Shown: one piece after another, positions 1 through 64,000 of the stretch | Position numbering within the stretch: the first letter of the stretch is position 1 | How the letters are laid out: every line of letters starts with the position of its first letter | Source of the DNA: Minisyncoccia bacterium | GTDB taxonomy: Bacteria > Patescibacteriota > Minisyncoccia > Phycocordibacterales > UBA9973 | Direction: 5' to 3' | Assembly (NCBI GenBank): GCA_038323465.1 | Contig: JBBQGX010000002.1 | Coordinates: forward strand, 132 to 64,131 | Length of the DNA stretch: 64,000 bases | Position numbers and translations under genes: made by a program | Notes under the pieces: model-generated | What the model was told of the DNA's origin: nothing | Databases searched by the model: none | The model's input: the letters and a program-made list of their open reading frames with translations, nothing else

Positions 1-2
1 CA

Positions 3-497
3 TCTGCCAATGGATCAGGTACGACTTATACTAGTAGCAGTATTTATCTATTAAACGCCGACCTTACTTTATATGCGATTTTTGAATTAATTCCTGTGCA
101 TCATAGCTCAGGGTCATCTGCCTCTTCTCGCTATAACAACCTTCTTGCTATGGGGAACATACAAGCAGCTAATCAATTAAAATTAGAATTCCCCACGATG
201 ATTACTCCAATAGCAACCCACAATTCTTTGGATGAGCAAGTAATCATAGAAATTACTTCAAAATACACATTCACCAAGATTCTTAAACAGAATATTTCCC
301 ATCCTGAAGTTAAAGAACTTCAGAAATATTTAAATACTCATGGTTATGTACTCGCTAAATCTGGAGCAGGCTCAGTAGGAAAGGAGACAACTAAATTTGG
401 TCCCGCTACAAAGAAAGCTGTTATTAAGTTTCAGATTACTAATGGTTTAAAAGGGGATGGAGTTGTAGGACCAATGACTGTATCTAAGATGAAGTAA
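3..497 (+). CDS. 3' part of a larger gene; protein ending in a peptidoglycan-binding (PG_binding_1-like) domain
   Basis: This frame is open from the first bases of the window to the TAA at 495-497. The track start at 96 (GTG) is therefore probably internal. The C-terminus HPEVKELQKYLNTHGY...FGPATKKAVIKFQITNGLKGDGVVGPMT fits the PG-binding repeat pattern. Confidence 0.6.
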   Translation, partial: SANGSGTTYTSSSIYLLNADLTLYAIFELIPVHHSSGSSASSRYNNLLAMGNIQAANQLKLEFPTMITPIATHNSLDEQVIIEITSKYTFTKILKQNISHPEVKELQKYLNTHGYVLAKSGAGSVGKETTKFGPATKKAVIKFQITNGLKGDGVVGPMTVSKMK

Positions 498-510
498 CAA
501 TTTAAAAAAT

Positions 511-648
511 AGTATTAAAAGGGGTAGGGGAACCTATCTCTTGTAAACATAATAGTCGAAGCTCATGGAGTATAGGACCCTTGAACGTTCAGTTAGTTTA
601 TTTAGCCCTTTAATTTAGGGTTATTGTAGGCTAATAGGAGTTGAACTA
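511..648 (+). repeat. Intergenic repeat, module X (511-582) plus module Y (588-648)
   Basis: Y (ttcagttagtttatttagccctttaatttagggttattgtaggctaataggagttgaacta) recurs at 1711-1771 with 54/61 identity and no gaps. X (agtattaaaaggggtaggggaa...) has a diverged copy at 4333-4406. Confidence 0.7.
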
Positions 649-679
649 ATTTAATATTATCTGTTACAATAAGTATATT

Positions 680-1612
680 ATGAAAAAAAATCTAAAAGTT
701 ATTGGGATTATTTGTATTATTTTTGTTTTATTTGTAATTGCTGGTATGTATAAGTTTAATTATTTGTCTGGTAAATCTGGGTATGATGTTGATGGGAACA
801 AGATGGTATTGTCTGATTATAAAAATACCTCGTATACTATCGATGGTCAGATAGTGAAGCTTGTTGATGGTATTTCTGAAGTAGAATCAGCTCCAGGTTC
901 TGCTTCGAAGATCATTACTAAATATTTTGGTAATGAGATTAAAAAAGATCTAAATGGAGATGGTAAAGATGATATAGCTTTTCTTGTAACTCAAGAGAAT
1001 GGGGGGTCTGGAACATTCTTTTACGTTGTAGCAGCACTTAATACTTCTAATGGATATATAGGTTCTCATGGAGTCTTACTTGGAGATCGTATCTCTCCAC
1101 AAACAACAGAATCAGGCAAAGGTAATTCAATAATCGTTAACTATATGGACAGGGTTTTTGGAGAACCAATGACCACGTCTCCGTCTGTTGGTAAGAGTAT
1201 CAAATTAATTTTAGATCCTACTACAATGCAATTTGGAGAATTGGCTCAAAATTTCGAAGGAGAAGCCGACCCAAAACGAATGAGCCTTAACATGAAAACA
1301 TGGAAGTGGGTAAAAGCTGAATCTAGTGATGGGGAAATTGTTGTTCCAAAAAAAGATTCATTTACTCTTACTTTCAAAAAGGATGGAACTTTTGGAACTA
1401 CCACAGATTGTAATATTGCCGGAGGAAAGTATGATTTGAAAGATAATACTATCGTCTTTAGTAATATATTTTCTACAAAAATGTACTGTGAGGATTCTCA
1501 AGAAAATTATTTTATTTCTTTATTAGATAAAACTAATGGATATCTTTTTACTTCAAAAGGCGAACTTGTGTTAACTCTTAAATCAGATAGTGGATCTGTT
1601 TATTTTAAGTAA
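680..1612 (+). CDS. Membrane-anchored protein with C-terminal META (HslJ-like) domain
   Basis: N-terminal hydrophobic helix (VIGIICIIFVLFVIAGMY). The C-terminal ~105 aa (WKWV...TTDCNIAGGKYDLKDNTIVFSNIFSTKMYC...LFTSKGELVLT) fit the META domain pattern. Confidence 0.7.
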   Translation: MKKNLKVIGIICIIFVLFVIAGMYKFNYLSGKSGYDVDGNKMVLSDYKNTSYTIDGQIVKLVDGISEVESAPGSASKIITKYFGNEIKKDLNGDGKDDIAFLVTQENGGSGTFFYVVAALNTSNGYIGSHGVLLGDRISPQTTESGKGNSIIVNYMDRVFGEPMTTSPSVGKSIKLILDPTTMQFGELAQNFEGEADPKRMSLNMKTWKWVKAESSDGEIVVPKKDSFTLTFKKDGTFGTTTDCNIAGGKYDLKDNTIVFSNIFSTKMYCEDSQENYFISLLDKTNGYLFTSKGELVLTLKSDSGSVYFK

Positions 1613-1710
1613 TAAATCATTACTATCAGTATATTTTGCATATAAATTATCCATATATTCTGTATTTTCTAGTATAACTATAATAAAACTCGGCTAGAGA
1701 CTCTCCTACA

Positions 1711-1771
1711 TTCAGTTGGTTTGTTTAACCTTTCAATTTAGGGTTATTGTAGGGTGATAGGAGTTGAACTA
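1711..1771 (+). repeat. Intergenic repeat module Y, copy 2
   Basis: 61 nt, 54 identical to 588-648. Some substitutions keep the small hairpin (gccc..gggt versus aacc..ggtt). Confidence 0.7.
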
Positions 1772-1900
1772 TTCATATTTCATAATTAAGTTATGAAAGA
1801 AAAACTAGAGATGACTTGTATAAAGGATAGAGGGGGTCGAATTATTAATTATTAAAAAATATCCCGTAAAAATTTAGAATTCACGGGACGCATAAAATAT

Positions 1901-2305
1901 ATGAAAATTAAAAAGAATATAATTGCTGTGTTTACTTTAGCTATCATTGGAGTTATTGGACTCATAGCTGTTAATTCAGTTTCTGCTTATAGAGGGGATC
2001 CAAGTGTTAAAGGACCAAATTATGCAGTAGAGAGACATGACGCAATAGAAAAAGCTTTTGAAACTAATGATTACACAGCTTGGAAAAATCTTATGCAAGG
2101 AAGAGGTCGTGTCGCAATAGTTGTGACTAAAGACAATTTTGCAAAATTTGCTCAAGCTCATAATTTAGCTCTACAAGGTAAAACAACTGAAGCAAGTGCA
2201 ATTAGAAAAGAATTAGGTTTAGGATTAAAAGATGGGAGTGGACAAAATAGTGGTTTTGGTCTTGGACGAGGTCAAGGAATAGGACACAGAGGGATGATGA
2301 GATAA
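1901..2305 (+). CDS. Hypothetical secreted protein with Gly-rich C-terminus
   Basis: Signal-peptide-like N-terminus (IIAVFTLAIIGVIGLIAVNSVSA). No family recognised. Followed by a clear terminator. Confidence 0.6.
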   Translation: MKIKKNIIAVFTLAIIGVIGLIAVNSVSAYRGDPSVKGPNYAVERHDAIEKAFETNDYTAWKNLMQGRGRVAIVVTKDNFAKFAQAHNLALQGKTTEASAIRKELGLGLKDGSGQNSGFGLGRGQGIGHRGMMR

Positions 2306-2316
2306 TTTAAGATAAT

Positions 2317-2361
2317 AAAAGGTATTTACTGCAGGGCTCACTCCGCGATAAATACCTTTTA
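2317..2361 (+). terminator. Rho-independent terminator
   Basis: aaaaggtattta (2317-2328) pairs with taaatacctttt (2349-2360) around a GC-rich loop. The right arm ends in a T run. Confidence 0.7.
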
Positions 2362-2406
2362 TTGCCTTAGAAAATATAATAAATAATTGTGTTAAAATTA
2401 TAATGT

Positions 2407-2952
2407 ATGGAAGACTTAAAAACATTAACAGATGAACAAATAGTAGAATATGTCAGAACTAAAGACAAAGAATCATATGTCGAAATTGTTTTACGATATC
2501 AAGATAAACTAATAAGATATTCCAACTCTTTAATACATGACGAGCATAAATCTGCTGATATTGTTCAAAATACTTTCATAAAAGCTTTTGTTAATCTAAA
2601 TAGTTTTAATATAAAGATGAAGTTTTCTACATGGATATATCGTATACTTCACAATGAGGCAATAAATAAGATTATCAAACACAAGAGAGAAGTTCCACTC
2701 TCTCTTGATATGGATATAGTAAGTGATGAAGATATAGAACTAAATTTTAATAAAGAAGAAATTAAGACAAAAGTAAATAATTGTATATCAGGAATGCCTC
2801 TTATTTATGCCGAACCACTAACATTATTTTTTCTAGAAGAAAAATCGTATGATGAGATAAGTGATATTTTGCGATTACCAATAGGAACAGTCGGGACAAG
2901 AATTAACAGAGCTAAGAATTTATTAAAAAATATATGTCAAACCAAGAATTAA
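2407..2952 (+). CDS. ECF-type RNA polymerase sigma factor (sigma-70 regions 2 and 4)
   Basis: Region 2 (DIVQNTFIKAFVNLNSF...FSTWIYRILHNEAIN) and region 4 HTH (SYDEISDILRLPIGTVGTRINRAKNLL). Confidence 0.85.
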   Translation: MEDLKTLTDEQIVEYVRTKDKESYVEIVLRYQDKLIRYSNSLIHDEHKSADIVQNTFIKAFVNLNSFNIKMKFSTWIYRILHNEAINKIIKHKREVPLSLDMDIVSDEDIELNFNKEEIKTKVNNCISGMPLIYAEPLTLFFLEEKSYDEISDILRLPIGTVGTRINRAKNLLKNICQTKN

Positions 2953-3413
2953 ATATAACAGAAAATGTAATGAATAAGATCAAAAACGGGGAAGCAAAGA
3001 TGAAGTCCCGATGGTATTTTCTCTTAGGTTCTACCGTAGCAATTATTGGACTTGTTTTTTTAGTAACCACCTTAATCTTTTTGCTGAATTTAATAATATT
3101 CTCTCTTCGAACGCATGGGCCAATGGGGGATATTCGTTATGAACAACTCATTTCTAATTTTCCCTGGTGGGCTCCATTTATAGCAATCACCGGAGTTGGT
3201 TTTGGCATTTGGATATTAAAGAAATTTGATTTTTCTTATAAAAAGAATTTCCTCTTTATTGTTATTGGGTTTATTTTAGCTATTGTCATTGCTGGATGGT
3301 TTATCGATTATCTTGGATTTAATAATCTTATGGAAAGAGGTCCGATGAGAGGCCTATATCAGTATCAAGGTGGGGGAGGTACGATGGGTCAAGGTTGGAG
3401 AGGCTCGAGATAG
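2934..3413 (+). CDS. Putative anti-sigma factor / multi-pass membrane protein
   Basis: Overlaps the sigma gene by 19 nt, suggesting translational coupling. Short cytoplasmic N-terminus followed by several hydrophobic helices. Function inferred from position only. Confidence 0.45.
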   Translation: MSNQELNITENVMNKIKNGEAKMKSRWYFLLGSTVAIIGLVFLVTTLIFLLNLIIFSLRTHGPMGDIRYEQLISNFPWWAPFIAITGVGFGIWILKKFDFSYKKNFLFIVIGFILAIVIAGWFIDYLGFNNLMERGPMRGLYQYQGGGGTMGQGWRGSR

Positions 3414-3445
3414 TGTTATGTAGTTTTTAAAAGTTAGAGTATATC

Positions 3446-3493
3446 TTGACTTCTTTTTATTATTAGTATATCATTCAAATGTAGGTTTGAATG
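3446..3493 (+). promoter_or_regulatory. Candidate promoter plus perfect 8-6-8 inverted repeat (putative ArsR operator)
   Basis: TTGACT at 3446-3451 and TATATC at 3467-3472. CATTCAAA (3472-3479) and TTTGAATG (3486-3493) are exact reverse complements, ending 4 nt before the ArsR-family ATG. Confidence 0.45.
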
Positions 3494-3497
3494 TATT

Positions 3498-3791
3498 ATG
3501 AATAATATAACAAAAAAACAGAATATAGAATTATTTGCAAAGAAGCTAAGAGTAGCGGGGGATTCAAGTAGATTAAGAATTCTTTGTCTTATCTTTAGTG
3601 ACAAAAAAGTCTGTGTTTCAGATATTGCTAAAGAATTGGGGATGAGTGTGGCGATTACATCACATCATCTACAATCTCTAGCAAAAGAAGGCTTACTTTT
3701 ATCAAGTCGAGAAGGTAAAAAAATCTGCTATTCCTTGTCAAAAAATGATATGGTGACAGATTTAAAGAAGTTTATATGTCGATATAAATAG
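3498..3791 (+). CDS. ArsR/SmtB family transcriptional regulator
   Basis: Winged HTH: RLRILCLIF...VCVSDIAKELGMSVAITSHHLQSLAKEGLLLSSREGKKICYSL. Confidence 0.85.
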   Translation: MNNITKKQNIELFAKKLRVAGDSSRLRILCLIFSDKKVCVSDIAKELGMSVAITSHHLQSLAKEGLLLSSREGKKICYSLSKNDMVTDLKKFICRYK

Positions 3792-3821
3792 GTTAGATTA
3801 TTAAAAATAATAAAAAATTAT

Positions 3822-4067
3822 ATGAATCCAAAAAATAAAAAAGTTATCGTTTACTCAACAACAACATGCCCATATTGTGTATATGCAAAAGAATTTTTCA
3901 AAGAGAATAATGTTTTATTTGTAGATAAAAACGTATCTGTCGATAGAATCGCAGGGCAGGAGATGGTAAAAAAGAGTGGGCAAATGGGAGTTCCTGTTAT
4001 AGATATTGACGGAGAAATTGTAGTAGGTTTCCAGCCAAACGTCTTTGAGAAATTATTAGCTAAATAA
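3822..4067 (+). CDS. Glutaredoxin/NrdH-like small redoxin
   Basis: 81 aa with a CPYC active site after the first beta strand (VIVYSTTTCPYCVYAK) and GVPVIDIDGEIVVGF at the C-terminal part. Confidence 0.8.
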   Translation: MNPKNKKVIVYSTTTCPYCVYAKEFFKENNVLFVDKNVSVDRIAGQEMVKKSGQMGVPVIDIDGEIVVGFQPNVFEKLLAK

Positions 4068-4072
4068 AATTT

Positions 4073-4285
4073 ATGAAAATACAAAAAAATGAAAGTACTG
4101 CAGATAGACTGATAAGGATGGTGTTGTCGATAATATTCTTTATACTGGCTTTCTATTTGTCATATAGGGTATTACAAATAGTATTCTATATTCTTTCTTT
4201 AACAATGCTAGTTACTACTATCTTTGGCTTCTGTATTTTATATAAGATATTTAATATAAGTACTGGGGATCTAAAATCTGCTTAA
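4073..4285 (+). CDS. Small two-helix membrane protein, DUF2892 (YgaP C-terminal)-like
   Basis: DRLIRMVLSIIFFILAF...LTMLVTTIFGFCILYKIF pattern. The family name is recalled from memory. Sits in an operon-like position after ArsR and glutaredoxin. Confidence 0.55.
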   Translation: MKIQKNESTADRLIRMVLSIIFFILAFYLSYRVLQIVFYILSLTMLVTTIFGFCILYKIFNISTGDLKSA

Positions 4286-4332
4286 AAAGTACCTTTGTAA
4301 AGGTTTATCTTAAAAGAGGATAATTAAACAAT

Positions 4333-4406
4333 AGCATTAAAAGGGATAAGGGGAATTACCCCCTATTAAATATAGAAGTTGAAATTCCTAGAACGCAGGG
4401 TCCTTT
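4333..4406 (+). repeat. Diverged copy of intergenic module X
   Basis: agcattaaaagggataaggggaa matches 511-532 (agtattaaaaggggtaggggaa) closely. The remainder has looser, patchy similarity. Contains the hairpin gggg-aatta-cccc. Confidence 0.35.
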
Positions 4407-4433
4407 TTCAAGTATCATATTTTATGTTATAAT
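4405..4433 (+). promoter_or_regulatory. Candidate sigma-70-type promoter (TTTTCA-17-TATAAT) 6 nt upstream of an ATG
   Basis: Hexamers at 4405-4410 and 4428-4433, ATG at 4440. Same geometry as at 28062-28074. Confidence 0.4.
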
Positions 4434-4439
4434 TTAAAT

Positions 4440-4577
4440 ATGACTATGAATTTTAAAGAAAATAGAGTTTCGAATCCTGTTTCTGAGGAATTTTTGAATT
4501 CCTCAAGTAAAAATAACAATGAAGTTCTCAAAGATTTTTCTCTTGAGCAAGAGGCTTTTTTAAATAAAGAATCTTAA
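4440..4577 (+). CDS. Small ORF, 45 aa, hypothetical (below the track cutoff)
   Basis: ATG..TAA translating to MTMNFKENRVSNPVSEEFLNSSSKNNNEVLKDFSLEQEAFLNKES. Preceded by a promoter-like box. No homology recognised. Confidence 0.35.
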   Translation: MTMNFKENRVSNPVSEEFLNSSSKNNNEVLKDFSLEQEAFLNKES

Positions 4578-4580
4578 AAG

Positions 4581-4721
4581 ATGAATATTTATGCTTTAGA
4601 CGAAGAAGATTTTAGGGGTAAAATTGATGATACTATAATTGATAAAGATGAAGCTTATTTGACGATTGTTTCATTTTGTGACAAGTTAAAAGAAGGGGCT
4701 AGTAAAATTATAGGCAATTAA
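4581..4721 (+). CDS. Small ORF, 46 aa, acidic, hypothetical (below the track cutoff)
   Basis: Starts 3 nt after the previous stop. Translates to MNIYALDEEDFRGKIDDTIIDKDEAYLTIVSFCDKLKEGASKIIGN. Confidence 0.3.
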   Translation: MNIYALDEEDFRGKIDDTIIDKDEAYLTIVSFCDKLKEGASKIIGN

Positions 4722-4762
4722 AATTCGTAGGTAGTTTATTATTTTAAATATTATTTAATTTT

Positions 4763-5164
4763 ATGTTAAAAGGATTTAAACAATTTATACTCAGGGGGAA
4801 TGTGGTTGATCTTGCTGTTGGTGTCGTCATCGGTGCTTCTTTTGGAGCAGTCGTGACATCTCTTGTTAATAATATAATAAACCCACTGATTGGGGCCATG
4901 ATTAAATCACCAGATTTTTCAGAGCTTTTCTTTGTGATAAATGATAGTAAATTTATGTATGGGAATTTTCTAAGTACAGTACTTTCTTTTATAATTATTG
5001 CTTTTGTTGTTTATTTCTTTGTTATAACTCCGATCAACGCTCTCGTATCTCGTTCTCATAGAAATAAACCACTTGATCCGACTACCAAGAAATGCCCTGA
5101 ATGTCTAAGTGATATTGCTATTGAAGCATCAAGATGTGCATATTGCACTGTAAAAATAGTTTAA
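4763..5164 (+). CDS. mscL: Large-conductance mechanosensitive channel MscL with C-terminal CxxC...CxxC tail
   Basis: N-terminus MLKGFKQFILRGNVVDLAVGVVIGASFGAVVTSLVNNIINPLIG is the MscL signature. C-terminal KKCPECLSDIAIEASRCAYC. Confidence 0.9.
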   Translation: MLKGFKQFILRGNVVDLAVGVVIGASFGAVVTSLVNNIINPLIGAMIKSPDFSELFFVINDSKFMYGNFLSTVLSFIIIAFVVYFFVITPINALVSRSHRNKPLDPTTKKCPECLSDIAIEASRCAYCTVKIV

Positions 5165-5166
5165 AT

Positions 5167-5649
5167 ATGGAAAATATCAAAAATAAAAATAAAAAAGTTG
5201 TGATGGTTAGTGGTGGATTTGACCCTATTCATATTGGACATATTAGATATATAAAAGAAGCTAAAAAACTTGGTGATTATTTGATTGTGGTTTTGAATAA
5301 CGACAATTGGCTTCGAATGAAAAAAGGAAAAGAATTCATGCCTGAATTAGAAAGAAAAGAGATAATTAAAGCAATTACAGGAGTAAATAAAGTTGTAATA
5401 TCTTATCATTGTAAAAATACAAAAGATATTAGTGTTTGCGAAGAAATTCGTAAAATAAAACCACATATTTTTGCAAATGGAGGAGACCGTAAGCCAGACT
5501 GGGACCCAATTCCAGAAGTTGACTTATGTAAGAGTCTAGGAATAAAGATGGTTTATAATGTTGGTCATGGTGGTAAGATTAGAAGCTCAAGTGAGTTAGT
5601 TAAAAAATATTCAAAGCATTTAGAAAAATATGCAAATAAGAAAAATTAA
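5167..5649 (+). CDS. Cytidylyltransferase-like nucleotidyltransferase (RfaE domain II / TagD-like)
   Basis: GGFDPIHIGHIRYIKEAKKLGDYLIVVLNND carries the HxGH motif of this fold. The ATG at 5167 is preferred over the track start at 5134, which overlaps mscL. Confidence 0.75.
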   Translation: MENIKNKNKKVVMVSGGFDPIHIGHIRYIKEAKKLGDYLIVVLNNDNWLRMKKGKEFMPELERKEIIKAITGVNKVVISYHCKNTKDISVCEEIRKIKPHIFANGGDRKPDWDPIPEVDLCKSLGIKMVYNVGHGGKIRSSSELVKKYSKHLEKYANKKN

Positions 5650-6280
5650 AATTCCAAAAAATATAGTAATCATGTTAATTTTTGTCGCAGTTTTGCATAT
5701 ATTACGGGTTATTTTTTTTGGAAACTACGCATTTACTTATATATTGTGGAATATTCTTTTAGCTTTTGTTCCATTTTTAATAAGTTCTATATTAATTTTA
5801 TGGACAAATAAGAGTAATATATTTAAACCATTATTTATTATAGGATTCATCTTTTGGTTATTATTTTTACCGAATGCCCCCTATGTCGTAACTGACTTAA
5901 TTCACTTAGGTAGGATTCGGGTGGTTCCCGTGATGTATGATGCTTTTGTTTTATTTTCTTCTGCTTGGGTTTCACTTTTGATGGGACTATATTCTATAAA
6001 TCATATGGAAAAGATGTTTCTTTTGCGATTTTCAAAGAAAGTTACAAATATAATAATTGCATTTGTTATTTTGTTCACTAGTTTTGGGATGTATCTGGGT
6101 CGTTTTTTACGTTTTAATAGTTGGGATTTTTTTACTAGCCACATATCACTTTTATCTAGTATTTGGGAGGTATTTACAAAATCAAATGATTATATAAACG
6201 TTTATTCTTATACGCTACTATTTTTCTTTTTTATATACACTTCTTATCTATCTTTTAAGCAGACAGATATACGGGGATAA
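5630..6280 (+). CDS. Integral membrane protein, DUF1361-like
   Basis: Six or more hydrophobic helices and the motif LPNAPYVVTDLIHL. The family name is recalled from memory. Confidence 0.5.
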   Translation: MQIRKIKIPKNIVIMLIFVAVLHILRVIFFGNYAFTYILWNILLAFVPFLISSILILWTNKSNIFKPLFIIGFIFWLLFLPNAPYVVTDLIHLGRIRVVPVMYDAFVLFSSAWVSLLMGLYSINHMEKMFLLRFSKKVTNIIIAFVILFTSFGMYLGRFLRFNSWDFFTSHISLLSSIWEVFTKSNDYINVYSYTLLFFFFIYTSYLSFKQTDIRG

Positions 6281-6413
6281 CATTAATTTTGTTGCATAAA
6301 ATAAAATGATTATGATATAATATAGTTATTAATCCTATCTAGAGGGTACGTTGTTTTTGTTAATAATTATATTTAATAATATTATCTCATTTTGAGTAAT
6401 TATCTTTAATAGA

Positions 6414-6764
6414 ATGGAAAAACTAAATGTATTTCAAATAGAAAGACCATGGGGGAATTTTAGACAGTTTACTAAGAACGAATCTTCAACTGTAAAAATT
6501 ATTACCGTAAGACCAAATGAATTATTAAGTTTACAGACACATAGTAAAAGATCAGAGTTTTGGCATATAATATCCGGAGAAGGTTTTGTGGAGATAAATG
6601 AAACTAAGAAAGAGACAAAAACAGGTGATGAACACGAAATTCCTGTCGGTTCAAAGCATCGTTTATCGGCTGGACCATTAGGATTACGATTACTTGAGAT
6701 TGCTATTGGTGATTTTGACGAGGAAGACATTGTTCACCTTGAAGATAAATATGGAAGAGTTTAA
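6414..6764 (+). CDS. Cupin-fold mannose-6-phosphate isomerase (type II PMI C-terminal domain-like)
   Basis: RPWGNFRQF...VKIITVRPNELLSLQTHSKRSEFWHIISGEG...IPVGSKHRL matches the ManC-type PMI cupin. Confidence 0.8.
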   Translation: MEKLNVFQIERPWGNFRQFTKNESSTVKIITVRPNELLSLQTHSKRSEFWHIISGEGFVEINETKKETKTGDEHEIPVGSKHRLSAGPLGLRLLEIAIGDFDEEDIVHLEDKYGRV

Positions 6765-6769
6765 AAAAT

Positions 6770-8101
6770 ATGGCTAATGAATCAAAGAAAAAATCAAAGA
6801 ATTTATTTGGGTCACTTTTTAAAAAAGTAGCTAATTCCATGAGGATGAGTAATAAAAAAGATAAATCTATCATCGCAAAGAAAAAGATCCAAGATATTAA
6901 TGTTAGTAAAATAAAGAAAGTTTTAGTTTCTAAGAATGTTAAAGTAATAAAAAATCCAAAAATAAAAAAAGAAAAGAAAATTTTACCAAAAGTTAAGAAA
7001 ACTCTCAAAGGAAAAAAAAGGGTTGAAAAGAAAGTTGAAACGGTTAAGGCGGAAAAGCCAATTAAATTAAAAAAAGTTTCTCATAATCCCATAATTTCTC
7101 CGAGTCTATATAGTTGGGAATCGAAAGCAACATTTAATCCAACAGCTTTTGTTTCAGAGGATAAGGTTCATATAATATATAGAGCAATGGGGGAAGATGA
7201 TTCATCGGTTCTCGGCTATGCCTCGTCCTCTGATGGGCTGACTATTGATGAGCGTCCAACTTATTGTATTTATAAAAGATTGAATAATTATGTAAAAGAA
7301 GGGTTACCACTTAATTATTCATCAGGAGGAGGTTGGAATGGTGGCTGTGAAGATCCTAGGATTACGCTAATTAATGATACCCTATACATGATTTATACTG
7401 CTTTTGATGGTTGGGGCTCACTTCGTATGGCCCTTACTTCAATACTACTTTCAGATTTTAAGAATAAAAAATGGAATTGGAAAAAAGAAGTTCTTATTTC
7501 ACCACCAGGAGAGATGAATAAAAATTGGGTTCTTTTCCCTGAAAAGATAAATGGTAAATTTGCGATAATGCATAGTTTCTATCCAAATATTTTAATTAAT
7601 TATTTTGATAGTTTAGATGAACTTGATGGCAAAAAATTTATCAAAAGTAATAATACTAGACCAATAGACAAGGATCGTACTTGGGATTCATGGTTTCGAG
7701 GGATTGGTCCAACTCCAATAAAAACAGCAGAAGGATGGTTGGTTCTCTATCATGCTATGGACCATAGAAACCCCGATAGATATAGAATGGGAGCACTTAT
7801 TCTAGATTTGAATGATCCAACTAAGGTTCTTTATAGATCAAAGAACCCTATACTTGAGCCAGAAGAAACATATGAAAATAATGGTCATAAGTGGGGAGTA
7901 ATTTATTCTTGTGGTGCTGTATTAAAGCTTCTACAATCAGGGAAAAATAATTCTAGTAAAAAAGAAGAATTATATGTATACTACGGTGGAGCTGACAAAT
8001 TTGTCTGTGTGGCTTCTATTCCATTATCAAAATTGATAGATAGTTTGAAGGAGGATAAAATTATTAAATTAAAAAATATAAAAAATAGGAAGGAAATATA
8101 A
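6770..8101 (+). CDS. GH130-family glycoside phosphorylase/hydrolase (beta-mannoside type) with Lys-rich N-terminal extension
   Basis: NPIISPS...WESKATFNPTAF...IIYRAMGEDDSSVLGYASSSDG...GCEDPRIT...GWLVLYHAM...YRMGALILDLNDP...VYYGGADKFVCVA. The first ~105 aa are about 40% Lys. Confidence 0.85.
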   Translation: MANESKKKSKNLFGSLFKKVANSMRMSNKKDKSIIAKKKIQDINVSKIKKVLVSKNVKVIKNPKIKKEKKILPKVKKTLKGKKRVEKKVETVKAEKPIKLKKVSHNPIISPSLYSWESKATFNPTAFVSEDKVHIIYRAMGEDDSSVLGYASSSDGLTIDERPTYCIYKRLNNYVKEGLPLNYSSGGGWNGGCEDPRITLINDTLYMIYTAFDGWGSLRMALTSILLSDFKNKKWNWKKEVLISPPGEMNKNWVLFPEKINGKFAIMHSFYPNILINYFDSLDELDGKKFIKSNNTRPIDKDRTWDSWFRGIGPTPIKTAEGWLVLYHAMDHRNPDRYRMGALILDLNDPTKVLYRSKNPILEPEETYENNGHKWGVIYSCGAVLKLLQSGKNNSSKKEELYVYYGGADKFVCVASIPLSKLIDSLKEDKIIKLKNIKNRKEI

Positions 8102-8104
8102 TAT

Positions 8105-10039
8105 ATGTATGTTGTTAAAAGATCAGAAGAGAATCCAATATTAATTCCTAATAACGATCATTACTGGGAAGAGTTTGCTACTTTCAATATGTGCCCAATA
8201 AAACATGGAAAAAATATCTATGGTTTATACCGAGCTATTTCAGCGGTAGATAATTTAACTAAACAAAAACAAGTTTCAATTATAGGAATAGGACGTAGTC
8301 GTGATGGAATACATTTTGATAACCGAACTCCTTTTATTGTACCAAGTTATGATTTTGATGCTTGTGGCTGTGAAGATCCAAGAGTTACTTTTTTTGAAGG
8401 GAAATATTATATTTTCTATACAGCCTTATCTAATTACCCCTTTGGATCAGATAATATAAAAGTAGCGGTTGCTGTATCAAAAGATTTGAAAAAAGTTGAC
8501 GAGCGTCATTTAGTAACTCCGTTTAATGCAAAAGCCATGACACTTTTCCCAAAGAGGATTAATGGTAAAATTGTTGTTGTTTTTTCTGCCTATACAGATA
8601 TGCCACCATCGAAAGTATGTATTGCTAAACTTGATAACATAGAACAACTCTGGGATGAAAAATTTTGGACGAAATGGGAGAAGGAGATAGATAAGCATTC
8701 TGTAGATTTTCGTCGCAATGAGTATGATCATCTAGAGATTGGAGCAACACCACTAAAAACAGAATACGGATGGTTACTCATATATTCTCACATTCAAAAT
8801 TATTTTAATGGACCAGAACATCTGGATCGCATTTTTGGTGTTGAGGCAATTCTACTTGATGTAAAAGACCCAACTAAAATTCTTGGTAGAACCAATGGCC
8901 CTATATTGGTTCCTGAGGAGAATTATGAACTTTCTGGTTATATCAAGGATGTGATTTTTCCATCCGGAGCACTTTTAGAAAAAGATAAACTCTCTATTTA
9001 TTATGGAGCAGCCGATACAACTGTTTGTGTTGCTCATGTTTCATTTAAGGATCTTATTAATACTATGAATCCTTCTAAAAATAATAAATGGAATCTCAAA
9101 CGTTATATAAATAACCCAACTATTATTCCAAAATCTGAAAATAAATGGGAAGCAAAAGCAACCTTTAATCCTGCTGCGATTTATCTGGGAGGGAAGGCCC
9201 ATATTCTTTATAGAACTCTTTCAGACGACAATACTTCTTATATTGGATATGCTTCAAGTAAAGATGGGTTAAAGATTGATGAAAGATTCAATGACCCTAT
9301 CTATGTTCCACGAGAGGATTTTGAAATGAAAAAGATACCAAATGGTAATTCAGGATGTGAAGATCCAAGATTAACTCAAATTGGTAAGAATATATATATG
9401 TGTTACACAGCTTATGACAGTGTAAATCCTCCTAAAGTAGCCATCACTTCTATTTCAGAGAAAGATTTTTTAGCTAAAAAGTTTAATTGGAGTAAGCCAT
9501 TTCTTATAACTCCGGATGGTATGGATGACAAGGATACTTGTATTTTTCCTGAAAAATTTAAAGAAGGCTATTTTATTTTACACAGAATGAATAATGAAAT
9601 TTGTGGTGATTATATAAAATCACTCGATGATGAAAATACAAGAGTAAATAAATGTATTAGAGTTATCGGGCCACGTGAAAATACTTGGGATAGTGCCAAG
9701 GTTGGAATAACTGCTCCACCAATAAAAACAAAATATGGATGGTTACTACTTTATCATGGTGTATCAAAAAGTCATTCTACTTATAGAGTAGGAGCATTGC
9801 TTCTCGATCTCAAAGATCCAGCAATAGTTCTAGCTCGTACTTCGGATCCGATATTTGCTCCTGAGAAAGACTATGAAAAGTTTGGAGTTGTAAACGGTGT
9901 AGTTTTCCCTTGTGGAATGATTGAGAAAAATGGAATACTTTATATATATTATGGAGGAGGGGATAAAGTCGTCGGAGTTGCCACAATAGAATTAAAGATT
10001 ATACTCGAAGCACTTGTTCGTGGTTCAAAGTTTAATTAA
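8105..10039 (+). CDS. Tandem double GH130 protein (two complete catalytic modules)
   Basis: Module 1: NPILIPN...CGCEDPRVT...GWLLIYSH...YYGAADTTVCVA. Module 2: NPTIIPK...SGCEDPRLT...GWLLLYHGV...YRVGALLLDLKDP...YYGGGDKVVGVA. Confidence 0.85.
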   Translation: MYVVKRSEENPILIPNNDHYWEEFATFNMCPIKHGKNIYGLYRAISAVDNLTKQKQVSIIGIGRSRDGIHFDNRTPFIVPSYDFDACGCEDPRVTFFEGKYYIFYTALSNYPFGSDNIKVAVAVSKDLKKVDERHLVTPFNAKAMTLFPKRINGKIVVVFSAYTDMPPSKVCIAKLDNIEQLWDEKFWTKWEKEIDKHSVDFRRNEYDHLEIGATPLKTEYGWLLIYSHIQNYFNGPEHLDRIFGVEAILLDVKDPTKILGRTNGPILVPEENYELSGYIKDVIFPSGALLEKDKLSIYYGAADTTVCVAHVSFKDLINTMNPSKNNKWNLKRYINNPTIIPKSENKWEAKATFNPAAIYLGGKAHILYRTLSDDNTSYIGYASSKDGLKIDERFNDPIYVPREDFEMKKIPNGNSGCEDPRLTQIGKNIYMCYTAYDSVNPPKVAITSISEKDFLAKKFNWSKPFLITPDGMDDKDTCIFPEKFKEGYFILHRMNNEICGDYIKSLDDENTRVNKCIRVIGPRENTWDSAKVGITAPPIKTKYGWLLLYHGVSKSHSTYRVGALLLDLKDPAIVLARTSDPIFAPEKDYEKFGVVNGVVFPCGMIEKNGILYIYYGGGDKVVGVATIELKIILEALVRGSKFN

Positions 10040-10128
10040 TCTTCTAAAAATAGAAATTTCATGATTTAATCATAATTTGCTATAGTAAATATATAAAAAG
10101 GCTCATTAGCTCTTTTGTTACTTATATT

Positions 10129-11912
10129 ATGGAAAATAGAAAAGACTACTCAAATCTACACAGAATGCTTGTGCTAAAATATTTTTGGCAGGTTATAAGA
10201 CGATTTAAAATATCGTTTTTTACTATTATTATATTATCTGTAGTGTCTTCTTTTTTGGATATCTATATACCACTTAAGTATCTAAAATTATGGGATGTTT
10301 TAAATACAAATGACTTTAGTCTTGTCTCTACTGCTAAATCTTTAATAATTTTAATTTTATTATTTAACTTTTCACGCTGGGCACTAAGAAGAGCTGTAGG
10401 TTATACAAATGATTATTTCCAAACAAATGTAATGGAGGGATTAAGGAAGCAAGCCTTTTCTTATATGATAGGGCATTCTCATAATTTCTTTGCAAATAAT
10501 TTTGGTGGGTCACTGACTTATAGAGTAAATAAATATGCTAGAGCTTTTGAAAGATTAATGGATAGATTCGTAGATGATGGTATGCCACTTGTTGTTAGAT
10601 CTCTAGGTACTATAATAGCCATCTATACTCTGATGCCGAAGTATTCATATATTCTTACTGTATTTTCACTCATATTTTTAATTACAGCTCTTGTATTTAC
10701 AAAATATAAATTGAAATATGATGTTATTGCTGCCGAGTCTGACTCAAAAACAACAGGTGCTCTTTCAGATTCCATAAGTAATCATTCATCTATTCAACTT
10801 TTTGCTGGTCACGAATATGAAAATATAAAAGTAGGAAAAGTGATAGAGAGTCAAAAGAAGGCAACAGTATTTAATTTATATTTATGGGAAACATTAGGGG
10901 CTATCCAAAGTTTCTATATATTAGCTATTGAATTTGTAATTTTTTGGTTAGCTATAGGAGATTGGAGAGCTGGACTTATTGGAGTACCTGTAATAGTAGT
11001 TCTTTAAAGTTATATTATTCGTCTAAGTGAAAGCTTGTGGCGTTTTGCTGGTATTGTCAGAGTTTTCTATGATGGTTTCGCTGATGCTCAAGAAATGGCA
11101 ATTATTTTAGATATGTCCTATGAAGTTGATGATGAAATTACCAATAATTTAATTAAAGTGAAAGGAGAAATTATTTTTGATAATGTGACTTATGTTTATG
11201 AAAATAATAATCAAAAAGTTTTTGATAATTTTTCTCTTACAATAAAAGCAGGGGAGAAAGTTGCAATCGTTGGATCATCTGGTGCAGGGAAGTCTACATT
11301 TGTTAAACTCTTAATGCGACTCTTTAATCTACAAGAGGGAAGAATACTCATCGATAATATAGATATATCAAAAATATCTCAAAAAAATCTACGTGAACAG
11401 ATAGGCTTTGTTCCTCAAGATCCAGTTTTATTTCACAGGTCTCTAATGGAGAATATTCGTTATGGTAGACGTGATGCGACAGACGAAGAAGTAATAAGGG
11501 CTGCAAGCCTAGCATATTGTGAGGATTTTATTAGCAATTTACCATTGGGTTATAATACATATGTTGGAGAGAGAGAGGGATTAAACTCTCAGGTGGTGAG
11601 CGTCAACGAGTAGCTATTGCCCGTGCAATACTAAAGAATGCTCCGATCCTTGTACTTGATGAGGCAACATCAGCGCTTGATTCTGAGTCCGAATCAGTTA
11701 TTCAGGACGCACTTCATAATCTAATAGAAGGCAAGACGGTTATAGTTATCGCTCATAGATTATCGACTATTCGTGACATGGAACGTATTATTGTTATTTC
11801 AAATGGAAAAATTGAAGAAGATGGAACACATGATGAATTGATTGAAAAAGAAAATGGTATATATAAAAAACTTTGGGATATTCAATCCGGGGGATTTAAG
11901 CTGAAAATTTAA
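10129..11912 (+). pseudogene. Disrupted ABC exporter (MsbA-like TMD-NBD fusion): in-frame TAA plus +2 frameshift
   Basis: The TMD ORF 10129-11007 and the NBD ORF 11035-11613 are in the same frame, separated only by the TAA at 11005-11007. The NBD signature [16 protein letters not shown]...LDEATSALD...IAHRLSTI continues in another frame from 11580 to the TAA at 11910-11912. Confidence 0.75.
11567..11576 (+). repeat. (GA)5 dinucleotide tract at the frameshift site
   Basis: gttg-gagagagaga-ggg. Removing one GA restores [15 protein letters not shown]. Confidence 0.85.
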
Positions 11913-12004
11913 TCTTTTTAGTTAGATTGCACTCACTATCTATGTGTAACAGATGTGTACACCTGTTTACTAGTGTTACAAAAATTAAATTTATTTTTTT
12001 ACAG

Positions 12005-13114
12005 TTATTTTATTGTTAAAACTATTATTTCAGGAGTTGTTCCAATCCGAAGGGGTATCATAGAAGATCCAGCACCACTACTCGTAATATGAGTAGTGGT
12101 GTCTTTTTTATGAAGACCATAAGTGTATTTTTTGTAAATTAAATTTACAAATAAAGTGATAGGGAAAAATTGTCCTCCATGTGTGTGACCTGATAACACC
12201 AAAGAGGCACCTGTTTTTGCTAGTATTTTTGTATTTCTAGGATCGTGAATGAGAATAATATTTGGCATCTTTTTGTTTGGATTTAATGCACTATAACGTA
12301 GTGCCGTTTCTTTTTTAAACTCGAATTTTTTATATGATATTCCGATTATTTCAGTATTGTTTATGGTAATTTTTTTGTCGGTTAAATCGATTAAATTTTT
12401 TGGGAATTTTGATCGAAATAATTCATATTCTTGACTATATTTTTCATGATTACCTTCAACATAATAATTACCGAGTGGTGGGTTAAGGTTTTCAAATGAG
12501 GCAAGCCACTTCTCGTAAGGGAAGGATGTTCCCTCGATTAGATCACCCAAGAAAAAAGTAATATCTGGTTTCTGATCATTAATAAGGTCTATAACCTTTT
12601 TAAGACGTTTTTCATTTGTAATATTACCAATGTGTATATCTGAAACTATAACAATTTTCTTATTTGACCAATATTTTGATAAATCGTCTGAATTTGTATT
12701 GTAAGTCTTAATCACGATATGGTAAGAATTCCAAACCCCATAAATTATTAATAATAAGGAGAGTGAAATAGTTATAAAAGAAATTATAGCAGTAGGAATA
12801 TTTGAATTTAAATAATAATTTGACATTATTAAAATAAAAACAATGAAAGATGCCATAAGTAAATAAAAAACAATAGATAGCCAAACAGCTCCAATTTTAT
12901 TTAGAATAGAATTAATTGGAGAATAATGTTTGTAACTATAAAACGTTGTTATTATAAAAATAGTTGGTAAAAATATACCGATTAGTAGAATAAATATTTC
13001 TAGATTTATAGGAAGAGTTATTCCAGCAGTATTAAAGGAAATATAAGTAATATATTCACTAATCATTAATATAACAAAAACAATAAAAGATATAATAAAT
13101 AATCTTATTTTCAT
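12005..13114 (-). CDS. Membrane-anchored metallophosphoesterase (calcineurin-like)
   Basis: N-terminal multi-helix membrane region, then IVSDIHIG...GDLIEG...GNHE...ILIHDP...GHTHGGQ motifs. Confidence 0.8.
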   Translation of the reverse strand: MKIRLFIISFIVFVILMISEYITYISFNTAGITLPINLEIFILLIGIFLPTIFIITTFYSYKHYSPINSILNKIGAVWLSIVFYLLMASFIVFILIMSNYYLNSNIPTAIISFITISLSLLLIIYGVWNSYHIVIKTYNTNSDDLSKYWSNKKIVIVSDIHIGNITNEKRLKKVIDLINDQKPDITFFLGDLIEGTSFPYEKWLASFENLNPPLGNYYVEGNHEKYSQEYELFRSKFPKNLIDLTDKKITINNTEIIGISYKKFEFKKETALRYSALNPNKKMPNIILIHDPRNTKILAKTGASLVLSGHTHGGQFFPITLFVNLIYKKYTYGLHKKDTTTHITSSGAGSSMIPLRIGTTPEIIVLTIK

Positions 13115-14046
13115 AATTTAATTTTTTTGTTTAGATTAACTGACTTGATAATAAAGAAAGTTATAATTATAAAGGTTACTAAAGGTGAGATATAATATGG
13201 TATTTCTACTCCAAATGCATCAAGTATCATTATAATACCTAAAACAAAAATAGAATACATAGCACCATTCTTTAAATAAGCATATTTTTTAATTCTATCA
13301 ATGTTATTCATTGTAAGTCTTCGTAAAACAAATGCTCCAAGTCCGTTACCTATTAGAATAAGTGGAACAGAAAGAGTAAAAGCAAATGCTCCAAGAACTC
13401 CATCAATAGAGAAGGTCGCGTCTATTATTTCAAGGTAAAAGATCTTACTCAGATCACTCATTTTATTGTCACCCCTTAGAAGTTTTTCTTCTCCTTTTTC
13501 AGCATTTTCTTTAAATCCATGCGTAATAAAAAATGCGGTTGATCCTATAACTGCCGAGAATGCAAGCATTGGATTTATTGGGAGAGAATACCAAACAACA
13601 GTAGCCAAAATAATTGAAACTATCGCGAAAAACCAAACTCCATTCCTTTGAAAAAATCTTTCATGAGCAAGTCCAAAATTTTTTGTTTCCAAGAATAACC
13701 AATGAAAGAATAAAAAAATTAAGAATATTCCGCCACCAAGGAGTAGTATGGGAGCAGCTTTTTCAACGGCAGTGTGGACACTTGGGTCATTCGAAAAAGC
13801 TGCAGTGAGTGATCCTATTGGACCAAGTGCTGGCATAGTAGCCCAGATGATAATCCAAGGTAGAAGTCCTCTGATCATAAAGACGGCAAAGAGAAAGCCC
13901 CAAAGTAAAAACCACTTCTGAGCACGTTTGCTCATTGTTCCTAAAACTTCCGCATTAATGACGGCATTATCAACACTACTAATAATCTCAAATAAACATA
14001 AGCCTAAAACTGTAATAATTATTGTTCCAATTGTCATATTTTTCAA
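13111..14046 (-). CDS. TerC-superfamily integral membrane protein (DUF475-like)
   Basis: Polytopic, with EIISSVDNAVINAEVL near the N-terminus. Overlaps the downstream gene by 4 nt. The family name is recalled from memory. Confidence 0.55.
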   Translation of the reverse strand: MKNMTIGTIIITVLGLCLFEIISSVDNAVINAEVLGTMSKRAQKWFLLWGFLFAVFMIRGLLPWIIIWATMPALGPIGSLTAAFSNDPSVHTAVEKAAPILLLGGGIFLIFLFFHWLFLETKNFGLAHERFFQRNGVWFFAIVSIILATVVWYSLPINPMLAFSAVIGSTAFFITHGFKENAEKGEEKLLRGDNKMSDLSKIFYLEIIDATFSIDGVLGAFAFTLSVPLILIGNGLGAFVLRRLTMNNIDRIKKYAYLKNGAMYSIFVLGIIMILDAFGVEIPYYISPLVTFIIITFFIIKSVNLNKKIKL

Positions 14047-14086
14047 TTATACATAATTATGTATTTTATGGTAAATTTTTAAAATT

Positions 14087-14356
14087 TTAATCTTTCATGT
14101 GGATAACTTTTAGATTGTAGGAAATTGGCGTATCTTTTTTTATATTCTGGATCACTCTTGAGTGTTTGATCGGCTTCTCTCCTTCATCAATTTTCTTCAT
14201 AATTTGGTCTAATTCATCAGCCAAATAGACTCTATAGTTATTGATAGGGTGTCGAGAAGCACTTAACTTTCCCGACTTGTCCCAATTGCGAAGAGTAAGA
14301 GTTGAAACTCCCAATCTTTCACTTGCTTCTTTAATACTTAAATATTGTTTTTGCAC
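14087..14356 (-). CDS. MerR/excisionase-type HTH DNA-binding protein
   Basis: YLSIKEASERLGVSTLTLRNWDKSGKLSASRHPINNYRVY is a MerR-type HTH. Confidence 0.75.
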   Translation of the reverse strand: MQKQYLSIKEASERLGVSTLTLRNWDKSGKLSASRHPINNYRVYLADELDQIMKKIDEGEKPIKHSRVIQNIKKDTPISYNLKVIHMKD

Positions 14357-14445
14357 GGCACCAGTATACGTTAATAAACATTAATAAACAAGCAAGAATA
14401 TTTTTTAGTTTAGTAATGTTTATGCATGATTATAAAAGTATGGAA

Positions 14446-14502
14446 AAGTAGTAGGCAGTAAGTAGTATGTAGTATATGAAAATGTAGTAAGTAGTATGTA
14501 TT
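14446..14502. repeat. 7-nt-periodic array, AAGTAGT type (about 8 units)
   Basis: aagtagt aggcagt aagtagt atgtagt atatgaa aatgtagt aagtagt atgtatt. Lies in the divergent region between the HTH gene and the giant gene. Confidence 0.6.
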
Positions 14503-14702
14503 GTGGTAAATGTACCGCAAGCTTCACTTTAGGTTTCTTTGTGTCCATCGCGCAAAGTGAGTTATACAGGTGAGTGAGGAAAATTATTTAAGGTAGACAT
14601 TTTTATAAAAATTGAAAATAAAGTACAGTTATTTTTAAATTTTAAGTGAAAACGATATTTTATAAAAAACCTAAAAAATCTTTAAAAATAAGCATTTTTT
14701 TC

Positions 14703-14731
14703 TTGTTTAAATATTGCTATTGGTCTATACT
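14703..14731 (+). promoter_or_regulatory. Candidate promoter TTGTTT-17-TATACT for the giant gene
   Basis: Hexamers at 14703-14708 and 14726-14731. Sequence match only. Confidence 0.3.
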
Positions 14732-14763
14732 TAAAAGAATAAAAGATAATATTTAAAAACATT

Positions 14764-17700
14764 TTGAGGAAAACATTATTTTGTAAAAATAAATTAGAAA
14801 GTTTAAAAGAAAAAATTCCACCGAAAGTCGAGGGTGGGATTTTTTCTTTTCCATCAAAAGATTGGATTGATAATTTTTTAAGATTTGAAAAATTATCAGA
14901 GACAGACAGAGATGGTAAAAATGAAATTATTCAAACAAAAATATTAACAACTGACCAAAATAAAAAAATGATTAAAGAAAACAAAAACAAAAATATAGAA
15001 GGAAAAATATTTCTTAAAAACCAAATTTCCCAAATTTATAAAAATTCTGGGATATTAAAAACTTCAGCTTTCTTTCTTTTTATTTTGGTTTCTTTTTATT
15101 TTGGTTTAAATAAAGTAGAAGCAGTTGATACTACATCTCCCGATGTAAACATCACATATAGTGAAAATCCAGTTGGAGCAACAAACGAAATAATTACAGC
15201 AACATATTCAGAACCGATAACAAGTGCTCCAACTATTAGTATCAATCAGCCCGGAACAGCAGACGTAACAAACGCACCAATGATAGCTCCTGGAAGTGTG
15301 TGGACTCCAAGACTCGCGGCGGAAGCAAATTATTGGAGTTCAGTTACTTATGGTAATGGACTCTTTGTGGCAGTGGCTAGCAACGGTACAAATAGAGTTA
15401 TGACTTCTCCTGATGGAATTACTTGGACAGCAAGAATGGCAGCTGAAGCAAATAGTTGGAATTCCATCACTTATGGTAATGGACTCTTTGTGGCAGTGGC
15501 TAGCAATGGTACAAATAGAGTTATGACTTCTCCTGATGGAATTACATGGACTGCACGAACTGCCGCTGAAGTAAATGGTTGGTATTCTGTAACTTATGGT
15601 AATGGTTTGTTTGTTTCAGTTTCTTATAATGGCACAAACAGAGTCATGACATCTGCCGATGGAATTACTTGGACAGCAAGAATGGCAGCTGAAGCAAATC
15701 AGTGGATGTCAGTTGCTTACGGTAATGGACTCTTTGTGGCCGTTGGTTCTGGTGGGACAAATAGAGTTATGACTTCTCCTGATGGAATTACTTGGACAGC
15801 AAGACAAACCCCTGAAGTAAATGGTTGGTATTTTGTAACTTATGGTAATGGTTTGTTTGTTTCAGTTTCTTACGGTGCTGCAAGTAAAATAATGACTTCC
15901 CCTGACGGGATAACTTGGACGGTGATGAGTATTACCTCATATTATCTAACAAATATAACTTATGCTCAAGGGGTTTTTATAGCACTTGGTCAGTTTGGAA
16001 CACTCATAACATCTACCGATGGTATCACTTGGAATACCAGAGTATGTGAGTATGGTAGTTGGAATTCAGTCGTTTATGGTAATGGTTCCTTTGTAGCAGT
16101 ATCCTCTGATGTAATAAATAGAGTTATGACTTCTCCTGTAAGTTATAGTTATAATTATAATGTAATTATTGCAAATGGAACTAATTACTTAGATGGAATT
16201 ACAACTGTAAGTTTATCCACAACAGCAGACGCAGCAGGAAATATTTCAAATCCTCCAACAAATAATACATTTACTATTGATACAACAGGTCCAACGGTGG
16301 CTCTATCTTATAGTGCAAATTCGGTAAAAGCCGGAAATCAAGTAATTACGGCTACATATTCAAGCCCTATACTAGGAACACCGTTGATTAGTATCAATCA
16401 ACCTGGATCTATAGATATATCAAATGCTTCAATGTCAGGAAGTGGGGTAGTGTGGACTTATAATTATATAGTGAATACTACAAATGGAAATACTTATATA
16501 GATGGTATTTCGAATGTTAGTTTATCTATAGTGACTGATGCCACTTTTCATTCTTCATCTTTACCAACAAATAATTCTTTTATTATTGATACTATAGCTC
16601 CTATACCAACTATTACTCAAACATCCAACCCTGCAAAAGTTGGAACGAATACAATTACAGCTAAATATCTTGAAGCTCTTACAAACACTCCTACTATTAA
16701 TATAGATCAACCAGGCACAACTGATATAAGCAATGTAACAATGAACAAAACAAATATGACCGGAGGTTGGTCTATTGGTTCTGGTGGATTACAATCTTCA
16801 ACTTGGAAGTCTTTGATTTATGGTAATGGTATTTATGTAGCTGTTTCTTCTGATGGTACAAATAGAGTCGCGACAAGTACTGATCCTACGTTGAATATTT
16901 GGAGTTTACAAAATGTAGCAGAATCAAATAATTGGCAATCTGTCACCTATGGTAATGATCAATTTGTAGCTGTTGCTAGTAGTGGAACAAACAGAGTTAT
17001 GACATCTCCTGATGGAATCACTTGGGCAACAAGAACGGCTGTTGAAGCAAATCAGTGGAGGTCAATTACATATGGTAATGGTATCTTTGTAGTTGTTGCT
17101 GATTCTGGAACAAACAGAGTTATGACATCTCCTGATGGAATTACTTGGACAGCACGATCTGCTTCATCGATAAGTAGTTGGTATAGTGTCGCTTACGGAA
17201 ATGGTCAATTTGTGGCTGTTGCTTATAATGGTACAGATAGAGTTATGACATCACCAGATGGAATTACTTGGACTTCTCGTACTGCATCTGCAACAAATAG
17301 TTGGCAATCTGTTACTTACGGAAATGGTCAATTTGTGGCAGTTGCTAGTAGTGGATCAAACCTAGCTATGACATCACCAGATGGAATTATTTGGACAGGA
17401 AGATCATTGGGTAGTTCTGGTTGGCAAGCTGTCACCTACGGAGATGGTTTCTTTGTAGCTGTTGGCTCTAACTATAAAGCAATATCACAAGATGGTATAA
17501 GTTGGCAGTCCTCAGTATCGGGATATTTATTTAATTCTATTATTTATAATAACGGTTTTTTCTTTGCAGTTGGATACGGTGTACATACATTTTCTCCTAC
17601 ATCTATTTATTCCTATACTTATACTGTTAACCAAGCAGATGGTAGTACATATGTAGACGGTAATGCGAATATAAGTTTATCTACTTCAACAGATTTAACA

Positions 17701-20700
17701 GGGAATACAAATACTGCTCCTATAAGTTCATTTAGGGTTGATACCACTCCACCAACTACTGATATAACTTATAGCTCAAATCCTGCGGACGTAGGAATAA
17801 ATACAATAACAGCAAATTATTCTGAACCTATATCCTCAACTCCAACTATTAGTATAAATCAACCCGGCTCAATTGACATAATAAATGCTTCAATGGTTAC
17901 ACCTGTAAGTGTATGGACACCTGTATCTGTTCCTCTAAGTAGTTGGTATTCGATTACTTATGGTAATGGTTTGTTTGTGGCTGTTGGTGGTGGAATTAAT
18001 TCAGTTATGACATCTTCTGATGGCATTAATTGGATTATTAGGGAAGGGATAATAGGAAAAAACTGGTCTTCTGTAACTTATGGTAATGGACTATTTGTGG
18101 CAGTTGGATTTTCTGGAGTCATGACCTCACCCGATGGAATCACTTGGATATCAAGATTTGGTGTGACATTATCTTCTGTTGCTTTTGGTAATGGTTTGTT
18201 TGTAAGTATAAATACTAGTAATGGTAATATTGCGACTTCCTCTGATGGAATAACTTGGACATATAGAATAATAGAAAGTTCTAGTCAATGGAATTCAATT
18301 GCTTACAATAATGGACTTTTTGCTGTTGTTAATAATAATGGAGGAGTTGGAGGAGTTAGGACTTCTCCTGATGGTATAAATTGGACACTAAGAGATTCAC
18401 CTAGTGGTAATTGGCGGGCCATAAATTCTGGTAATGGTATTTTTGTAGCAGTTGGTCAAGGGGTAGTTATGACTTCACTTGATGGAATAACTTGGATATC
18501 AAGAGCTGGTGTTTCTTTTGGTACTTGGCAATCTATTACCTATGGTAACGGTCTTTTTGTAGTTGTTGGTGATGGTGGCACAAATAGAGTTATAACATCA
18601 ACTGATGCAATTACTTGGACAAAACGAACAGCGTCAGAAGCAAATCAATGGGTTTCTGTAACCTATGGTAATGGCCAATTTATTGCAGTTTCTTCAAGTG
18701 GCACAAATCGAGTCATGACATCACATTCTGGATATATATATAATTATAATGTTAATAAAGCAGACGGTAGTACATATGTAGATGGAAATGCAACTGTCAG
18801 TCTATCTGCGACGGTAGATCTAGCTGGGAATCCAACCGAAGCTCCAACTGGTACAACATTTGCAATTAATACTTCCAACCCAACTGTGGCACTTTCATAC
18901 AGTTCAAGTCTTGCAAAAGCTGGCACAAATATTATTACCGCTACATATGATAAAGCTGTGACTTCAGCTCCAGCCATAAGTATTGATCAGCCTGGTATTA
19001 CAGACATCACAAGTGTCCCAATGACAGGAAGCGGTAAAGTTTGGACATATAGTTATAATGTGAATTCTGCCAATGGAAGTAATTACATAGATGGAGTTGC
19101 AACAGTCGGTCTCTCGACTGTAACTGATGCGGGTGGAAATACCGCACTTTCTCCAACCAATGAAATCTTTACAATTGATACAACAAGTCCAAATGCATCT
19201 ATCACATACTTGCCAAATCGACCAGTCAAAAGTGGGGAAGCTCTAACTATCACCGCAGAACTTAGTGAACCACTTGCCGATACACCTATACTTAAAATCG
19301 GAATCACTGGAGTTAACACACTAGTTGCGACTGACATGACAAAAATAGATTCGACTCACTATTCATATATTTATACAGTTGGGATAGGGGATGGAGATGC
19401 AACCATCTCTCTATCTATGGCTACAGATGTTGTTACTAACATTGTCACATCTATACCTATCTCAGGGGCAACATTTAAAATAGACAATATATTACCTACC
19501 GGAACTATCGAAGCCGTATGTACCACTATTGGGAATGGATGTATTGAGACAGGGAGAATAGCAACTCCACAAGAATCATATCAAGTCGGAATTATTAAAG
19601 GTACAGCATCAGATGAAGTCGGGGGTACGGAGGTCAGTACAGTTGCGATTTCTATCCAAGATACAACTACAAATAAGTGGTATAGTGGAACTTCATTTAC
19701 GGATGCCAGTGATACATATTTAAATACTACTGGTACAATCACATGGAGTTATAATTTTTCTTCAGTACCTCTAATTATCGATCATATTTATTTAATTAAT
19801 ATTAAAATTACAGACGGAGCAACCAATACAAAAATTATTCCTCTCTCGTTTAAATTCACCAACTCTCCACCAGTAGTTTCAAATGTCACAGCCAGTCAAG
19901 CACTCGGAGGTGGAATCGTATCTGTAACATATGATGTGACAGATATAGAATCCTCCCAAACGACGAACTCACTGTTCTATAGTGTTGGAACTACTCTCAC
20001 AGGAGTTATCACCGATTCAGCCTCATCCCTTATCGTTTCTGACGGAACTAATTTCCCAACTACTGGAACTATTTTAATCGGGGATGAAATGATTGGGTAC
20101 ACTAAATCAGGTAATAATTTTACGATAACTAGAGGTGTACTTTCAACCACGGCATTTTCTCATACAACAGGAAGTCCAATATATATTAAAGCTGTCACAA
20201 CTGTAGGTACTGGAATCGGATTATCTAATAAAGGAACTGGGAAGACAATATCATGGAACGCTCAAACTGAAGCTATTGATTATGAGAGTTTAACAGGAGT
20301 GATTAAAGTAGTTGCCAATGATGGCGCGGCTGGTTCGATGATCGGATCATTAGATTCAACACCATTTATTATAGATGCAGCTGCTCCTATTCCCTCTGCT
20401 CCTCTTACTTTCGATGCTGGTACAGCAGGGATTGCAGGAAGTGCCACTATTACTATCCCAATGCCGACCGACATCTCAGCAATTGAATACAAAATAAGTG
20501 ATGACGCCAATATTGAAACAAATGTAAATACGACTGGTTGGGTTACGATAACTGGAAGTACAACAATTCCATGGACTTTTGATTCCGATATTGAATTGAA
20601 GAATTTGAAATTACAATTTAGAGATGCTTATGGAAATACAACAGTCGAAGAAACAATTTCGACTCAAACGCCAATCCCATCTTCTTCTTTCTTGGTACAA

Positions 20701-23700
20701 GATACTTCAAATATTTCAGCAACAGTTCCATATTATGATATGTATATCGGATGGCAGGCAGCATCTATTAATGGTTTCTCATCATACAAATTAGAATACG
20801 CCACATCAAATGACAATATAAATTATGGAAGCTATACATCTATTTCAGACTCTGGACTTTCAACTTATTCTACTAACTACTATATTCATCGAAACCTAAC
20901 GCCTAATACTTTCTACCGTTATCGTCTAGGAGTTATTGGAACAAACGGGAATACAACAGTCAGATCGAATTCGTATATCACAACCAAGACTGATGGAGTT
21001 CAAAACTATGATGAAGGGGGAGGTGGCTCTGTGGCTACAGCTCCAAAAGTTGAGAATGTCGTCGCTACCCAAGGGGATGACAAACAAGTCTCTATCTCAT
21101 ACAAACTAACCGATATTTCTTTTACAAAAAAAGTTAATCCCTCATATGAATCATATTTGTTTTACAATATTGGTATCACACTCCCAACTAATCTATTAAC
21201 AGTGAATACTTTAGCAGTTTCAGATGCTTCTAAATTAAAATTATCAGGATATATTCTCGTTAACAATGAAGTCATTAAATATACTGGAATAACTGGCAAC
21301 AACCTAACGGGTCTTGTTCGGGGAACTTGGCCAGGTACCAGTGGACGTAGTACTAGAACCAACAATTCATTTTTCTCAGGGACCCCTGTTTGGATCCTCG
21401 CCTCTGGTACAACAAATATTTTAAATACCGAAACTGCTATCTCTGTTGGACAAATAGGAACAACAATTTGGAATACATACGAAGAACCAATCCTCGCTGG
21501 ATCAAGTTATCCAAATGTTGGAATTAAAATATTGGTTCATGACAATCAAGATGCACTTTCAGGACCACTTTCAAATCAAAATGATTTCTCAGAAAATGGG
21601 ATTATAAGTACTCTTGATCTAACTGCGCCAACTATTTCATTTAGTGTAATAGAGGCAACAGGAGCAGAAAGTGTCACACCCGTCTTACTGACTATCAATC
21701 TAGCTAGAGCCTACCCACAAGATACTACAGTCTCATATTCATTAACTGGTACTGCTACAAGTGCAGACTATACTTTGGCTAACGGCACGATTACCTTTAC
21801 AACAGGGGAAACAACGAAAGAAATATCAATTCCAATTATCAATGATTCTTTGAAAGAATTGGATGAGACTATCATTGTGACTCTATCAAGTCCTATCAAC
21901 GGAGTACTCGGCGCGGGTACTACATATACATATACTATTACCGACGATGATCAATTAGGTAATATTCAATTTACTAATACTTCATCAGAAAAAGGGGAAG
22001 CTAGTGTCACTCCTTTTGATATTGAAATATCACTTTCAGAAATTTCAGGAACAGATACAACTGTTTCGTATACTATAAGTGGGACTGCAACTAATGAAGA
22101 AGATTATACTTTAGTAGATGGAGTTGTTACCATTTTAGCTGGGGAGACAACAACTACTCTTACGATTCCTGTGATTAACGATACCTTAAAAGAAGAAGCG
22201 GAAACTGTGATTTTGACTCTCTCAAATCCAACCAATGCAACTCTCGGAGTAAATACAATTTATACTTATACTATTTTAGATGACGATAATTTAGCATTAA
22301 TCGGATTTGGGACAGCGACAAGTGAAGGCTTGGAATCTCTAACGCCCGTTAATATTCCAATTTCAATCTCCTCTATTTATCCAGAGGATATTAGTGTCTC
22401 ATATACAGTCGGAGGTGGAACTGCGACAGATGGTGGGATTGATTACACTTTATCAAACGGCATAGCGACAATTGTAAAAGGACAAACGATGACAACAATT
22501 CCGATCATTATTAACAATGATAAATTATCAGAAGAAAGTGAGACAATTATTATTACTTTAACTGACCTTATAAATGCTACTTTCGGAGATAATACAACAT
22601 TTACTTATACAATTTTAGATGATGAAATTGCCGTCAGTGAATTAGCTGGGACTAATGTTAAATCAACTTCAGCTCTGATCACTTGGAATACAGGAGACTT
22701 CGCGGGCTCAGTTGTTGAGTATGGAATAATTGCTCCTGAGATAGAAGGAGCATATAATTTGAAAAAAGAAAAAACAGAAAAAGTTCTCGGCCACCGTGTT
22801 TATCTCAGTGGATTAACACCATTAACAAAATATTACTTCAAATCTTCCTCAACTAATTTAGCTGGAGAAACAACTACATCTATATCTGATTTTACAACAA
22901 CTTCTGGCCCGGTTATCTCATCTGTTGCTCAAGGAATAATTACTGATACTGGAGTTACTGTTACTTGGGTAACAGACACGCCTTCTAATTCATATATTTC
23001 ATTTGGAATAGATGAAAATTTAATTGTTCCTAACAGAGCTGGTAATACAGAACTTGTAGTAGATCATACTGTAATTCTCTCTAATTTAGATTCAGAAAAA
23101 ACATACTACTATCTAATTCAATCAACAGATGAAGCCGGAGGAATCAGTGAAGATGCTAACGGAGGAACATTTTACAACTTTACAACAATCTCAGATGCAA
23201 CCGCTCCAATAGTTACAGATATCGCTACTCCAATCATCACTTCTGATTCTGTCGCTATTGTTTGGAAAACAAACGAACAATCAAATAGTCAGGTTCTCTA
23301 CAGTACAACGACAGGAGGGTACAATGAGAGTTCAACTCTAGGAGCAAATCAAGTACTCAATCACTTAGTCACAGTTGTTGGACTAACTCCAGAAACTACT
23401 TATTACTATGTCATTAAATCAGCTGACCAAAAGAGCAACTTAACTACAACAGAAGAGCAAACATTTAAAACAACTAAAGTCAAAGAAACAGTGATCTATT
23501 CAGGTGGGGGATCAGTGGGAGTTCTCCAATCAATATATGATTCTCTTTTAAAAGAGAATGAAGAAAATAAAATAAAATTAAAACTTCAAGATACAAATGC
23601 CCCAATTATTTCGAATGTAACAATATCAAATATTACTCCATTTAGTGTGACAGTTATGTTTGAGACGAACAAGGAGACGATAGCTTTTGTAAAATATGGA

Positions 23701-24921
23701 AAAGAAATATCATATGGAGATATTGCGGGAGATGATAATTTAAAAATTTCGCACTCAATAATACTTCGAGGTTTGACTATGGGTACGGAATACCATATCA
23801 AGGTTTCAGTTATGGATAAATTTGGAAACATTGGAACAGGAGAAGATCAAACCTTCAAAACCAAATACTTAACCGAAAAACTTGATGAACTTAAAAAGAT
23901 AGATAACATCGAACAATTCCAGAAAGAAATTGAAGCGACGATTGAATCAATCTTACCATCCCTTGTTCCTCCGTTTGTTGGTAAGCCAGAGGTTACAGAG
24001 ATCACAGAAAACAGTGCAAAAGTGAGCTTTAAAACAAACATTAAAGCCTTTCCAGTTGTAAACTATACTACTGAGATAGAGTACGATATCACTAAAGAAA
24101 ATCCATATAGTGGGGAAATCTCAGATACTACTACTAAAAATGTAAACCATACTTTACAAATCCTTGGTTTAAAACCTAATACAAAATATCACATCATGGC
24201 TAAAGCCTTCTCCCTCCCTCAGGTGATAGGTAAGTCAGATGATATAACTTTCATCACAGCAGCTTCCAAGATTCGTGGTTCTATTGTGGAAAAGAAAAAT
24301 GATTCATTTACCGTTGTTTGGAATACTGATACCCCAACTTCTTCAATCGTAGAATACAAAAATATTAAAACTGGAAAAACCTCTCGTTTGACAGATGATG
24401 CCAAGAATTATTCTCACTCAGTAAAAGTAGAGAATCTTACTCCTGGAACATCTTATGCTGTCCGAATTTCAGGTCTTAATATCGCTGGGAACATAGTAGA
24501 AGCAGGGGAATCAATCATGGTTAATACTGGCACTGATACTATTGCACCATCTATTGTGAGCTTCAAAGTAGATAGTGCTCTTGTCCTTGGACGAACAGAT
24601 CGTACTCAAACGATTGTCTCTTGGAAGACTGATGAACCATCCACATCTATAGTATATTTTGAAGAAGGCTCTGGTTCACCAGATAAAGCTCTTGTGAATA
24701 AGCAAGAAGACAATGAATTGACTATGAATCACGTCATGATGCTTACAACTCTTAAACCAGGAACGGTTTATCGTCTACAGGTTGTCTCTGTTGATGATGC
24801 TAATAATCAAACAAAATTACCAGTTAGAACAATTATTACCCCAAAGAGAACTGAGTCGATTGTGGATGTGATCTTCAAGAACTTTGATGAGACATTTAAT
24901 TTCATTAAAAATGTGAGGTAA
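14764..24921 (+). CDS. Giant (3385 aa) secreted/surface protein: Ig-like modules, three Asp-box beta-propeller arrays, four Calx-beta domains, about seven FN3-like domains
   Basis: A single uninterrupted ORF. The track start is TTG at 14764. The ATG at 14968 would give an N-terminal hydrophobic anchor/signal (TSAFFLFILVSFYFGLNKVEA). Repeats are listed as separate features. Confidence 0.9.
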   Translation: MRKTLFCKNKLESLKEKIPPKVEGGIFSFPSKDWIDNFLRFEKLSETDRDGKNEIIQTKILTTDQNKKMIKENKNKNIEGKIFLKNQISQIYKNSGILKTSAFFLFILVSFYFGLNKVEAVDTTSPDVNITYSENPVGATNEIITATYSEPITSAPTISINQPGTADVTNAPMIAPGSVWTPRLAAEANYWSSVTYGNGLFVAVASNGTNRVMTSPDGITWTARMAAEANSWNSITYGNGLFVAVASNGTNRVMTSPDGITWTARTAAEVNGWYSVTYGNGLFVSVSYNGTNRVMTSADGITWTARMAAEANQWMSVAYGNGLFVAVGSGGTNRVMTSPDGITWTARQTPEVNGWYFVTYGNGLFVSVSYGAASKIMTSPDGITWTVMSITSYYLTNITYAQGVFIALGQFGTLITSTDGITWNTRVCEYGSWNSVVYGNGSFVAVSSDVINRVMTSPVSYSYNYNVIIANGTNYLDGITTVSLSTTADAAGNISNPPTNNTFTIDTTGPTVALSYSANSVKAGNQVITATYSSPILGTPLISINQPGSIDISNASMSGSGVVWTYNYIVNTTNGNTYIDGISNVSLSIVTDATFHSSSLPTNNSFIIDTIAPIPTITQTSNPAKVGTNTITAKYLEALTNTPTINIDQPGTTDISNVTMNKTNMTGGWSIGSGGLQSSTWKSLIYGNGIYVAVSSDGTNRVATSTDPTLNIWSLQNVAESNNWQSVTYGNDQFVAVASSGTNRVMTSPDGITWATRTAVEANQWRSITYGNGIFVVVADSGTNRVMTSPDGITWTARSASSISSWYSVAYGNGQFVAVAYNGTDRVMTSPDGITWTSRTASATNSWQSVTYGNGQFVAVASSGSNLAMTSPDGIIWTGRSLGSSGWQAVTYGDGFFVAVGSNYKAISQDGISWQSSVSGYLFNSIIYNNGFFFAVGYGVHTFSPTSIYSYTYTVNQADGSTYVDGNANISLSTSTDLTGNTNTAPISSFRVDTTPPTTDITYSSNPADVGINTITANYSEPISSTPTISINQPGSIDIINASMVTPVSVWTPVSVPLSSWYSITYGNGLFVAVGGGINSVMTSSDGINWIIREGIIGKNWSSVTYGNGLFVAVGFSGVMTSPDGITWISRFGVTLSSVAFGNGLFVSINTSNGNIATSSDGITWTYRIIESSSQWNSIAYNNGLFAVVNNNGGVGGVRTSPDGINWTLRDSPSGNWRAINSGNGIFVAVGQGVVMTSLDGITWISRAGVSFGTWQSITYGNGLFVVVGDGGTNRVITSTDAITWTKRTASEANQWVSVTYGNGQFIAVSSSGTNRVMTSHSGYIYNYNVNKADGSTYVDGNATVSLSATVDLAGNPTEAPTGTTFAINTSNPTVALSYSSSLAKAGTNIITATYDKAVTSAPAISIDQPGITDITSVPMTGSGKVWTYSYNVNSANGSNYIDGVATVGLSTVTDAGGNTALSPTNEIFTIDTTSPNASITYLPNRPVKSGEALTITAELSEPLADTPILKIGITGVNTLVATDMTKIDSTHYSYIYTVGIGDGDATISLSMATDVVTNIVTSIPISGATFKIDNILPTGTIEAVCTTIGNGCIETGRIATPQESYQVGIIKGTASDEVGGTEVSTVAISIQDTTTNKWYSGTSFTDASDTYLNTTGTITWSYNFSSVPLIIDHIYLINIKITDGATNTKIIPLSFKFTNSPPVVSNVTASQALGGGIVSVTYDVTDIESSQTTNSLFYSVGTTLTGVITDSASSLIVSDGTNFPTTGTILIGDEMIGYTKSGNNFTITRGVLSTTAFSHTTGSPIYIKAVTTVGTGIGLSNKGTGKTISWNAQTEAIDYESLTGVIKVVANDGAAGSMIGSLDSTPFIIDAAAPIPSAPLTFDAGTAGIAGSATITIPMPTDISAIEYKISDDANIETNVNTTGWVTITGSTTIPWTFDSDIELKNLKLQFRDAYGNTTVEETISTQTPIPSSSFLVQDTSNISATVPYYDMYIGWQAASINGFSSYKLEYATSNDNINYGSYTSISDSGLSTYSTNYYIHRNLTPNTFYRYRLGVIGTNGNTTVRSNSYITTKTDGVQNYDEGGGGSVATAPKVENVVATQGDDKQVSISYKLTDISFTKKVNPSYESYLFYNIGITLPTNLLTVNTLAVSDASKLKLSGYILVNNEVIKYTGITGNNLTGLVRGTWPGTSGRSTRTNNSFFSGTPVWILASGTTNILNTETAISVGQIGTTIWNTYEEPILAGSSYPNVGIKILVHDNQDALSGPLSNQNDFSENGIISTLDLTAPTISFSVIEATGAESVTPVLLTINLARAYPQDTTVSYSLTGTATSADYTLANGTITFTTGETTKEISIPIINDSLKELDETIIVTLSSPINGVLGAGTTYTYTITDDDQLGNIQFTNTSSEKGEASVTPFDIEISLSEISGTDTTVSYTISGTATNEEDYTLVDGVVTILAGETTTTLTIPVINDTLKEEAETVILTLSNPTNATLGVNTIYTYTILDDDNLALIGFGTATSEGLESLTPVNIPISISSIYPEDISVSYTVGGGTATDGGIDYTLSNGIATIVKGQTMTTIPIIINNDKLSEESETIIITLTDLINATFGDNTTFTYTILDDEIAVSELAGTNVKSTSALITWNTGDFAGSVVEYGIIAPEIEGAYNLKKEKTEKVLGHRVYLSGLTPLTKYYFKSSSTNLAGETTTSISDFTTTSGPVISSVAQGIITDTGVTVTWVTDTPSNSYISFGIDENLIVPNRAGNTELVVDHTVILSNLDSEKTYYYLIQSTDEAGGISEDANGGTFYNFTTISDATAPIVTDIATPIITSDSVAIVWKTNEQSNSQVLYSTTTGGYNESSTLGANQVLNHLVTVVGLTPETTYYYVIKSADQKSNLTTTEEQTFKTTKVKETVIYSGGGSVGVLQSIYDSLLKENEENKIKLKLQDTNAPIISNVTISNITPFSVTVMFETNKETIAFVKYGKEISYGDIAGDDNLKISHSIILRGLTMGTEYHIKVSVMDKFGNIGTGEDQTFKTKYLTEKLDELKKIDNIEQFQKEIEATIESILPSLVPPFVGKPEVTEITENSAKVSFKTNIKAFPVVNYTTEIEYDITKENPYSGEISDTTTKNVNHTLQILGLKPNTKYHIMAKAFSLPQVIGKSDDITFITAASKIRGSIVEKKNDSFTVVWNTDTPTSSIVEYKNIKTGKTSRLTDDAKNYSHSVKVENLTPGTSYAVRISGLNIAGNIVEAGESIMVNTGTDTIAPSIVSFKVDSALVLGRTDRTQTIVSWKTDEPSTSIVYFEEGSGSPDKALVNKQEDNELTMNHVMMLTTLKPGTVYRLQVVSVDDANNQTKLPVRTIITPKRTESIVDVIFKNFDETFNFIKNVR
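15296..16140 (+). repeat. Asp-box (BNR) propeller blade array 1, ~132-nt period
   Basis: Blades W-x-S-V-T-Y-G-N-G-L-F-V-A-V...N-R-V-M-T-S-P-D-G-I-T-W-T contain S-x-D-x-G-x-T-W. Adjacent blades (for example 15350-15440 versus 15480-15570) are nearly identical at the nucleotide level. Confidence 0.8.
16762..17600 (+). repeat. Asp-box propeller blade array 2
   Basis: Same blade consensus (YGNGQFVAVASSGTNRVMTSPDGITWT) repeated about 6-7 times. Confidence 0.8.
17905..18730 (+). repeat. Asp-box propeller blade array 3
   Basis: Same blade consensus with more divergent blades (TSSDGINW, TSPDGITW, TSLDGITW, TSTDAITW). Confidence 0.75.
21631..22630 (+). repeat. Four tandem Calx-beta domains
   Basis: Four units of roughly 80-95 aa of the type V-S-Y-x-x-x-G-T-A-T-x-x-x-D-Y-T-L-x-x-G-x-x-T-F...I-x-I-I-N-D-x-L-K-E-x-x-E-T-I-I-x-T-L-S-x-P. 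Confidence 0.75.
22631..24840 (+). repeat. About seven FN3 / purple-acid-phosphatase-N-like domains
   Basis: Recurrent pattern S-A-x-I-x-W-x-T-x-x-P-x-x-S-x-V-x-Y-G...H-x-V-x-L-x-G-L-x-P-x-T-x-Y-Y-Y. Confidence 0.65.
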
Positions 24922-24980
24922 CAGTTAATAGATATGTCAATGCTTTTATTGTGTTATATGTGCTATAAATAAAATATCAT

Positions 24981-25424
24981 ATGGAAACAAAAAAAAATAA
25001 AATAAAAATTCTGTTGGTTGATGATGATGAAATGATGCGTATCTATTTTCGGGATATATTTTGGATACATGGACGTTCTGATACTTATGACATAACAATG
25101 GCAAGTTCTATTGCTGAAGCCGAAGTGATAATCTCAGATAAAAACACAAAACCAGACACGATCTTTCTCGATGTTATGATGCCAATAAAAGGTGAAAAGA
25201 ATAATCCTGAGGATCAAATAAATAGATGCCTTTCTTTTATCGGAAAAGTTAAAGGTGATAAAAATTTATCTTCGACTAAAATTATTATTTATTCGAGTCA
25301 AAAAGAAAAGTCGATTCAAGAAGAAGTTAAAAAATTGGGAGTAGACGGGTATTTAATAAAAGGGGAACTTATGCCTAAAGAGATAATCACGTTCACGGAT
25401 AAAATACATGAGTCAAATAATTAA
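24981..25424 (+). CDS. Stand-alone response-regulator receiver domain protein
   Basis: KILLVDDDEMMRIY...IFLDVMMP...KIIIYSS...GVDGYLIKG is a CheY-like REC domain. No output domain. Confidence 0.85.
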   Translation: METKKNKIKILLVDDDEMMRIYFRDIFWIHGRSDTYDITMASSIAEAEVIISDKNTKPDTIFLDVMMPIKGEKNNPEDQINRCLSFIGKVKGDKNLSSTKIIIYSSQKEKSIQEEVKKLGVDGYLIKGELMPKEIITFTDKIHESNN

Positions 25425-26751
25425 AATTAAAAACCTTAATTTATGGTATGAAAAAGGAAAACCAATAGAAGTCCATGCACTAAAGAATATTAATCTTGAA
25501 ATAGACAAGGGTGACTATGTAGCATTTTTCGGACCATCCGGTTGTGGTAAAACCACGATGCTTTATTCTATTTCCGGTATCGATCGTTTTCAAGAAGGAG
25601 AAGTTTTGATAAACGATCGAGATATTTCAGGTTTGACCAATCAAGAACTTGCTATTTTCAGACAGACAGGGATTGGAATCGTTTTCCAACAATTCAATTT
25701 GGTGCCATCACTCAATGTTTTAAAAAATGTGGCTCTGCCGATGCTTTTTGTCGGGATCACATCTGAGAAAGCTGAGATAGAAGCCTATAAACTTTTAGAA
25801 AGGCTAGGAATTACAGAGTATGCGAATAGGTACCCATATGAGCTCTCAGGTGGGCAACAACAGAGAGTCGGTATTGCTCGAGCTTTAGCAAATGATCCGC
25901 CAATAATTATTGCCGATGAACCACTAGGAAATTTGGACTCAGTAAATGCAAAAAGAGTCCTTGAATTTTTAAAAGAACTCAATGAAAAAGATGGCCGAAC
26001 TATAATCATGGTTACTCATGAAGCTTGGAGTTTGCGTGACGTTAAAACTATTTTTCACATGAAAGATGGCGAGATTAACGATGTTGAAGAAATCAAAAGT
26101 GATACCGTCGCTTTGTCATTGTCTAAACATGTTTCAGAGCAACTTTCTTCTGTTGGAGGAGAAGTCGAGAAAAAAGAAGAAAAAATTTCTGCTCGAGTTC
26201 TAGCCAACTTTTTACTTCGTGGGTATTCGATGGATGAGATTAGAGTTTTTGAATCTTTTGTAAATGATCGATTTGAAAATAAAATAGATAAAAAAGAGTT
26301 TTGTAAATTAATCAATAAACCATTTAAAGAGGGTGGTGTAGGTCTTTGGAAAAAGAAAGCCGACAGGGTTACTGAATATTTAGAAGGTATTATTGATAGA
26401 AGAAAAGATATTGAACATATATATAATATTATAGAGAAAAACCCAGAATTATCTATTAATGATGAGATTGGAAATATTCGTCAGTGGATACTAGAGGGAT
26501 ATACGGGGAACTTGTCAGCACTCCAGAGTATGGCGCTTGACCAAGTTATTTCTGATCGGATTAAGGGTTATATACCTCCCGATAAAGTTGTCGAAATACT
26601 TGATCTCTCAAACAATAAATTTGGGGTTGGTTTATCATTCCGGGCAGCTCAATTGATAGCTGAAAAATTGGAATTAATTTTAAATGAAGACAGTAAAGAT
26701 ATCGACAATTCCACAGATATTAATGAGAGTATTTTAGAAGAAAAACAATAA
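25408..26751 (+). CDS. ABC transporter ATP-binding protein (MacB/LolD-like) with ~220-aa C-terminal extension
   Basis: Walker A FGPSGCGKTT, Q-loop, signature LSGGQQQRVGIARAL, Walker B IIIADEP, H-loop TH. Residues ~225-447 have no recognisable motif. Overlaps the REC gene by 17 nt. Confidence 0.85.
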   Translation: MSQIIKIKNLNLWYEKGKPIEVHALKNINLEIDKGDYVAFFGPSGCGKTTMLYSISGIDRFQEGEVLINDRDISGLTNQELAIFRQTGIGIVFQQFNLVPSLNVLKNVALPMLFVGITSEKAEIEAYKLLERLGITEYANRYPYELSGGQQQRVGIARALANDPPIIIADEPLGNLDSVNAKRVLEFLKELNEKDGRTIIMVTHEAWSLRDVKTIFHMKDGEINDVEEIKSDTVALSLSKHVSEQLSSVGGEVEKKEEKISARVLANFLLRGYSMDEIRVFESFVNDRFENKIDKKEFCKLINKPFKEGGVGLWKKKADRVTEYLEGIIDRRKDIEHIYNIIEKNPELSINDEIGNIRQWILEGYTGNLSALQSMALDQVISDRIKGYIPPDKVVEILDLSNNKFGVGLSFRAAQLIAEKLELILNEDSKDIDNSTDINESILEEKQ

Positions 26752-26757
26752 TATATT

Positions 26758-27966
26758 ATGCCTGAAAAAAAATTAAAATATAGTGAATTATTTATTCTTT
26801 CTCTTAGAACTTTTAGGACTAAACCCCAAAGAGCGATTTTAACAATAGCTGGTATGTCTATTGGGATTGCGACAGTTCTCCTCCTGGTCTCTTTGGGTTA
26901 TGGATTACAATATATTTTAATTGGTAAATTGATGACGACGGAAGATTCACTCATAACAATGGAAGTCTCATATCCATCAGAAAGTAATTTAACTATTAAA
27001 CCAGAATCTCTTTTTGATTTAAAAAATTCGGAAGATGTTGCGGAAGTTTCGCCTGTGGCAGAATTCCCTGGTGAAATTAGTACAAATGGAACTTCAAGTC
27101 TTTTGATTGATACTCGTATTGTTGAACCATCATATTTTCGTTTGGCTGGAATATTACCAAATGTTGGTGTTGCTCTCGGAGAGGGTAAGGGAACGATTGT
27201 CTCGAGTCAGACTCTAATTGCCCTCAATACTCCCATTGATCAGATATCACTGGGAAAACTATTTAATATTAAAGTTTTATATCAAGATGAAGGCGCAAGT
27301 TTAATTGAAAATGATATTTCATCAGAGGCTACTCCACTTGTTGGAATTATCACTGATGATGCAATGGCCCCCACGGCAATTATTAATGCTAACGCACTTT
27401 CAAAGGAGCCTCCTTATTATCGAAAAGTTTTAATCAAAGCAAAAAATGTTGATGTTCTCGAGAATCTTCGTGACAGATTGCTCGGTGAAGGATTTCTTGT
27501 TTCAGCTAAAATTGACTTAGTAACTCAAGCTCGTAAAATAACAAATATTATTACAATAATTTTGGGAGTCTTTGGTATCACAGCACTTATAGTTTCAGCT
27601 ATTGGTATGTTTAACACTATGCTTGTTGGATTCCTTGAACGTATATATGAAGTTGGTATCTTGAAATCACTCGGTGCGACAGATCATGATGTCCGAAATC
27701 TTTTCCTAGTGGAAGCTTCCATCATGGGGCTTCTCGGTGGGGCAGGTGGGGTGATTATAGGTTTCTCTATCGGTAAGTTATTTAACTTCTTACTTTCGGT
27801 TGTAGCTCTACGCTATGGGGGAAAATCATTTGCACTGTTTTCTACTCCTTTATGGTTTGTTTTGGTTATTATGGCTTTATCTCTATTTATTGGTTTTATT
27901 TCTGGTTGGTGGCCAGCACATCGCGCCGCGGGACTTTCTCCAAAAGAAGCTTTTACAAAAAGATAA
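26758..27966 (+). CDS. ABC transporter permease, FtsX/MacB-like
   Basis: N-terminal TM helix, a large extracytoplasmic domain, then a C-terminal three-helix bundle with GILKSLGAT (FtsX-type). Confidence 0.8.
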   Translation: MPEKKLKYSELFILSLRTFRTKPQRAILTIAGMSIGIATVLLLVSLGYGLQYILIGKLMTTEDSLITMEVSYPSESNLTIKPESLFDLKNSEDVAEVSPVAEFPGEISTNGTSSLLIDTRIVEPSYFRLAGILPNVGVALGEGKGTIVSSQTLIALNTPIDQISLGKLFNIKVLYQDEGASLIENDISSEATPLVGIITDDAMAPTAIINANALSKEPPYYRKVLIKAKNVDVLENLRDRLLGEGFLVSAKIDLVTQARKITNIITIILGVFGITALIVSAIGMFNTMLVGFLERIYEVGILKSLGATDHDVRNLFLVEASIMGLLGGAGGVIIGFSIGKLFNFLLSVVALRYGGKSFALFSTPLWFVLVIMALSLFIGFISGWWPAHRAAGLSPKEAFTKR

Positions 27967-27985
27967 AAAACTTAAAAATTAATTT

Positions 27986-28031
27986 AAACCTACATACATT
28001 TCTTATGATCGTGAAAAGTGTATATAGGTTT
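27986..28031 (+). terminator. Hairpin after the permease gene
   Basis: aaacctacataca (27986-27998) pairs with tgtatataggttt (28019-28031), 13 bp with one mismatch. Followed by a T-rich stretch. Confidence 0.45.
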
Positions 28032-28037
28032 GTTTGC

Positions 28038-28067
28038 TTGCGTTTATTGTTTTATTAGTTATATAAT
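28038..28067 (+). promoter_or_regulatory. Candidate promoter TTGCGT-18-TATAAT, 6 nt before ATG 28074
   Basis: Hexamers at 28038-28043 and 28062-28067. Implies a leaderless or near-leaderless transcript. Confidence 0.4.
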
Positions 28068-29792
28068 TTGAAAATGAAGCTAGAAACTAAGAAATGCCAG
28101 AATTGTAATCATGATTTCACGATTGAACCAGAGGATTTTCTTTATTATGAGAAGATTAAAGTTCCAGCTCCGACTTTTTGTCCGGAGTGTCGAATGATAA
28201 GACGTATGATATGGCGTAATTGCAGGTCACTTTTCAAGAGAGCCTGTGATAGTTGTAAAAAGTCAGTTATCTCTATGTATAGCGAAGAGAGAACTAAAAA
28301 AGTCCACTGTATGGACTGTTGGAATTCTGATGACAGAGACCCTTTTATTTATGCTCGCCCATATGATTTCACTAGAAACTTCTTTGTTCAGTTAAAAGAA
28401 TTGCATGGAGAATGTCCGATTCTCTATGTTCATCATACGGGAACTCTAATACGATCAGAGTTTACAAATTATAGTCTTGATAATAAAGATTGTTATTTGT
28501 CTTACTCTGTTTTAGGATGTGAAGATGTTTTGTATTCTGAAATAATAGATAAATCTAAAAATAGTATGGACTGCTATGCAGTACAAAAAGTTGAGAACTG
28601 CTCGTACAATATTGATTGCGATACAAATTACAATAGTCATTTTGCTGTAAAATCACAAAAATGCATAGATTCATTTTTCGTTTATGATTGTAGTAATTGT
28701 CAGAATTGTTGCTTGTCGTACAATTTGCGCAACAAACAGTATGTATTTAAAAATAAAAAATTAACAAAAGAAGAATATGAAAAAGAAGTTTTAAAATTAT
28801 CACTCGATACATATTCTGGTTTTAAGGAAGCCCAGAAAGATTTTGATGACATTTTAAAAAATAAAGCGATTCATAGATTTGCTCAGGTTTATGGTTCACA
28901 AAATGCAATGGGGGATTATATTGGTAATTCAAAAGATGTATACAATTCTTTTGATGTTCAAAATTCTGAAAATATTCGATATACAGTGAGATCCATTGCT
29001 AATTCTAAAGACTGCTATGATAATCAAGGAATCGCTTCTGGTGAATTGATATATGAATCAATTGCAACAAGTTTTGGAACCTATAAAGATTATTTTACTT
29101 ATATATGTGTAGGGTCAAAAGAATGCGAGTATTCTTTTATGTGTAAAAATTGTTCGCATTGTTTTGGTTGTTCAGGATTAAAGAATTCGCAATACTGTAT
29201 TTTCAATAAACAATACGATAAAGACGAATATTTCAAAATGGTAGAGAAAATAAAAATACAAATGAGTGCAATACCTTATATTGATATCAAGGGAAGGGTT
29301 TATAAGTACGGCGAACTATTTCCTTATGAAATGTCTCCTTTTGGATACAATGAGACAAATGCGCATGATAATTTTCCTCTAACAAAAGAGCAAGCCTTTT
29401 TAAAGGGCTATCCATGGAAAGAAAAAGAAGAAAAAAATTACAATATAACGATAGAATCTAGAGATTTACCAGATGATATTAAAGAAGTTACTGACATTAT
29501 CCTTGATGAAGTCATCGCTTGTCCAAATAATGGAGACCAGAGGTATCAATGCACCACCGCTTATCGTATTATTGCTGAAGAATTGCAGTTTTATAGACAA
29601 AAAGGCTTACCCTTACCTAGATATTGTCCTAATTGCAGGCATTATCAGAGGTTAGAATATAGAAATCCTGTTAAATTGTATACTCGTTCATGCATGAAAA
29701 GTGGTTGTGCTAATACTTTCTCCACAACTTATGCCCCGGTACGTTCCGAGAAAGTGTTTTGTGAGAATTGCTATCAAAAAGAGGTACTTTAG
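28068..29792 (+). CDS. Cys-rich multi-zinc-ribbon protein, paralog 1 of 3 (uncharacterised family)
   Basis: The track start is TTG at 28068; the ATG at 28074 is more likely. Shares with 36321-38108 and 38137-39846 the N-terminal CxNCxxxFxIEPEDFxFYEK...PxPTxCPxCRxxRR, two internal Cys-rich modules ending N-K-x-Y-x-K-E-E-Y, and the C-terminal CxxC...CPxCR...YCExCYQxE. Confidence 0.8.
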   Translation: MKMKLETKKCQNCNHDFTIEPEDFLYYEKIKVPAPTFCPECRMIRRMIWRNCRSLFKRACDSCKKSVISMYSEERTKKVHCMDCWNSDDRDPFIYARPYDFTRNFFVQLKELHGECPILYVHHTGTLIRSEFTNYSLDNKDCYLSYSVLGCEDVLYSEIIDKSKNSMDCYAVQKVENCSYNIDCDTNYNSHFAVKSQKCIDSFFVYDCSNCQNCCLSYNLRNKQYVFKNKKLTKEEYEKEVLKLSLDTYSGFKEAQKDFDDILKNKAIHRFAQVYGSQNAMGDYIGNSKDVYNSFDVQNSENIRYTVRSIANSKDCYDNQGIASGELIYESIATSFGTYKDYFTYICVGSKECEYSFMCKNCSHCFGCSGLKNSQYCIFNKQYDKDEYFKMVEKIKIQMSAIPYIDIKGRVYKYGELFPYEMSPFGYNETNAHDNFPLTKEQAFLKGYPWKEKEEKNYNITIESRDLPDDIKEVTDIILDEVIACPNNGDQRYQCTTAYRIIAEELQFYRQKGLPLPRYCPNCRHYQRLEYRNPVKLYTRSCMKSGCANTFSTTYAPVRSEKVFCENCYQKEVL

Positions 29793-29826
29793 TTAAAAAG
29801 AAAGTAAAAAATAGGAAGTAAAAGTA

Positions 29827-29864
29827 AAAAATTTGTGGAAAATTTAAATTTTTCACAAATTTTT
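29827..29864. terminator. Spacer-less AT-only palindrome (19-bp arms, one G-T pair)
   Basis: aaaaatttgtggaaaattt / aaatttttcacaaattttt. Located 35 nt after the stop of paralog 1. Confidence 0.4.
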
Positions 29865-30118
29865 AATTAAATTTTTCTTACCCCAAAATATCCTTTATCT
29901 GTAGCTTTTTTGAGGGGAATTTTTAAAAAAGGTTGACGAATTCCTGACATATTTACATAGTGTTAATTTCAGTTGAAAATAGGCAAAATTACCTTCTTTT
30001 ATTATAAAAGTGGATGTATAATGTAAACCCAAAAACAAAAAATAATTTTTGGACATTATTAACCCTCGATTAGCATCGGGACTCCGATAGCATCATCGGA
30101 TATAAATTTAAAAAAAAT

Positions 30119-32461
30119 ATGCCTTCAAAAAAGAAAGTTGTTTCAAAAAAAGAAGAAGGGAAGGTCGCAAGTTTAAAGAAAGAAATTGTTTCTGAAAAAA
30201 AATTAATCAAGGATAGTTTTATTAAAGGCGTTATAAAAAGAAACGGAGTGACTGTTCCTTTTGATATCGACAAAGTTACGAATGCTATTAATAAAGCCAT
30301 GCTTGCAAGCGGTGAAGGTTCGATGAAAGATGCAGAGCGTGTGGCGGAGAGAGTACAAACAGAAATAGTCAAAATAGCCAAGAAATATAAGAACTTTATA
30401 CCAACAGTTGAAGGTGTTCAGGATACAGTTGAGCAAGAATTGATGCTTTCGGATTTTGTTCGAACTTCTAAAAATTATATTCTCTATCGTGAGGAGCGGG
30501 CTCGTCTACGTTCTCACTCTGTCGTTGTGCCTGAGCATTTAAAAAAATTAACAGAAGAAAGTAAAAAATATTTTCGAAACCCACTTTCTGAATTCGTTTA
30601 TTATCGTAGTTATGCAAAATGGATTAAAGAGGAAGGTCGTCGAGAAACTTGGATTGAGACGATTGATCGTTATGTAGAGTTCATGAAAAAGAATCTCGGC
30701 AGTATGATGAAAGATAGTGAATACGAAGAAGTGCGTGAGGCAATATTAAAACAAGAATCGATGCCTTCAATGAGACTACTCCAATTTGCGGGTGCTGCTG
30801 CCGAGAAGACAAATGTCTGTGCTTATAATTGTTCCTTTGTGGCTCCATCTAAATTTCAAGACTTTGGTGAAATTATTTATATCTCAATGTGTGGCACCGG
30901 TGTCGGATTCTCGGTTGAAAGTAAAAATATTCAATCTCTTCCTCAAATTAAAAATCAAACAGGTAAAAAATTTCCAACTTATGTAATACCTGATACTAAA
31001 GAAGGTTGGGCTGATGCTTTTGTCTATGGTATGAAGACTTGGTTTGATGGAAATGACGTCGAATTTGATTTCTCACTTCTTCGTCCAGCAGGAGCACGCC
31101 TTGAAACAATGGGAGGAAAGAGTTCTGGTCCAAAACCATTGGTAGATTTACTTGGTTTTACTCGAGAACGTATAATTCGCCGGCAAGGACGACATCTTCG
31201 TAATATTGATGCTCATGATATCATTTGTAAGATAGGGGAATGTGTTGTCTCTGGAGGAGTTCGCCGTAGTGCCCTTATCTCGCTTTCTGATCTCGATGAT
31301 CAGGAGATGCGTGATGCCAAGAATGGTCAATTTTGGCTCAATGAAGGGCAGAGAATGTTAGCTAACAACTCTGCAGTTTATAATACAAAACCCACCGAAA
31401 CTGAATTTCTAAAAGAGTGGATTGCTTTGATGGAATCAGGTAGTGGTGAGAGAGGAATATTTAATCGTGGTTCACTTTACAAATCACTCCCTAAGAGAAG
31501 ACTTGAAAAATCAGCTGACTACATCGGAGAGATGGGGACTAACCCATGCGGTGAAATTATTCTAAGATCAAAACAATTTTGTAATCTATCAGAAGTTGTA
31601 GCACGCGATGATGATACGGAAGAATCATTGATGAGGAAAATTCGCGTCGCTACTATTATTGGAACTTATCAATCAACTTTGACTAAGTTTGGATATTTAT
31701 CAAAAGAGTGGAAGGATAATTGTGATGAAGAAAGACTTTTGGGTGTCTCAGTGACAGGTCAGTGGGATTCAAAAATCTCACGTGACCCCGTAATGCTTTC
31801 AAAACTTCGACTTGAAACTATTCGTGTCAATAAAATATATGCCAAGCGATTTGGAATTGGTGAATCTACTTGTATTACCGCCGTTAAACCATCCGGCACT
31901 GTATCTCAAACTGTAGACTGTGCTTCTGGTATGCATCCACGGCATGCTCCTTACTATATAAGACGTATTCGTATTTCGGCTACTGACTCACTTTTCAAAA
32001 TGATGAAAGACCAAGGAGTACCATATCACCCAGAAGTAGGACAGACTTTGGATAATGCTAATACTTTCGTTTTGGAGTTCCCAATGAAAGCACCTGATGA
32101 TGCAATCTGTAAAGATGATATCACAGCACTCGATCAGCTAGAACATTGGAAAGTTGTCAAAGTAAATTATACTGAACATAATCCTTCCGTAACTATTTCT
32201 GTCGGCGAGAACGAATGGATCAAAGTCGCTCATTGGTTGTATCAAAATTGGGATATTGTGGGAGGATTATCATTTCTACCAAGAACCAACCATGTTTATC
32301 AACTCGCTCCGTATGAAGCAATAGATGAAAAAACATACAAAGAGCTTACAAGTAAAATGCCAGATTTTGATTTCTCTAAAATTGTAACTTATGAATTAAG
32401 GGATGAAACAGAAGTAAAGAGGGAACTTGCTTGCGTTGCTGGTGTTTGTGATATAGTATAG
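30119..32461 (+). CDS. nrdJ: Adenosylcobalamin-dependent ribonucleotide reductase (class II, RTPR-like) with N-terminal ATP-cone
   Basis: ATP-cone (VIKRNGVTVPFDIDKVTNAINKA...). Active-site GTNPCGEIILRSKQFCNLSEV. C-terminal redox pair CVAGVC. 780 aa. Confidence 0.8.
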   Translation: MPSKKKVVSKKEEGKVASLKKEIVSEKKLIKDSFIKGVIKRNGVTVPFDIDKVTNAINKAMLASGEGSMKDAERVAERVQTEIVKIAKKYKNFIPTVEGVQDTVEQELMLSDFVRTSKNYILYREERARLRSHSVVVPEHLKKLTEESKKYFRNPLSEFVYYRSYAKWIKEEGRRETWIETIDRYVEFMKKNLGSMMKDSEYEEVREAILKQESMPSMRLLQFAGAAAEKTNVCAYNCSFVAPSKFQDFGEIIYISMCGTGVGFSVESKNIQSLPQIKNQTGKKFPTYVIPDTKEGWADAFVYGMKTWFDGNDVEFDFSLLRPAGARLETMGGKSSGPKPLVDLLGFTRERIIRRQGRHLRNIDAHDIICKIGECVVSGGVRRSALISLSDLDDQEMRDAKNGQFWLNEGQRMLANNSAVYNTKPTETEFLKEWIALMESGSGERGIFNRGSLYKSLPKRRLEKSADYIGEMGTNPCGEIILRSKQFCNLSEVVARDDDTEESLMRKIRVATIIGTYQSTLTKFGYLSKEWKDNCDEERLLGVSVTGQWDSKISRDPVMLSKLRLETIRVNKIYAKRFGIGESTCITAVKPSGTVSQTVDCASGMHPRHAPYYIRRIRISATDSLFKMMKDQGVPYHPEVGQTLDNANTFVLEFPMKAPDDAICKDDITALDQLEHWKVVKVNYTEHNPSVTISVGENEWIKVAHWLYQNWDIVGGLSFLPRTNHVYQLAPYEAIDEKTYKELTSKMPDFDFSKIVTYELRDETEVKRELACVAGVCDIV

Positions 32462-32473
32462 TTTTTGGTTACG

Positions 32474-32542
32474 CAGAAACATGAAATTTTTCCCGCTTTA
32501 CCCCAAAGGGGCCCTACACGGATAAAAATTTTCATGTTTCTG
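32474..32542 (+). other. Palindrome with conserved 33-nt GC-rich central core (copy 1)
   Basis: Arms cagaaacatgaaattttt and aaaattttcatgtttctg. Core cccgctttaccccaaaggggccctacacggata at 32492-32524 is 32/33 identical to 53208-53240. Confidence 0.85.
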
Positions 32543-32558
32543 TTTCACCATTTTATTT

Positions 32559-33077
32559 ATGAAAAAACAAATTAAATATATAATAGTCTTTTTATCTGTC
32601 TTTGCGATTAGACTTGTGCCATTTCGTGCTCCAAATGTGGAGCCAATAATGACAGTGGTTATGCCTTTTGGAAAAGTTTACGGAGGGTTATATTCCTTTG
32701 CCTTTGGTTTCTTCAGTATTGTGTTTTTTGATTCTATTACGTCAGGATTTGGTGTCTGGACTCTTGTGACAGCTCTTTCTTATGGTGCGCTAGGATTAGG
32801 AGCTAACTATTATTTCAAAAATAGATCAGGACGTGTAAATTATGCTATATATGCAGTTGTCGCTACTATATTTTATGATGCTATTACAGGACTTACTATT
32901 GGACCACTTTTCTTTCATCAATCATTTATGGTTTCTTTGATTGGACAGATTCCTTTTACTGCTCTTCACTTGCTAGGTAATGTATCTTTTGCTATAGTAC
33001 TCTCACCAGTGATAGAAAAGTGGTTAGTTAAAGAAGAAAAGTTAGTTACTGTGGGTAAAGTTGTGCTGGTAAGTTAG
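32559..33077 (+). CDS. Small (172 aa) 5-6 helix membrane protein, possibly a vitamin-uptake (ECF S-component-like) protein
   Basis: Entirely hydrophobic, with the N-terminal motif RLVPFRAPNVEPIM. The function is suggested only by position between the B12-dependent RNR and the cobalamin riboswitch operon. Confidence 0.35.
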   Translation: MKKQIKYIIVFLSVFAIRLVPFRAPNVEPIMTVVMPFGKVYGGLYSFAFGFFSIVFFDSITSGFGVWTLVTALSYGALGLGANYYFKNRSGRVNYAIYAVVATIFYDAITGLTIGPLFFHQSFMVSLIGQIPFTALHLLGNVSFAIVLSPVIEKWLVKEEKLVTVGKVVLVS

Positions 33078-33098
33078 TTGTATTTTAAAATTTAAATT

Positions 33099-33184
33099 AA
33101 TGTATTTGGAAGTGAGGTTAAATTCCTCCACTGTGCCGCAACGGTAATACCCCGAAAAGGGGATAAGTCCGGTCTTAATACATT
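33099..33184 (+). promoter_or_regulatory. Cobalamin riboswitch aptamer (short form lacking the long peripheral extension)
   Basis: P1 aatgtatt/aatacatt. Core TGGAAGTGAGGTTAAATTCCTCCACTGTGCCGCAACGGTAA matches the conserved GGGAA..GGTG.AA.TCC..C.G..CCGC.AC.GTAA block. Followed by AAGTCCGG (compare AAGCCAGGA). The downstream genes are DUF4430-type B12 binders. Confidence 0.7.
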
Positions 33185-33227
33185 GATGTTTCCCGAGCAG
33201 GAGAATATCTCTAAAATATTTAGACAT

Positions 33228-33262
33228 AAAACCCCTTCAACTCGGAAGGGTTTTTATTATTT
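33228..33262 (+). terminator. Riboswitch expression-platform terminator
   Basis: cccttc-aactcg-gaaggg followed by tttttattatttt. Ends 15 nt before the ATG at 33277. Confidence 0.55.
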
Positions 33263-33276
33263 TAAATTAAATAATT

Positions 33277-33780
33277 ATGATAAAGAAAAATAAAAAGATA
33301 TTAATAGGAATAGGATTAATTTTAATAATTATTTCTGGATTTCTATTTTTGAATAGAGAAAAACAAATACCCACAACTACTCTATTAGAGAAAAGTTATA
33401 GTCAAGAAAAAATAGACAAAGGAATACAAATCCCCAGTCAGAAGATAAAAAAAATAGAAACGCTGTCCCAACTAGAAAATGTTAAAAGAATTAAAGTATC
33501 GTTAATTTTAAAAGATAAAACATATAATACTGAAATTAAAGAAGGTAGTTCTGTTTTTGAAACCATGTTAAATATTGAAAAAGAAAGTACAAAAGAAAAT
33601 CAATTTAGTTTTAAATATATAGAAAATTTAGGAATGGGGAGTTTTGTAAATGAAATAAATGGGGTGGTCGGTTCTCCAGGGGCCTATTGGATATATTATG
33701 TGAATGGTAAAGAAGCAGGAATAGGAGTGTCGAAATATATATTAAAAGAGGGGGATATTATTAATTGGAAACAAGAATAA
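33277..33780 (+). CDS. Membrane-anchored DUF4430 (transcobalamin beta-domain-like) protein
   Basis: N-terminal TM helix. C-terminal GSFVNEINGVVGSPGAYWIYYVNGKEAGIGVSKYILKEGDIINW fits the DUF4430 pattern. Confidence 0.7.
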   Translation: MIKKNKKILIGIGLILIIISGFLFLNREKQIPTTTLLEKSYSQEKIDKGIQIPSQKIKKIETLSQLENVKRIKVSLILKDKTYNTEIKEGSSVFETMLNIEKESTKENQFSFKYIENLGMGSFVNEINGVVGSPGAYWIYYVNGKEAGIGVSKYILKEGDIINWKQE

Positions 33781-33784
33781 AAAA

Positions 33785-35329
33785 ATGAAAAACAAAATTT
33801 TAATAATTACATTTACAATATTATCACTTTTTATTTTTAATTTTGCTTATGCAGATACTAATATTCATTTGCAGATTAAAACGACAACAGATTTATTTAA
33901 TCAAACCATTACTGTTGCTTCGTGTGATAGTGATAACGATATAGTAACTCCCGATCTGACAACTCCTTATTGTGCTATAAAGAACAAGACATCATTGCAA
34001 AATGATTGGTCTTTTGGAGAATTTGGAGCATTTTTAAATTCACTTAATAATATTTCAGGATCTACAACAAAAGATAAAGATGGCAATCCCGTCTATCACT
34101 ATTGGAGTTGGTCTTTAAATAATGAGATGGCGATGGAAGCTCTAAATGTGTATCAATTAAAAGAAAATGATTCTATCTTGTTGGAATTTATTGATCCACA
34201 AGAACCAACTCCATTGCCTGAAGTCTTGAAAGAACCCACTCATATTTCTCATTCTTCTGGTGGTTCATATGTAACGCAAGTTAAAAAAGTAGTATTTGAT
34301 GTTAATAAAGCAATTGAGTTTTTGTTATTAAATCAAAAAAAAGATGGATCCTTTGCTTCACCGATGTATACAGATTGGGTCGCTATTGCTCTTGGTGCTA
34401 TCGATAATTCAACATTAAAATCAAACATTTTAAATTATTTAAAATCCAATCCAATCCAATCATCTCTCCTTACTGATTACGAGAGACGTGCTATGGCCCT
34501 TTTGGCACTCGGTGTAAATCCTTATGATGGAACAGAAGTAAATTATATTAAAAAAATTATTGAAAGTTTTGATGGAGTACAATTTGGTGATGCGACTATG
34601 ATCAATGATGATATCTTTGCTTTGGTTGTACTGCAAAATGCTGGTTATCATATAAATGATGAAATAATTAAAAAAGATGTTACTTATATTATTTCTAAAC
34701 AAGAGAAAAATGGTGGATGGGGGAGTGTTGATATGACTTCCGCGGCGATCATGTCGATAAAGGAATTCAAAGATATCTCTGGCACCTCAGAGAGTCTCAA
34801 GAATGCAGAGAATTATTTGATTGGAGAAAAAAAATCAGATGGAGGATTTTCGAATTCTTTTTCCACTTCTTGGGTTTTGCAAAGCTTATCAGATGATAGT
34901 AGATTTATAAATGCTGAAGAATATTTAATAAAAAATCAACAAGCAGATGGAGGATTTGAAGATGTTTCATCTGATATAAATACTAGAGTTTGGGCGACGG
35001 CTTACGTTTTACCTGCTATTTTACATAAATCGTGGAATGATATTTTAGTTGATTTTCCAAAACAAGTAGAAAAAGAAAAGACTGATAAAATTATAGAAAG
35101 TATTTTTATTCCTTCATCTCTCGAAGTGGTGATAAAAAAGACTCCACGTAATAATTCTAATTTAACTATTACTAAAACTCCTGTCATAATAGAAATTATT
35201 GAAAATCAAAATCAAAATCAAAATCAAAAAGAGAATCAGAATATCTTTAAAATTAAGGAAGTTTCTAATTTTAAACGTACATGGAAAGCTATTAAATCAC
35301 CATTTGTTTGGCTTTGGTATCGGCTTTAA
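33785..35329 (+). CDS. Secreted protein: DUF4430-like domain followed by a prenyltransferase/terpene-cyclase-like alpha/alpha toroid (permuted transcobalamin-like)
   Basis: Signal peptide. HYWSWSLNNEMAMEALNVYQLKENDSILLEF is DUF4430-like. Then repeats KDGSFASP..DW, KNGGWGS, SDGGFSNS..TSW and ADGGFED typical of alpha/alpha toroids. Confidence 0.6.
   Translation: MKNKILIITFTILSLFIFNFAYADTNIHLQIKTTTDLFNQTITVASCDSDNDIVTPDLTTPYCAIKNKTSLQNDWSFGEFGAFLNSLNNISGSTTKDKDGNPVYHYWSWSLNNEMAMEALNVYQLKENDSILLEFIDPQEPTPLPEVLKEPTHISHSSGGSYVTQVKKVVFDVNKAIEFLLLNQKKDGSFASPMYTDWVAIALGAIDNSTLKSNILNYLKSNPIQSSLLTDYERRAMALLALGVNPYDGTEVNYIKKIIESFDGVQFGDATMINDDIFALVVLQNAGYHINDEIIKKDVTYIISKQEKNGGWGSVDMTSAAIMSIKEFKDISGTSESLKNAENYLIGEKKSDGGFSNSFSTSWVLQSLSDDSRFINAEEYLIKNQQADGGFEDVSSDINTRVWATAYVLPAILHKSWNDILVDFPKQVEKEKTDKIIESIFIPSSLEVVIKKTPRNNSNLTITKTPVIIEIIENQNQNQNQKENQNIFKIKEVSNFKRTWKAIKSPFVWLWYRL
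35203..35226 (+). repeat. (AAATCA)4 in-frame hexanucleotide repeat encoding NQNQNQNQ
   Basis: Four perfect tandem units inside 33785-35329. Confidence 0.9.
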
Positions 35330-35332
35330 TTC

Positions 35333-35725
35333 ATGTATAATATAAGAATGAGAACTAAATTTTTTATATTTATTATTTTAATAGTAATAGCAGTAGGAGG
35401 GCTTGGTGTTTATATGAGCAAAGAAAATGCTGGGCCTAAAAATCTGGCTCCTTTTGCTAATTGTCTTAAAAATAGTGGAGCCGAATTTTATGGGACTTTT
35501 TGGTGTCCACATTGTCAAGATCAAAAAAAATTATTTGGAATAGCAAAATCTTTATTGCCATATATAGAGTGTTCGACTCCAGATGGAACGGGACAGACCC
35601 AAGTTTGTAAAGATAAAGGGATTGAAGGTTATCCAACTTGGATATTTGCTGATGGAACACAACTTTCAGGATTGCAATCACTTCAAGTTTTAGCCGATAA
35701 AACGCAGTGTACACTTCCTAAATAA
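35333..35725 (+). CDS. Membrane-anchored thioredoxin-like protein (CPHC), VKOR-associated Trx-domain-like
   Basis: N-terminal TM helix. FYGTFWCPHCQDQKKLFG...IECS...GIEGYPTWIF. Confidence 0.7.
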   Translation: MYNIRMRTKFFIFIILIVIAVGGLGVYMSKENAGPKNLAPFANCLKNSGAEFYGTFWCPHCQDQKKLFGIAKSLLPYIECSTPDGTGQTQVCKDKGIEGYPTWIFADGTQLSGLQSLQVLADKTQCTLPK

Positions 35726-35726
35726 T

Positions 35727-36287
35727 ATGCCAGCATACGTAGAAACAATTAATAAATTATTATCTCTTGGAACAATATTCCTTCAGGTAGTTATTGTATC
35801 TATTTTGATTGGGCTTGTTTTCTTTCGAACAAGAGAAAATCCATATTTATTATTTTTCAAAAAATATACCTTTATCTTCGGTTTTCTTTCAGGATTGGGA
35901 GCATTTCTGCTTTCACTGTTTTATTCTGAAATAGTTGGATTTCCTGCATGTGAACTTTGTTGGATACAAAGAATCTTTTTATATCCACAACTGATTTTAT
36001 TTGGGATGGAATTATATAAACGAGATAGATCCATCGTTGATTTCTCTATAGTCTTTGCAAGTATCGGATCACTTGTCTCTATCTATCATGTGTATGTAGA
36101 GAATGGGGGAACTGGTGGACTCTCATGTGCAACAGGTACAAGTCTAGCCACCTCTACTGGAGCTTCTTGTTATGTTCGATATATATATGAATTTGGATAT
36201 ATTACTATGCCAATAATGGCCCTCACCCTATCACTCTTTATAATAACTATTTTGGTGAACTATAAATATATGGCGAGGGTTAAATAA
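35727..36287 (+). CDS. dsbB: Disulfide bond formation protein DsbB/BdbC family
   Basis: Four helices. CELCWIQRIFLYP matches the BdbC-type CxxCWxQR motif. A second Cys pair lies in the later loop. Confidence 0.8.
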   Translation: MPAYVETINKLLSLGTIFLQVVIVSILIGLVFFRTRENPYLLFFKKYTFIFGFLSGLGAFLLSLFYSEIVGFPACELCWIQRIFLYPQLILFGMELYKRDRSIVDFSIVFASIGSLVSIYHVYVENGGTGGLSCATGTSLATSTGASCYVRYIYEFGYITMPIMALTLSLFIITILVNYKYMARVK

Positions 36288-36320
36288 TTACTAATTACCA
36301 ATTACTGATTACTAATTAAA
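36288..36320 (+). repeat. Heptamer array TTACTAA TTACCAA TTACTGA TTACTAA TTAAA filling the dsbB-to-paralog-2 spacer
   Basis: Starts at the base after the TAA and ends at the base before the ATG at 36321. Confidence 0.8.
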
Positions 36321-38108
36321 ATGAATAATTCACCTGAAATCAGAAATTGCCAAAACTGCAAAAATGACTTCATTATTGAGCCAGATGATTTTTTGTTTTA
36401 TGAGAAACTTTCTATCTCTGCTAAATATAAAATTCCAGCCCCTACATGGTGTCCAGATTGTAGATTTCAAAGAAGATGCCTTTTTCGTAATGAAAGAAAA
36501 TTGTTTAAAAATATTGATGGTGCCACCAATAAAAATATAATTAGTTTATTCCCCAAAGAAGCAAAATTTCCAGTATATGATGATAGTTACTGGTTTAGTG
36601 ATAATTGGGACCCGTTTTCATATGGTGTAGATTTTGACAGATCAAGACCTTTTCTTTCTCAGCTATATGATTTAATACTTAAAGTTCCTCACCCTAGATC
36701 AAATTCTATAAACATGATAAGGAGTGATTATTCAGCTAATGCGGCAGATTTGAAAGACTGCTATTTGATTTTCAGTGCAACTTCAACCGAGAATTCTGCT
36801 TATGGAAATGCTGTTGATTATTGTAAAAATTGTTTTGATAACTCTCATATAAGTAATTCAGAAAAATGCTATGAGTCTTTTTGGTTAAATAAATGTTACG
36901 ATACACACTTCTCATCTTCTTGTGAAGAATGTATGTCTGTATGTCTTTCTAAAAATTGCGTTGGGTGCTTGAATTGTTTTGGTTGTGTAAATTTGAGAAA
37001 TAAATCTTATAACTTTTTTAATCAACAATTAACAAAAGAAGAATATATAGAAAAAATAAATTCTTTAGATATTTCAAAGTGGTCAAATCTAAAAAAAACA
37101 AACAAAACTGCAAAAGAATTTTGGGTTAAATTTCCAGTTAAGTGTATTCAGGGAACAAAAAACTATGACTGTTCTGGTGAATATATTTCTAATTCAAAAA
37201 ATGTTAAAAATGGTTATTTAATAAGAGGTGGAGAAAATTTAAAGTATGTTCATTACGGGCAAGTTCCAGTTCTAAGAGATAGTATGGATATGATGATTGG
37301 TGGATTAAATAGTGAATTGATTTATGAAGCTGTTACATGTGGATGGAATTCTTCACAAATTCGCTTTTGTTATGAATGCTGGGACGGAGGAATAGATTTT
37401 GAATATAGTATGTTTTGCGGAAAGAAAGCTAGTCATGTTTTTGGGGGTGTTAGTGTAAATAGTGGGGATTATGTAATTTTAAATAAAAGATATTCTAAAG
37501 AAGAATTCTATAAACTTCGTGACGAAATACGTAAGCATATGGATGAAATGCCATATATAGATGCTAATGGAAGAGTATATACATACGGTGAATTTTTTCC
37601 ACCTGAATTTTCACCATTTGCTTATAGAGACACAATAACACCAGAACATTTTCCGTTATCAAAAGAAGATATATTATCTTATGGTGCTAAGTGGTACGAA
37701 GTTCCACAAAATGAATATAATGTTTCAATAAAATCAGAAGATATACCAGATGATATTAAAGATGTAGATGATAGTATTCTTAATGAAATAATTTCTTGTG
37801 AAAAATGTAAGCGTGCTTATAAAATAATTCCAGAAGAATTGCAATTTTTAAAACAAAACAATTTACCATTACCACACTTTTGTATAAATTGTAGGCATGA
37901 TATACGTATTAACCAAAGGAACAAAAGTAAATTATATAAGAGAGAGTGTGATTGTAATGGGGATTGTTCATTAAATAATAAATACAATAATACGATTGAG
38001 CATTTCCACGGTAAAGATAAGTGTACCAATATATTTGAAACCTCATATGCACCAGATAGGCCGGAGATTATTTATTGTGAGAAGTGTTATCAACAGGAAG
38101 TAATGTAA
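36321..38108 (+). CDS. Cys-rich multi-zinc-ribbon protein, paralog 2 of 3
   Basis: Same architecture as 28068-29792. The second N-terminal CxxC pair is lost (NIDGATNKNIISLF). Confidence 0.8.
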   Translation: MNNSPEIRNCQNCKNDFIIEPDDFLFYEKLSISAKYKIPAPTWCPDCRFQRRCLFRNERKLFKNIDGATNKNIISLFPKEAKFPVYDDSYWFSDNWDPFSYGVDFDRSRPFLSQLYDLILKVPHPRSNSINMIRSDYSANAADLKDCYLIFSATSTENSAYGNAVDYCKNCFDNSHISNSEKCYESFWLNKCYDTHFSSSCEECMSVCLSKNCVGCLNCFGCVNLRNKSYNFFNQQLTKEEYIEKINSLDISKWSNLKKTNKTAKEFWVKFPVKCIQGTKNYDCSGEYISNSKNVKNGYLIRGGENLKYVHYGQVPVLRDSMDMMIGGLNSELIYEAVTCGWNSSQIRFCYECWDGGIDFEYSMFCGKKASHVFGGVSVNSGDYVILNKRYSKEEFYKLRDEIRKHMDEMPYIDANGRVYTYGEFFPPEFSPFAYRDTITPEHFPLSKEDILSYGAKWYEVPQNEYNVSIKSEDIPDDIKDVDDSILNEIISCEKCKRAYKIIPEELQFLKQNNLPLPHFCINCRHDIRINQRNKSKLYKRECDCNGDCSLNNKYNNTIEHFHGKDKCTNIFETSYAPDRPEIIYCEKCYQQEVM

Positions 38109-38136
38109 ATGTAATAAGTAATAAGTAATAAGTAAT
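38109..38136 (+). repeat. Heptamer array ATGTAAT (AAGTAAT)x3, inverse orientation of the TTACTNA arrays
   Basis: Exactly fills the 28-nt spacer between the stop at 38106-38108 and the ATG at 38137. Confidence 0.8.
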
Positions 38137-39846
38137 ATGGAATACAAATCACAAACTAAAAATTGCCAAAACTGCAAAAATGACTTCATTATTGAGCCAG
38201 AGGATTTTTCTTTTTATGAAAAGATGAAGGTTCCTCCACCTACTTTTTGCTCAGAGTGTCGGGTTATACGAAGATTTTCTCACCAGAACACCTGGAATTT
38301 ATTTTGGAGAAAATGTGATAAATGTGGTGAGAAAACTTTATCTATGTATTCTCCTGATCAAGAATTAAAAGTTTATTGTCAGCCTTGTTGGTGGAGTGAT
38401 TCTTGGGATGGTACAGAATTTGCCATGGACTATGATAAATCCAAACCATTTTTAGAACAAATAAGAGAGCTTATATCTAAAACCCCTTATGTTTCATTAA
38501 ATAACCTTTACCTACTGAATAAAAATTGTGACTATGTAAATAGCGCTGGTCAATGCAAGGATTGTTTTATGATTTTTTGGGCTGATTTTTGTGATACCGT
38601 ATATTATTCAACATTGTTAAACACTTTAAAGTATAGTTCTGATTGTATTCGGGGATATTTTTCTGAGCTTTGCTATGAATCAATAGGTTTTAGTAGATGC
38701 TATAAGACATTTTTCTCTGAAGAGTGTGATGATTGTATAGATGTTTGGTTTTCTAAGAATTGTTATAACTGCACTAACTGTATTGGTTGTGTGAACATGC
38801 GAGGTGAATCAAATTGTATTTTTAATATAAAATATACAAAAGAGGAATATTTAGAAAGAGTTCAAGAATTGAATTTAGGCTCATGGAAAAGTTTAAATGA
38901 ATTAAAGGTAAAAGTAAAAGAATTTTGGTTTTCAAAACCAGTTCGAGATTTTCATACTCATTCATTAAGTGTGAATGTGTCAGGGGACTATGTGTATGAG
39001 TCAAAAAATTCAAAAGAAATGTATATTAGTAATGGAGCTGAAGATTGTAAATATTGTCAGTTTATAACAGTTGAGTCAGCTCGAGATTGTTTTGATTATT
39101 CAGGGTGGGGAGATAATGCAAATCAGATTTATGAAGGAATAACAATTGGAAATAATTCTAGTTTGGTACTTTTTTCTTTTGAATGTTGGCCAGATAGTTT
39201 AGATTTAGAATATTGTTATTGGAATATCTCTGGTAAGAATAATCTAGGGTGTGTTAATTTAAAAAGAAAACAATATTGTATTTTAAATAAAAAATATAAA
39301 AAAGAAGAATATGAAAAATTAAAATCAGAAATTATTGAAGACATGAAAATTAATCCTTATGTAGACAAAGCAGGGAATAAATATTTTTATGGGGAATTTT
39401 TTCCAACAGAATTTTCTTGTTTTCCATACAATAAGTCAAATGCAATGAGGTTTTTTAAAAAAGAAAAAACAGAAGCAATTAATATGGGATGTGCTTGGTC
39501 AGATACAGAAAATCAAAACCACCAAACAACCATAGAATCTTTCAATCTGCCTGATAAAATAATTGAAACAAATGATTCTATACTAAAAGAGATAATTAGT
39601 TGTTCAAAATGTAAACGTGCTTATAAGATAGCAGAAGGAGAACTTGGTCTTTTAAAAAAAATGGGATTACCGATTCCTCATGAATGTCCAAAATGCCGTG
39701 AGAATGAAAGATTCTTAAAATTAGATCCCATAAAACTATACAATAGGAATTGTAATAAGTGCAGTAAAGAAATAAATACACCATATGGACCAAACAGACC
39801 AGAGATAATATATTGTGAGAAATGTTATCAGCAGGAATTTATTTAA
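38137..39846 (+). CDS. Cys-rich multi-zinc-ribbon protein, paralog 3 of 3
   Basis: Same architecture. Positions 38160-38201 are identical over 42 nt to 36344-36385 in paralog 2. Confidence 0.8.
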   Translation: MEYKSQTKNCQNCKNDFIIEPEDFSFYEKMKVPPPTFCSECRVIRRFSHQNTWNLFWRKCDKCGEKTLSMYSPDQELKVYCQPCWWSDSWDGTEFAMDYDKSKPFLEQIRELISKTPYVSLNNLYLLNKNCDYVNSAGQCKDCFMIFWADFCDTVYYSTLLNTLKYSSDCIRGYFSELCYESIGFSRCYKTFFSEECDDCIDVWFSKNCYNCTNCIGCVNMRGESNCIFNIKYTKEEYLERVQELNLGSWKSLNELKVKVKEFWFSKPVRDFHTHSLSVNVSGDYVYESKNSKEMYISNGAEDCKYCQFITVESARDCFDYSGWGDNANQIYEGITIGNNSSLVLFSFECWPDSLDLEYCYWNISGKNNLGCVNLKRKQYCILNKKYKKEEYEKLKSEIIEDMKINPYVDKAGNKYFYGEFFPTEFSCFPYNKSNAMRFFKKEKTEAINMGCAWSDTENQNHQTTIESFNLPDKIIETNDSILKEIISCSKCKRAYKIAEGELGLLKKMGLPIPHECPKCRENERFLKLDPIKLYNRNCNKCSKEINTPYGPNRPEIIYCEKCYQQEFI

Positions 39847-39909
39847 AAATGCCTGCCCCGTAGGAAGTATTCTTTCCTTCTGGGTTATCAACAGGAATTT
39901 ATATAAATA
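39824..39909 (+). repeat. Direct duplication of the gene 3' end (60-nt offset) flanking a ~41-nt insert
   Basis: gttatcagcaggaatttat (39824-39842) versus gttatcaacaggaatttat (39884-39902), 18/19 identical. Both copies run into a TAA stop. Confidence 0.7.
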
Positions 39910-39976
39910 TAATAGGTAATAGATAGTAAGTAGTAAGAAAAAGTCGGGATTATTATTAATAAAATTTTTTTATAAT

Positions 39977-40402
39977 ATGCTTTACGAAAAAATAGAAAAA
40001 GATGAAAAGGATATTGTTTTTGTTTATACCACTTTTCGCGATGAGGTGGGAGCGAGGTCAGTAGGGTATTTGGCTATTGAAGATAAGCTTGCTATCTCTG
40101 CGGATTACTGGTTGATCAATTCTATATATCCATGGCAAGGAGTTGTCCAAGAAGCAGGGCAGTGTATGCTCATGTTTACAACGGAAAAATTGTTAAGCGA
40201 AGAGTTGGTGAAGTTTATTGAATCAAATCATCCTTACAATGTACCGATGGTGATAAGGAGTAATACTTCACTTGTAAATCAAGCCTATAAACTTTGGGTT
40301 GACAATACACTTGAGTCAGATAAAAAATATATAACAGAAGAAGAAAATGAATTGAATATAGAAAAAGCAAGTGAAGGGTATGGGTATGGGAGACTTAAAT
40401 AA
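39977..40402 (+). CDS. cutA: CutA1-like divalent-cation tolerance protein with C-terminal extension
   Basis: VFVYTTF...KLAISADYWLINSIYPWQGVVQEAGQCMLMFTT...SNHPYNVPMVI matches the CutA pattern (S-x-Y-x-W-x-G...HPY-x-x-P). Confidence 0.7.
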   Translation: MLYEKIEKDEKDIVFVYTTFRDEVGARSVGYLAIEDKLAISADYWLINSIYPWQGVVQEAGQCMLMFTTEKLLSEELVKFIESNHPYNVPMVIRSNTSLVNQAYKLWVDNTLESDKKYITEEENELNIEKASEGYGYGRLK

Positions 40403-40437
40403 TTACCAATTACCAATTACTAATTAACAATTAATAA
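40403..40437 (+). repeat. Heptamer array TTACCAA TTACCAA TTACTAA TTAACAA TTAATAA
   Basis: Begins at the base after the cutA-like stop codon. Confidence 0.8.
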
Positions 40438-40440
40438 TGT

Positions 40441-40472
40441 AAAATGCCTCGGCTTTGCCGAGGCATTTTAGT
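40441..40472 (+). terminator. Rho-independent terminator
   Basis: aaaatgcctcgg-ctttg-ccgaggcatttt, a 12-bp perfect stem whose right arm ends in a T run. Confidence 0.8.
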
Positions 40473-40493
40473 TATTAGTAATTACTATATTGC

Positions 40494-40522
40494 TTCACTC
40501 TTCTTTAAATAGATAGTATAAT
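40494..40522 (+). promoter_or_regulatory. Candidate promoter TTCACT-17-TATAAT, 8 nt before the pilB ATG
   Basis: Hexamers at 40494-40499 and 40517-40522. Confidence 0.45.
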
Positions 40523-40530
40523 AAAAGTAT

Positions 40531-42294
40531 ATGCATATTGATGAAGGAACAATTGTAAATCTTTTAGATACGTCTGGGCTTGTTAATAAAAAAGATGTTG
40601 CAATGGCACAAAAGAAAGCAAAAGAAACCAATCAAACTCTTGGTGATGTTTTGATGGCTGATGGTAAATTAACAGAAAAAGACTGGAATAGTATGCAAGC
40701 TTTTTCACTTGGTATTCCTTTTGTCAGTTTAAAGGGGATGAAGATTGATTCTGATATTCTTAATTTGATTCCTGAACCAATTGCTCGTAATAATAGTATT
40801 ATCTCATACAATAAATCTTCTCAAGGATTAGAAGTAGCAATGCTTGATGTCGACAATCTCCCGGTTATTGATTTTATAAAAAAGAAAGTAGGTGTTCGTA
40901 TACTTCCCCGTATGACATCTTCAGATTCTATTAAAGAAGCTCTATCTCTTTACAAGAAAAGTTTGCAGGCTGATTTCGAGGATATAATTAAAAAAGAAAG
41001 TGGTTCTATGGGTATCGTTGCTGATAATAATATTTTTGGAGACAAAAGTAATCCTGAAGGAAAAACAGAAAAAGAGTTGGCAGAGGATTTACCGATAGTT
41101 AAAATTGTTGATACTCTAATCTCTCATGCCATTTTACAAGGGGCTTCTGATATTCACGTTGAACCTTGTGAAGAATCTTTAATAGTACGATATCGTATCG
41201 ATGGAATTCTTCACGATGCCATGGTCTTACCTAAAGATACAGCACCTGGAATTGTAGCTCGCATTAAAGTACTTTCAAATCTAAAGCTCGATGAAAAACG
41301 TTTACCGCAAGATGGAAGATTTAAGATTGTGAACGATCAAGGAGGAGTTTCTTTTCGTGTCTCGACTCTCCCAACTTATTTTGGGGAAAAAACTGTTATA
41401 CGTATACTTCGAGAAAATGCCAAAGGTTTTTCGCTTGAGGGTCTTGGTTTTCACGGGGAAGCCCTTGAGAGAATCCATCGAGGTATGAAAAAAAGAAACG
41501 GAATGCTACTCACTGCTGGACCAACAGGTTCTGGAAAAACAACAACTCTATATACAATGCTCGATATATTAAATACTCCAGATGTAAATATTTCGACAGT
41601 TGAAGATCCTATTGAATATCAAATGGCTAGAATTAACCAAACACAAACCAAGGCAGAAATTGGGTTAACTTTTGCCAATGGTTTACGTACACTTTTACGA
41701 CAAGATCCAGATATTATCATGGTGGGTGAGATTCGTGATGGAGAGACAGCCTCTCTTGCCGTAAATGCTTCACTCACTGGTCACTTAGTTTTATCTACTA
41801 TCCATACAAATTCGGCTGCTGGAGCTATTCCACGCATGATAGACATGGGAGTTGAACCATTCTTGATCGTTTCGACTGTTAAAACTGTGATCGCTCAGCG
41901 TCTAGTTCGTAAACTTTCAGAAGAGAAAGAGAAATATATTTTAGATGATATTGAATTAAAAGCACTTAGTAAGGTTGTAAATCTTGATGTTGTTCTTGAT
42001 GCTCTAAAAAAAGAAAAAATAGTAAAAGAAGATGCGCAGTGGAATGATATTCCTTTTTATAAACCAAAGCCAAACAAGGATTCACCTGATGGTTATAAGG
42101 GTAGAGTTGGGATACATGAGGTGTTAGAGGTTAGTTTGACTATTAAAGAATTGATTCTAAAAGGATCATCTGCTGATGAAATTGAGAAAAGAGCTAAAAA
42201 TGAAGGTATGATGACGATGCTAGAAGATGGGATATTTTTAGTTGCCAGTGGTGTGACTTCGACGGAAGAAGTCTTGCGCGTTGTTTCTGAATAG
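40531..42294 (+). CDS. pilB: Type IV pilus / type II secretion assembly ATPase (PilB/GspE family)
   Basis: Walker A GPTGSGKTTTLY, Asp box, Walker B IIMVGEIRD, His box TGHLVLSTIHTN. Confidence 0.9.
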   Translation: MHIDEGTIVNLLDTSGLVNKKDVAMAQKKAKETNQTLGDVLMADGKLTEKDWNSMQAFSLGIPFVSLKGMKIDSDILNLIPEPIARNNSIISYNKSSQGLEVAMLDVDNLPVIDFIKKKVGVRILPRMTSSDSIKEALSLYKKSLQADFEDIIKKESGSMGIVADNNIFGDKSNPEGKTEKELAEDLPIVKIVDTLISHAILQGASDIHVEPCEESLIVRYRIDGILHDAMVLPKDTAPGIVARIKVLSNLKLDEKRLPQDGRFKIVNDQGGVSFRVSTLPTYFGEKTVIRILRENAKGFSLEGLGFHGEALERIHRGMKKRNGMLLTAGPTGSGKTTTLYTMLDILNTPDVNISTVEDPIEYQMARINQTQTKAEIGLTFANGLRTLLRQDPDIIMVGEIRDGETASLAVNASLTGHLVLSTIHTNSAAGAIPRMIDMGVEPFLIVSTVKTVIAQRLVRKLSEEKEKYILDDIELKALSKVVNLDVVLDALKKEKIVKEDAQWNDIPFYKPKPNKDSPDGYKGRVGIHEVLEVSLTIKELILKGSSADEIEKRAKNEGMMTMLEDGIFLVASGVTSTEEVLRVVSE

Positions 42295-42342
42295 CTTTCC
42301 ATTAAAAGGATGGTTTTGTGAAGTGATTTTACTAAATTAAAT

Positions 42343-43557
42343 ATGAAATTTAAATACAAAGAACAAACTAAAGAAGGAAATATTGTTGAAGGGATAGCAG
42401 AATCTTCAGATACTTTTTCTTTGGCCCATGAAATAAGAGAAAGAGGAAGCACCCCTATGACGATAAGTGAGTTTAAAGAAAAAGGATTCAAGTCGTTACT
42501 TACTTTTGATATTTTAGGGAGAGTTTCTCTTTCAGAAAAAATAATGTTTACAAACAACCTAAGTGGAATGCTTACAGCCGGACTTCCCCTTACTCGTGCT
42601 TTAACAGTTCTTGTTAAGCAATCAAATAATAAAACTCTCGGTGGTATTATCCAAAACTTGATAGATGATATCAACAAAGGGGGGACTCTTTCTCTGGGAA
42701 TGAAAAAATTTCCCAAAGTTTTCTCTGGTGTTTTTGTTTCTATGATTCATTCAGGCGAAGAGTCTGGAAGTTTACCTAGGACACTTTCGGAAATAGGTAT
42801 GACTCTTAAAAAAACATATGAATTAAATAAGAAAATCAAAGGAGCATTGATCTATCCGAGTGTTATTTTTACAGCAATGATACTTATTGCAATATTAATG
42901 ATGATATATGTTGTTCCAACTCTCACTAAAACATTTAAAGATGTAGGAACTGAGTTACCATCATCAACTAAATTTATAATATTTATCTCAGACGCATTGA
43001 GTCAACATCTACTACTGTTTGTTCTATTTTTGTTTTCAGTTATCTTTACTATTTTTCTCTTATTTAGATTAAAAATTGTACAAAGATATTTTGATTTATT
43101 TATTTTAAAGATTCCATTAATAGGAAATCTTATTAAAGAAATGAATACTGCTCGCACTGCTCGCACTCTCTCATCACTTCTTGCTTCTGGAGTGGATTTA
43201 TCTAGAGCTCTAACTATAACAGAAGAAGTGCTTCAAAATGTTCATTATAAAGAATTAATTCATAGTTGTGTGGATTCAATTGAAAAAGGAGTTACCCTCT
43301 CTTCTTCTTTTAAAGAACATACTCATTTATATCCAGTTATGGTAGGAGAAATGATTGAAGTTGGGGAAGAAACAGGGAAAATGTCTGGGATGTTAATGGA
43401 TATTGCTACCTTCTATGAATCTGAAGTTGATGAAAAGACAAAAAACCTCTCAGTTATTATTGAGCCAGTTTTAATGATTTTTATAGGTGGAGCTGTTGGA
43501 TTTTTTGCTGTTTCTATGATTACTCCTATGTATACGGTAATGGATAATATTAAATAA
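42343..43557 (+). CDS. pilC: Type IV pilus platform protein (PilC/GspF family)
   Basis: Two T2SS-F repeats (FTNNLSGMLTAGLPLTRAL... and ARTLSSLLASGVDLSRAL...) and three TM segments. Confidence 0.9.
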   Translation: MKFKYKEQTKEGNIVEGIAESSDTFSLAHEIRERGSTPMTISEFKEKGFKSLLTFDILGRVSLSEKIMFTNNLSGMLTAGLPLTRALTVLVKQSNNKTLGGIIQNLIDDINKGGTLSLGMKKFPKVFSGVFVSMIHSGEESGSLPRTLSEIGMTLKKTYELNKKIKGALIYPSVIFTAMILIAILMMIYVVPTLTKTFKDVGTELPSSTKFIIFISDALSQHLLLFVLFLFSVIFTIFLLFRLKIVQRYFDLFILKIPLIGNLIKEMNTARTARTLSSLLASGVDLSRALTITEEVLQNVHYKELIHSCVDSIEKGVTLSSSFKEHTHLYPVMVGEMIEVGEETGKMSGMLMDIATFYESEVDEKTKNLSVIIEPVLMIFIGGAVGFFAVSMITPMYTVMDNIK

Positions 43558-43560
43558 TTT

Positions 43561-45417
43561 ATGAAAAGAATAAAAAATAATTTTATTTTAAATAAAAAAA
43601 TAATAAAAAGCAAAGGGTTTAGCCTTGTTGAGACACTTGTCGCTATTTCTATTTTTTTAATTGTTTCTGTCGCTATATATTCTGGATTCACTGGTATTTT
43701 GAAAACAATGACAGTTGTTCGAGTGAAGGGGATTATGACAAATATAGCTAATGAACAGTTTGAAGTTGTGCGTAATTTATCATATCAAGATGTAGGTACG
43801 GTTCTAGGTATTCCTTCAGGAATTATTTCTCAGAGTCAAACTATAAATCGTGATGGTAAAGATTTTACAGTTGAGACTGTTGTACGGAATGTCGATGATC
43901 CTTTTGATGGGACTTTTAATGGCAATCCTCATGATTCATCTCCGGCCGATATGAAGATAATAGAGTTAACTATCTCGTGTTCATCTTGCGTAGATAGTAT
44001 ATCTCCAATTTCTTTTACTACAAAAATTGCTCCTAAAAATCTTGAAACAGCCTCTACAAATGGAGCGCTTATCATAAGAGTTTTTGATTCATCAGGGGTA
44101 CCAGTTTCTTCTGCTGATATAAATATAATAAATAATAGTGTTAATCCAAAAATAAACTTGAATGATCAAACAGATATAAATGGGATACTTACCATTGTCG
44201 ATGCTCCTCCTTCTAAAAATAGCTACCAAATAATAGTTACAAAAGATGGATATTCAACAGATCGTACTTATGCGACAGGAGTGACGGGTAATCCAAATCC
44301 AACAAAACCAAACACCAGTGTTTTGTTACAACAAATCACTCAAATTTCTTTTATTATAGATCGTACTAGTAAAATAAATATTTTTACTTTGAATAATCAA
44401 TGTGTTGCTACTCCATCATTTGGTTTTAGTATTTCAGGAAGTAAATTAATAGGAACTCCTAATGTTTATAAATATCTAAATTCTTTTACGACTGATACTC
44501 TGGGTAAGAAAACACTATCTTCTATTGAGTGGGATACTTATAATATATCAGGAGCTGATAGTGTCTATGATATTATTGGGACAAGTCCACTCCTTTCTCT
44601 TGGGGTTAATCCAAATATTGAGCAAGATTTACAAATTATTACAGCTCCTAAAAATGGTAAGAGACTACTCGTTGTAGTCAGAGATTCTTCGACCGGATTG
44701 CCTTTGTCTGATGCAATAGTTAAACTTACTGGACCAAATAGTTATTCTAAGAATATTGTCACGAATGAAGGATTTCTAAATCAAACTGATTGGAAAGGAG
44801 GTGATGGGCAGGAAGCTTTTGGTTATTTTAATATGTATTCAAATTCTGATGGAAATATTGAAAGTATTGCGTCTCCAGGTAATTTGAGTTTGAAAAAAGT
44901 TTCTGGAGTTTATTCTTCAAATGGTAATCTAACTTCCTCAATTTTTGATACAGGTTCATCTAGTAATTTTAGACAAATTATTTGGAATTCTGCTAGCCAA
45001 CCTGCACAAACTGGTCCTAAAAGTGTAAGAGTTCAGATTGCAACATCTAATTGTATTAATGCTGGAGATGATTATCCTGACTGTACTACGGGGACTTGGA
45101 ATTTTGTTGGACCCGATGGAACTAGTTCCACGTACTATGATTCGACCAATCAAAACATAAACGCAATTCATAATGAGAAGAGATACTTTCGTTATAAAAT
45201 TTATTTATCAACTCTAAATACTTCATACACCCCAACAATATCTGATATTTCATTTACCTACACCTCAGCATGTATTCCTCCCGGGCAAGTCTCTTTCTCT
45301 AGTCTTGTTTCAGGAAATTATACTATTTTAGTAACAAAGAATGGTTATAAAAGTATGTCAAAAAATGTCAGTATTTCAAATGACTGGACAAAATCTGAGA
45401 TCGTGATTACACCTTGA
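43561..45417 (+). CDS. Large (618 aa) prepilin-type N-terminal cleavage/methylation domain protein
   Basis: KG/FSLVETLVAISIFLIV has G-1, F+1 and E+5. Followed by beta-rich regions resembling carboxypeptidase-regulatory-like domains (IRVFDSSGVPVSSADINI..., VVVRDSSTGLPLSDAIVKL...). Confidence 0.7.
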   Translation: MKRIKNNFILNKKIIKSKGFSLVETLVAISIFLIVSVAIYSGFTGILKTMTVVRVKGIMTNIANEQFEVVRNLSYQDVGTVLGIPSGIISQSQTINRDGKDFTVETVVRNVDDPFDGTFNGNPHDSSPADMKIIELTISCSSCVDSISPISFTTKIAPKNLETASTNGALIIRVFDSSGVPVSSADINIINNSVNPKINLNDQTDINGILTIVDAPPSKNSYQIIVTKDGYSTDRTYATGVTGNPNPTKPNTSVLLQQITQISFIIDRTSKINIFTLNNQCVATPSFGFSISGSKLIGTPNVYKYLNSFTTDTLGKKTLSSIEWDTYNISGADSVYDIIGTSPLLSLGVNPNIEQDLQIITAPKNGKRLLVVVRDSSTGLPLSDAIVKLTGPNSYSKNIVTNEGFLNQTDWKGGDGQEAFGYFNMYSNSDGNIESIASPGNLSLKKVSGVYSSNGNLTSSIFDTGSSSNFRQIIWNSASQPAQTGPKSVRVQIATSNCINAGDDYPDCTTGTWNFVGPDGTSSTYYDSTNQNINAIHNEKRYFRYKIYLSTLNTSYTPTISDISFTYTSACIPPGQVSFSSLVSGNYTILVTKNGYKSMSKNVSISNDWTKSEIVITP

Positions 45418-46043
45418 ATATTATGTCTATAAATATAAATATAAATAATAATAAAGGATTAACGCTACTGGAAGTAGTTATTAGTATAGCTATTTTTTCT
45501 CTAGTGATGGCATTAGTTGGGATCTTTGCCCGTGATATTTTCTTTTATGACGATGTGTTCTCTGGTGGACTAACCGCTTATGATGAAGCCAAGAAAGTTC
45601 TTCAGCCTGTTGCTTCTGAAGTTCGTTCTGCATCACCTTCATCCCTCGGATCTTATCCTCTTGAAACAGTTGGTGCTACAACATTTATTTTTTTTACAGA
45701 TATTAATAATGATGGATTGAAAGAGAGAATTAGATATTTTTTATCAGGAAATATTTTAAAAAGAGGAGTCATCTCTCCGTCTGGAAATCCTTTGCAGTAC
45801 TCATCTAATAATGAGATTGTTACAGAAGTTGTCCATAGTATAGTAAATGATTCAATTCCTATTTTTACTTATTATAATTCTAATTATAATGGTAGTACTC
45901 AAGCACTAGTGCAACCAGTTTCAGTACTTGATGTGCGTCTTGTAAAAATAACATTGGTGATTGACACTAACCCAAATAAACCTCCAGGACCAGTAACAAT
46001 CACAACACAAGTTAGTATTCGTAATCTTAAGGATAATTTATAA
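45414..46043 (+). CDS. Prepilin-type pseudopilin
   Basis: NKG/LTLLEVVISIAIFSLV with E+5. The start is either TTG 45414, which overlaps the upstream TGA, or ATG 45423. Confidence 0.7.
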   Translation: MNIMSINININNNKGLTLLEVVISIAIFSLVMALVGIFARDIFFYDDVFSGGLTAYDEAKKVLQPVASEVRSASPSSLGSYPLETVGATTFIFFTDINNDGLKERIRYFLSGNILKRGVISPSGNPLQYSSNNEIVTEVVHSIVNDSIPIFTYYNSNYNGSTQALVQPVSVLDVRLVKITLVIDTNPNKPPGPVTITTQVSIRNLKDNL

Positions 46044-47512
46044 TGATAAATATAATTAAAAATGATAAATACTCTCGTGGAATTGCACTTATTAATGTGA
46101 TTATATTTTCTGCCTTGGCTGTTTCGATTGTTATTTTTTATGTTTCTTGGGTTTCTTCAAGTATTTTATTAACTAGAAGAACTTTATACAAAGAACAAGC
46201 TTTTCAAATAGCTGAAGCAGGCATTGATTATTATCGTTGGCATTTATCTCATAATCCGAATGATTTTAAGGATGGAACAAATAATAATGGACCGTATACT
46301 CATTTATTTAAAGATAAAGATGGAAATAATATTGGTAGCTTTATTTTAACTGTTATTCCTCCAATTGTTGGTTCGACTATTATTACTATTAAATCAGAAG
46401 GACGTGTCGATATTTATCCTTCAATCAAAAGAACAATTCAAACAAAACTAGCTATTTCTTCTTTTGCTAAGTATGCGATTGTTGCTGATGATATTATGCG
46501 CTTTGGAGAAGGAACAGAAATCTTTGGCCCAGTACATTCTAATAATGGAATCCGGTTCGACGGGATTGCTCATAATATTGTAACTAGTGCACTTTCTTCA
46601 TATAATGACCCAGACCATGTTGGGAATAGTGAATTTGGGGTTCATACTCATGTGAATTCTCCTGGACCAAGTATTAATGATAATTTCCGTTTAGAAGAAG
46701 CCCCACCTAAAAATCCAGTTCCTGAGAGACCAGATGTTTTTCTTGTAGGGCGTAGATTCCCAGTACCGCAATCTGACTTTACGGGTATTACTAATGATCT
46801 TTCAAAAATTAAAACTAATGCACAATCTGGTGGTAAATATCTCGCATCGTCTGGTTCATTAGGTTACCATATTGTTCTTAAGGTTGATGATACTTATAGT
46901 GTCTATAAAGTTACAGGTTTGACCTCTGCTTCACCTAGTTGTTCAAGTACTTCTAATGGAGGAGATCCTACATGGAAAACTTGGAGTATTGGAACTGAGA
47001 CATTTATAGGTAATTATAATAATCCAGGTAATGGACTTATTTTTGTGGAGGACGATGTTTGGGTTGATGGTAAAATAAATACAGCTCGAATTACAATTGC
47101 AGCTGGAAAATTTCCAGATCAATCGAGTACTCATAAAAATATTATTATAAATAAAGATTTGCTTTATACTAATTATGACGGTCAAGATAGCATAGGGCTC
47201 ATATCTCAAGAAGATGTAAATGTTGGAATGGAAAGTGAAGACAGTTTTCGTATAGACGCAGCACTAATGGCCAATAATGGAAGAGTAGGGAGACATTATT
47301 ATAGCGACTCTTGTTCTTATTCTAATAGAACAAAATTAACATTATATGGGATGATTGGTAGTAATAAAAGATATGGTTTTGCTTATACTGATGGAACTGG
47401 TTACAATGAACGTACTATTATATATGATGCAAATCTTTTATATGGACCACCACCATCTTTTCCATTGACATCTGACAAATACTCCACTATCTCATGGGAT
47501 GAAATAGAGTGA
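46043..47512 (+). CDS. Pilus-associated protein with N-terminal hydrophobic anchor (PilX-like position), function unknown
   Basis: TAATG overlap with the upstream gene. N-terminal RGIALINVIIFSALAVSIVIF lacks E+5. Confidence 0.45.
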   Translation: MINIIKNDKYSRGIALINVIIFSALAVSIVIFYVSWVSSSILLTRRTLYKEQAFQIAEAGIDYYRWHLSHNPNDFKDGTNNNGPYTHLFKDKDGNNIGSFILTVIPPIVGSTIITIKSEGRVDIYPSIKRTIQTKLAISSFAKYAIVADDIMRFGEGTEIFGPVHSNNGIRFDGIAHNIVTSALSSYNDPDHVGNSEFGVHTHVNSPGPSINDNFRLEEAPPKNPVPERPDVFLVGRRFPVPQSDFTGITNDLSKIKTNAQSGGKYLASSGSLGYHIVLKVDDTYSVYKVTGLTSASPSCSSTSNGGDPTWKTWSIGTETFIGNYNNPGNGLIFVEDDVWVDGKINTARITIAAGKFPDQSSTHKNIIINKDLLYTNYDGQDSIGLISQEDVNVGMESEDSFRIDAALMANNGRVGRHYYSDSCSYSNRTKLTLYGMIGSNKRYGFAYTDGTGYNERTIIYDANLLYGPPPSFPLTSDKYSTISWDEIE

Positions 47513-47521
47513 TTTTGCATG

Positions 47522-47563
47522 TCAAAATACACATACAAGCTATGACTTATATGTGTATTTTGA
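47522..47563. terminator. Hairpin after the pilus operon
   Basis: tcaaaatacacata / tatgtgtattttga, a 14-bp perfect stem with a 14-nt loop. Confidence 0.55.
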
Positions 47564-47608
47564 TGAAAAAAGAGATAATTTAATCAAAATATGTTATAAT
47601 AAAAATAT

Positions 47609-48373
47609 ATGTTGAATGTAAATAAGCTTGTTGTTGCTAATTGGAAAATGAACCCATCCTCAATAAAAGAAGTTGAATTTATTTATAAAGGTATTTCTTC
47701 TTATCTAAAAAAAATAAAAAATGTAGAAACAGTAATTTGTCCACCTTTCCCATATCTATATATACCTAAAAAATTAAAAATTAATAATATAAAAACCGGT
47801 AGTCAAGATGTTTTTAATGAGAAAGAAGGACCTTATACTGGGGAGGTCTCTTTCTTGATGTTAAAGAATTTTGATGTCAAGTATGTAATTGTTGGTCACT
47901 CAGAAAGAAGAACCCTTGGTGATACAAATCAAGATATAAATAATAAAATTCTGACAATTTTGAAAGGAAAAGCAACTCCAATATTTTGTATAGGAGAAAA
48001 AGAAAGAGATCATAATGGTTTTTACTTATCTTATATCAAACAGCAAATTATAGAAGCGTTAGCTGGAGTAATGAAATCTCAAATTAAAAATATTGTTTTC
48101 GCTTATGAGCCAGTCTGGGCTATCGGAGCAAATGCGACTCGAGTAGCAACAGTAGCTGAATTTATCGAAACGAGAATTTTTATAAAGAAAATAATTTCTG
48201 ATTTATATGATATAAAAACGGCAAATGCAGTTAGAATAATATATGGAGGATCAGTTAATCAGACAAATGCCAAATCATTTATAGAGGAGGGTGGAGCTGA
48301 TGGATTACTTGTTGGTCGTGATAGTTTGAATATAAAGAAGTTTAAAGAGATTATTAATTTGGCATCTAAATAA
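47609..48373 (+). CDS. tpiA: Triosephosphate isomerase
   Basis: VVANWKMN, VIVGHSERR and AYEPVWAIG motifs. Confidence 0.9.
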   Translation: MLNVNKLVVANWKMNPSSIKEVEFIYKGISSYLKKIKNVETVICPPFPYLYIPKKLKINNIKTGSQDVFNEKEGPYTGEVSFLMLKNFDVKYVIVGHSERRTLGDTNQDINNKILTILKGKATPIFCIGEKERDHNGFYLSYIKQQIIEALAGVMKSQIKNIVFAYEPVWAIGANATRVATVAEFIETRIFIKKIISDLYDIKTANAVRIIYGGSVNQTNAKSFIEEGGADGLLVGRDSLNIKKFKEIINLASK

Positions 48374-48374
48374 A

Positions 48375-49496
48375 ATGAAATCAATAAAAGACATAGAAAA
48401 TTTGAAAGGAAAGAAAGTGGTTGTTCGAGTAGATTATAATGTTCCTATGGATGGCGATAAAATAACAGATGATTTTCGTATTAGGGCATCATTACCTACT
48501 ATCGAATATTTACAGAAGAAGGGGGCTATTGTAGTACTACTAGCTCATATAGGGGACGATGCGACTAGTAGTTTAAAACCAGTAGCGATAAGACTTAAAA
48601 AATTTATTTCAAATCTTAATTTTATTGAAACTTCTATTTTTTCAGATAATACAGAAAAAATTGTAAATAATTTAAAGAGTGGAGATGTGGTACTACTTGA
48701 AAATCTTCGCCGAGAAATAGGGGAGAAGAAAAATGCACCGTCTTTTGCGAGAGCTCTTTCACGATACGGAACTATCTTTGTAAATGATGCATTTTCAGTC
48801 TCACATCGTCCCCATGCTTCCATCGTAGGGATTACGAAATACCTACCAGGCTATGCTGGGTTACAAATGATAGATGAAGTTAATCATTTATCAAAAGCTT
48901 TTAATCCAAAACATCCATTTTTATTTATTCTTGGTGGTGCTAAATTTGAAACAAAAATTCCACTCATAAAGAAATTCCTTCGTGACGCAGATCATGTCTT
49001 TATAGGGGGAGCACTTGCCAATGATTTCTTTAGAGCAAAGGGATATACTGTTGGCACATCACTAGTAAGTGATGGAAATATTTCCATAAAACCTTTTGCA
49101 AAAAGTAGTAATTTGATAATTCCTATTGATGTGATTGCAAGTAAAGACGGAAAGACTCGCGATATTAAACCAAGTGATGTTGCATCCGATGAATGTATTG
49201 TCGATATAGGTAATGAGACAGTTACTAAATTGGGTGAACTTATCGAGAAAGCAAGTTTTATCCTTTGGAATGGACCACTTGGTAAATATGAAAGTGGATT
49301 TTCTTCATCAACTGAAAAAATATTGAAATTAATTTCAAAAAGTAAAGCCAATAGTGTAATAGGTGGAGGAGATACTGTAGCAATAATTTCTAAATTAAAA
49401 CTCGGTGATAAGCTCGGATTTGTTTCAACTGGGGGAGGGGCGACACTCGATTTCCTTGCAAAAGGAACACTGCCGGGGATTAAAGCATTGAAATAA
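48375..49496 (+). CDS. pgk: Phosphoglycerate kinase
   Basis: VRVDYNVP..., FVNDAFSVSHR, GGAKFETK and the GGGDT/GGGATL motifs. Confidence 0.9.
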   Translation: MKSIKDIENLKGKKVVVRVDYNVPMDGDKITDDFRIRASLPTIEYLQKKGAIVVLLAHIGDDATSSLKPVAIRLKKFISNLNFIETSIFSDNTEKIVNNLKSGDVVLLENLRREIGEKKNAPSFARALSRYGTIFVNDAFSVSHRPHASIVGITKYLPGYAGLQMIDEVNHLSKAFNPKHPFLFILGGAKFETKIPLIKKFLRDADHVFIGGALANDFFRAKGYTVGTSLVSDGNISIKPFAKSSNLIIPIDVIASKDGKTRDIKPSDVASDECIVDIGNETVTKLGELIEKASFILWNGPLGKYESGFSSSTEKILKLISKSKANSVIGGGDTVAIISKLKLGDKLGFVSTGGGATLDFLAKGTLPGIKALK

Positions 49497-49512
49497 AAAT
49501 AAAAATAAATAT

Positions 49513-49547
49513 AAAATACCACACAATCTTCGCTTGCGTGGTATTTT
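49513..49547 (+). terminator. Terminator after pgk
   Basis: aaaataccac / gtggtatttt, a 10-bp stem with a 15-nt loop. Confidence 0.6.
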
Positions 49548-49583
49548 ATATTTATAATCATTTTTTATGTTACAATCATCAAT

Positions 49584-51248
49584 ATGCCAAATCATGTTGA
49601 ACTACTTGATCTTCTTTTAAAAAATCGTGGAATAAGGGATGAAGATAAAGATAAATTTTTGAATCCATCTTATGATAGAGATTTATATGACCCATATCTG
49701 ATGAAAGATATGGAGAGGGCTTGCGTGCGAATATTTGAGGCTACTGAAGCAGACGAGAAAATTGTCGTTTATACTGATTATGATTGTGACGGAATTCCAG
49801 CCGCGGTTATGATTCATGATTTTTTTGATAAGATTGGATATAAAAATTATGAAATATATATACCCGATAGACACGATGAAGGGTATGGACTCCACTTGGA
49901 TGCTATAGATGAATTTATAAATGATGGAGTAAATCTCTTAATTACTTTCGATTTAGGTATAACCGCAATAGAAGAAGTTATAAAAGCCGAAGCTTCCGGT
50001 ATAAATGTTATTATTACAGATCATCATTTACCCAGTCTTTTAGGTATTCCTAAGGCTTATGCTGTTGTTAATCCAAAACAAGAAGGATGTAGTTATCCTG
50101 ATAAGATGCTTTGTGGAGCAGGAATTGCTTTTAAATTTATTCAAGCTCTCATTCTAAAATATGGAGAATATTGGAAGATAAATAAAGGTTGGGAAAAATG
50201 GTTGCTTGATATGGTGGGTGTTGCAACCCTTGCTGATCAGGTCCCTTTACTTAATGAAAACCGGACACTAGCATTTTATGGGCTAAAAGTTTTACAAAAA
50301 GGTCGCCGACCAGGACTCACAGAGATTTTTAAAAAGGCTGGAGTTGATATAACTAAATTAAATGAAGAAGATGTGACATTCACACTTGCTCCACGTTTAA
50401 ATGCAGCTAGCCGTATGGCAAGCCCGATGATGGCATATGAGGCACTTGCGGCAACTGATATTGTAGAAGCAAAGACTTTAGCTGATGCTTTAGCTAAGGT
50501 AAATGATGAACGTAAATATACCGTTGCGAATATTATGAAAGAGGTAAGCAAAACAATGGAGAAGAGGGAAAAGAAGGGAATTATAGTAATAGGTAATCCA
50601 AAGTGGAGGATAGGAGTTCTTGGAATAGTAGCTTCGAAGATTGTAGAGGAGCACAAGAAATCAGTTTTTGTTTGGGGTTCTGATGGTTCAGATGATTTAA
50701 AAGGGTCTTGTCGTTCCTACGGAAGTGCAAATCTTGTAGATATAATGAATGCATTGCCTACTGGTTCTCTTCTTGGTTTTGGCGGTCATGCAGGAGCAGG
50801 TGGATTTTCTGTTTCTCATACAGAAATACATTTTTTAGAAGAGAGAATTTTGAAAGTCTGTGGTAGTAGTGATGAAGAAGTAAAAGAAAAAGTGCAAGAT
50901 GATGGTATTGATGCGATTATCAACATTGATGATATTACAAGTGAGAATTATAATGTCATTGAAAAATTGGCTCCATATGGAGTAGGGAATCCAAAACCAA
51001 AATTTTTATTGAAGGATGTACCAATATTTGGAATTAAAGAATTTGGAAAAGAGAAAAACCATTTAGAATTAATATTTACAAATAGTAGAGGGAGACAGAT
51101 AAAAGGAATTGCATTCTTTAAAACAAGAGATAGTTATAAGAGTTCGCTTTCTGTGGGGGATAGGATAAACATGATTGCCACATTTGAAAAGAGTACTTTT
51201 GCTGGTCGTACCGAGCTAAGGTTGAGAATTGTTGATATTTTGTGTTAA
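49584..51248 (+). CDS. recJ: Single-stranded-DNA-specific exonuclease RecJ
   Basis: DHH motifs (VYTDYDCDGIPAA, DRHDEGYG, ITDHH) and DHHA1 (GGHAGAGG). Confidence 0.85.
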   Translation: MPNHVELLDLLLKNRGIRDEDKDKFLNPSYDRDLYDPYLMKDMERACVRIFEATEADEKIVVYTDYDCDGIPAAVMIHDFFDKIGYKNYEIYIPDRHDEGYGLHLDAIDEFINDGVNLLITFDLGITAIEEVIKAEASGINVIITDHHLPSLLGIPKAYAVVNPKQEGCSYPDKMLCGAGIAFKFIQALILKYGEYWKINKGWEKWLLDMVGVATLADQVPLLNENRTLAFYGLKVLQKGRRPGLTEIFKKAGVDITKLNEEDVTFTLAPRLNAASRMASPMMAYEALAATDIVEAKTLADALAKVNDERKYTVANIMKEVSKTMEKREKKGIIVIGNPKWRIGVLGIVASKIVEEHKKSVFVWGSDGSDDLKGSCRSYGSANLVDIMNALPTGSLLGFGGHAGAGGFSVSHTEIHFLEERILKVCGSSDEEVKEKVQDDGIDAIINIDDITSENYNVIEKLAPYGVGNPKPKFLLKDVPIFGIKEFGKEKNHLELIFTNSRGRQIKGIAFFKTRDSYKSSLSVGDRINMIATFEKSTFAGRTELRLRIVDILC

Positions 51249-51257
51249 AATATTTTT

Positions 51258-51758
51258 ATGTTAAAAAATCTAGAAATTTATACAGACGGTTCCTCATTAG
51301 GTAATCCGGGTCCAGGTGGCTGGGGGACGGTAATAATTAATAATAAAGAATTAATAATTAAGAATGGAAAATCAGAACCAACAATCGTAGAACTTGGAGG
51401 GTTTGAGAAAAATACTACCAATAATCGCATGGAAATGATGGCTGTTGTTGAAGCGCTTAAATATATTCGGAAGTCGGACTTCCGAATATCTGATGTGATC
51501 ATTCATGCTGATTCTGCTTATGTACTCGGAGGTGTGACTTCTTGGGTATTTAATTGGGAGAAGAATGGATGGAAAACTTCTAAAAAGGAGCCAGTGCTGA
51601 ATCAAGATTTATGGAAAGAATTGATCTCTCTCGTTCGTTCCTCTAAATGCGATTTGAAATGGCAAAAAGTAAAAGGGCATTCTGGTATCGAGTACAACGA
51701 ACTCGCTGACCAGATAGCGACAACTTGTGCAGGTTTGCAAAAAAACCATCATAAATAA
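51258..51758 (+). CDS. rnhA: Ribonuclease HI
   Basis: IYTDGSSLGNPGPGGWG, NNRMEMMAVVEAL, DSAYV, KVKGHSG...NELADQ. Confidence 0.9.
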   Translation: MLKNLEIYTDGSSLGNPGPGGWGTVIINNKELIIKNGKSEPTIVELGGFEKNTTNNRMEMMAVVEALKYIRKSDFRISDVIIHADSAYVLGGVTSWVFNWEKNGWKTSKKEPVLNQDLWKELISLVRSSKCDLKWQKVKGHSGIEYNELADQIATTCAGLQKNHHK

Positions 51759-51770
51759 TTTATGTGTTTA

Positions 51771-51893
51771 AATAAAAAGAAACAGAATAGCTCTTCCCAT
51801 AGGACACGGATATTTTTCTGCTGAAAAATTCCTCGTGCTCGGCTCGACAGCCTCCCAAGCTCCTCTGATAAGACTATTCTGTTTATTTTTATA
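51771..51893 (+). other. Long-stem element: 11+7 bp inverted arms around an 83-nt GC-rich insert
   Basis: aaacagaatag (51780-51790) pairs with ctattctgttt (51874-51884), extended by ataaaaa/tttttat. The insert contains cccataggacacggata (compare the core end ccctacacggata) and an internal hairpin atttttc-tgct-gaaaaat. Confidence 0.6.
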
Positions 51894-51901
51894 AAATTAG
51901 C

Positions 51902-53200
51902 ATGTCTAAAAAAGAAATCGTAATAATATTTATTTTAATTACAGTAGCTTGTGGGCGGTTTTTCTTTTTTATTCCGAAAGCACCTGACTTTGGTAGTGCA
52001 GTAGGGAAGAGTGTAGAGTTGATTGGAATAGTTAGTGATGACCCAGATATAAGGTTGAAAAATAAGCATTTAAATGTGACTTTGATAGATAGGGATGTAA
52101 ACATTTTGGTTATTATTGATAGAAACGTACTCGTTTCTTATGGAGATAAAGTAGAAGTTAGAGGAGTACTTGAGGAGCCAGAGAATTTTATTACAAATTC
52201 TGGAAAAGAATTTAATTATAAGAGATATTTATCAAATCAAGATATTTATTACACAATTAAAAAAGCAGATATAAAAATATTATATAGTGGTAATGGAAGT
52301 AAATTAAAATTATTTCTATATAATCTGCGTGCGTCATTTATTGAAAATATAAATCAGGTTATTTCGATGCCAGAGAGTGATCTCGCCAATGGTCTCATTC
52401 TTGGTGTGCGTGGTGGTTTTGACCAAGACATGAATAATGAATTTATTCAAACTGGAACGATTCATATCATCGCTTTATCTGGCTACAATGTCTCTATTGT
52501 AGCGAAGGGGGTGATGGGGTTTTTTGGTTTAATTTTCTCTAGCACTATTGCTATTATTTTTGGAATAATAATGATTATATTATTTATAATAATGGCAGGA
52601 GCATCAACGACTGCAATCAGGGCAGGGGTAATGGCTGTCATTATGTTATTAGGAAAGATGACAGGTAGAAGATATGATGCTGGGCGTGCACTTATTATCG
52701 CCGCGCTTCTCATGATTACTTATGATCCACGAGTTATCATAGATATGTCTTTTCAGCTTTCATTTTTAGCAACGGGTGGTGTCCTTTTTGTTACTCCCAA
52801 GGTTGTAAATTGGTTTTGGTGGTTACCCTTGCGATTTGAGATAAGAGAGACAATGGCAACAACCGTCGCAGCGACTATCTCTGTCCTTCCTATATTACTT
52901 TATTTAACTGGAGTTTTATCTCTTGTTTCTATTTTTGCAAATATTTTAATATTACTATTTATCCCATTCACTATGCTCCTGTCTTTTATTGTTGGAATGG
53001 TTGGATTTATTTCACCCATAATTTCAATTCCGTTTGGATATATTGCACATTTGATACTTCTGTATATTCTTTCAGTAATTCATTTTTTTGCATCACTGTC
53101 GTTTGCTAGTGTGACAATACAATCATTTCCATTACTCTTCACGATTTTAATATATGGATTCTTGATTTATTGGGTGTTTCGAAAAGAGGACAAGATATAA
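51902..53200 (+). CDS. comEC: ComEC/Rec2 N-terminal part (OB-fold DUF4131 plus competence membrane domain), lacking the MBL domain
   Basis: SYGDKVEVRGVLEEPENF... (OB-like), then GTIHIIALSGYNVSIVA and multiple TM helices. Confidence 0.8.
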   Translation: MSKKEIVIIFILITVACGRFFFFIPKAPDFGSAVGKSVELIGIVSDDPDIRLKNKHLNVTLIDRDVNILVIIDRNVLVSYGDKVEVRGVLEEPENFITNSGKEFNYKRYLSNQDIYYTIKKADIKILYSGNGSKLKLFLYNLRASFIENINQVISMPESDLANGLILGVRGGFDQDMNNEFIQTGTIHIIALSGYNVSIVAKGVMGFFGLIFSSTIAIIFGIIMIILFIIMAGASTTAIRAGVMAVIMLLGKMTGRRYDAGRALIIAALLMITYDPRVIIDMSFQLSFLATGGVLFVTPKVVNWFWWLPLRFEIRETMATTVAATISVLPILLYLTGVLSLVSIFANILILLFIPFTMLLSFIVGMVGFISPIISIPFGYIAHLILLYILSVIHFFASLSFASVTIQSFPLLFTILIYGFLIYWVFRKEDKI

Positions 53201-53266
53201 AATTCTCCCCGCTTTATCCCAAAGGGGCCCTACACGGATAAGAATTTTATATCTTGTCCTCTTTTC
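53181..53266 (+). other. Perfect 26-bp inverted repeat with conserved 34-nt GC-rich central core (copy 2)
   Basis: Left arm gaaaagaggacaagatataaaattct (includes the comEC stop at 53198-53200). Core ccccgctttatcccaaaggggccctacacggata at 53207-53240. The right arm at 53241-53266 is the exact reverse complement of the left arm. Confidence 0.9.
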
Positions 53267-53278
53267 TATCTGCTAATT

Positions 53279-53872
53279 TTATTTTGTATTTTTAAAATTT
53301 TCTTCTATTGCCTCCCAGTTTAAATTTTCAAAAAAGCTTTCTATGTAGTTTTTTTTCTCAGATGGGATATAGTCTAGATAATAAGCATGTTCCCACATAT
53401 CTAGAGCTAAGATAGGGGTGAGGCCTACTAGATGTCCTATATGTTGTTCATCTACCCACTGTGTGATTAATTTGCCAGTCTGTTTATCATAGTAAAGCAT
53501 AGCCCATCCTACACCACGAGTCATAGCTAAAGCTTTGAATTTCTCTAACCATGATTCGAAATCTAACTCACTTTGTGCGATAGCACGTTTTAAGTTAGAT
53601 TCATTTTTTAATTCTTTTCCACCACCTGAGAGTGAAGAGAAGTATATTTCATGATTTCTCATGCCTCCGAATTCAAAAGCAAATCTACGATGAAGCTCAC
53701 TTAGAACATATGCATTCTCAGATTGGTTTTGTTCGTATTCTTTTATTTTATTTAAAACTAGATTAGAATTAGCTACATAACCTTTGTAAAGTTTAAGATG
53801 TTCCTCAATACTCTTAGTACTAATACCTTTTAGTTCCCTTAACTCAAATATTTTTGGTTTAAATGTTTCCAT
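53279..53872 (-). CDS. Fe/Mn-family superoxide dismutase
   Basis: DMWEHAYYLDY (Asp and His ligands), NHEIYF, and an N-terminal His in IEEHLKLY. 197 aa. Confidence 0.85.
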   Translation of the reverse strand: METFKPKIFELRELKGISTKSIEEHLKLYKGYVANSNLVLNKIKEYEQNQSENAYVLSELHRRFAFEFGGMRNHEIYFSSLSGGGKELKNESNLKRAIAQSELDFESWLEKFKALAMTRGVGWAMLYYDKQTGKLITQWVDEQHIGHLVGLTPILALDMWEHAYYLDYIPSEKKNYIESFFENLNWEAIEENFKNTK

Positions 53873-53992
53873 ATAATTTTAAAATTTTTGGAGCAAAGAT
53901 TTTCAAAAAAAATGTCTGGCACCTCTCCTCCCTCTTCCGAGGACTTTTTTGTTGATAAGCTTTGCGGAAAAAATTGTATTTAATGTTAATAT

Positions 53993-54874
53993 ATGTATTG
54001 TACCATGAAGCAAATTATAAAAAATATACTATATTTATCCTTTATCTTATTGGTTACTTTAACTGCTTTTATTTGGTTTTATATTTATCAGAATAGTTTG
54101 ACTGACAAATATTTAAAAATTGTTTTTTTGGATGTTGGGCAGGGTGATGCTATCTATATAGAGGCTCCAAATGGTAAACAGATGCTGATAGATGGAGGAC
54201 CTGACGCAAAATTACTTTCAAGTTTGGCTAAAGTTATGCCTTTTGCTGACCGGTCTATAGATATTATCCTAGCGACACATGGAGACCAAGATCATATCGG
54301 AGGGTTTCCTTTATTATTAGAGAATTATAAAGTAGGGAATATCATAGAGAATGGAGCAATCTCTAACTCGAAAGTATTTGTTAGTCTCGAAGAAAAAGTA
54401 AATAAAAATAAAATAAATAAAATTATTGCAAGAAAAGGAATGCATGTGATTTTAGATCAAAATAGAAATATTTATTTTGATATTTTGTTTCCCGATAGAG
54501 ACATCTTGAATTTTGAAAGTAATGATGGCTCCATAGTAGGGAAGCTTGTCTATGGACATGAGTGCTTCATGTTTACAGGAGATGCAACAACGTACACAGA
54601 GAATCTGATAGAGTGGAATGAAAGTGATAATATCCTAAAGTGTGATGTTTTAAAGCTAGGGCATCACGGCTCTCACACATCTTCAAGTGAACTTTGGCTT
54701 GAAAAAGTGGAACCAAGCATAGCTATAATTTCTGTAGATAAGAATAATAAATATGGTCACCCACACCAAGATGTTTTAGATAGATTAAAAAAGTTGAACA
54801 TCCCATTCTTAAGTACAGCAGATAAGGGAAGTATAATATTTAAAACAGATGGAGAGAAATTAATACAAAAATAA
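53993..54874 (+). CDS. ComEC C-terminal metallo-beta-lactamase domain protein with its own N-terminal TM helix
   Basis: VFLDVGQGDAIYIEAPNGKQMLIDGG, ILATHGDQDHIGG, LKLGHHGS, KYGHPH. The ATG at 54005 is an alternative start. Confidence 0.8.
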   Translation: MYCTMKQIIKNILYLSFILLVTLTAFIWFYIYQNSLTDKYLKIVFLDVGQGDAIYIEAPNGKQMLIDGGPDAKLLSSLAKVMPFADRSIDIILATHGDQDHIGGFPLLLENYKVGNIIENGAISNSKVFVSLEEKVNKNKINKIIARKGMHVILDQNRNIYFDILFPDRDILNFESNDGSIVGKLVYGHECFMFTGDATTYTENLIEWNESDNILKCDVLKLGHHGSHTSSSELWLEKVEPSIAIISVDKNNKYGHPHQDVLDRLKKLNIPFLSTADKGSIIFKTDGEKLIQK

Positions 54875-54909
54875 AAAACCACAGGTCTTGCTTGTGGTTT
54901 TTTATTTTT
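54874..54909. terminator. Terminator between convergent genes (comEC MBL part and rpmB)
   Basis: aaccacagg-tcttg-cttgtggtt followed by a T run. Confidence 0.7.
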
Positions 54910-54952
54910 GTATTTGAATTTAATTTATTTCCTTGACTCTTGTCACTGTTTA

Positions 54953-55198
54953 CTATTTTATGATTCCTGCTTTCTTTAAAACCGCATAGGCACCGCGTTT
55001 GTTGATTGTTTTTATTGCTTTAGTTGAAAGTGTAAGAGGGAAGTACTTTTTAAGCTCTGGTACATAAATACGTTTCTTCTGAAGGTTTGTATATTTACGA
55101 ACCATACCTGTAGGATTGAATTTAGTAGCACGAACTACGTTGGAGTAGCCTCCTGCCATCTTTGAGCCCTTTTTAGTTATATCGCATACTTTTGCCAT
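54953..55198 (-). CDS. rpmB: 50S ribosomal protein L28
   Basis: MAKVCDITKKGSKMAGGYSNVVRATKFNPTG... is typical of L28. Confidence 0.9.
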   Translation of the reverse strand: MAKVCDITKKGSKMAGGYSNVVRATKFNPTGMVRKYTNLQKKRIYVPELKKYFPLTLSTKAIKTINKRGAYAVLKKAGIIK

Positions 55199-55343
55199 CC
55201 CAGTAAAAAATTTAAATATTAACGTTTGTCTACGGACCTTATACTCCCATTAAATTTTAACGGGACAGGTAGATAAAACTATGCTATCATATACTCTATA
55301 TAAAAGCAATCATGTTTAAGATTCTTTATATTTTACAACATAT

Positions 55344-55973
55344 ATGTCACCCACCGATGGAATATTTTATGTAATAGTTCTTATTATGTCTGTAGTAGTT
55401 CATGAGTTTGCTCATGGATATACGGCATATCTTCTTGGCGACAATACAGCGAGGATGCAAGGTAGACTTACCCTTAATCCACTAAAACATCTAGACCCAT
55501 TTGGTTCTGTGATACTTCCACTACTCCTTATCTTCATGAATGCTGGTTTTGTTATCGGTTGGGCTAAACCTGTACCTTATAATCCTGATAATCTGACAGA
55601 TAAAAAAAGAGGATCACTGTATGTTGCTATTGCTGGAATTCTTGCCAATATTTTAATTGCTGTTATTTTTGGATTACTTATTCGTTTCGGACCAACACAA
55701 CTCGGGATTCCTATAGATAGTCCATTTTACAAGATTGCTTCTATTATAGTTATCTTGAATTTAGTTTTGGCATTATTTAATCTAATTCCCATTCCTCCAC
55801 TTGATGGATCAAAAGTTTTATTTTCTTTCTTACCAATCCGTTATCATCATATTGAAAACTTTCTTGAAAAATGGGGGATGTTTGTTTTACTTTTCTTTAT
55901 AATTTTTCTTTGGAGTAAAGTTGCCCCACTTATATATATTGCATTCTTTTTTATTACAGGAATTCATCTTTAA
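55344..55973 (+). CDS. Site-2 protease family (peptidase M50) membrane metalloprotease
   Basis: HEFAHG in the first TM region, and a downstream NLIPIPPLDGSK motif. Confidence 0.75.
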   Translation: MSPTDGIFYVIVLIMSVVVHEFAHGYTAYLLGDNTARMQGRLTLNPLKHLDPFGSVILPLLLIFMNAGFVIGWAKPVPYNPDNLTDKKRGSLYVAIAGILANILIAVIFGLLIRFGPTQLGIPIDSPFYKIASIIVILNLVLALFNLIPIPPLDGSKVLFSFLPIRYHHIENFLEKWGMFVLLFFIIFLWSKVAPLIYIAFFFITGIHL

Positions 55974-56129
55974 AAACTTTTTATTAATTATAAATTATCT
56001 TTATTTATACAAACTTGATTATTAGGTTTATATTAAGTTTATATTATGCTATTATTAAGGAGTAGATATCCTTTTGTTTTTTGTTTTTCAAGGACTAAAT
56101 AAAAATAAAACTTTATACTGCATTTTTTA

Positions 56130-59057
56130 ATGAATATTTTTAAACATAAAATTGGTTCTTTTTCGTATTTAATAAAAATATTCTCAATATTTTTATTCAT
56201 GATACTTTTTGCAGCATATGCAAATACTTTTGCGGTTTTTTCTCCAGGACAAACTCTAGATCCAAATTGTGCTCCTGGGATTGTCGGTTGTATTGTTGAA
56301 ATACTTCCAAATCAATTAGGTAACAATGGTAAATATTTATCAACAGATGGAACAATAGCAACATGGGTAAGTACCCCCATTGGAGTAACAGCTTATCCAG
56401 CTTCTGGTATCCCAAATTCAACCGGTTCTGAATGGGGAACATCATATACAACATCAGGGAGTGGAAATGTCCTTGCTCTTGCAACTTCTCCAGTATTTGT
56501 AACTCCAACATTAGGTATAGCCACTGCAACTTCAATAAACAATTTACCATTGTTACAAGACAATATAGATTTTAATATTAAAGTGGGTCAAGATGCAGGA
56601 CTTAATCTTGTGGCAGGATCACAATTTAATACTTTTATAGGCTATGAAGCAGGAAAGGGTGGAATAGGTGGAACAAACGCTTATTATAATACTGCGGTAG
56701 GTTATAATTCCCTTTATTCTAATACTACAGGAAATAATAACACTGCCAGTGGAACAAATTCCCTTTATTCTAATACTACAGGAAATAATAACACCGCAAA
56801 CGGAGAACATTCTCTCTTTCAAAATACTACAGGATATAACAACACTGCCAATGGAGGTCAATCTCTCTTTTTAAACACTACAGGAGGTAATAACACCGCT
56901 AGTGGAAATCAATCTCTCTACCGCAATACTACAGGATATAACAACACTGCAAACGGAGAAAGTTCTCTCGCTCAAAATACTACAGGATATTACAACACTG
57001 CAAACGGAAGTCGTTCACTTTTATTCAACACTACTGGGTCACATAATACTGCCAATGGAATGCTATCAGGTATGTTTATAGCAGATGGCATAACTGGAAA
57101 TACTACAGGCAGTAATTCTCTTTTCCTAGGTTACGATACCAGAGCCCAAGCTGATGCACAAACCAATCAGATAGTAATAGGAGCAAGTGCTATTGGTAAT
57201 GGTAGTAATACAGCAACTATAGGAAATAATAATTTACTCCGTACTTATCTCACAGGTCTAAATCTAAAAGCTGGCACCGTCACCGCCGGAACTGCCCCAC
57301 TAAAGCTAACGAGTGGAACCAACCTTACCACCACCGAAGCCGGAGCCGTCGAGTACGACGGCTCACACCTTTACTTCACTGCAACAGATGCAGGAGTTCG
57401 TTATCAACTTGATCAGCAAGGTGGGGGAGGAGGACTTTCAAGCGATGCAGATTTTAATACAAAAGGTGGAACAAATGCAGGGTTGAATCTTGTAGCAGGA
57501 GCACAATATAATACTTTCTTAGGCTATGAAGCAGGGAAATCTGATGGTGCTGGTGGAACAAATACAGCAGATAATAATATTGCAATAGGTTATCAAGCTC
57601 TATATGAGAATACTACTGGGGATTCTAATATCGCCAATGGAGTTCGATCTCTCTTTCATAACACTACTGGGTATTCTAATACTGCCAATGGATATGAATC
57701 TCTTTTATTTAACACCACTGGATCTAATAACATTGCCAATGGATATCAATCTCTATACGGTAATATAACAGGAAATGCCAACACCGCCAGTGGAAATAAT
57801 TCTCTTTTCTACAACAGCACTGGATCTAATAATACTGCCAATGGATATGAATCTCTTTTCTACAACAGCACTGGATCTAATAATACTGCCAATGGAATGT
57901 ATTCACTTACCTCCAATACCACAGGAAACCAAAATTCAGCATTAGGAATGAATACTCTATACTCCAACACAACCGGATCTCAAAACACCGCCAATGGATA
58001 TAATTCTCTTTATTCCAACACTATAGGAAGTTATAACTCTGTATTAGGAATGTATGCAGGTCGTTACATTGCCAACGGTACAACGGGTAGAATTACAGGG
58101 GACAATGGACTTTATCTTGGTTACAATTCAAAAGCAAGTGCTGATGGAACAGATAACGAGATAGTCATCGGTGCTTCAGCTATTGGTAACGGTTCAAATA
58201 CCACTACCCTCGGGACAAACAATGTCCTTTATGTAGGTAGTAGTGGTATTTCTGGTATGGTTGCCCGCTTTACAAACAATGCTGGATACTGTGATATCAA
58301 TCCTCTAACTGCGTCTCTTGTTTGTTCATCTGATTTTAATTTAAAAAAGAACATTACAACTCTTGATGATAAAGAATTTATTTTGCAAACAGTTCCTATA
58401 ATGGTTACTAGCACTCTTGATAAAATTTTAGCTCTCACCCCTGTGACATACAACTGGAAGAATATTGAGAATGATTCAAAACACCCAGGATTCATCGCTC
58501 AAGATATGGAAAACTATTTTCCAGAGCTAGTTAGTACAGATACAAAAATGGATCCAGTTACAGGTAAGTATTTAAAGTCTATTGCTTACGCCAACCTAAC
58601 CCCTTACTTAGTGAAAGCAATACAAGAAATGAATTTAAAAATTGAAGGGATAAATAATTTTGAAGTAGATGAAAATGGTAATAGTGTGGTTAATAGTTGG
58701 AGAGATTCTATGGTTGCTTGGTTTGGAAATACGAAGAATGGAATAATCGAATTTGTTGGAGTAACAATTCGTGCCAAGGATAAATTGTGTGTTGGAGAGG
58801 GTAATGAAGAAGTCTGTATAACAAAAGAGGATTTATTGCAAATTAAAAATAATGCATCTCTTAAAAAAGATGATGTTTTAATAAAAATAGAACCAAGTAT
58901 CGAAAATATTGATTTAGTTATTCCAGATAAAATTGTTCCAGAGACCACACCTGCGGTGGAAGTAATAAAAGAAATAGTAAAAGATGTAGTTCCAAATAAA
59001 GAAGCAGTACCAGCTGAGGTAGTAGTAAAGGAAGTAATTGCAACCCCTCAAGAATAA
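56130..59057 (+). CDS. Tail-fibre-like surface protein: two ~290-aa arrays of N-T-T-G-x-x-N-T-A-N-G repeats plus a C-terminal S74 intramolecular-chaperone domain
   Basis: N-terminal signal/anchor. Repeats SLYSNTTGNNNTASG and similar occur in two duplicated blocks (about 56560-57250 and 57440-58220). SSDFNLKKNITTL...LTPVTYNWK...HPGFIAQDMENYFPELV...IAYANLTPYLVKAIQEM (about 58326-58650) matches the endosialidase-chaperone (peptidase S74) pattern. Confidence 0.75.
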   Translation: MNIFKHKIGSFSYLIKIFSIFLFMILFAAYANTFAVFSPGQTLDPNCAPGIVGCIVEILPNQLGNNGKYLSTDGTIATWVSTPIGVTAYPASGIPNSTGSEWGTSYTTSGSGNVLALATSPVFVTPTLGIATATSINNLPLLQDNIDFNIKVGQDAGLNLVAGSQFNTFIGYEAGKGGIGGTNAYYNTAVGYNSLYSNTTGNNNTASGTNSLYSNTTGNNNTANGEHSLFQNTTGYNNTANGGQSLFLNTTGGNNTASGNQSLYRNTTGYNNTANGESSLAQNTTGYYNTANGSRSLLFNTTGSHNTANGMLSGMFIADGITGNTTGSNSLFLGYDTRAQADAQTNQIVIGASAIGNGSNTATIGNNNLLRTYLTGLNLKAGTVTAGTAPLKLTSGTNLTTTEAGAVEYDGSHLYFTATDAGVRYQLDQQGGGGGLSSDADFNTKGGTNAGLNLVAGAQYNTFLGYEAGKSDGAGGTNTADNNIAIGYQALYENTTGDSNIANGVRSLFHNTTGYSNTANGYESLLFNTTGSNNIANGYQSLYGNITGNANTASGNNSLFYNSTGSNNTANGYESLFYNSTGSNNTANGMYSLTSNTTGNQNSALGMNTLYSNTTGSQNTANGYNSLYSNTIGSYNSVLGMYAGRYIANGTTGRITGDNGLYLGYNSKASADGTDNEIVIGASAIGNGSNTTTLGTNNVLYVGSSGISGMVARFTNNAGYCDINPLTASLVCSSDFNLKKNITTLDDKEFILQTVPIMVTSTLDKILALTPVTYNWKNIENDSKHPGFIAQDMENYFPELVSTDTKMDPVTGKYLKSIAYANLTPYLVKAIQEMNLKIEGINNFEVDENGNSVVNSWRDSMVAWFGNTKNGIIEFVGVTIRAKDKLCVGEGNEEVCITKEDLLQIKNNASLKKDDVLIKIEPSIENIDLVIPDKIVPETTPAVEVIKEIVKDVVPNKEAVPAEVVVKEVIATPQE

Positions 59058-59094
59058 AAACAACACAAGTAATAGTAGAATAATTAAAATAATT

Positions 59095-60084
59095 ATGAAT
59101 TTAGTATTTAAAAATTTTTTGAAAAATGTATTTATTTTAACATCAATAATGTTTTCGTTTGTGGTACAAGCTTCTCAAACTGATGGGATTATAGATAATA
59201 CTTATAATAGTGCACTTCTTTGTGTAGATAATTTATGCACAACTACAACAAGGATAAATTTCAAACCAACATTAGGGACAGCTATCCATATCACAGATAC
59301 TGCTATTACTGGTAATGCATGGTCGGAGACTTTTGGCTGGATAAATCTTAATCCAACGACCTTTGGTGGAGTTACAAATACTACAAATGGAGTTCTGGGC
59401 GGTTATGCTTGGGGAGATGGAGCTGGTTGGATTAATTTTGCTCCAACTCTCGGCGGGGTTACAATAAATTCGACAGGACAATTTATTGGTTATTCTTGGT
59501 CAGAAAATTATGGCTGGATTAAATTTGATTGCAATGTACTAAATGCATGTGTTACAACAGACTGGAGACCAATCAGTGTTCGTCCTTCTGATTCTTCTCA
59601 TGGGTCATCTGGGTTTTGGCCAATAAAAATACAAATAATTCCTACAGACACTACGGTGGTAGTTCCAGTTATTAATCCTTTTCCCATAATTACTCCTACG
59701 ATAAAAAAGCCAAAACCTGTTTTAAAAAAGATCATTCCTCAATTAGAAGAGGAGATTTATATAGATCAACAACCAAAATTCCCACCTAAGATAGATAACT
59801 CAAAAAATTTAAATAACAATCAAACTAAAACAGTATATGAGAATCAAAATATAAGTAAATCAATAATAGAAAAAATAAATGATTTTCTTATTAAAATAAT
59901 TGGATATATTAAAAGTGCTTTTAATTATATATTTGGAGATTACCTCACTCTTGTTTATGATATTTTTGGCTATAAAGGTTCTATTTTATTAAATAAGCTT
60001 ATAGGATATGTACTTGGTATCATCCTTGGTATATTTATCTTAATTTATTTTGAAAGAAAAAAGAAAAATAAATCAAAATTATAA
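59095..60084 (+). CDS. Secreted protein with G-x-A-W-S-E-x-x-G-W-I-x-F repeats and C-terminal TM anchor
   Basis: The ATG at 59095 gives a signal peptide (FILTSIMFSFVVQA). Three repeats: GNAWSETFGWINLNP, GYAWGDGAGWINFAP, GYSWSENYGWIKFD. The track start at 59038 overlaps the upstream gene. Confidence 0.6.
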   Translation: MNLVFKNFLKNVFILTSIMFSFVVQASQTDGIIDNTYNSALLCVDNLCTTTTRINFKPTLGTAIHITDTAITGNAWSETFGWINLNPTTFGGVTNTTNGVLGGYAWGDGAGWINFAPTLGGVTINSTGQFIGYSWSENYGWIKFDCNVLNACVTTDWRPISVRPSDSSHGSSGFWPIKIQIIPTDTTVVVPVINPFPIITPTIKKPKPVLKKIIPQLEEEIYIDQQPKFPPKIDNSKNLNNNQTKTVYENQNISKSIIEKINDFLIKIIGYIKSAFNYIFGDYLTLVYDIFGYKGSILLNKLIGYVLGIILGIFILIYFERKKKNKSKL

Positions 60085-60085
60085 A

Positions 60086-60130
60086 GTAAAAGGGGCAGAC
60101 TGAAAGTCTACCCCTTTACTTGCTTTTTTT
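60086..60130 (+). terminator. Terminator upstream of rpsL
   Basis: aggggcagac-tgaaa-gtctacccct (one mismatch), followed by ttgcttttttt. Confidence 0.6.
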
Positions 60131-60185
60131 GGGTCTTTATAGTAAAGTATTTGGACTAGTCATTCGTGACTTTTTTAATTTAAAT

Positions 60186-60611
60186 ATGCCTACAATTAAC
60201 CAATTGGTTCGCAAGAGCCGTAAAATAATCAAAAGAAAATCTAAAGCTGTGGCTTTGGCTCGTGGTTTTAATTCTATTAAGAACAAACCTGTATTTTACC
60301 CAGCTCCATTTAAACGCGGAGTTTGTACAAAAGTTTCAACAACTACTCCTAAGAAACCTAACTCCGCTCTCCGAAAGATTGCTCGTGTTAGACTTACTAA
60401 TGGAATGGAAGTTACAGCTTATATTCCAGGAGAAGGACACAACCTACAAGAACACTCAGTTGTCATGATTCGTGGAGGCCGTGTGAAAGACTTGATTGGA
60501 GTTCGATACCACATTGTTCGCGGACGTCTCGATACTACAGGGGTAGAGAAGCGCCGACAATCAAGAAGTCTCTACGGTACAAAGACACCAAAAGCAGCAG
60601 CAAAAAAATAA
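60186..60611 (+). CDS. rpsL: 30S ribosomal protein S12
   Basis: [10 protein letters not shown]...[12 protein letters not shown]...[30 protein letters not shown]. The ATG at 60186 is the true start, not the track start at 60120. Confidence 0.95.
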
Positions 60612-60639
60612 TTACCTATTACTGATTACTAATTACTAA
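60612..60639 (+). repeat. Heptamer array TTACCTA TTACTGA TTACTAA TTACTAA in the rpsL-rpsG spacer
   Basis: Begins at the base after the rpsL TAA and ends 6 nt before the rpsG ATG. Confidence 0.8.
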
Positions 60640-60645
60640 ATAAAT

Positions 60646-61116
60646 ATGCGAAGAAAAATAACAAATCGAAATATAGTAGATCCAGATATAATGTATAACT
60701 CTCAAAAACTTGGGAAGTTTATTAACAATATCATGATGCACGGAAAGAAGGAGACCGCTCGTAAGTCTGTCTACAAAGCTTTTGAAATAATCAAAGAAAA
60801 GACTGGTAATCCAAATCCTCTTGAGATATTTGATACTGCTATCAAGAATGCAGGACCAACAGTTGAAGTTCGTTCGCGTCGTATTGGTGGTGCAAACTAC
60901 CAGGTTCCTCGTGAAGTTCGACCAGAGAGAAGAACAGCTCTCGCAATGCGTTGGATAATCAATGCTGCTCGAAGTAAGAAAGGAGCACCTATCCACATGA
61001 AGCTTGCCGAAGAATTGATACTTGCTTCAAAAAATGAAGGAATAGCAATCAAGAAACGTGATGATACTCATAAGATGGCAGAGAGTAATAAAGCATTCGC
61101 CCATTTTGCTTGGTAA
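60646..61116 (+). CDS. rpsG: 30S ribosomal protein S7
   Basis: GKKETARKSVYKAFEII...VEVRSRRIGGANYQVPREVRPERR...AESNKAFAHFAW. Confidence 0.95.
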   Translation: MRRKITNRNIVDPDIMYNSQKLGKFINNIMMHGKKETARKSVYKAFEIIKEKTGNPNPLEIFDTAIKNAGPTVEVRSRRIGGANYQVPREVRPERRTALAMRWIINAARSKKGAPIHMKLAEELILASKNEGIAIKKRDDTHKMAESNKAFAHFAW

Positions 61117-61137
61117 CCTTAAGGTAGTACTTAAAAG

Positions 61138-61163
61138 AAAAAATTCCCTTAAGGGAATTTTTT
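61138..61163 (+). terminator. Spacer-less palindromic terminator after rpsG
   Basis: aaaaaattccctt / aagggaatttttt followed by a T run. Confidence 0.75.
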
Positions 61164-61322
61164 TGTTTAAGTATATATATATAGATTAAAATATTTTCTA
61201 TAATTTACCGGTTCAACGCTATCGCGTAAAACTGGTAAATTGGAGGAATAATACTTTTTTAAAAAAATGGAGAGTTAAGATCTAGTTAATACAGAGATAA
61301 AACATTGTTAAGATAGAGTTTC

Positions 61323-61350
61323 TTGACAATAATTACAGAAAGAATAACAT
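61323..61350 (+). promoter_or_regulatory. Candidate promoter TTGACA-16-TAACAT
   Basis: Consensus -35 at 61323-61328. About 36 nt upstream of the ATG at 61387. Confidence 0.35.
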
Positions 61351-61386
61351 AAAGAAAAATTGAAATTTTAACTCAAAATTTAATAT

Positions 61387-61788
61387 ATGAGAAAAATAAT
61401 TGAAGATCCAAAAGATATAATTGGTGGGATGCTAGTTATTGTTGTTGATTTGTATGGCGAAGAAAAAACTTTTTTTGTTCTCAAGACTCATCTTGGTCTT
61501 ACTGAAAAAGAAGACCAAAAAATGTTAGAAGGTTATTATGATTTTCAAATTTTTGATAATATAAAACTTATAACGACTGACATTGAACGAGCCCAAAGGA
61601 TTTTATTTAAAGAGAAGAATATAAAAGAATATCTCTTTTGTACAGAAGAACAAGAAAAAGAATTTGTAGATTCTTTGAATAAAGAATTAATTCTTTATGA
61701 GGATCAATCATTGATAGATCTTCAAAATGATATTACTAAAATCAGATCTGTTATTTCTATTTTTATTAAAAAAAGAAAAAATGTATAA
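61387..61788 (+). CDS. Hypothetical protein (133 aa) inserted between rpsG and fusA
   Basis: Clean ORF with no recognisable motif. Has its own promoter-like and terminator-like signals. Confidence 0.55.
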   Translation: MRKIIEDPKDIIGGMLVIVVDLYGEEKTFFVLKTHLGLTEKEDQKMLEGYYDFQIFDNIKLITTDIERAQRILFKEKNIKEYLFCTEEQEKEFVDSLNKELILYEDQSLIDLQNDITKIRSVISIFIKKRKNV

Positions 61789-61854
61789 AAAAATTAGTAG
61801 AGTAAAGAAAATTCTTAAAAAATTAAAGGATATCCAATTAATCCTGAAGAAGAA

Positions 61855-61965
61855 ATGAAAAAGATGGAAGAGATGAATGCTTATATGTCTGAAGTTCATA
61901 GAGATTATATTCATAAATCTGCGATGTCGGAAATGAGCGCCAAGGAAGTCATCTTTAACTCCTAA
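61855..61965 (+). CDS. Possible small ORF (36 aa)
   Basis: MKKMEEMNAYMSEVHRDYIHKSAMSEMSAKEVIFNS. Followed 20 nt later by a good terminator. No other support. Confidence 0.2.
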   Translation: MKKMEEMNAYMSEVHRDYIHKSAMSEMSAKEVIFNS

Positions 61966-61985
61966 AAGCTTAAATGGCTTATTGT

Positions 61986-62013
61986 AAAAACCTCAATATT
62001 AACGAGGTTTTTT
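61986..62013 (+). terminator. Rho-independent terminator
   Basis: aaaaacctc-aatattaac-gaggttttt. Confidence 0.7.
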
Positions 62014-62015
62014 GT

Positions 62016-62044
62016 TTGCAAAATTTGATAATTTGTTGTATATT
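62016..62044 (+). promoter_or_regulatory. Candidate fusA promoter TTGCAA-17-TATATT
   Basis: Hexamers at 62016-62021 and 62039-62044. Confidence 0.4.
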
Positions 62045-62053
62045 CTAATACAC

Positions 62054-62078
62054 AAGACGTATACGTCTTTTTATTTTT
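62054..62078 (+). promoter_or_regulatory. Terminator-like palindrome in the fusA leader
   Basis: aagacgta/tacgtctt, a perfect 16-nt palindrome (62054-62069), followed by tttatttttt. Ends about 19 nt before the fusA ATG. Confidence 0.4.
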
Positions 62079-62096
62079 AGTAATTAATTTATATAT

Positions 62097-64000
62097 ATGG
62101 AAAGAGATTATCCTCTAGAAAAAGTTAGAAATTTTGGTATTATTGCTCACATTGATGCTGGTAAAACGACCACTTCAGAACGTATTCTTTATTATACAGG
62201 GGTATCACACAAAATAGGTGAAGTTCATGACGGAGAAGCAACTACTGACTGGATGGAGCAGGAGCGTGAACGTGGTATTACTATCACATCTGCGGCTGTT
62301 ACTTGTTTCTGGACTCCAACTTACGCATTAACCGACAAGACAAAAAAACATCGTTTTAATATTATCGATACACCAGGACACATTGACTTTACGGTTGAAG
62401 TAAAGCGTTCACTACGCGTACTTGATGGAGCTGTTGTAGTTTTTGACGGAGTTGCTGGAGTTGAACCTCAATCTGAAACTAATTGGCGCTATGCTGACGA
62501 AGCTTCCGTTCCTCGAATTTGTTTTATTAACAAGCTCGATCGTATAGGTGCATCATTTGAACATTCATATAAAACTATTCACGAAAGACTTACAAAGAAA
62601 GCTATTCGTATGCAAATTCCAATTGGTTTAGAAGAAAAACATGAAGGAGTTGTGGATTTGCTCAAGATGAAGGCTTATTATTTTGAAGGAGAAATGGGAA
62701 GTAATGTTGTAGAAAAAGAAATTCCTGAAAACATGAAAGCAGATGCTGAAAAATATCATGCTGAACTTATTGAAAAGATAGTGGAGCAAGATGATGTAGT
62801 CATGAATGACTATCTCGAAGGTAGAATTCCAGATATGATAACTCTCAAAAAGCTTATGAGAAAAGGAGTTATTGCCAATGAAATATTCCCAGTGTTTGCA
62901 GGAAGTGCACTGAAGAATAAAGGAGTTCAATTGGTCCTCGATGCTGTTGTTGATTATCTTCCAAGTCCACTTGACATCCCCGCAATTCAAGGTACAAATC
63001 CAGAAACAGATGAAAAAGACGAACGTAAGGCATCAGATGATGAACCTTTTTCTGCTCTTGCATTCAAAGTAGCGACTGATCCATTCGTTGGACAAATAAT
63101 ATTCTTCCGTGTTTATTCAGGTTCTCTTTCTGCGGGAAGTTATATCTATAATCCTCGTACTCGTAACAAGGAGCGTATTGGACGAATCTTGCGTATGCAT
63201 GCAAACGATCGTGAAGAAGTGAAGAAAGTTTATGCTGGAGAAATCGCAGCAGCTGTGGGACTCAAAGATACTATTACTTCAGATACTATGTGTGATGAAG
63301 AGAAGCCAATAGAGCTTTATCGCATAGTGTTTCCTGAACCAGTTATTGATCTACGTGTTGAGCCAAAGACTAAGGCTGATCAAGAGAAAATGGGTATGGC
63401 TCTCAATCGTCTCGCGCAAGAAGATCCAACATTCAAAGTAAAGACTGATCCAGAAACCAACGAAACAATCATCGCAGGTATGGGAGAACTTCACCTTGAA
63501 ATTATTGTTGATCGTATGAAGCGTGAATTTGGAGTTGAAACAAATGTTGGTAAACCACAAGTCGCATATCGTGAGACTATTACAGGTGAAGCTTCAGTTG
63601 AAGGTAAATACATCAAACAATCAGGAGGCCGAGGTAACTATGGACACGTCAAAATTAAAATCAAACCAATGGATCAAACAGTTGATATTAATGATCTTCC
63701 AAAAAACGTCAAGAGAGAAAAAGGATTTGAATTTATTAATACAATCAAAGGAGGTGCTATTCCTACTGAATATATTCCTGCTTGTGAGAAAGGATTCAAA
63801 GAAGGGCTCGATCGGGGAGTACTTGCTGGTTTTAAACTTGAAAATGTTTCCGTTGAACTTTATGACGGATCTTACCATGATGTGGACTCCAACGAAATGG
63901 CTTTTAAAATCGCAGCAAGTATGGCAGTACAGGATGCATGTAAGATGGCTCGTCCTGTTATACTTGAACCTATGATGAAGGTTGAAGTTGTGACTCCAGA
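62097..64000 (+). CDS. fusA: Elongation factor G, 3'-truncated by the window edge (absent from the ORF track because no stop is reached)
   Basis: My own translation from ATG 62097: [35 protein letters not shown]...[17 protein letters not shown]...[11 protein letters not shown]...CFINKLDR... The frame stays open to base 64000. Confidence 0.95.

Follow-up and report, generated by a model that had tools for sequence, protein, structure and literature searches.

The 64,000-nucleotide stretch of DNA analysed here (the window) carries a gene for a giant protein of a Paceibacteria (Patescibacteria/CPR) bacterium. The protein is probably exported by the Sec route and shaped as an adhesin-like fibre on the cell surface; this reading draws on sequence comparison, structural models and analogy with known adhesins, and we hold it with moderate confidence. 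The stalk is a string of small beta-sandwich domains, with six Ig-like, eight FN3-like and three Calx-beta domains. Five sandwich domains are split by an inserted domain: three Ig-like domains each carry a Ycf48-like seven-bladed propeller, and two others each carry a mini-domain of ~60-70 residues (Table 1).

Table 1. Predicted features of the giant protein gene and its neighbours, in window coordinates
Feature	Position	Strand	Remarks
GH130 phosphorylase gene	8105-10039		5 kb upstream of the giant gene
MerR-family regulator gene, divergent	14087..14356	-	Pfam MerR; conserved upstream neighbour
Giant protein gene	14968..24921	+	Preferred start ATG 14968; 3317 aa
Putative Sec-type signal peptide	14968..15123	+	Lys-rich n-region, hydrophobic segment, V-E-A before VDTTSPD
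Split Ig-like domain 1	15121..16305	+	N-half 15121-15291, C-half 16138-16305
Seven-bladed propeller 1	15292-16137	+	Inserted in hairpin of split Ig-like domain 1
Ig-like domain 2, uninterrupted	16273..16614	+	N-half and C-half joined directly by SGSG turn
Split Ig-like domain 3	16582..17766	+	Carries seven-bladed propeller 2 (16753-17598)
Split Ig-like domain 4	17734..18894	+	Carries seven-bladed propeller 3 (17908-18732)
Ig-like domains 5 and 6, uninterrupted	from 18862, before 19510	+	Self-alignment, HMM map
Cys-pair segment	19510-19854	+	Presumed further stalk domain; no Pfam family
Module A	19855..20352	+	Beta-sandwich with inserted phage-tail-type mini-domain (about 20017-20247)
Segment of ~105 residues	20353 to FN3 domain 0	+	Presumed stalk domain; no significant Pfam match
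FN3 domain 0 (eighth)	20668-21003	+	Residues 1901-2012; fn3 E 1.6e-4
Module B	21031..21570	+	Second copy of sandwich and mini-domain (insert about 21205-21462)
Three tandem Calx-beta domains	21610..22626	+	Pfam PF03160; residues 2215-2553
Seven FN3 / Pur_ac_phosph_N-like domains	22627..24843	+	Pfam; interrupted by two linkers
Linkers 1 and 2	23473-23592; 23878-23991	+	Within the FN3 array
Conserved C-terminal tail	24844..24918	+	KRTESIVDVIFKNFDETFNFIKNVR; not hydrophobic
Stand-alone CheY-like receiver gene	24981..25424	+	147 aa; Response_reg; 59 nt after the giant gene
LolD/FtsE/MacB-type ABC ATPase gene	25408..26751	+	~220-residue C-terminal extension; overlaps receiver gene by 17 nt
MacB/FtsX-type permease gene	26758..27966	+	Extracytoplasmic MacB_PCD domain

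Gene, start codon and export signal

The giant gene lies in a single uninterrupted ORF of ~10.2 kb (14764..24921, + strand) with 3385 codons and no internal stop. With a base composition of ~35% GC, roughly 1/14 of random codons would be stops by our own arithmetic, so an open frame of this length did not arise by chance. An identical protein is present in NCBI (P0001), and the homologues P0002 and P0006 show 56-57% identity and are colinear over 98% of its length, in agreement with the single giant protein called in the first-pass annotation. The 10.2-kb ORF is a genuine, single gene. Internal DNA repeats with periods of 123 and 246 nt do exist, and they are the kind of sequence from which a repeat collapse or a chimera of separate genes could arise, but an assembly artefact is extremely improbable. 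Identity between the repeats reaches 89-92% at most and is usually 63-82%, a divergence too great for collapse; furthermore, independent assemblies of other samples yielded colinear proteins that keep the domain order and range from 2,883 to 3,948 aa, and the C-terminal region is shared by 34 GTDB genomes.

The longest form of the ORF starts at TTG 14764, which gives the 3385-aa protein annotated in NCBI. Upstream similarity to the homologues consists of Lys-rich low-complexity sequence, while the ATG at 14968 falls at a Met that seven homologues share and at which P0002 begins; the ATG, also the start favoured in the first-pass annotation, is therefore preferred. Rfam and promoter/terminator scans of the 400-600 bp upstream of the giant gene gave nothing of note. 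The protein is rich in Thr and Ser (25%) and almost free of Cys.

A Kyte-Doolittle scan detected one hydrophobic segment, at residues ~27-53, previously taken for a likely N-terminal anchor. Since V-E-A follows this sole segment, it looks more like part of a cleavable Sec signal peptide, with cleavage called by the -3/-1 residue rule rather than by a dedicated predictor. In every full-length homologue, xDTTPP is immediately preceded by Ala (position -1), and position -3 is occupied by a small residue. An export signal, whose absence would have weakened the adhesin idea, is thus predicted throughout the full-length homologues. An uncleaved signal peptide would anchor the protein by its N-terminus and reverse the polarity proposed below. 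The C-terminal sorting motif, TM helix and basic tail of sortase-, exosortase- or archaeosortase-sorted surface proteins were not found in the giant protein: LPXTG and PEP motifs are absent, residues 27-53 are the sole hydrophobic window, and the C-terminal tail has no known sorting motif, LPXTG, RTX or TM segment.

Domain architecture

Repeats were mapped by self-alignment of overlapping 120-residue chunks of the protein. The protein has three propeller arrays of seven blades each, with a 41-residue period, matching the number of arrays reported before, and an Ig-like module of ~95-115 residues (~114 in the propeller-bearing copies) that brackets each propeller, as the first reading of a ~95-aa bracketing module had it. 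An HMM map of the giant protein and eight homologues placed the blades between an Ig N-half and an Ig C-half in all complete propellers; of the 25 such propellers in these nine proteins, 21 showed the full seven blades. N-halves and C-halves were also found joined directly in uninterrupted Ig-like copies. By this map and the model described next, each split Ig-like domain (~114 residues) carries its seven-bladed propeller in one hairpin; that the two Ig halves contact each other is deduced from sequence and AF2 strand order.

Structure prediction by segment gave models with pLDDT 86.6 and pTM 0.82 for split Ig-like domain 1 with propeller 1, and pLDDT 80.5 for module A. When the propeller 1 model was compared with the PDB using Foldseek, the best match was Ycf48 (5ojr; E 1e-12, TM 0.70, 17% identity) and the top four matches were all Ycf48 structures (5ojr and 5oj3; E 1e-12 to 1e-10, TM 0.66-0.72), which is agreement at the level of the clan fold; designed and WD40-type binding propellers followed. 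Sequence-profile searches of the PDB found no matches for the split-Ig and propeller unit and a marginal cadherin-domain match for the Ig module. Weak Big_12 matches to the Ig-like module were present in 3/11 family members.

The blades had been described as Asp-box blades. Most do carry a turn ending in T-W, with S-P-D-G-I-T-W exact in 16 of the 21 blades, degenerate in one more and missing from the last blade of each propeller (the pattern [ST].DG..W likewise gives 16 matches plus one degenerate), and the nearest fold is that of Ycf48. The motif itself is a seven-residue variant, S-x-D-G-x-T-W, one residue shorter than the canonical S-x-D-x-G-x-T-W. The canonical pattern S.D.G.[TS]W has no match in the giant protein, and Pfam BNR, BNR_2 and PSII_BNR matched none of the three propellers even at E <= 1; the only Pfam matches there were EPTP (up to 65 bits) and DUF6242 (29-35 bits).

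Beta-propellers with Asp-box-like motifs are found in sialidases and other glycosidases, and a GH130 phosphorylase gene lies upstream, both of which could point to an extracellular enzyme or polymer-processing scaffold with catalytic, glycosidase- or lyase-like propellers and carbohydrate-binding or spacer modules. We regard this as very unlikely, given that Pfam and NCBIfam give no catalytic family, that the closest fold is a non-enzymatic assembly factor followed by binding propellers, and that three near-equivalent propellers per chain fit multivalent binding better than catalysis.

Neighbouring blades had also been called almost identical at the DNA level, which overstates their similarity. 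The best pair (15330-15412 and 15453-15535) shows 92% identity over 83 nt and 89% over the full 123-nt blade; the other pairs range from 63 to 82%. Identical codons make up a fraction of 0.79 in this pair, the median being 0.57. At these values, the recent expansion or ongoing recombination once proposed finds weak support at best.

Modules A and B are two copies of a sandwich domain with an inserted mini-domain. They are 35% identical (E 5e-16) and share the motif G.IL...E.I.YT..GN..T..RG, which in module A reads G.ILI.DE.I.YT..GN..T.TRG; module B is kept in 8/8 homologues. A search of BFVD with the mini-domain model returned 48 matches at E <= 1e-3 (best 5e-8), many of them spanning just ~70-90 residues, with an rmsd of 1-3 A and 22-34% identity. 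Those with names are tail or tail-fibre proteins, among them a tail protein, a tail fibre protein and a lambda Stf repeat; the others are unnamed. These matches support, at the level of fold, the resemblance to phage tail or fibre proteins noted in the first-pass annotation for the two motif copies. A PDB profile search with module A gave weak matches to the phage Chi tail tip (8vjh, E 0.029) and a J domain (8rk3, E 0.12), and the mini-domain profile matched 8vjh at two places. PHROGs profiles matched neither module, and Foldseek against the PDB gave nothing significant for module A, returning generic sandwiches.

Further along the stalk, three rather than four Calx-beta domains were found, both by self-alignment and by Pfam PF03160 (99-111 bits against a gathering cut-off of 27). 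The estimate of about seven FN3 or purple-acid-phosphatase-N-like domains agrees with the seven C-terminal segments, all of which match fn3 or Pur_ac_phosph_N (E 2e-10 to 2e-5); some single domains fall below the gathering score, and the whole protein is above it. FN3 domain 0 adds an eighth. The linkers in the FN3 array are conserved and probably helical, judging from their sequence.

Homologues, gene neighbourhood and proposed role

Named relatives of the giant protein belong to Candidatus Paceibacterota, Nomurabacteria, Yonathbacteria and Adlerbacteria, all of them Patescibacteria groups. This and the export signal are in line with the earlier proposal, made from the sequence alone, of a modular exported protein of small-genome bacteria. 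Comparison with orthologues in the HMM map showed that copy number varies by whole propeller modules, of which each protein has two, three or four. The N-terminal half is the least conserved (33-59% identity in the Ig and propeller array) and the C-terminal end the most conserved, with 72-85% identity in linker 2, 66-73% in the last FN3 domains and 72-92% in the tail.

Several neighbouring genes are conserved as well. The MerR gene is also upstream in the L001 and P0011 loci, and nine GTDB loci have a MerR gene several kb upstream of the C-terminal match. The downstream receiver shows the DD, D, S and K residues of a CheY-like protein, and no terminator-like site was found in the 59-nt gap that separates its gene from the giant gene. 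The next two genes encode the domains of a MacB/FtsEX-type ABC system: the ATPase matches ABC_tran (117 bits), LolD (E 4e-59) and FtsE (E 4e-56), the last two below their equivalog cut-offs, and the permease matches FtsX (67 bits) and MacB_PCD (35.6 bits). The ATPase and permease genes are directly downstream of the giant gene in 27/34 GTDB loci, preceded by the receiver gene in 24 of those 27, and the linkage was also found in the L001 and P0011 loci. Five genomes do not have the three genes at that place. A search with the C-terminal extension of the ATPase found 23 proteins, mostly fragments. These conserved neighbours may be a clue to how the giant protein is attached.

The five inserted domains would be ligand-binding heads projecting sideways from the fibre axis, a reading suggested by RTX adhesins, in which ligand-binding domains bud from split Ig-like domains. 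A host cell or a particle would provide the targets, probably glycans or surface polymers. The N-terminal half, with its two to four propeller modules, would be the distal, fast-evolving end, and the cell-proximal base would consist of the helical linker, the last three FN3 domains and the 25-residue tail, the most conserved part. Beyond its signal peptide the protein has no membrane or wall-sorting motif, so the base probably attaches to a conserved partner in the envelope; the ABC transporter whose genes come next is the best candidate. The suggestion that the protein is an adhesin, put forward in the first-pass annotation, gains support from the split-domain layout and the predicted export.

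Alternatively, the protein could be a structural part of the envelope, such as an S-layer-like coat, a sheath or a spacer, with propellers and mini-domains serving self-assembly or binding of the cell's own wall polymers. In many Paceibacteria species the C-terminal region is highly conserved and the gene neighbourhood is retained, which suggests a housekeeping role of this kind; the Thr/Ser-rich and almost Cys-free composition is that of many envelope proteins, and the giant protein showed none of the recognised adhesive domains in curated adhesin lists. Nevertheless, the variable number of propeller modules and the low conservation of the N-terminal half are more typical of a surface facing other organisms than of a lattice, and the fibre-like architecture with laterally projected domains also makes an envelope component unlikely.

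For the adhesin-like fibre, the most interesting lead is the transporter. FtsX grips EnvC and PcsB, and by analogy the C-terminal linkers and tail might be gripped by the extracytoplasmic domain of the permease, which would keep the fibre on the cell and perhaps also move or switch it. ATP hydrolysis, gated by the CheY-like receiver, would make the fibre attach, release or extend. This extension is speculative, and we consider it rather doubtful. If true, it would represent a signal-controlled, ATP-driven adhesin in ultra-small bacteria, and we know of no adhesin for which such coupling has been described. Literature searches on DUF6242, on MacB with adhesins in Patescibacteria and on the surface proteins of Paceibacteria brought up no directly relevant work.

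The means by which Patescibacteria recognise hosts or particles and stay attached to them are poorly understood, and published work has concentrated on type IV pili; to our knowledge, many Paceibacteria have no known host. The family described here offers five candidate binding heads with clear domain boundaries, suited to recombinant expression, and a variable distal end to set against a conserved base. Its conserved four-gene neighbourhood suggests how a protein that lacks any known anchor might be attached and regulated. Two very common uncharacterised building blocks deserve attention as well, the seven-bladed propeller family and the small domain that resembles one in phage tail proteins.

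Comparison with known systems

FtsEX/MacB-type (type VII) ABC systems, such as FtsEX with EnvC, PcsB or CwlO, LolCDE and MacAB, act on extracytoplasmic partners. The downstream pair resembles them in its LolD/FtsE-type NBD and its MacB_PCD and FtsX domains, and in being linked genetically to an extracytoplasmic protein. It differs from FtsEX systems in that the candidate partner would be a 3,300-residue fibre instead of a hydrolase activator, and in the 220-residue C-terminal extension of the ATPase and the CheY-like gene ahead of it.

Ycf48/HCF136 (PSII_BNR) and other BNR/Asp-box propellers have seven blades and an Asp-containing turn ending in T-W, as does the giant protein. Compared with Ycf48/HCF136, the motif in the giant protein is one residue shorter, BNR/PSII_BNR Pfam matches are missing and the context is a giant extracellular protein, not photosystem assembly. 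The same blade consensus is found in a widespread 'YGNG.FVAV...S.DG..W' propeller repeat family, recognised faintly in Pfam as EPTP, DUF6242 or DUF6242_C. At E <= 1e-3 its profile matched 50,423 cluster representatives, and at E <= 1e-30 the number was 17,718. The 150 with the best scores are mostly proteins of 1,000-7,000 residues with several propellers. Bacteroidota (some of the proteins T9SS-sorted) and Saccharibacteria have named relatives with this propeller. Members of this family usually match the propeller alone (profile positions ~55-345), and the full split-Ig and propeller unit (positions 1-398) was found only in close relatives of the giant protein.

Lambda-J-type tail-tip or central-fibre proteins and other phage tail and tail-fibre proteins carry a small '..E.I.....GN.L.v.RG..GT.a..H..G..V' domain, to which the mini-domain of modules A and B is similar in fold by the BFVD matches and weakly similar in sequence. 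The setting in the giant protein is instead a sandwich domain of a cellular surface protein, into which the mini-domain is inserted.

The RTX fibrillar adhesins of Gram-negative bacteria (MpIBP, FrhA and AhLap) are likewise megadalton-scale fibres with tandem Ig-like extender domains and stalk domains of a Ca-binding type, which in the giant protein are the Calx-beta domains. The bearer of the giant protein is instead a Patescibacteria bacterium, and Patescibacteria are, as far as we know, generally held to be without an outer membrane. The giant protein also differs in having a Sec signal peptide, in its N-terminal binding region and conserved C-terminal end, and in the nature of its projected domains, which are propellers and a phage-type mini-domain. 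It contains no GG.G.D motifs, and no type I secretion genes were found among the scanned neighbours. RTX adhesins project ligand-binding domains from split Ig-like domains, by which these domains can also be recognised (PMC12077191), and the putative ligand-binding domains of the giant protein are similarly inserted in a hairpin of a sandwich domain; such insertion makes the N- and C-termini of the inserted domain adjacent, so that it would stick out sideways. Judged by its predicted layout, the giant protein has the split Ig-like domains that characterise RTX adhesins, and modules A and B follow the same logic, which is a shared design rather than membership of that group.

The reading frame and its split Ig-like modules

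The giant gene is an unbroken frame of 3385 codons, as the first-pass annotation had called it. At the GC content around it (~33-38%), stops are expected in about 1 of 14 random codons by our arithmetic, so chance cannot explain a frame of this length. NCBI contains an identical protein of 3385 residues, and homologues from independent metagenome assemblies have 2,883-3,948 residues; two of them, P0002 and P0006, are 56-57% identical to the window protein, aligning over 98% of the query. This makes collapse or chimerism very unlikely, as does the divergence of the internal repeats, which is too great for collapse; an ORF created by misassembly, contradicted by the independent colinear homologues, has a practically negligible probability. 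The ATG at 14968, the start favoured at first reading, proved to be the better one, since a Met is aligned there in seven homologues and P0002 begins at that Met; upstream of it, homologue similarity is limited to Lys-rich low complexity. Residue numbers count from this ATG (3317 aa).

Chunked self-comparison and HMMs built from the repeat parts revealed six Ig-like modules of ~114 residues each. Modules 2, 5 and 6 are uninterrupted, and in modules 1, 3 and 4 an N-half of four strands and a C-half of three strands are parted by a 7-bladed beta-propeller, confirming both the three propellers and the repeated module reported to bracket them. The insertion site is one constant hairpin in all split modules, which reads ...A.M-SGSG-v.WtY.Y.V... 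in intact copies and ...A.M...vWT[propeller]...MTSP..Y.Y.Y.V... in split ones. According to the HMM map, the order N-half, blades, C-half is kept for all complete propellers in eight homologues, with seven blades detected in 21 of 25 complete modules; the five, six or eight in the remaining four probably reflect degenerate blades. The uninterrupted paralogous copies and the strand pattern lead us to claim that the two halves would form one sandwich. Module 1 (alignment A1, split Ig plus propeller) was modelled with AlphaFold2 at a mean pLDDT of 86.6 and a pTM of 0.82. The strand order of the model is consistent with the split-Ig layout, and its best PDB match was Ycf48 (E 1e-12, TM 0.70, 17% identity), with designed and WD40-type propellers ranking next.

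The blade motif S-P-D-G-I-T-W was found in 16 blades and in degenerate form in one more; it is missing from the last blade of each propeller because the chain goes back into the Ig domain there. The canonical Asp-box S-x-D-x-G-x-T-W is longer by one residue and has no occurrence in the giant protein, and the Pfam matches of the propellers were to EPTP and DUF6242, with no BNR family among them. The blades, first described as Asp-box, can fairly be called Asp-box-like, but not canonical. Enzymatic propellers are quite improbable, no catalytic family having been matched. This propeller type is extremely common: a profile search with A1 retrieved 50,423 cluster representatives at E <= 1e-3, of which 17,718 still matched at E <= 1e-30. 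The 150 best-scoring matches were mostly proteins of 1,000-7,000 residues with several propellers, and the complete split-Ig and propeller unit was matched in close relatives only.

Tandem Repeats Finder reported periods of 123 and 246 nt with 74-83% matches. Neighbouring blades had been considered almost identical in DNA, which is overstated: in propeller 1, blades 1 and 2 form the most similar pair (92% identity over 83 nt, 89% across the whole blade), and the remaining pairs are at 63-82%. The same-codon fraction at identical amino acids is 0.79 for this pair versus a median of 0.57, modest evidence that, in propeller 1, blades 1, 2 and 4 were duplicated more recently or underwent gene conversion; of the proposed recent expansion or ongoing recombination, the latter was not evidenced.

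Modules with a phage-tail-like mini-domain, export and the variable end

Modules A and B, each ~170 residues, are preceded by an unassigned segment with a Cys pair and have between them one further segment without family assignment and an FN3 domain. They are 35% identical to each other (E 5e-16), and each is a beta-sandwich with an inserted mini-domain (alignment A2) bearing one of the two copies of the GxILxxxExIxYT-type motif noted at first reading. The AlphaFold2 model of module A had a pLDDT of 80.5. PHROGs gave no match for these modules and Foldseek against the PDB nothing significant; against predicted viral structures there were 48 matches at E <= 1e-3, many with alignments of no more than ~70-90 residues (rmsd 1-3 A, identity 22-34%). 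These are Caudovirales proteins, the named ones being tail protein, tail fibre protein and lambda side-tail-fibre repeat. In a profile search of PDB sequences the top match was the phage Chi tail-tip protein 8vjh, in two places (weak, E 0.029), and the third was the J-domain tail-tip protein 8rk3 (weak, E 0.12), both alignments coinciding exactly with the mini-domain motif. The evidence on relatives is mixed, and it supports the suggested phage-tail likeness in part, mainly at fold level.

A second predicted exported protein of the window (975 aa) has long NTTGxxNTAxG-type repeat runs and a Peptidase_S74 'chaperone of endosialidase' domain (E 2e-12), and its design is phage-tail-fibre-like. 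PF13884 is also carried by several proteins having the giant protein's propeller family.

The sole hydrophobic segment of the giant protein is followed by V-E-A and then by VDTTSPD, the start of the first domain, and in all full-length homologues the residue at -3 of the matching site is small and the one at -1 is Ala (VSA, ASA, SFA, AFA). The N-terminus, first read as a likely anchor, has the pattern of a cleavable Sec signal peptide, as predicted by rule. A sequence scan of the giant protein found no RTX repeats, LPXTG or PEP motif, or second hydrophobic segment. The C-terminal half contains seven FN3 / Pur_ac_phosph_N-like domains, in agreement with the initial estimate, two linkers and a tail of 25 residues, KRTESIVDVIFKNFDETFNFIKNVR; three Calx-beta domains were found in the protein instead of four.

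Propeller-bearing modules number three in the window protein and P0006, four in P0002 to P0005, and two in P0009 and P0012, and the Calx-beta array is enlarged in P0003 and missing in P0004. Identity to the window protein increases along the chain from N- to C-terminus; together with the differences in module number, this indicates that variability is concentrated in the N-terminal half, the C-terminal end being constant. Following its signal peptide and ahead of Ig module 1, P0006 carries an extra ~170-residue domain (residues ~105-275), missing in the window protein, another sign of the distal end being variable. An envelope or S-layer-like structural role would agree with the conservation, but fits the module-number variation and the fibre design more poorly and is considered unlikely.

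Positions, placement and conservation of features in the giant protein and the window (identity: window protein vs orthologues)
Feature	Residues	Window (strand)	Identity	Placement or remark
Apparently split ABC exporter		10129-11613 (+)
MerR-family regulator gene				upstream of giant gene, divergent
MerR-to-giant-gene intergenic		14430-14560 (+)
Weak hairpin		14501-14520
Giant ORF		14764..24921 (+)
Hydrophobic segment	~27-53
Ig + propeller array			33-59%
Propeller 1	109-390			inside Ig-like module 1
Propeller 2	596-877			inside Ig-like module 3
Propeller 3	981-1255			inside Ig-like module 4
Modules A and B	1630-1795; 2022-2201		60-72%
Linker 2			72-85%
Last three FN3 domains			66-73%
C-terminal tail			72-92%
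CheY-like stand-alone receiver gene				59 nt downstream of giant gene; matches response-regulator models
LolD/FtsE/MacB-type ABC ATPase gene				overlaps receiver gene by 17 nt; ~220-residue C-terminal extension
MacB_PCD + FtsX permease gene				6 nt beyond ATPase gene
Cys-rich paralogous ORFs		28068-29792, 36321-38108, 38137-39846 (+)
AdoCbl (cobalamin) riboswitch		33081-33213 (+)
ORFs after riboswitch		33277-33780, 33785-35329
Second exported protein		56130-59057 (+)
Its Peptidase_S74 domain	734-801
ORF with CarboxypepD_reg-protein-like start		59038-60084 (+)

Gene neighbourhood

No terminator-like site was found in the gap between the giant and receiver genes, and the acidic pocket, phospho-acceptor Asp, and Ser and Lys positions are readable in the receiver sequence. 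Gene order at the P0006 and P0011 loci is identical to that of the window, and at the P0005 locus the permease gene is immediately downstream of the giant gene. With alignment A3, which covers the conserved C-terminal region, a scan of GTDB species representatives yielded 34 loci, the taxa named being Candidatus Paceibacterota/Paceibacteria, Nomurabacteria, Yonathbacteria and Adlerbacteria; some loci carry the automatic label 'Saccharibacteria', and a few have evidently been mis-binned. The ATPase gene comes immediately after the giant gene in 27 of the 34, followed by the permease wherever the contig reaches far enough, and the receiver gene is also present in 24 of these 27. In the linked loci the ATPase shares 57-90% and the permease 53-75% identity with its window counterpart. 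At one locus, L027, the three transporter-neighbourhood genes lie on the opposite side of the giant gene, five loci showed none of the receiver, ATPase and permease genes within the available flank, and one contig was too short to judge. Genes farther out vary from locus to locus, indicating that the linkage is specific to the receiver, ATPase and permease genes.

Seven loci contain an extra gene, for a ~620-residue CarboxypepD_reg membrane protein, between the giant and receiver genes. A window ORF has G-W-containing repeats in its N-terminal ~160 residues, which share 45% identity with the beginning of this protein in L001, the P0006 locus (20367-22229); the ORF adjoins the tail-fibre-like protein gene, not the giant gene. 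Three paralogous Cys-rich ORFs of the window (~570-595 residues, 36-39% identical), with many CxxC pairs and no Pfam or NCBIfam match, have relatives near the giant gene in loci L001, L002, L005 and L033, and may belong to its wider neighbourhood. The MerR-to-giant-gene intergenic region carries GTAGTA/AGTAGT-type short repeats, then a locally GC-richer patch that includes the hairpin, and may be a regulator binding region; it gave no Rfam family at gathering thresholds and no clear promoter. Elsewhere in the window, a full-length AdoCbl riboswitch (61.1 bits vs gathering score 50) lies closely upstream of two ORFs, and an ABC exporter seemingly falls into two ORFs, one of 292 aa with the membrane domain and one of 192 aa with a partial ATPase domain only (ABC_tran profile positions 2-93 of 137), perhaps through gene disruption or a frameshift from sequencing.

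A fibre with putative binding heads

The giant protein is exported and built as a fibre-like chain of small sandwich domains, five further domains being inserted in split sandwiches. In RTX adhesins, emergence from split Ig-like domains is the mark of ligand-binding domains, which the split domains hold away from the fibre axis so that the binding site is at the outer end (PMC12077191). The putative multivalent binding heads of the giant protein would be its three propellers and its two mini-domains, with glycans or surface polymers as probable ligands; its distal N-terminal half would diversify along with the target, and the conserved C-terminal base would fix the fibre to the cell. The likeness to RTX adhesins is in design only; membership was rejected, since several defining features of that group were tested for and are absent.

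More speculatively, and with considerable doubt on our part, the base could dock on the neighbouring MacB/FtsX-type permease, at its extracytoplasmic domain, in a manner likened to FtsEX and its partners, in which case attachment would be ATP-dependent and receiver-controlled. Giant multidomain adhesin-like proteins are common, Patescibacteria included. What is distinctive here is Sec export by a predicted signal peptide with no known anchor, the budding of Ycf48-like propellers and a phage-tail-type mini-domain from split sandwich domains, and the linkage to a MacB/FtsEX-type transporter and a CheY-like gene, which is widely conserved.

Follow-up and report, generated by a model that had tools for sequence, protein, structure and literature searches.

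Rickettsia palindromic elements (RPEs) are repeats of ~150 bp that lie between genes and also in frame in unrelated housekeeping genes (PMC10969869). The elements described here resemble RPEs in that they are short palindromic repeats of a small, AT-rich genome that occur between genes as well as in frame in unrelated genes (rnhB, UvrC-like and pepN-like genes), where they add a peptide to the protein, and no transposase is known for them. Whole RPEs are conserved within a family, whereas here only ~33 nt and inner arms of ~8-13 nt are common to the copies, the stem being locus-specific and apparently host-derived. The present host belongs to the CPR, a different phylum, and the likeness is thus one of analogy by description and not of membership. 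Bacterial MITEs (Correia, RUP, SPRITE) are likewise small, non-coding, hairpin-forming sequences with inverted termini, which are dispersed, polymorphic between relatives, sometimes nested, and often terminator-like at gene ends. In contrast to MITEs, the present elements are much smaller, neither a target-site duplication nor a parent IS was found for them, and their conserved part is an asymmetric centre instead of the termini. By analogy, RPEs and bacterial MITEs appear to be the closest described systems, from which the present elements are set apart by their very small common part, their host-derived stem, and a centre that is conserved far beyond the host gene.

REP sequences, in which GTAG is followed by a hairpin, are extragenic, number hundreds per genome, and are accompanied by a RAYT gene; the arms of REPINs are conserved REPs. 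Like REPs, the present elements contain a short GC-rich imperfect hairpin that is conserved within a genome and whose subtype appears to be common to the copies of a genome, but they are few, some are genic, and the conserved part is the loop and not the arms. Copy number is low, with two copies in the window (the whole stretch of 64,000 nucleotides that was analysed), and no Y1 transposase domain was detected in the 30 window ORFs scanned. The mobile GC clusters of yeast mtDNA are GC-rich hairpin elements of 30-50 nt in an AT-rich genome that also occur inside genes; they share the GC-rich hairpin, although hosts and sequences are unrelated, and to our knowledge they have not been reported to build long stems from host DNA. 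Integron attC sites have conserved outer R/L boxes and a variable centre, whereas here the architecture is reversed, with a conserved centre and variable outer arms. A solo CRISPR repeat, an integron attC site, a DNA uptake sequence, and an adapter artefact were each ruled out by architecture or copy number. Template-switch mutagenesis at quasipalindromes homogenises and expands the arms of inverted repeats and inverts their spacers (PMC8604942), and such outcomes at inverted repeats are documented in bacteria and yeast by that paper and by PMC8794818, PMC13100816, and PMC7202029. It would explain arm homogenisation, expansion into the flanks, and spacer inversion, but it is a general process and not an element, and it leaves the spread and the conservation of the core unexplained. 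Full-text literature searches returned no description of the core element or of any CPR palindromic repeat family.

The window is cellular DNA of a Nomurabacteria/Paceibacteria (CPR) bacterium; in a protein homology search, its nrdJ protein matched one NCBI protein (P0001) at 100% identity, and the next relatives (83-91% identity) were labelled Nomurabacteria or Paceibacterota. Copy 1 lies between the nrdJ ORF (30119-32461) and an ECF S-component gene (32559-33077). Its left arm, cagaaacatgaaattttt (32474-32491, plus strand), begins at the 13th base past the nrdJ ORF and forms a locus-specific stem. Towards the core it reads AAATTTTT, a stretch similar to the corresponding inner arm sequence in other copies. 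The conserved 33-nt core, CCCGCTTTACCCCAAAGGGGCCCTACACGGATA (32492-32524, plus strand), is of the A type and is followed by a right arm (32525-32542, plus strand) that pairs with the left arm at 17/18 positions, the pairing including an A/T slip of 1 nt. The genes on either side of copy 2 are convergent and encode the ComEC N-terminal part (51902-53200) and superoxide dismutase (SOD; 53279-53872, minus strand). Here, the left arm (53181-53206, plus strand), whose outer 17 nt comprise the terminal ComEC codons (K E D K I) with the stop codon and are thus native to the host, is followed by an extra leading C at 53207 and by a core (53208-53240, plus strand) that is 32/33 identical to that of copy 1, and the right arm (53241-53266, plus strand) is a perfect inverted copy of the left one (26/26). 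The single difference, a C>T change at 53217, retains a G-U pair on this strand. An earlier note on this DNA had described these strings, the two centred palindromes, the recurrence in the same orientation with its additional C (53207-53240), the retained G-U pair, and the unrelatedness of the two sets of arms, and each of these points was reproduced upon re-examination of the sequence and comparison of the arms.

Both cores lie on the same strand, and they differ sharply in composition from their surroundings (cores 59-61% GC, 20/33 bases in copy 1, vs 22-27% in the arms and 33% in the window). A search of the window for the core with at most three mismatches returned exactly two sites, and the same search in 100 dinucleotide shuffles of the window returned none; the two units fold much more stably than shuffled sequences (z = -6.0 and -9.5). 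Transposase, integrase, and reverse transcriptase domains were absent from the 30 window ORFs scanned, and a tRNA/tmRNA scan of the window found nothing.

An AdoCbl (B12) riboswitch (33081-33213, 61 bits in Rfam) is located just downstream of the B12-dependent nrdJ and the ECF S-component gene and upstream of DUF4430/cobalamin-binding-like genes (33277-35329), an arrangement that resembles a gene cluster for the uptake and use of B12. ComEC is divided over two genes (51902-53200, DUF4131 and Competence domains; 53993-54874, Lactamase_B) with SOD between them on the opposite strand, an arrangement that is also present in the relatives L020 and L021. An intergenic hairpin at 2314-2363 has perfect arms of 15 nt (aataaaaggtattta / taaataccttttatt) and a 20-nt loop (CTGCAGGGCTCACTCCGCGA, 70% GC) that partly resembles the 3' half of B-type cores (AGGGCTC...CGCGA); it may be a truncated old copy, but it gave no match to the family HMM. 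An ABC transporter is present as two ORFs (ABC_membrane, 10129-11007; a short ABC_tran, 11035-11613), which in relatives form one ORF of ~592 aa (L008, 5297-7075), and the split may be due to a frameshift, a pseudogene, or an assembly error. The window further contains a 3385-aa ORF (14764-24921) and encodes a 975-aa protein (56130-59057) in which a domain typically found in phage tail fibres, Peptidase_S74 (endosialidase chaperone), is present.

Including the two window copies, 11 full copies were collected from nine genomes or contigs (the window, L001, L002, L006, L007, L011/L015, L016, L019, and L023), with L011 and L015 residing on the same 800-kb scaffold (ANAN16). A 20-mer of the core matched only 2 of 185,579 species genomes, namely L001, a MAG titled Saccharibacteria with a 33/33 identical core, and L002, a Nomurabacteria MAG. 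The pattern used for the metagenome scan contained a 12-N spacer compared with 11 in the core, so that only length variants were recoverable and the census is small; it yielded the length variants L006 and L007, the remainder being chance matches (L003-L005). The loci L011, L015, L016, L019, and L023 were fetched via homologous proteins. Each of the 11 full copies has its core in the middle of a near-perfect inverted repeat, the arms of which measure 17-27 nt and differ per locus. The earlier note had taken the core for a dispersed modular sequence and had asked whether each copy would be centred in an unrelated inverted repeat; its recurrence in unrelated loci and genomes bears this out, and the centring holds throughout. 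Besides the known copies, the family HMM (nhmmer) detected two degenerate copies and no further full copies in 278 kb of fetched Paceibacteria DNA, and four relatives' loci (15-22 kb each) contained none. Scans of IMG/VR viral sequences with the correct-length pattern and a looser core pattern gave no real copies, the viral matches L024 and L025 being chance matches in GC-rich contigs, and blastn against plasmids and phages gave no match.

Part of the copies reside inside protein-coding genes. In L002, the whole 66-nt unit supplies 22 in-frame codons to the RNase HII gene, rnhB (...SKVVAM[ENPNSHRFTPKGPYTDANSDSP]SSLTIFLDGG...). Of 120 RNase HII homologs compared, 70 have 18 or more extra residues at this one site, and 37 have no insert there. 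The insert centres follow the core in different readings: RFTP(K/E)GPY(T/A) (e.g., RFTPKGPYTD) in the A type, RFTLKGSD(T/A) in the B type, RALPS(L/G)RG where the core is frame-shifted, and RVGAPEERVKRE where it is read from the reverse strand (D type); other cores and double inserts occur as well. In the AlphaFold model of the L002 enzyme, the insert is placed between a helix (86-105) and a strand (130-134), and residues 106-124 have a pLDDT below 50 without secondary structure, i.e., the insert is modelled as a low-confidence, disordered loop. At the same rnhB site, the homologs P0122, P0123, P0162, P0196, and P0238 have other insert types. Such other inserts include VRSSDEGGRGARP between the arm peptides EILF and KEF, a 40-aa insert (SGFSVSLQRRET...), and tandem repeats of left-arm-like peptides, which suggests that several unrelated core families and repeated remodelling have met at one rnhB loop.

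An insert-peptide profile was searched against 1.84 billion representative proteins, and in-frame B-type cores are present in two UvrC-like proteins, one with a GIY-YIG domain and one with a UvrC RNase H domain. The pepN-like M1 peptidase gene of L019 contains an in-frame composite element, SALNPLGGTKNELLHSLSGSQSEIADVSLRTGDKGRRG, the interior of which is nearly identical to rnhB double inserts of other genomes (RALPSGRGMKNELLHSSSGSQSEIADVSLRTGDKGRR). The presence of the same composite unit in two unrelated genes (pepN-like and rnhB) is direct evidence of copying between loci. The pepN-like composite (L019, 4190-4400, minus strand) spans ~45 aa and has an apical loop enlarged by further hairpins. 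The same pepN-like gene is split into two ORFs at ~4456-4496, whereas in relatives it is one ORF of ~850 aa.

The origin of the arms can be followed in alleles with and without the element, and sites that lack it do occur in close relatives. In the first pair, the rnhB genes of L017 (without the element) and L019 (with the element) share 88% nucleotide identity and differ by a 66-nt insertion; the former reads ...GGCAAAATTGGATTTTCAAAA|TTCTGAAAC... and the latter ...GGCAAAATTGGATTTTCAAAA[TTTTCG-core-CGAAGATTTTGATAAGCCGATTTTGCC]TTCTGATG.... The 27-nt right arm is an inverted match (23/27) to the sequence upstream of the core, which consists of 21 nt of host DNA and 6 inserted nt. The element-free allele of this pair, P0209, is nested among carrier relatives and may represent a precise loss rather than a never-occupied site, a caveat that leaves copy 2 and the second pair unaffected. 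In this second pair (L022 without and L023 with the element, 86% identity, 75-nt insertion), the L023 arms are complementary at 20/20 positions (GCAAGATCATAAAAATCTTT). In each arm, the 13 nt next to the core have no counterpart in L022 and are similar to the L019 inner arm. By contrast, the outermost 7 nt on the left (codons S-Q-D) belong to gene sequence that can be aligned with the element-free allele, insert-free homologs have similar residues at this place, and the right arm ends in an inverted copy of these 7 nt.

Copy 2 of the window offers a third comparison. The KEDKI tail of ComEC recurs in the closest relative, L020, where the gene end reads ...LKEDKIPTKNLSS, many homologs have similar lysine-rich tails, and the spacing between the ComEC and SOD stop codons is 78 nt in the window vs 20 nt in L020. 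In the right arm of copy 2, the outer 16 nt repeat the end of the ComEC coding sequence in inverted form, and this inverted copy, ATCTTGTCCTCTTTTC, is absent from L020. The aligned alleles indicate that the arms are composite, with a short inner part that travels with the core and an outer part that comes from the adjacent host sequence, which replaces the earlier assumption of ready-made arms. The inner arms of different copies have a short A/T-rich motif in common (AAATTTTY / RAAAATTT), and ~13 nt of the inner arm are common to the copies of the L019 and L023 subfamily. Target-site duplications were not found: two allele comparisons show only a 2-nt TT ambiguity or an imperfect similarity between target and inner arm, and the remaining copies are not bordered by direct repeats. 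The host junction in the two rnhB pairs resembles the inner arm of the element, (T/C)A(T/A)AAAAT, which fits entry through microhomology and is equally compatible with slippage deletions.

Quite probably, the core forms the conserved middle of small, non-coding, hairpin-shaped repeats, a family that is dispersed in Paceibacteria/Nomurabacteria and whose stems have been extended by template switching. Composite arms that co-vary, presence that differs between close relatives, in-frame copies, both orientations, and core conservation above background all speak for this reading. The spreading unit is the GC-rich core together with A/T-rich inner inverted repeats of ~8-13 nt, and the sites entered are gene 3' ends, a tRNA upstream region, and in-frame surface loops of housekeeping proteins. 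After or during insertion, fold-back or template switching at the hairpin would copy the neighbouring host sequence in inverted form, and the stem would grow outward through DNA synthesis on the nascent flank. The same process would keep the arms matched while they drift (homogenisation) and could flip the core. For the arms, we infer this origin from the end products of the process.

Once inserted, the element evolves in place, and its parts do so at different rates. Between L015 and L016, the rnhB gene is 65.5% identical outside the element and 44% at third codon positions, and the arms are 58% identical, whereas the core is identical at 27/27 positions; each genome's own arms are still perfect (19/19 and 20/20). 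For the two arm peptides of 40 inserts, the longest complementary DNA run that they permit has a median length of 23.5 nt (27 being the maximum that can be measured), compared with a median of 9 nt (95th percentile 18 nt) when arms are paired across lineages, and the arms thus co-vary within lineages. According to the earlier note, co-diverging arms would weaken a mobile interpretation. The arms do co-diverge, but evolution in place once the element has inserted explains this better. At the nrdJ 3' site, the window has a core of the A type and L011 one of the B type; their arms show weak similarity, and the outer flanks look homologous in alignment (e.g., TTCACYAT after the right arm). A degenerate antisense relative is present at this site in L008 and none in L009. 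The L008 spacer, which is that of the closest relative's nrdJ 3' end, contains a nested multi-hairpin within 14-nt outer arms (12344-12471), whose minus strand is weakly similar to the core (TTTATCCAAAGGGGG...CCCGACGGGGCGAAAA), and it is probably a degenerate antisense family member at the orthologous site. A and B cores differ at five positions; two of the changes put the apical hairpin into another register, a third lengthens the closing helix by one pair, and identical rnhB arm peptides can carry either core (P0190 vs P0233). In each of the three genomes with two copies, the subtype is common to both (A in the window, B on the ANAN16 scaffold, and a CCCTCTC tip twice in L019), which is suggestive, the genomes being only three.

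Conservation of the core far above the rate of the host gene is unusual for junk DNA and could reflect a host function or recognition by an enzyme; candidate causes are a host function, recognition of the asymmetric loop by an enzyme, and gene conversion among the copies. As a tentative and rather doubtful extension, the core may be the recognition module of a putative structure-specific enzyme, or a recruited host signal, and the element may propagate itself by programmed fold-back synthesis that builds the stem from host DNA. If true, this would define a new class of self-building hairpin element that is actively maintained across Patescibacteria and is not decaying junk. Neither the 30 window ORFs scanned nor the genes listed for the loci that were fetched included an autonomous parent element or a transposase. 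It is unlikely that the core is instead a DNA-level host signal or the recognition site of a dedicated structure-specific enzyme, which is conserved by selection or by enzyme-driven renewal; an HUH/Y1-type nuclease or a replication, segregation, or uptake factor would be examples of the agent. This explanation would account for the unchanged core in host genes of 65% identity, for the subtype common to copies within one genome (window, ANAN16, and L019), and for the use of either orientation. Hairpin-binding enzymes read features such as asymmetric internal loops, and the conserved internal loop of the core is of this kind; the reverse strand of the A type moreover presents GTAG followed by a hairpin, as in REPs. 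However, no candidate enzyme gene is located near any copy, the copies are far sparser than uptake sequences or REPs, and close relatives lack the element at the same sites with no visible replacement.

The predicted fold and the orientation of the copies bear on a possible role in RNA. All copies are predicted to form a long outer stem, a GC closing helix of 3-6 bp, an internal loop that is asymmetric throughout the family (TTTA opposite CYCCKAC), and a GC hairpin of 3-5 bp, whose tip varies (AAA, TAAA, CCCG, TCTCTCC, or a much larger nested insert). In copy 1, the closing helix is predicted between CCG (32493-32495) and CGG (32519-32521), the internal loop between CTTTA and CCCTACA, and the apical hairpin from CCCC (32501-32504), AAA, and GGGG (32508-32511). 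Folding energy cannot identify a functional strand because the antisense strand folds slightly more stably as RNA. The core lies in sense to the flanking gene at the nrdJ copies (window and L011) and in rnhB of L002, L015, L016, and L023, and in antisense in L007 (tig/clpP spacer), L001 (upstream of tRNA-Cys), L019 rnhB, and all D-type rnhB inserts. An apical RNA module tied to one strand is hard to reconcile with copies that face either way with respect to transcription.

It is very unlikely that the core acts in the transcript as a structured, conserved RNA module at the tips of terminator hairpins, for example as a signal for protein binding or processing. Such a module would explain why the core is much more conserved than neutral sites, why helices are kept across variants (a C-G to A-T exchange in L006 and the register shift of the B type), why both C>T changes (window copy 2 and L007) keep G-U pairs on the core-sense strand, and why both window copies lie at gene 3' ends. 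Yet besides the antisense copies, in-frame copies reside inside three kinds of housekeeping gene, and arm mismatches are wobble-compatible on different strands in different copies. A scan of 32300-32700 for intrinsic terminators with loops of 3-8 nt found none, nor a U-tract signature at copy 1. The window stems are A/T-rich, enclose a 33-nt interior, and are followed by the tails TTTCACC and TATCTGC; the window copies are not canonical intrinsic terminators, and, lying at transcript ends, both may be incidental strong hairpins there. In Rfam, only the AdoCbl riboswitch passed the gathering threshold, and E-value scans of both window copies returned generic miRNA-like hairpin noise only, so the core matches no Rfam family; the earlier note had not recognised it as a known RNA family either. 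A resemblance to the twister and preQ1-I riboswitch families was also considered and rejected, neither family appearing in the Rfam scans. The in-frame genic copies and the two orientations equally tell against the option, raised in that note, of an apical RNA module grafted onto terminators.

The other option of the earlier note, in which a 33-nt element would enter exactly the middle of palindromic terminators that were already in place, is highly improbable as well. It draws on the many long palindromes without a core that are found at gene ends in this genome. Two of those listed in the earlier note are present in the window at 29827-29864 and 61128-61173, further ones lie at 49495-49565 and 54862-54914, and genomes of this group seem in general to have long palindromes that overlap coding ends. 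A symmetric target would also account for both orientations, and in L020 a near-perfect palindrome of ~22 bp overlaps the ComEC and SOD stop codons (11283-11340). The empty palindrome that one would look for in a relative is thereby present at the very junction of copy 2, but it differs from the copy 2 arms in sequence and centre. The element-free rnhB alleles, moreover, show no palindrome at the insertion point, the inserted DNA comprises 66-75 nt including arm sequence, and the outer right arm of copy 2 consists of inverted ComEC codons that are absent in the relative. Nor can a terminator pre-exist at the in-frame sites in rnhB, uvrC, and the pepN-like gene. An assembly or sequencing artefact (adapter or fold-back chimera) has practically no chance of being correct: inverted flanks around a constant string do resemble unremoved hairpin adapters, but the arms measure only 17-27 nt with normal syntenic genes continuing on both sides, the element is present in independent NCBI, ENA, JGI, and Logan assemblies, and it evolves with its host while reading frames are kept open.

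As small hairpin repeats with probably template-switched stems, these elements have consequences for the study of the genomes in which they reside. In CPR metagenomes, they can lead to errors in gene calling, in terminator prediction, and in screens for RNA motifs, and they could serve as strain markers. The allele pairs with and without the element are natural comparisons that show a long perfect stem made from host sequence, and the conservation of the core far beyond the host gene calls for an explanation, be it a recognising enzyme, gene conversion, or a host function. The genomes of CPR/Patescibacteria are among the smallest and most streamlined and are generally regarded as repeat-poor. 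Selfish-looking hairpin DNA nevertheless persists in them and adds peptides to essential enzymes, namely RNase HII, UvrC, and an M1 peptidase.

Follow-up and report, generated by a model that had tools for sequence, protein, structure and literature searches.

Heptanucleotides are, to our knowledge, the most over-represented of the longer tandem repeats in bacteria, and we know of neither a reason for the 7-nt step nor a function. The STRR heptamers of heterocystous cyanobacteria were reportedly described by Mazel et al. in 1990. As summarised in two later papers, bacterial heptamers are an over-represented SSR class for which slippage was proposed as the cause (Mrazek 2007, via PMC4679880 and PMC4692102). 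The heptanucleotides of Calothrix PCC 7601 are also mentioned there (PMC4692102), and the GGGAATC/GGGGAYT heptamers of Xanthomonas and Nostoc are G-rich and can form G-quadruplexes (PMC4692102). TAACTGA repeats occur in marine Beggiatoaceae and in some Cyanobacteria and Bacteroidetes, and mostly end a few nt upstream of start codons lacking an RBS, including those in ribosomal-protein operons (PMC4679880); a genome carries its favoured unit at many loci, and binding of S1, Csp, or CsrA to these repeats, which have no established function, has been proposed (MacGregor 2015, PMC4679880).

Here we describe arrays of a 7-nt unit in a 64,000-nt stretch of the genome of a small, uncultured Minisyncoccia bacterium (the window; Table 1). 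They belong to the known class of intergenic heptanucleotide repeats, with a new unit and in a new phylum, and they show these attributes of the LSSR/STRR class: tandem copies above the expectation from composition, whole-unit changes, an intergenic position, and an excess of period 7 in the lineage. The original prediction knew of no described element with this unit, which does not stand as to kind given the repeats already reported (PMC4679880, PMC4692102). The closest match is to the TAACTGA repeats, with which the window arrays share a tandem 7-nt unit in sets of 2-6 copies interrupted by related 7-mers, an almost exclusively intergenic location with most sets ending a few nt before an RBS-less start, presence in ribosomal-protein operons, stop codons within the unit, and little predicted RNA structure. 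One window unit, TTACTGA, is a single substitution from TAACTGA, and the start-proximal placement of the sets is found at 36288, 38109, and 60612, although not at 40403. Unlike the strict TAACTGA repeats, the window arrays have the consensus TTACYRA, in which the ATTAC core is constant and two positions vary, and TAACTGA itself is absent, the units being TTACTAA, TTACCAA, TTACTGA, TTACCTA, and AAGTAAT. They also precede starts in both orientations, in contrast to the 'forward' orientation of TAACTGA; one of them adjoins a stop codon and a terminator, and the host is a member of the Patescibacteria (CPR; Paceibacteria/Nomurabacteria-like) with ~32% G+C.

The cyanobacterial STRR sequences resemble the window arrays in being tandem intergenic heptanucleotides with several unit families, strain-variable copy number, and no established function, but they have other units, are mostly of higher G+C, are often much longer and composite, and are not noted for a stop-to-start position in tight operons. 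With the LSSRs of 5-11 nt and the Xanthomonas and Nostoc repeats, the window arrays share a period-7 excess, an intergenic position, occasional inverted pairs, and a position between the same gene pairs across related species, at varying length and sequence; unlike the G-rich repeats, they are AU-rich and predicted to be unstructured.

Table 1. Heptamer arrays in the window and the elements adjoining them
Coordinates	Strand	Feature	Basis
14446..14502	+	Weak AAGTAGT/ATGTAGT-type array, period 7/14	TRF (61-71% matches); GTARTNN x3, 1 mismatch
36285..36320	+	DsbB stop TAA, (TTACYRA)x4, truncated TTAAA	Sequence; TRF (period 7, 4.9 copies, 85% matches)
36288..36320	+	Units of this array: TTACTAA TTACCAA TTACTGA TTACTAA TTAAA	Sequence
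38105..38136	+	AAGTAAT-type array, complement orientation of ATTACTT	Sequence; TRF (period 7, 3.9 copies, 100% matches)
39914..39937	+	Degenerate GTART-type array: AGGTAAT AGATAGT AAGTAGT	Sequence; GTARTNN x3, 1 mismatch
40400..40437	+	CutA1 stop TAA, TTACCAA x2, TTACTAA, decayed TTAACAA and TTAATAA	Sequence; TRF (4.7 copies, 88% matches)
40440..40470	+	Intrinsic-terminator-like hairpin, 14-bp stem, 7 GC pairs	Terminator scan; fold
40471..40486	+	Inverted partial repeat copy (GTTATTAGTAATT...), overlapping palindrome AGTAATTACT	MFE and centroid structures
60609..60645	+	rpsL stop TAA, TTACCTA TTACTGA TTACTAA TTACTAA, then ATAAAT	Sequence; TRF (4.4 copies)

All six arrays are non-coding, in a window of which ~8% is non-coding DNA, and have in common a core of five bases, ATTAC/GTAAT (or GTAGT where the array is weak), followed by two variable bases. 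With low-complexity sequence excluded, TRF and a pattern scan of the 64 kb found period-7 arrays of this one core family only; at four sites TRF reports period 7 with 3.9-4.9 copies and 79-100% matches. TRF also lists many low-complexity A/T repeats in the window. Three arrays make up a whole spacer from stop to start, two of them exactly, as originally predicted. That at 36288-36320 is the entire 33-nt spacer between the first base after the DsbB stop (gene 35727-36287, identified by Pfam) and the ATG at 36321, and that at 38109-38136 (ATGTAAT and three copies of AAGTAAT) is the whole 28-nt spacer between the stop at 38108 and the ATG at 38137, with its periodicity extending back into the final codons GAA GTA ATG TAA. 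The third is that at 60612-60639, where ATAAAT is left over before the rpsG ATG and the 34-nt rpsL-rpsG spacer is almost but not exactly filled. The array at 40403-40437 begins directly after the CutA1 stop (Pfam CutA1) and is 3' untranslated sequence away from start codons, the next start being 93 nt off.

The two weaker arrays lie in longer spacers: that at 39914-39937 is within the 130-nt spacer upstream of cutA and ends 39 nt before the ATG, and that at 14446, whose membership of the family is less certain than that of the others, is in a divergent region of 407 nt, flanked by a MerR-family gene (14087-14356, minus strand; Pfam MerR) and an open reading frame of 3385 aa (14764-24921). The ~5 kb of longer intergenic DNA in the window contains one strong array only. 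Two short Logan contigs of SRR19962012 match the window without a difference, L222 at the 40403 array and L001 at the 60612 array, and array length does not differ between the window and these contigs, which apparently come from one population; the exact-protein look-ups behind this comparison returned contigs from one run only, all identical to the window.

With at most one mismatch allowed, dinucleotide-preserving shuffles lead one to expect 0.01 matches to ATTACNNATTACNNATTAC and 0.07 to GTARTNNGTARTNNGTART, whereas the window has 10 (at 4 sites) and 14 (at 6 sites), respectively. The arrays are thus far above what AT-rich composition gives. The original prediction was right to see in them a family that is not random, has a 7-nt period, runs in either orientation, and occupies the short spacers of unrelated operons; all of the arrays that it listed are present where it placed them, as is the palindrome at 40477-40486, and it was also right that stops fall in all three frames, every array having at least one stop codon in each of the three sense frames (for 36288, in all three frames of both strands). 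The conserved part of the unit is the 5-mer ATTAC/GTAAT, with variation in the following two bases. For each of the three ATTAC-sense arrays, a (YRA-TTAC)n register opens with the TAA stop of the upstream gene as its first YRA, all three start with AAA-TAA-TTAC (36285, 40400, and 60609), and the same three variant units, TAA, CAA, and TGA, recur at all ATTAC-sense sites. By our own tally over these three arrays and those of the relatives L122 and L124 (see below), the units depart from TTACTAA 14 times, 12 of these at positions 5-6 and none in the TTA of positions 1-3 or in the final A. We rejected a general architecture of five core and two variable bases, mismatches in 381 arrays amounting to 0.48-0.50 vs 0.49-0.51 for random placement, although this analysis is noisy because composite arrays were merged. 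Within a single co-directional gene cluster, starts are preceded by arrays of either orientation, ATTAC-sense at 36288 and GTAAT-sense at 38111. As RNA, the arrays are AU-rich, nearly without G (or C), and stop-rich, with ATG, GTG, or TTG in one only.

At 36288 the predicted RNA structure is no greater than in shuffles (z -0.06), at 38109 the RNA has less structure than all but 6 of 200 shuffles (194 of 200), and at 60612 it is unstructured (MFE -0.4 kcal/mol); the 14446 array is more stably folded than 199 of 200 shuffles (z -2.95). We dropped an attenuator or riboswitch-like reading because the start-proximal arrays are unstructured. The terminator-like hairpin lies directly behind the 40403 array, the segment 40390-40500 folds at -30 kcal/mol (z -5.95), and in both the MFE and centroid folds the inverted partial copy is predicted to pair with the last units of the array, lengthening the terminator stem. 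REP/BIME palindromes were rejected since shuffles fold at least as well as the three spacer-filling arrays and a hairpin is found only at 40403, around the terminator. A scan for sigma-70-type promoters gave no signal above background at the arrays (41 hits vs 34 +/- 6 in shuffles), the two promoter-like hits that overlap arrays scoring only 9 of 12, and an Rfam search of the whole window at gathering thresholds gave no match at the arrays. The sole Rfam match in the window is an AdoCbl riboswitch at 33081-33213.

The genome has ~32% G+C and is ~92% coding, with gene junctions of 1-13 nt; it is tiny, SD-less, and largely of a leaderless type. That it lacks SD sequences, as the original prediction supposed, holds for the window, where an SD-like 4-mer is present at -20..-3 in 2 of 44 genes vs 11% of random 18-mers. 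Only 0-8 nt separate the arrays at 36288, 38109, and 60612 from the following ATG, which in each case has no SD-like motif. An alternative genetic code, suspected when fusA was missing from the open reading frame list, was rejected, as fusA reads through in table 11 and leaves the end of the window. Phase-variation repeats were also rejected, the arrays lying outside reading frames and predicted promoter spacers and beside housekeeping genes (rpsG, the DsbB cluster, and CutA).

Orthologous spacers in relatives vary in unit number. The rpsL-rpsG spacer contains four units in the window, five in L122 and L123, four in L124 and L125, and about three decayed units in L126-131, L143-145, and L223-228, whereas in L132-135 and most other relatives it is 2-13 nt long and has no repeat. 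The arrays of L122 and L124 are exactly one TTACTAA unit apart, with perfect cores and a common unit order (TGA, TAA, (TAA), CAA, TAA), and the window array has the run TGA, TAA, TAA in common with them. Among these array lineages, identity at 4-fold degenerate sites is only 55-62%, which we estimate to be about one substitution per neutral site, and at that distance the rpsG 3' flank is unalignable, with only the rpsL promoter and leader conserved; that the core has survived a divergence of about one substitution per synonymous site suggests purifying selection or a process that actively maintains it. In L147, L167, L193, L204, and L219, the rpsL-rpsG spacer has tandem arrays of other units. 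For the dsbB-paralog-cutA region, relatives were found through the paralog protein and have different neighbours, such that the paralog-paralog junction alone is comparable; this junction, filled by the 28-nt array in the window, reads 'gaagtgtat TAA t ATG' in L138 and L139, a 1-nt spacer. DsbB of L128 also ends in AAATAA, with no array behind it, and replacement of the DsbB 3' end by the array is ruled out because this C-terminal AAATAA is ancestral. Since unit counts differ at rpsL-rpsG and the 28-nt junction is only 1 nt in a relative, the arrays, which are absent from more distant relatives, are lineage-specific expansions and change by whole units; ancestral spacers being 1-13 nt, an expansion becomes the spacer, which explains why the arrays fill it.

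The excess is specific to period 7. In 752 kb of related DNA, there are 21 arrays of at least four units with period 7 (91 non-redundant loci), against 0.05 expected from shuffles, whereas periods 5, 6, 8, 9, 10, and 11 give 5, 1, 0, 4, 0, and 0 arrays, respectively. The units are not the same from lineage to lineage, or even along a single contig (TAGGCNN, CTAAAAC, CTATAAG, TTCTAAG, TTATTAG, and AGTAGCA), which argues for a period-specific rather than a sequence-specific process, and many of these arrays end 0-8 nt before an ATG. In other phyla, the pattern ATTACNN x4 is found at 120 loci, including 64 in Cyanobacteria, 27 in Bacteroidota, 3 in Proteobacteria, and 1 in Firmicutes, and these loci carry a further 205 heptamer arrays with other units. 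Both flanking genes are on the array strand in 37 cases vs both on the opposite strand in 37, and a rule placing ATTAC-sense arrays behind stops and GTAAT-sense ones before starts was rejected, since the loci in other phyla fill all four combinations.

We lean towards the explanation that the arrays are heptamer microsatellites generated by slippage and tolerated as unstructured, AU-rich, stop-rich linkers; we infer both the slippage and the linker role. A short seed beside a stop codon (TAA-TTAC...) would be duplicated, and strand slippage at replication would then extend or shorten the array in whole 7-nt steps, a step length that bacterial replication seems to favour. A 7-nt unit with TAA or TGA would be excluded from genes, and because the unit bears stops and the genome is so densely coding with such short junctions, the survivors would be those at gene junctions, where they would become the whole spacer. 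They would be harmless there because the RNA is AU-rich, unstructured, and stop-rich in a genome not using Shine-Dalgarno pairing, and would probably act at most as passive open linkers at which ribosomes can start the next cistron. The original prediction named fitting candidate roles and did not decide among them; of these, slippage is supported by the whole-unit copy-number differences seen between relatives. Against it, one core (ATTAC/GTART) recurs at 4-6 independent sites in 64 kb, which blind slippage on random seeds does not predict, and three of the four strong arrays occupy formerly tiny operon-internal junctions. The intact core at such synonymous divergence leaves real room for a selected cis-element.

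Such an element, serving SD-less translation of internal cistrons as a pad for landing or scanning ahead of the start codon, is a possibility that we regard as doubtful but serious. An abundant single-strand-binding factor, for example ribosomal protein S1 or a cold-shock-domain protein with its site size of 6-7 nt, could track the array in steps of 7 nt and thereby hold the start open or recruit ribosomes. The placement of three of the four strong arrays 0-8 nt before an SD-less ATG, and of many heptamer arrays in related lineages likewise, fits this proposal, as do the gain of arrays with different units in the rpsL-rpsG spacer of several lineages, the retention of core and array over long divergence, the restriction of most unit variation to two positions, and the lack of RNA structure. 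The ATTACNN x4 hits are also concentrated in Cyanobacteria and Bacteroidota (64 and 27 of 120), which we take to be SD-poor phyla. However, AUUACNN (36288) and GUAAUAA (38111) both stand before starts, and no single RNA-binding specificity could recognise the two; the 40403 array adjoins a stop and terminator and is 93 nt from the next start; spacers of 2-13 nt without a repeat suffice for rpsG translation in close relatives; units differ widely among related genomes, and orientation is unbiased at the loci in other phyla; and no candidate factor has been identified. The same translation element was proposed by MacGregor for the TAACTGA repeats (PMC4679880), and we count in its favour that deletion of a heptamer repeat alters reporter output in Nostoc (bioRxiv 10.1101/2022.06.06.494920). 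We consider it unlikely, though worth stating, that heptad arrays are a selected SD-independent translation signal not only in Patescibacteria but also in Cyanobacteria, Bacteroidota, and Beggiatoaceae, with a factor of 7-nt footprint loading or holding ribosomes at the internal cistrons of polycistronic mRNAs.

The arrays might instead be sites in duplex DNA. The omega repressor of pSM19035 is a ribbon-helix-helix protein that recognises 5'-WATCACW-3' heptads in promoter regions, and like these heptads the window arrays have consecutive 7-bp units, direct or inverted, with a conserved core and degenerate edges. An omega-like protein, nucleoid-associated or regulatory, could bind in either orientation to the 3-5 direct and inverted repeats of a conserved 5-bp core and two variable bp; three heptads make 21 bp, two helical turns, and the inverted partial copy near 40403 and the conservation of the core in relatives would suit such a protein. 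We nevertheless think this very unlikely, as the arrays, unlike omega heptads, lie between cistrons, from stop to start within operons, with no predicted promoter above background. No ribbon-helix-helix or other candidate gene is linked to the arrays, the regulators of the window are of ArsR, MerR, and sigma type with none adjoining a strong array, and the many units of related genomes would need many binders.

Highly improbable, in our judgement, is that the arrays are copies of one small element spread by template switching, gene conversion, or a transposase-like activity. What invites this idea is the 87% identity over 45 nt between 36275-36319 and 40390-40434 (family D18), which includes 13 nt of unrelated upstream coding sequence (GAGGGTTAAATAA vs GAGACTTAAATAA), together with the variant units and the AAA-TAA-TTAC beginning common to the ATTAC-sense sites. 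The common upstream flank is short and AT-rich, however, and could be chance, the AAATAA end of DsbB is ancestral, and other genomes have several different units. The units resemble TTAC target sites of the IS608 type, the GTAG motif of REP sequences, and the ACUAAY motif of eukaryotic STAR proteins, but we saw no transposase, hairpin ends, terminal repeat, or target duplication at the arrays. An origin of the arrays by chance from AT-rich composition, or as an assembly artefact, for which only the low G+C and the low-complexity A/T repeats speak, is already refuted by the shuffle controls and by independent assemblies, the same arrays being present in L001 and L222 and homologous ones in assemblies of other samples (L122-L125).

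The window arrays offer a tractable case of the bacterial heptanucleotide repeat, in that they form whole intercistronic spacers, including that between rpsL and rpsG, in a tiny SD-less genome. For this one spacer, relatives keep a graded series of no repeat, decayed repeat, four units, and five units, and this series, with conserved cores set against near-saturated synonymous sites, makes the question of neutral or selected repeats directly testable. If the arrays are only tolerated products of slippage, the finding would be an ordinary one, of use mainly as a caution to annotators against taking spacers of this type for regulatory sites; if they are a selected translation signal, the concentration of arrays in phyla that we take to be SD-poor would be cause, not coincidence.

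On re-reading the sequence, we found each array of the original prediction at its given place and in its given form, with gene identities at the arrays taken from Pfam. The unit is a constant 5-mer, ATTAC or GTAAT (GTAGT in the two weaker arrays), followed by two variable bases, and at all three ATTAC-sense arrays the periodicity starts with the upstream stop codon, as AAA-TAA-TTAC. A frame check confirmed that each array carries stops in all three sense frames. ATG, GTG or TTG occurs only in the array starting at 38109, where the stop (38106-38108) is followed by the array's own ATG TAA; this minimal start-stop pair (38106-38114; TAA ATG TAA TAA G...) may have arisen from the repeat by chance alone.

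Arrays and other features of the window (L-numbers are loci from other assemblies)
Position	Feature	Sequence or type	Setting
36288-36320	array	TTACTAA TTACCAA TTACTGA TTACTAA TTAAA	entire 33-nt spacer between DsbB stop and following ATG
38109-38136	array	ATGTAAT + AAGTAAT x3	entire 28-nt spacer separating two paralogous genes
40403-40437	array	TTACCAA x2, TTACTAA, TTAACAA, TTAATAA	first base immediately 3′ of CutA1 stop
60612-60639	array	TTACCTA TTACTGA TTACTAA x2 (+ ATAAAT)	34-nt rpsL-rpsG spacer
39914-39937	weaker array	AGGTAAT AGATAGT AAGTAGT	130-nt spacer 5′ of cutA
14446-14502	weaker array	AAGTAGT / ATGTAGT type	407-nt divergent intergenic region
576-648, 1699-1771	~73-nt non-coding element, two copies	84% identical (…TTCAGTTNGTTTNTTTANCCNTTNAATTTAGGGTTATTGTAGG…GATAGGAGTTGAACTA)	5′ of META-domain gene (680); 5′ of ORF at 1901
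10129-11007, 11035-11613, 11614-12004	two ORFs and "intergenic" DNA	apparent pieces of one ABC-transporter-like gene (11614-12004 by translation)	
14764-24921	3385-aa ORF	many 123-nt (41-aa) repeats	
56130-59057	975-aa ORF	51-nt (17-aa) NTTGxxNTANG-type repeats	followed by another large secreted-looking ORF
32462-32558, 53201-53278	CCGCTTTAYCCCAAAGGGGCCCTACACGGATAA motif	small dispersed repeat	3′ intergenic regions, of ribonucleotide reductase gene and of gene ending 53200
33081-33213	AdoCbl (B12) riboswitch	Rfam RF01482, 61 bits	3′ of ECF-transporter S-component-like gene (32559-33077); 5′ of two DUF4430 / cobalamin-binding-like genes (33277-35329), then thioredoxin-DsbB cluster
28068-29792, 36321-38108, 38137-39846	three Cys-rich paralogs	~590 aa	
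~60120-60185	rpsL upstream region	TTGCTTTTTT, then TATAGTAAAGT (promoter-like pair), then ACTAGTC...GACTA inverted repeat in ~50-nt leader	conserved with L122, L124, L126, L132; other intergenic DNA of these relatives unalignable

The arrays are far more frequent than in shuffled controls. With at most one mismatch, ATTACNNATTACNNATTAC gives 10 matches at four sites of the window, against 0.01 expected from dinucleotide-preserving shuffles, and the looser GTARTNN x3 gives 14 at six sites, against 0.07; all six array sites fall within the non-coding ~5.2 kb (8%). Assembly artefact is ruled out by identical copies in two independent Logan contigs and by homologous arrays in assemblies of other samples.

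The window is ~32% G+C and ~92% coding, nearly all on the + strand. Its genetic code is the standard one (in table 11, fusA is open throughout and extends past the window end), and its nearest S7 proteins are labelled Candidatus Paceibacterota, Pacebacteria or Nomurabacteria, which places the source among the Patescibacteria (CPR). The remark that this genome lacks Shine-Dalgarno (SD) sequences is borne out for the window, with an SD-like 4-mer at -20 to -3 of 2 of 44 start codons versus 11% of random 18-mers; A+T makes up 84% of the 20 nt 5′ of starts. A TATAAT(-like) box lies 5-12 nt 5′ of many ATGs (e.g., 2407, 39977, 40531, 47609 and 49584), among them those of many first genes, which, with the near absence of SD-like motifs, suggests that first genes of operons in this lineage have leaderless transcripts. 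The apparently split ABC-transporter-like gene suggests a frameshift, pseudogene or sequencing error, and the repeat-rich large ORFs are taken to be cell-surface proteins, which are common in CPR genomes. The ~73-nt element, without an Rfam match at gathering threshold, may be a shared leader or small RNA; the conserved rpsL upstream element is a candidate ribosomal-protein leader or regulatory hairpin.

As RNA, the start-proximal arrays at 36288, 38109 and 60612 are predicted to be unstructured (MFE -5.8, -0.6 and -0.4 kcal/mol; z-scores against shuffles -0.06, +1.68 and +0.72, respectively), and a promoter scan of the window gave no signal above background at the arrays. At 40403, a strong predicted terminator hairpin (40440-40470) lies directly 3′ of the array, whose last units pair in the predicted fold with an inverted partial copy at ~40471-40483, extending the stem to -30 kcal/mol (z -5.95); the palindrome reported at 40477-40486 is present and is part of this copy.

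The rpsL-rpsG spacer can be compared across many relatives, and unit number does vary among orthologs, with exactly one unit separating L122 from L124. Other repeats were gained in this spacer in L167, L193, L204 and L219, and 9-mers in L183/L186.

rpsL-rpsG spacers from the TAA stop onward
Locus	Spacer	Units
window	TTACCTA TTACTGA TTACTAA TTACTAA ATAAAT	4
L122/L123	TTACTGA TTACTAA TTACTAA TTACCAA TTACTAA AA	5
L124/L125	TTACTGA TTACTAA TTACCAA TTACTAA AAT	4
L126-131, L143-145, L223-228	17-22 nt, e.g. TTACTAAATTACGAATTTAAAT	~3, decayed
L147	TTACGAA TTACGAA TTAAAAA	2 + one decayed
L132-135 and most other relatives	2-13 nt, AT-rich	no repeat

The paralog-paralog junction reads ...gaagtgtat TAA t ATG gaatacaaatca in L138/L139 and ...gaagtaatg TAA (28-nt array) ATG gaatacaaatca in the window, so the 38109 array is an expansion into a former 1-nt junction. 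The exact filling of spacers (the arrays at 36288 and 38109 are whole spacers) is explained by this history, the spacers having been nearly nil until arrays expanded in them. The Cys-rich paralog family itself is conserved in many CPR phyla (>4000 homologs at E-value <=0.001); none of the homologs listed has a precomputed Pfam domain, and a treble-clef zinc finger (PF23477) is matched at the C terminus of one paralog.

Among 91 non-redundant related loci (752 kb), arrays of at least four units and at least 85% lag identity, excluding low-complexity runs, numbered 21 for period 7 (0.05 from shuffles), five for period 5, one for period 6, four for period 9, and none for periods 8, 10 and 11; the 21 include a few double counts and near-duplicate loci, leaving ~15 distinct arrays. 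Their units vary among lineages and even inside one contig (TAGGCNN, CTAAAAC, CTAAAAA, CTATAAG, TTCTAAG, TTATTAG, AGTAGCA and others). The majority are intergenic, and many stop 0-8 nt short of an ATG.

The original interpretation finds partial support: it stands as to the SD-poor setting and the non-random family, and its remark on knowing no described element with this unit does not hold as to kind, since intergenic heptanucleotide repeats have been described. Heptanucleotides are reported as the over-represented class of longer tandem repeats in many bacteria, for which an origin by polymerase slippage has been put forward (Mrazek 2007, cited in PMC4679880 and PMC4692102); cyanobacterial STRR heptamers and the G-rich heptamers of Xanthomonas and Nostoc also belong here. 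The nearest known system is the TAACTGA repeat (MacGregor 2015, PMC4679880), with 169 sets of 2-6 units in Ca. Maribeggiatoa, nearly all intergenic and most ending ~1 nt 5′ of start codons without an RBS, including those of fusA and of the L3, S4 and S1 ribosomal-protein genes; it also occurs in Cyanobacteria and Bacteroidetes, and its role is unproven, binding of S1, Csp or CsrA having been proposed. For Nostoc, a preprint (bioRxiv 10.1101/2022.06.06.494920) reports altered reporter output upon deletion of heptamer repeats close to recF and recO. Our literature search, limited in coverage, found no account of such repeats in Patescibacteria; the unit and phylum are new, and the kind of repeat is known, though mechanistically unexplained.

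Exact matching of (ATTACNN)x3-ATTAC against one genome per species gave at least 120 loci; among the matches listed, at least 64 are in Cyanobacteria, 27 in Bacteroidota, 9 in Chloroflexota, 7 in Planctomycetota/Verrucomicrobiota, 4 in Acidobacteriota, 3 in Proteobacteria, 2 in CPR, 1 in Firmicutes and 3 in other or unclassified taxa, a skew that agrees with MacGregor's report for TAACTGA. Among these listed matches, ATTACGA is the most frequent unit outside Cyanobacteria and recurs across phyla, and arrays frequently adjoin stop or start codons in both orientations, often beside heptamer arrays of other units or as inverted pairs; L081, L095 and L103 have the order stop, array, 50-120 nt, inverted array, start.

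We somewhat favor the view that the arrays are heptanucleotide microsatellites generated by slippage and tolerated as linkers in a compact genome. Slippage would produce heptamers that survive only at gene junctions, where, as open, AU-rich, stop-rich RNA in a genome not reliant on SD pairing, they would be harmless. Slippage does not explain why 4-6 sites within 64 kb share a single core, why variation is confined to unit positions 5-6 (12 of 14 departures from TTACTAA, by our count over the window's and relatives' arrays), or why cores stay perfect and unit order common in the rpsL-rpsG array between lineages 55-62% identical at 4-fold degenerate sites. We estimate this distance at about one substitution per neutral site, where alignment is otherwise possible only for functional elements like the rpsL promoter and leader. 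These three observations keep a selected cis-element alive. We regard one acting in translation at the RNA level as a tentative alternative, but a single RNA-level reader fits poorly with arrays of both orientations before start codons, with the 40403 array adjoining a stop and terminator, with wide unit differences among related genomes and with relatives that manage without repeats; a DNA-binding array seems improbable. Spread of a small copied element between loci also seems improbable: two arrays that are 87% identical, including 13 nt of flank, suggest it, but the AAATAA end of DsbB is ancestral, which weakens the idea. Whether the arrays are neutral or selected can be tested in this clade, where spacers with 0 to 5 units in an essential operon form a natural series.
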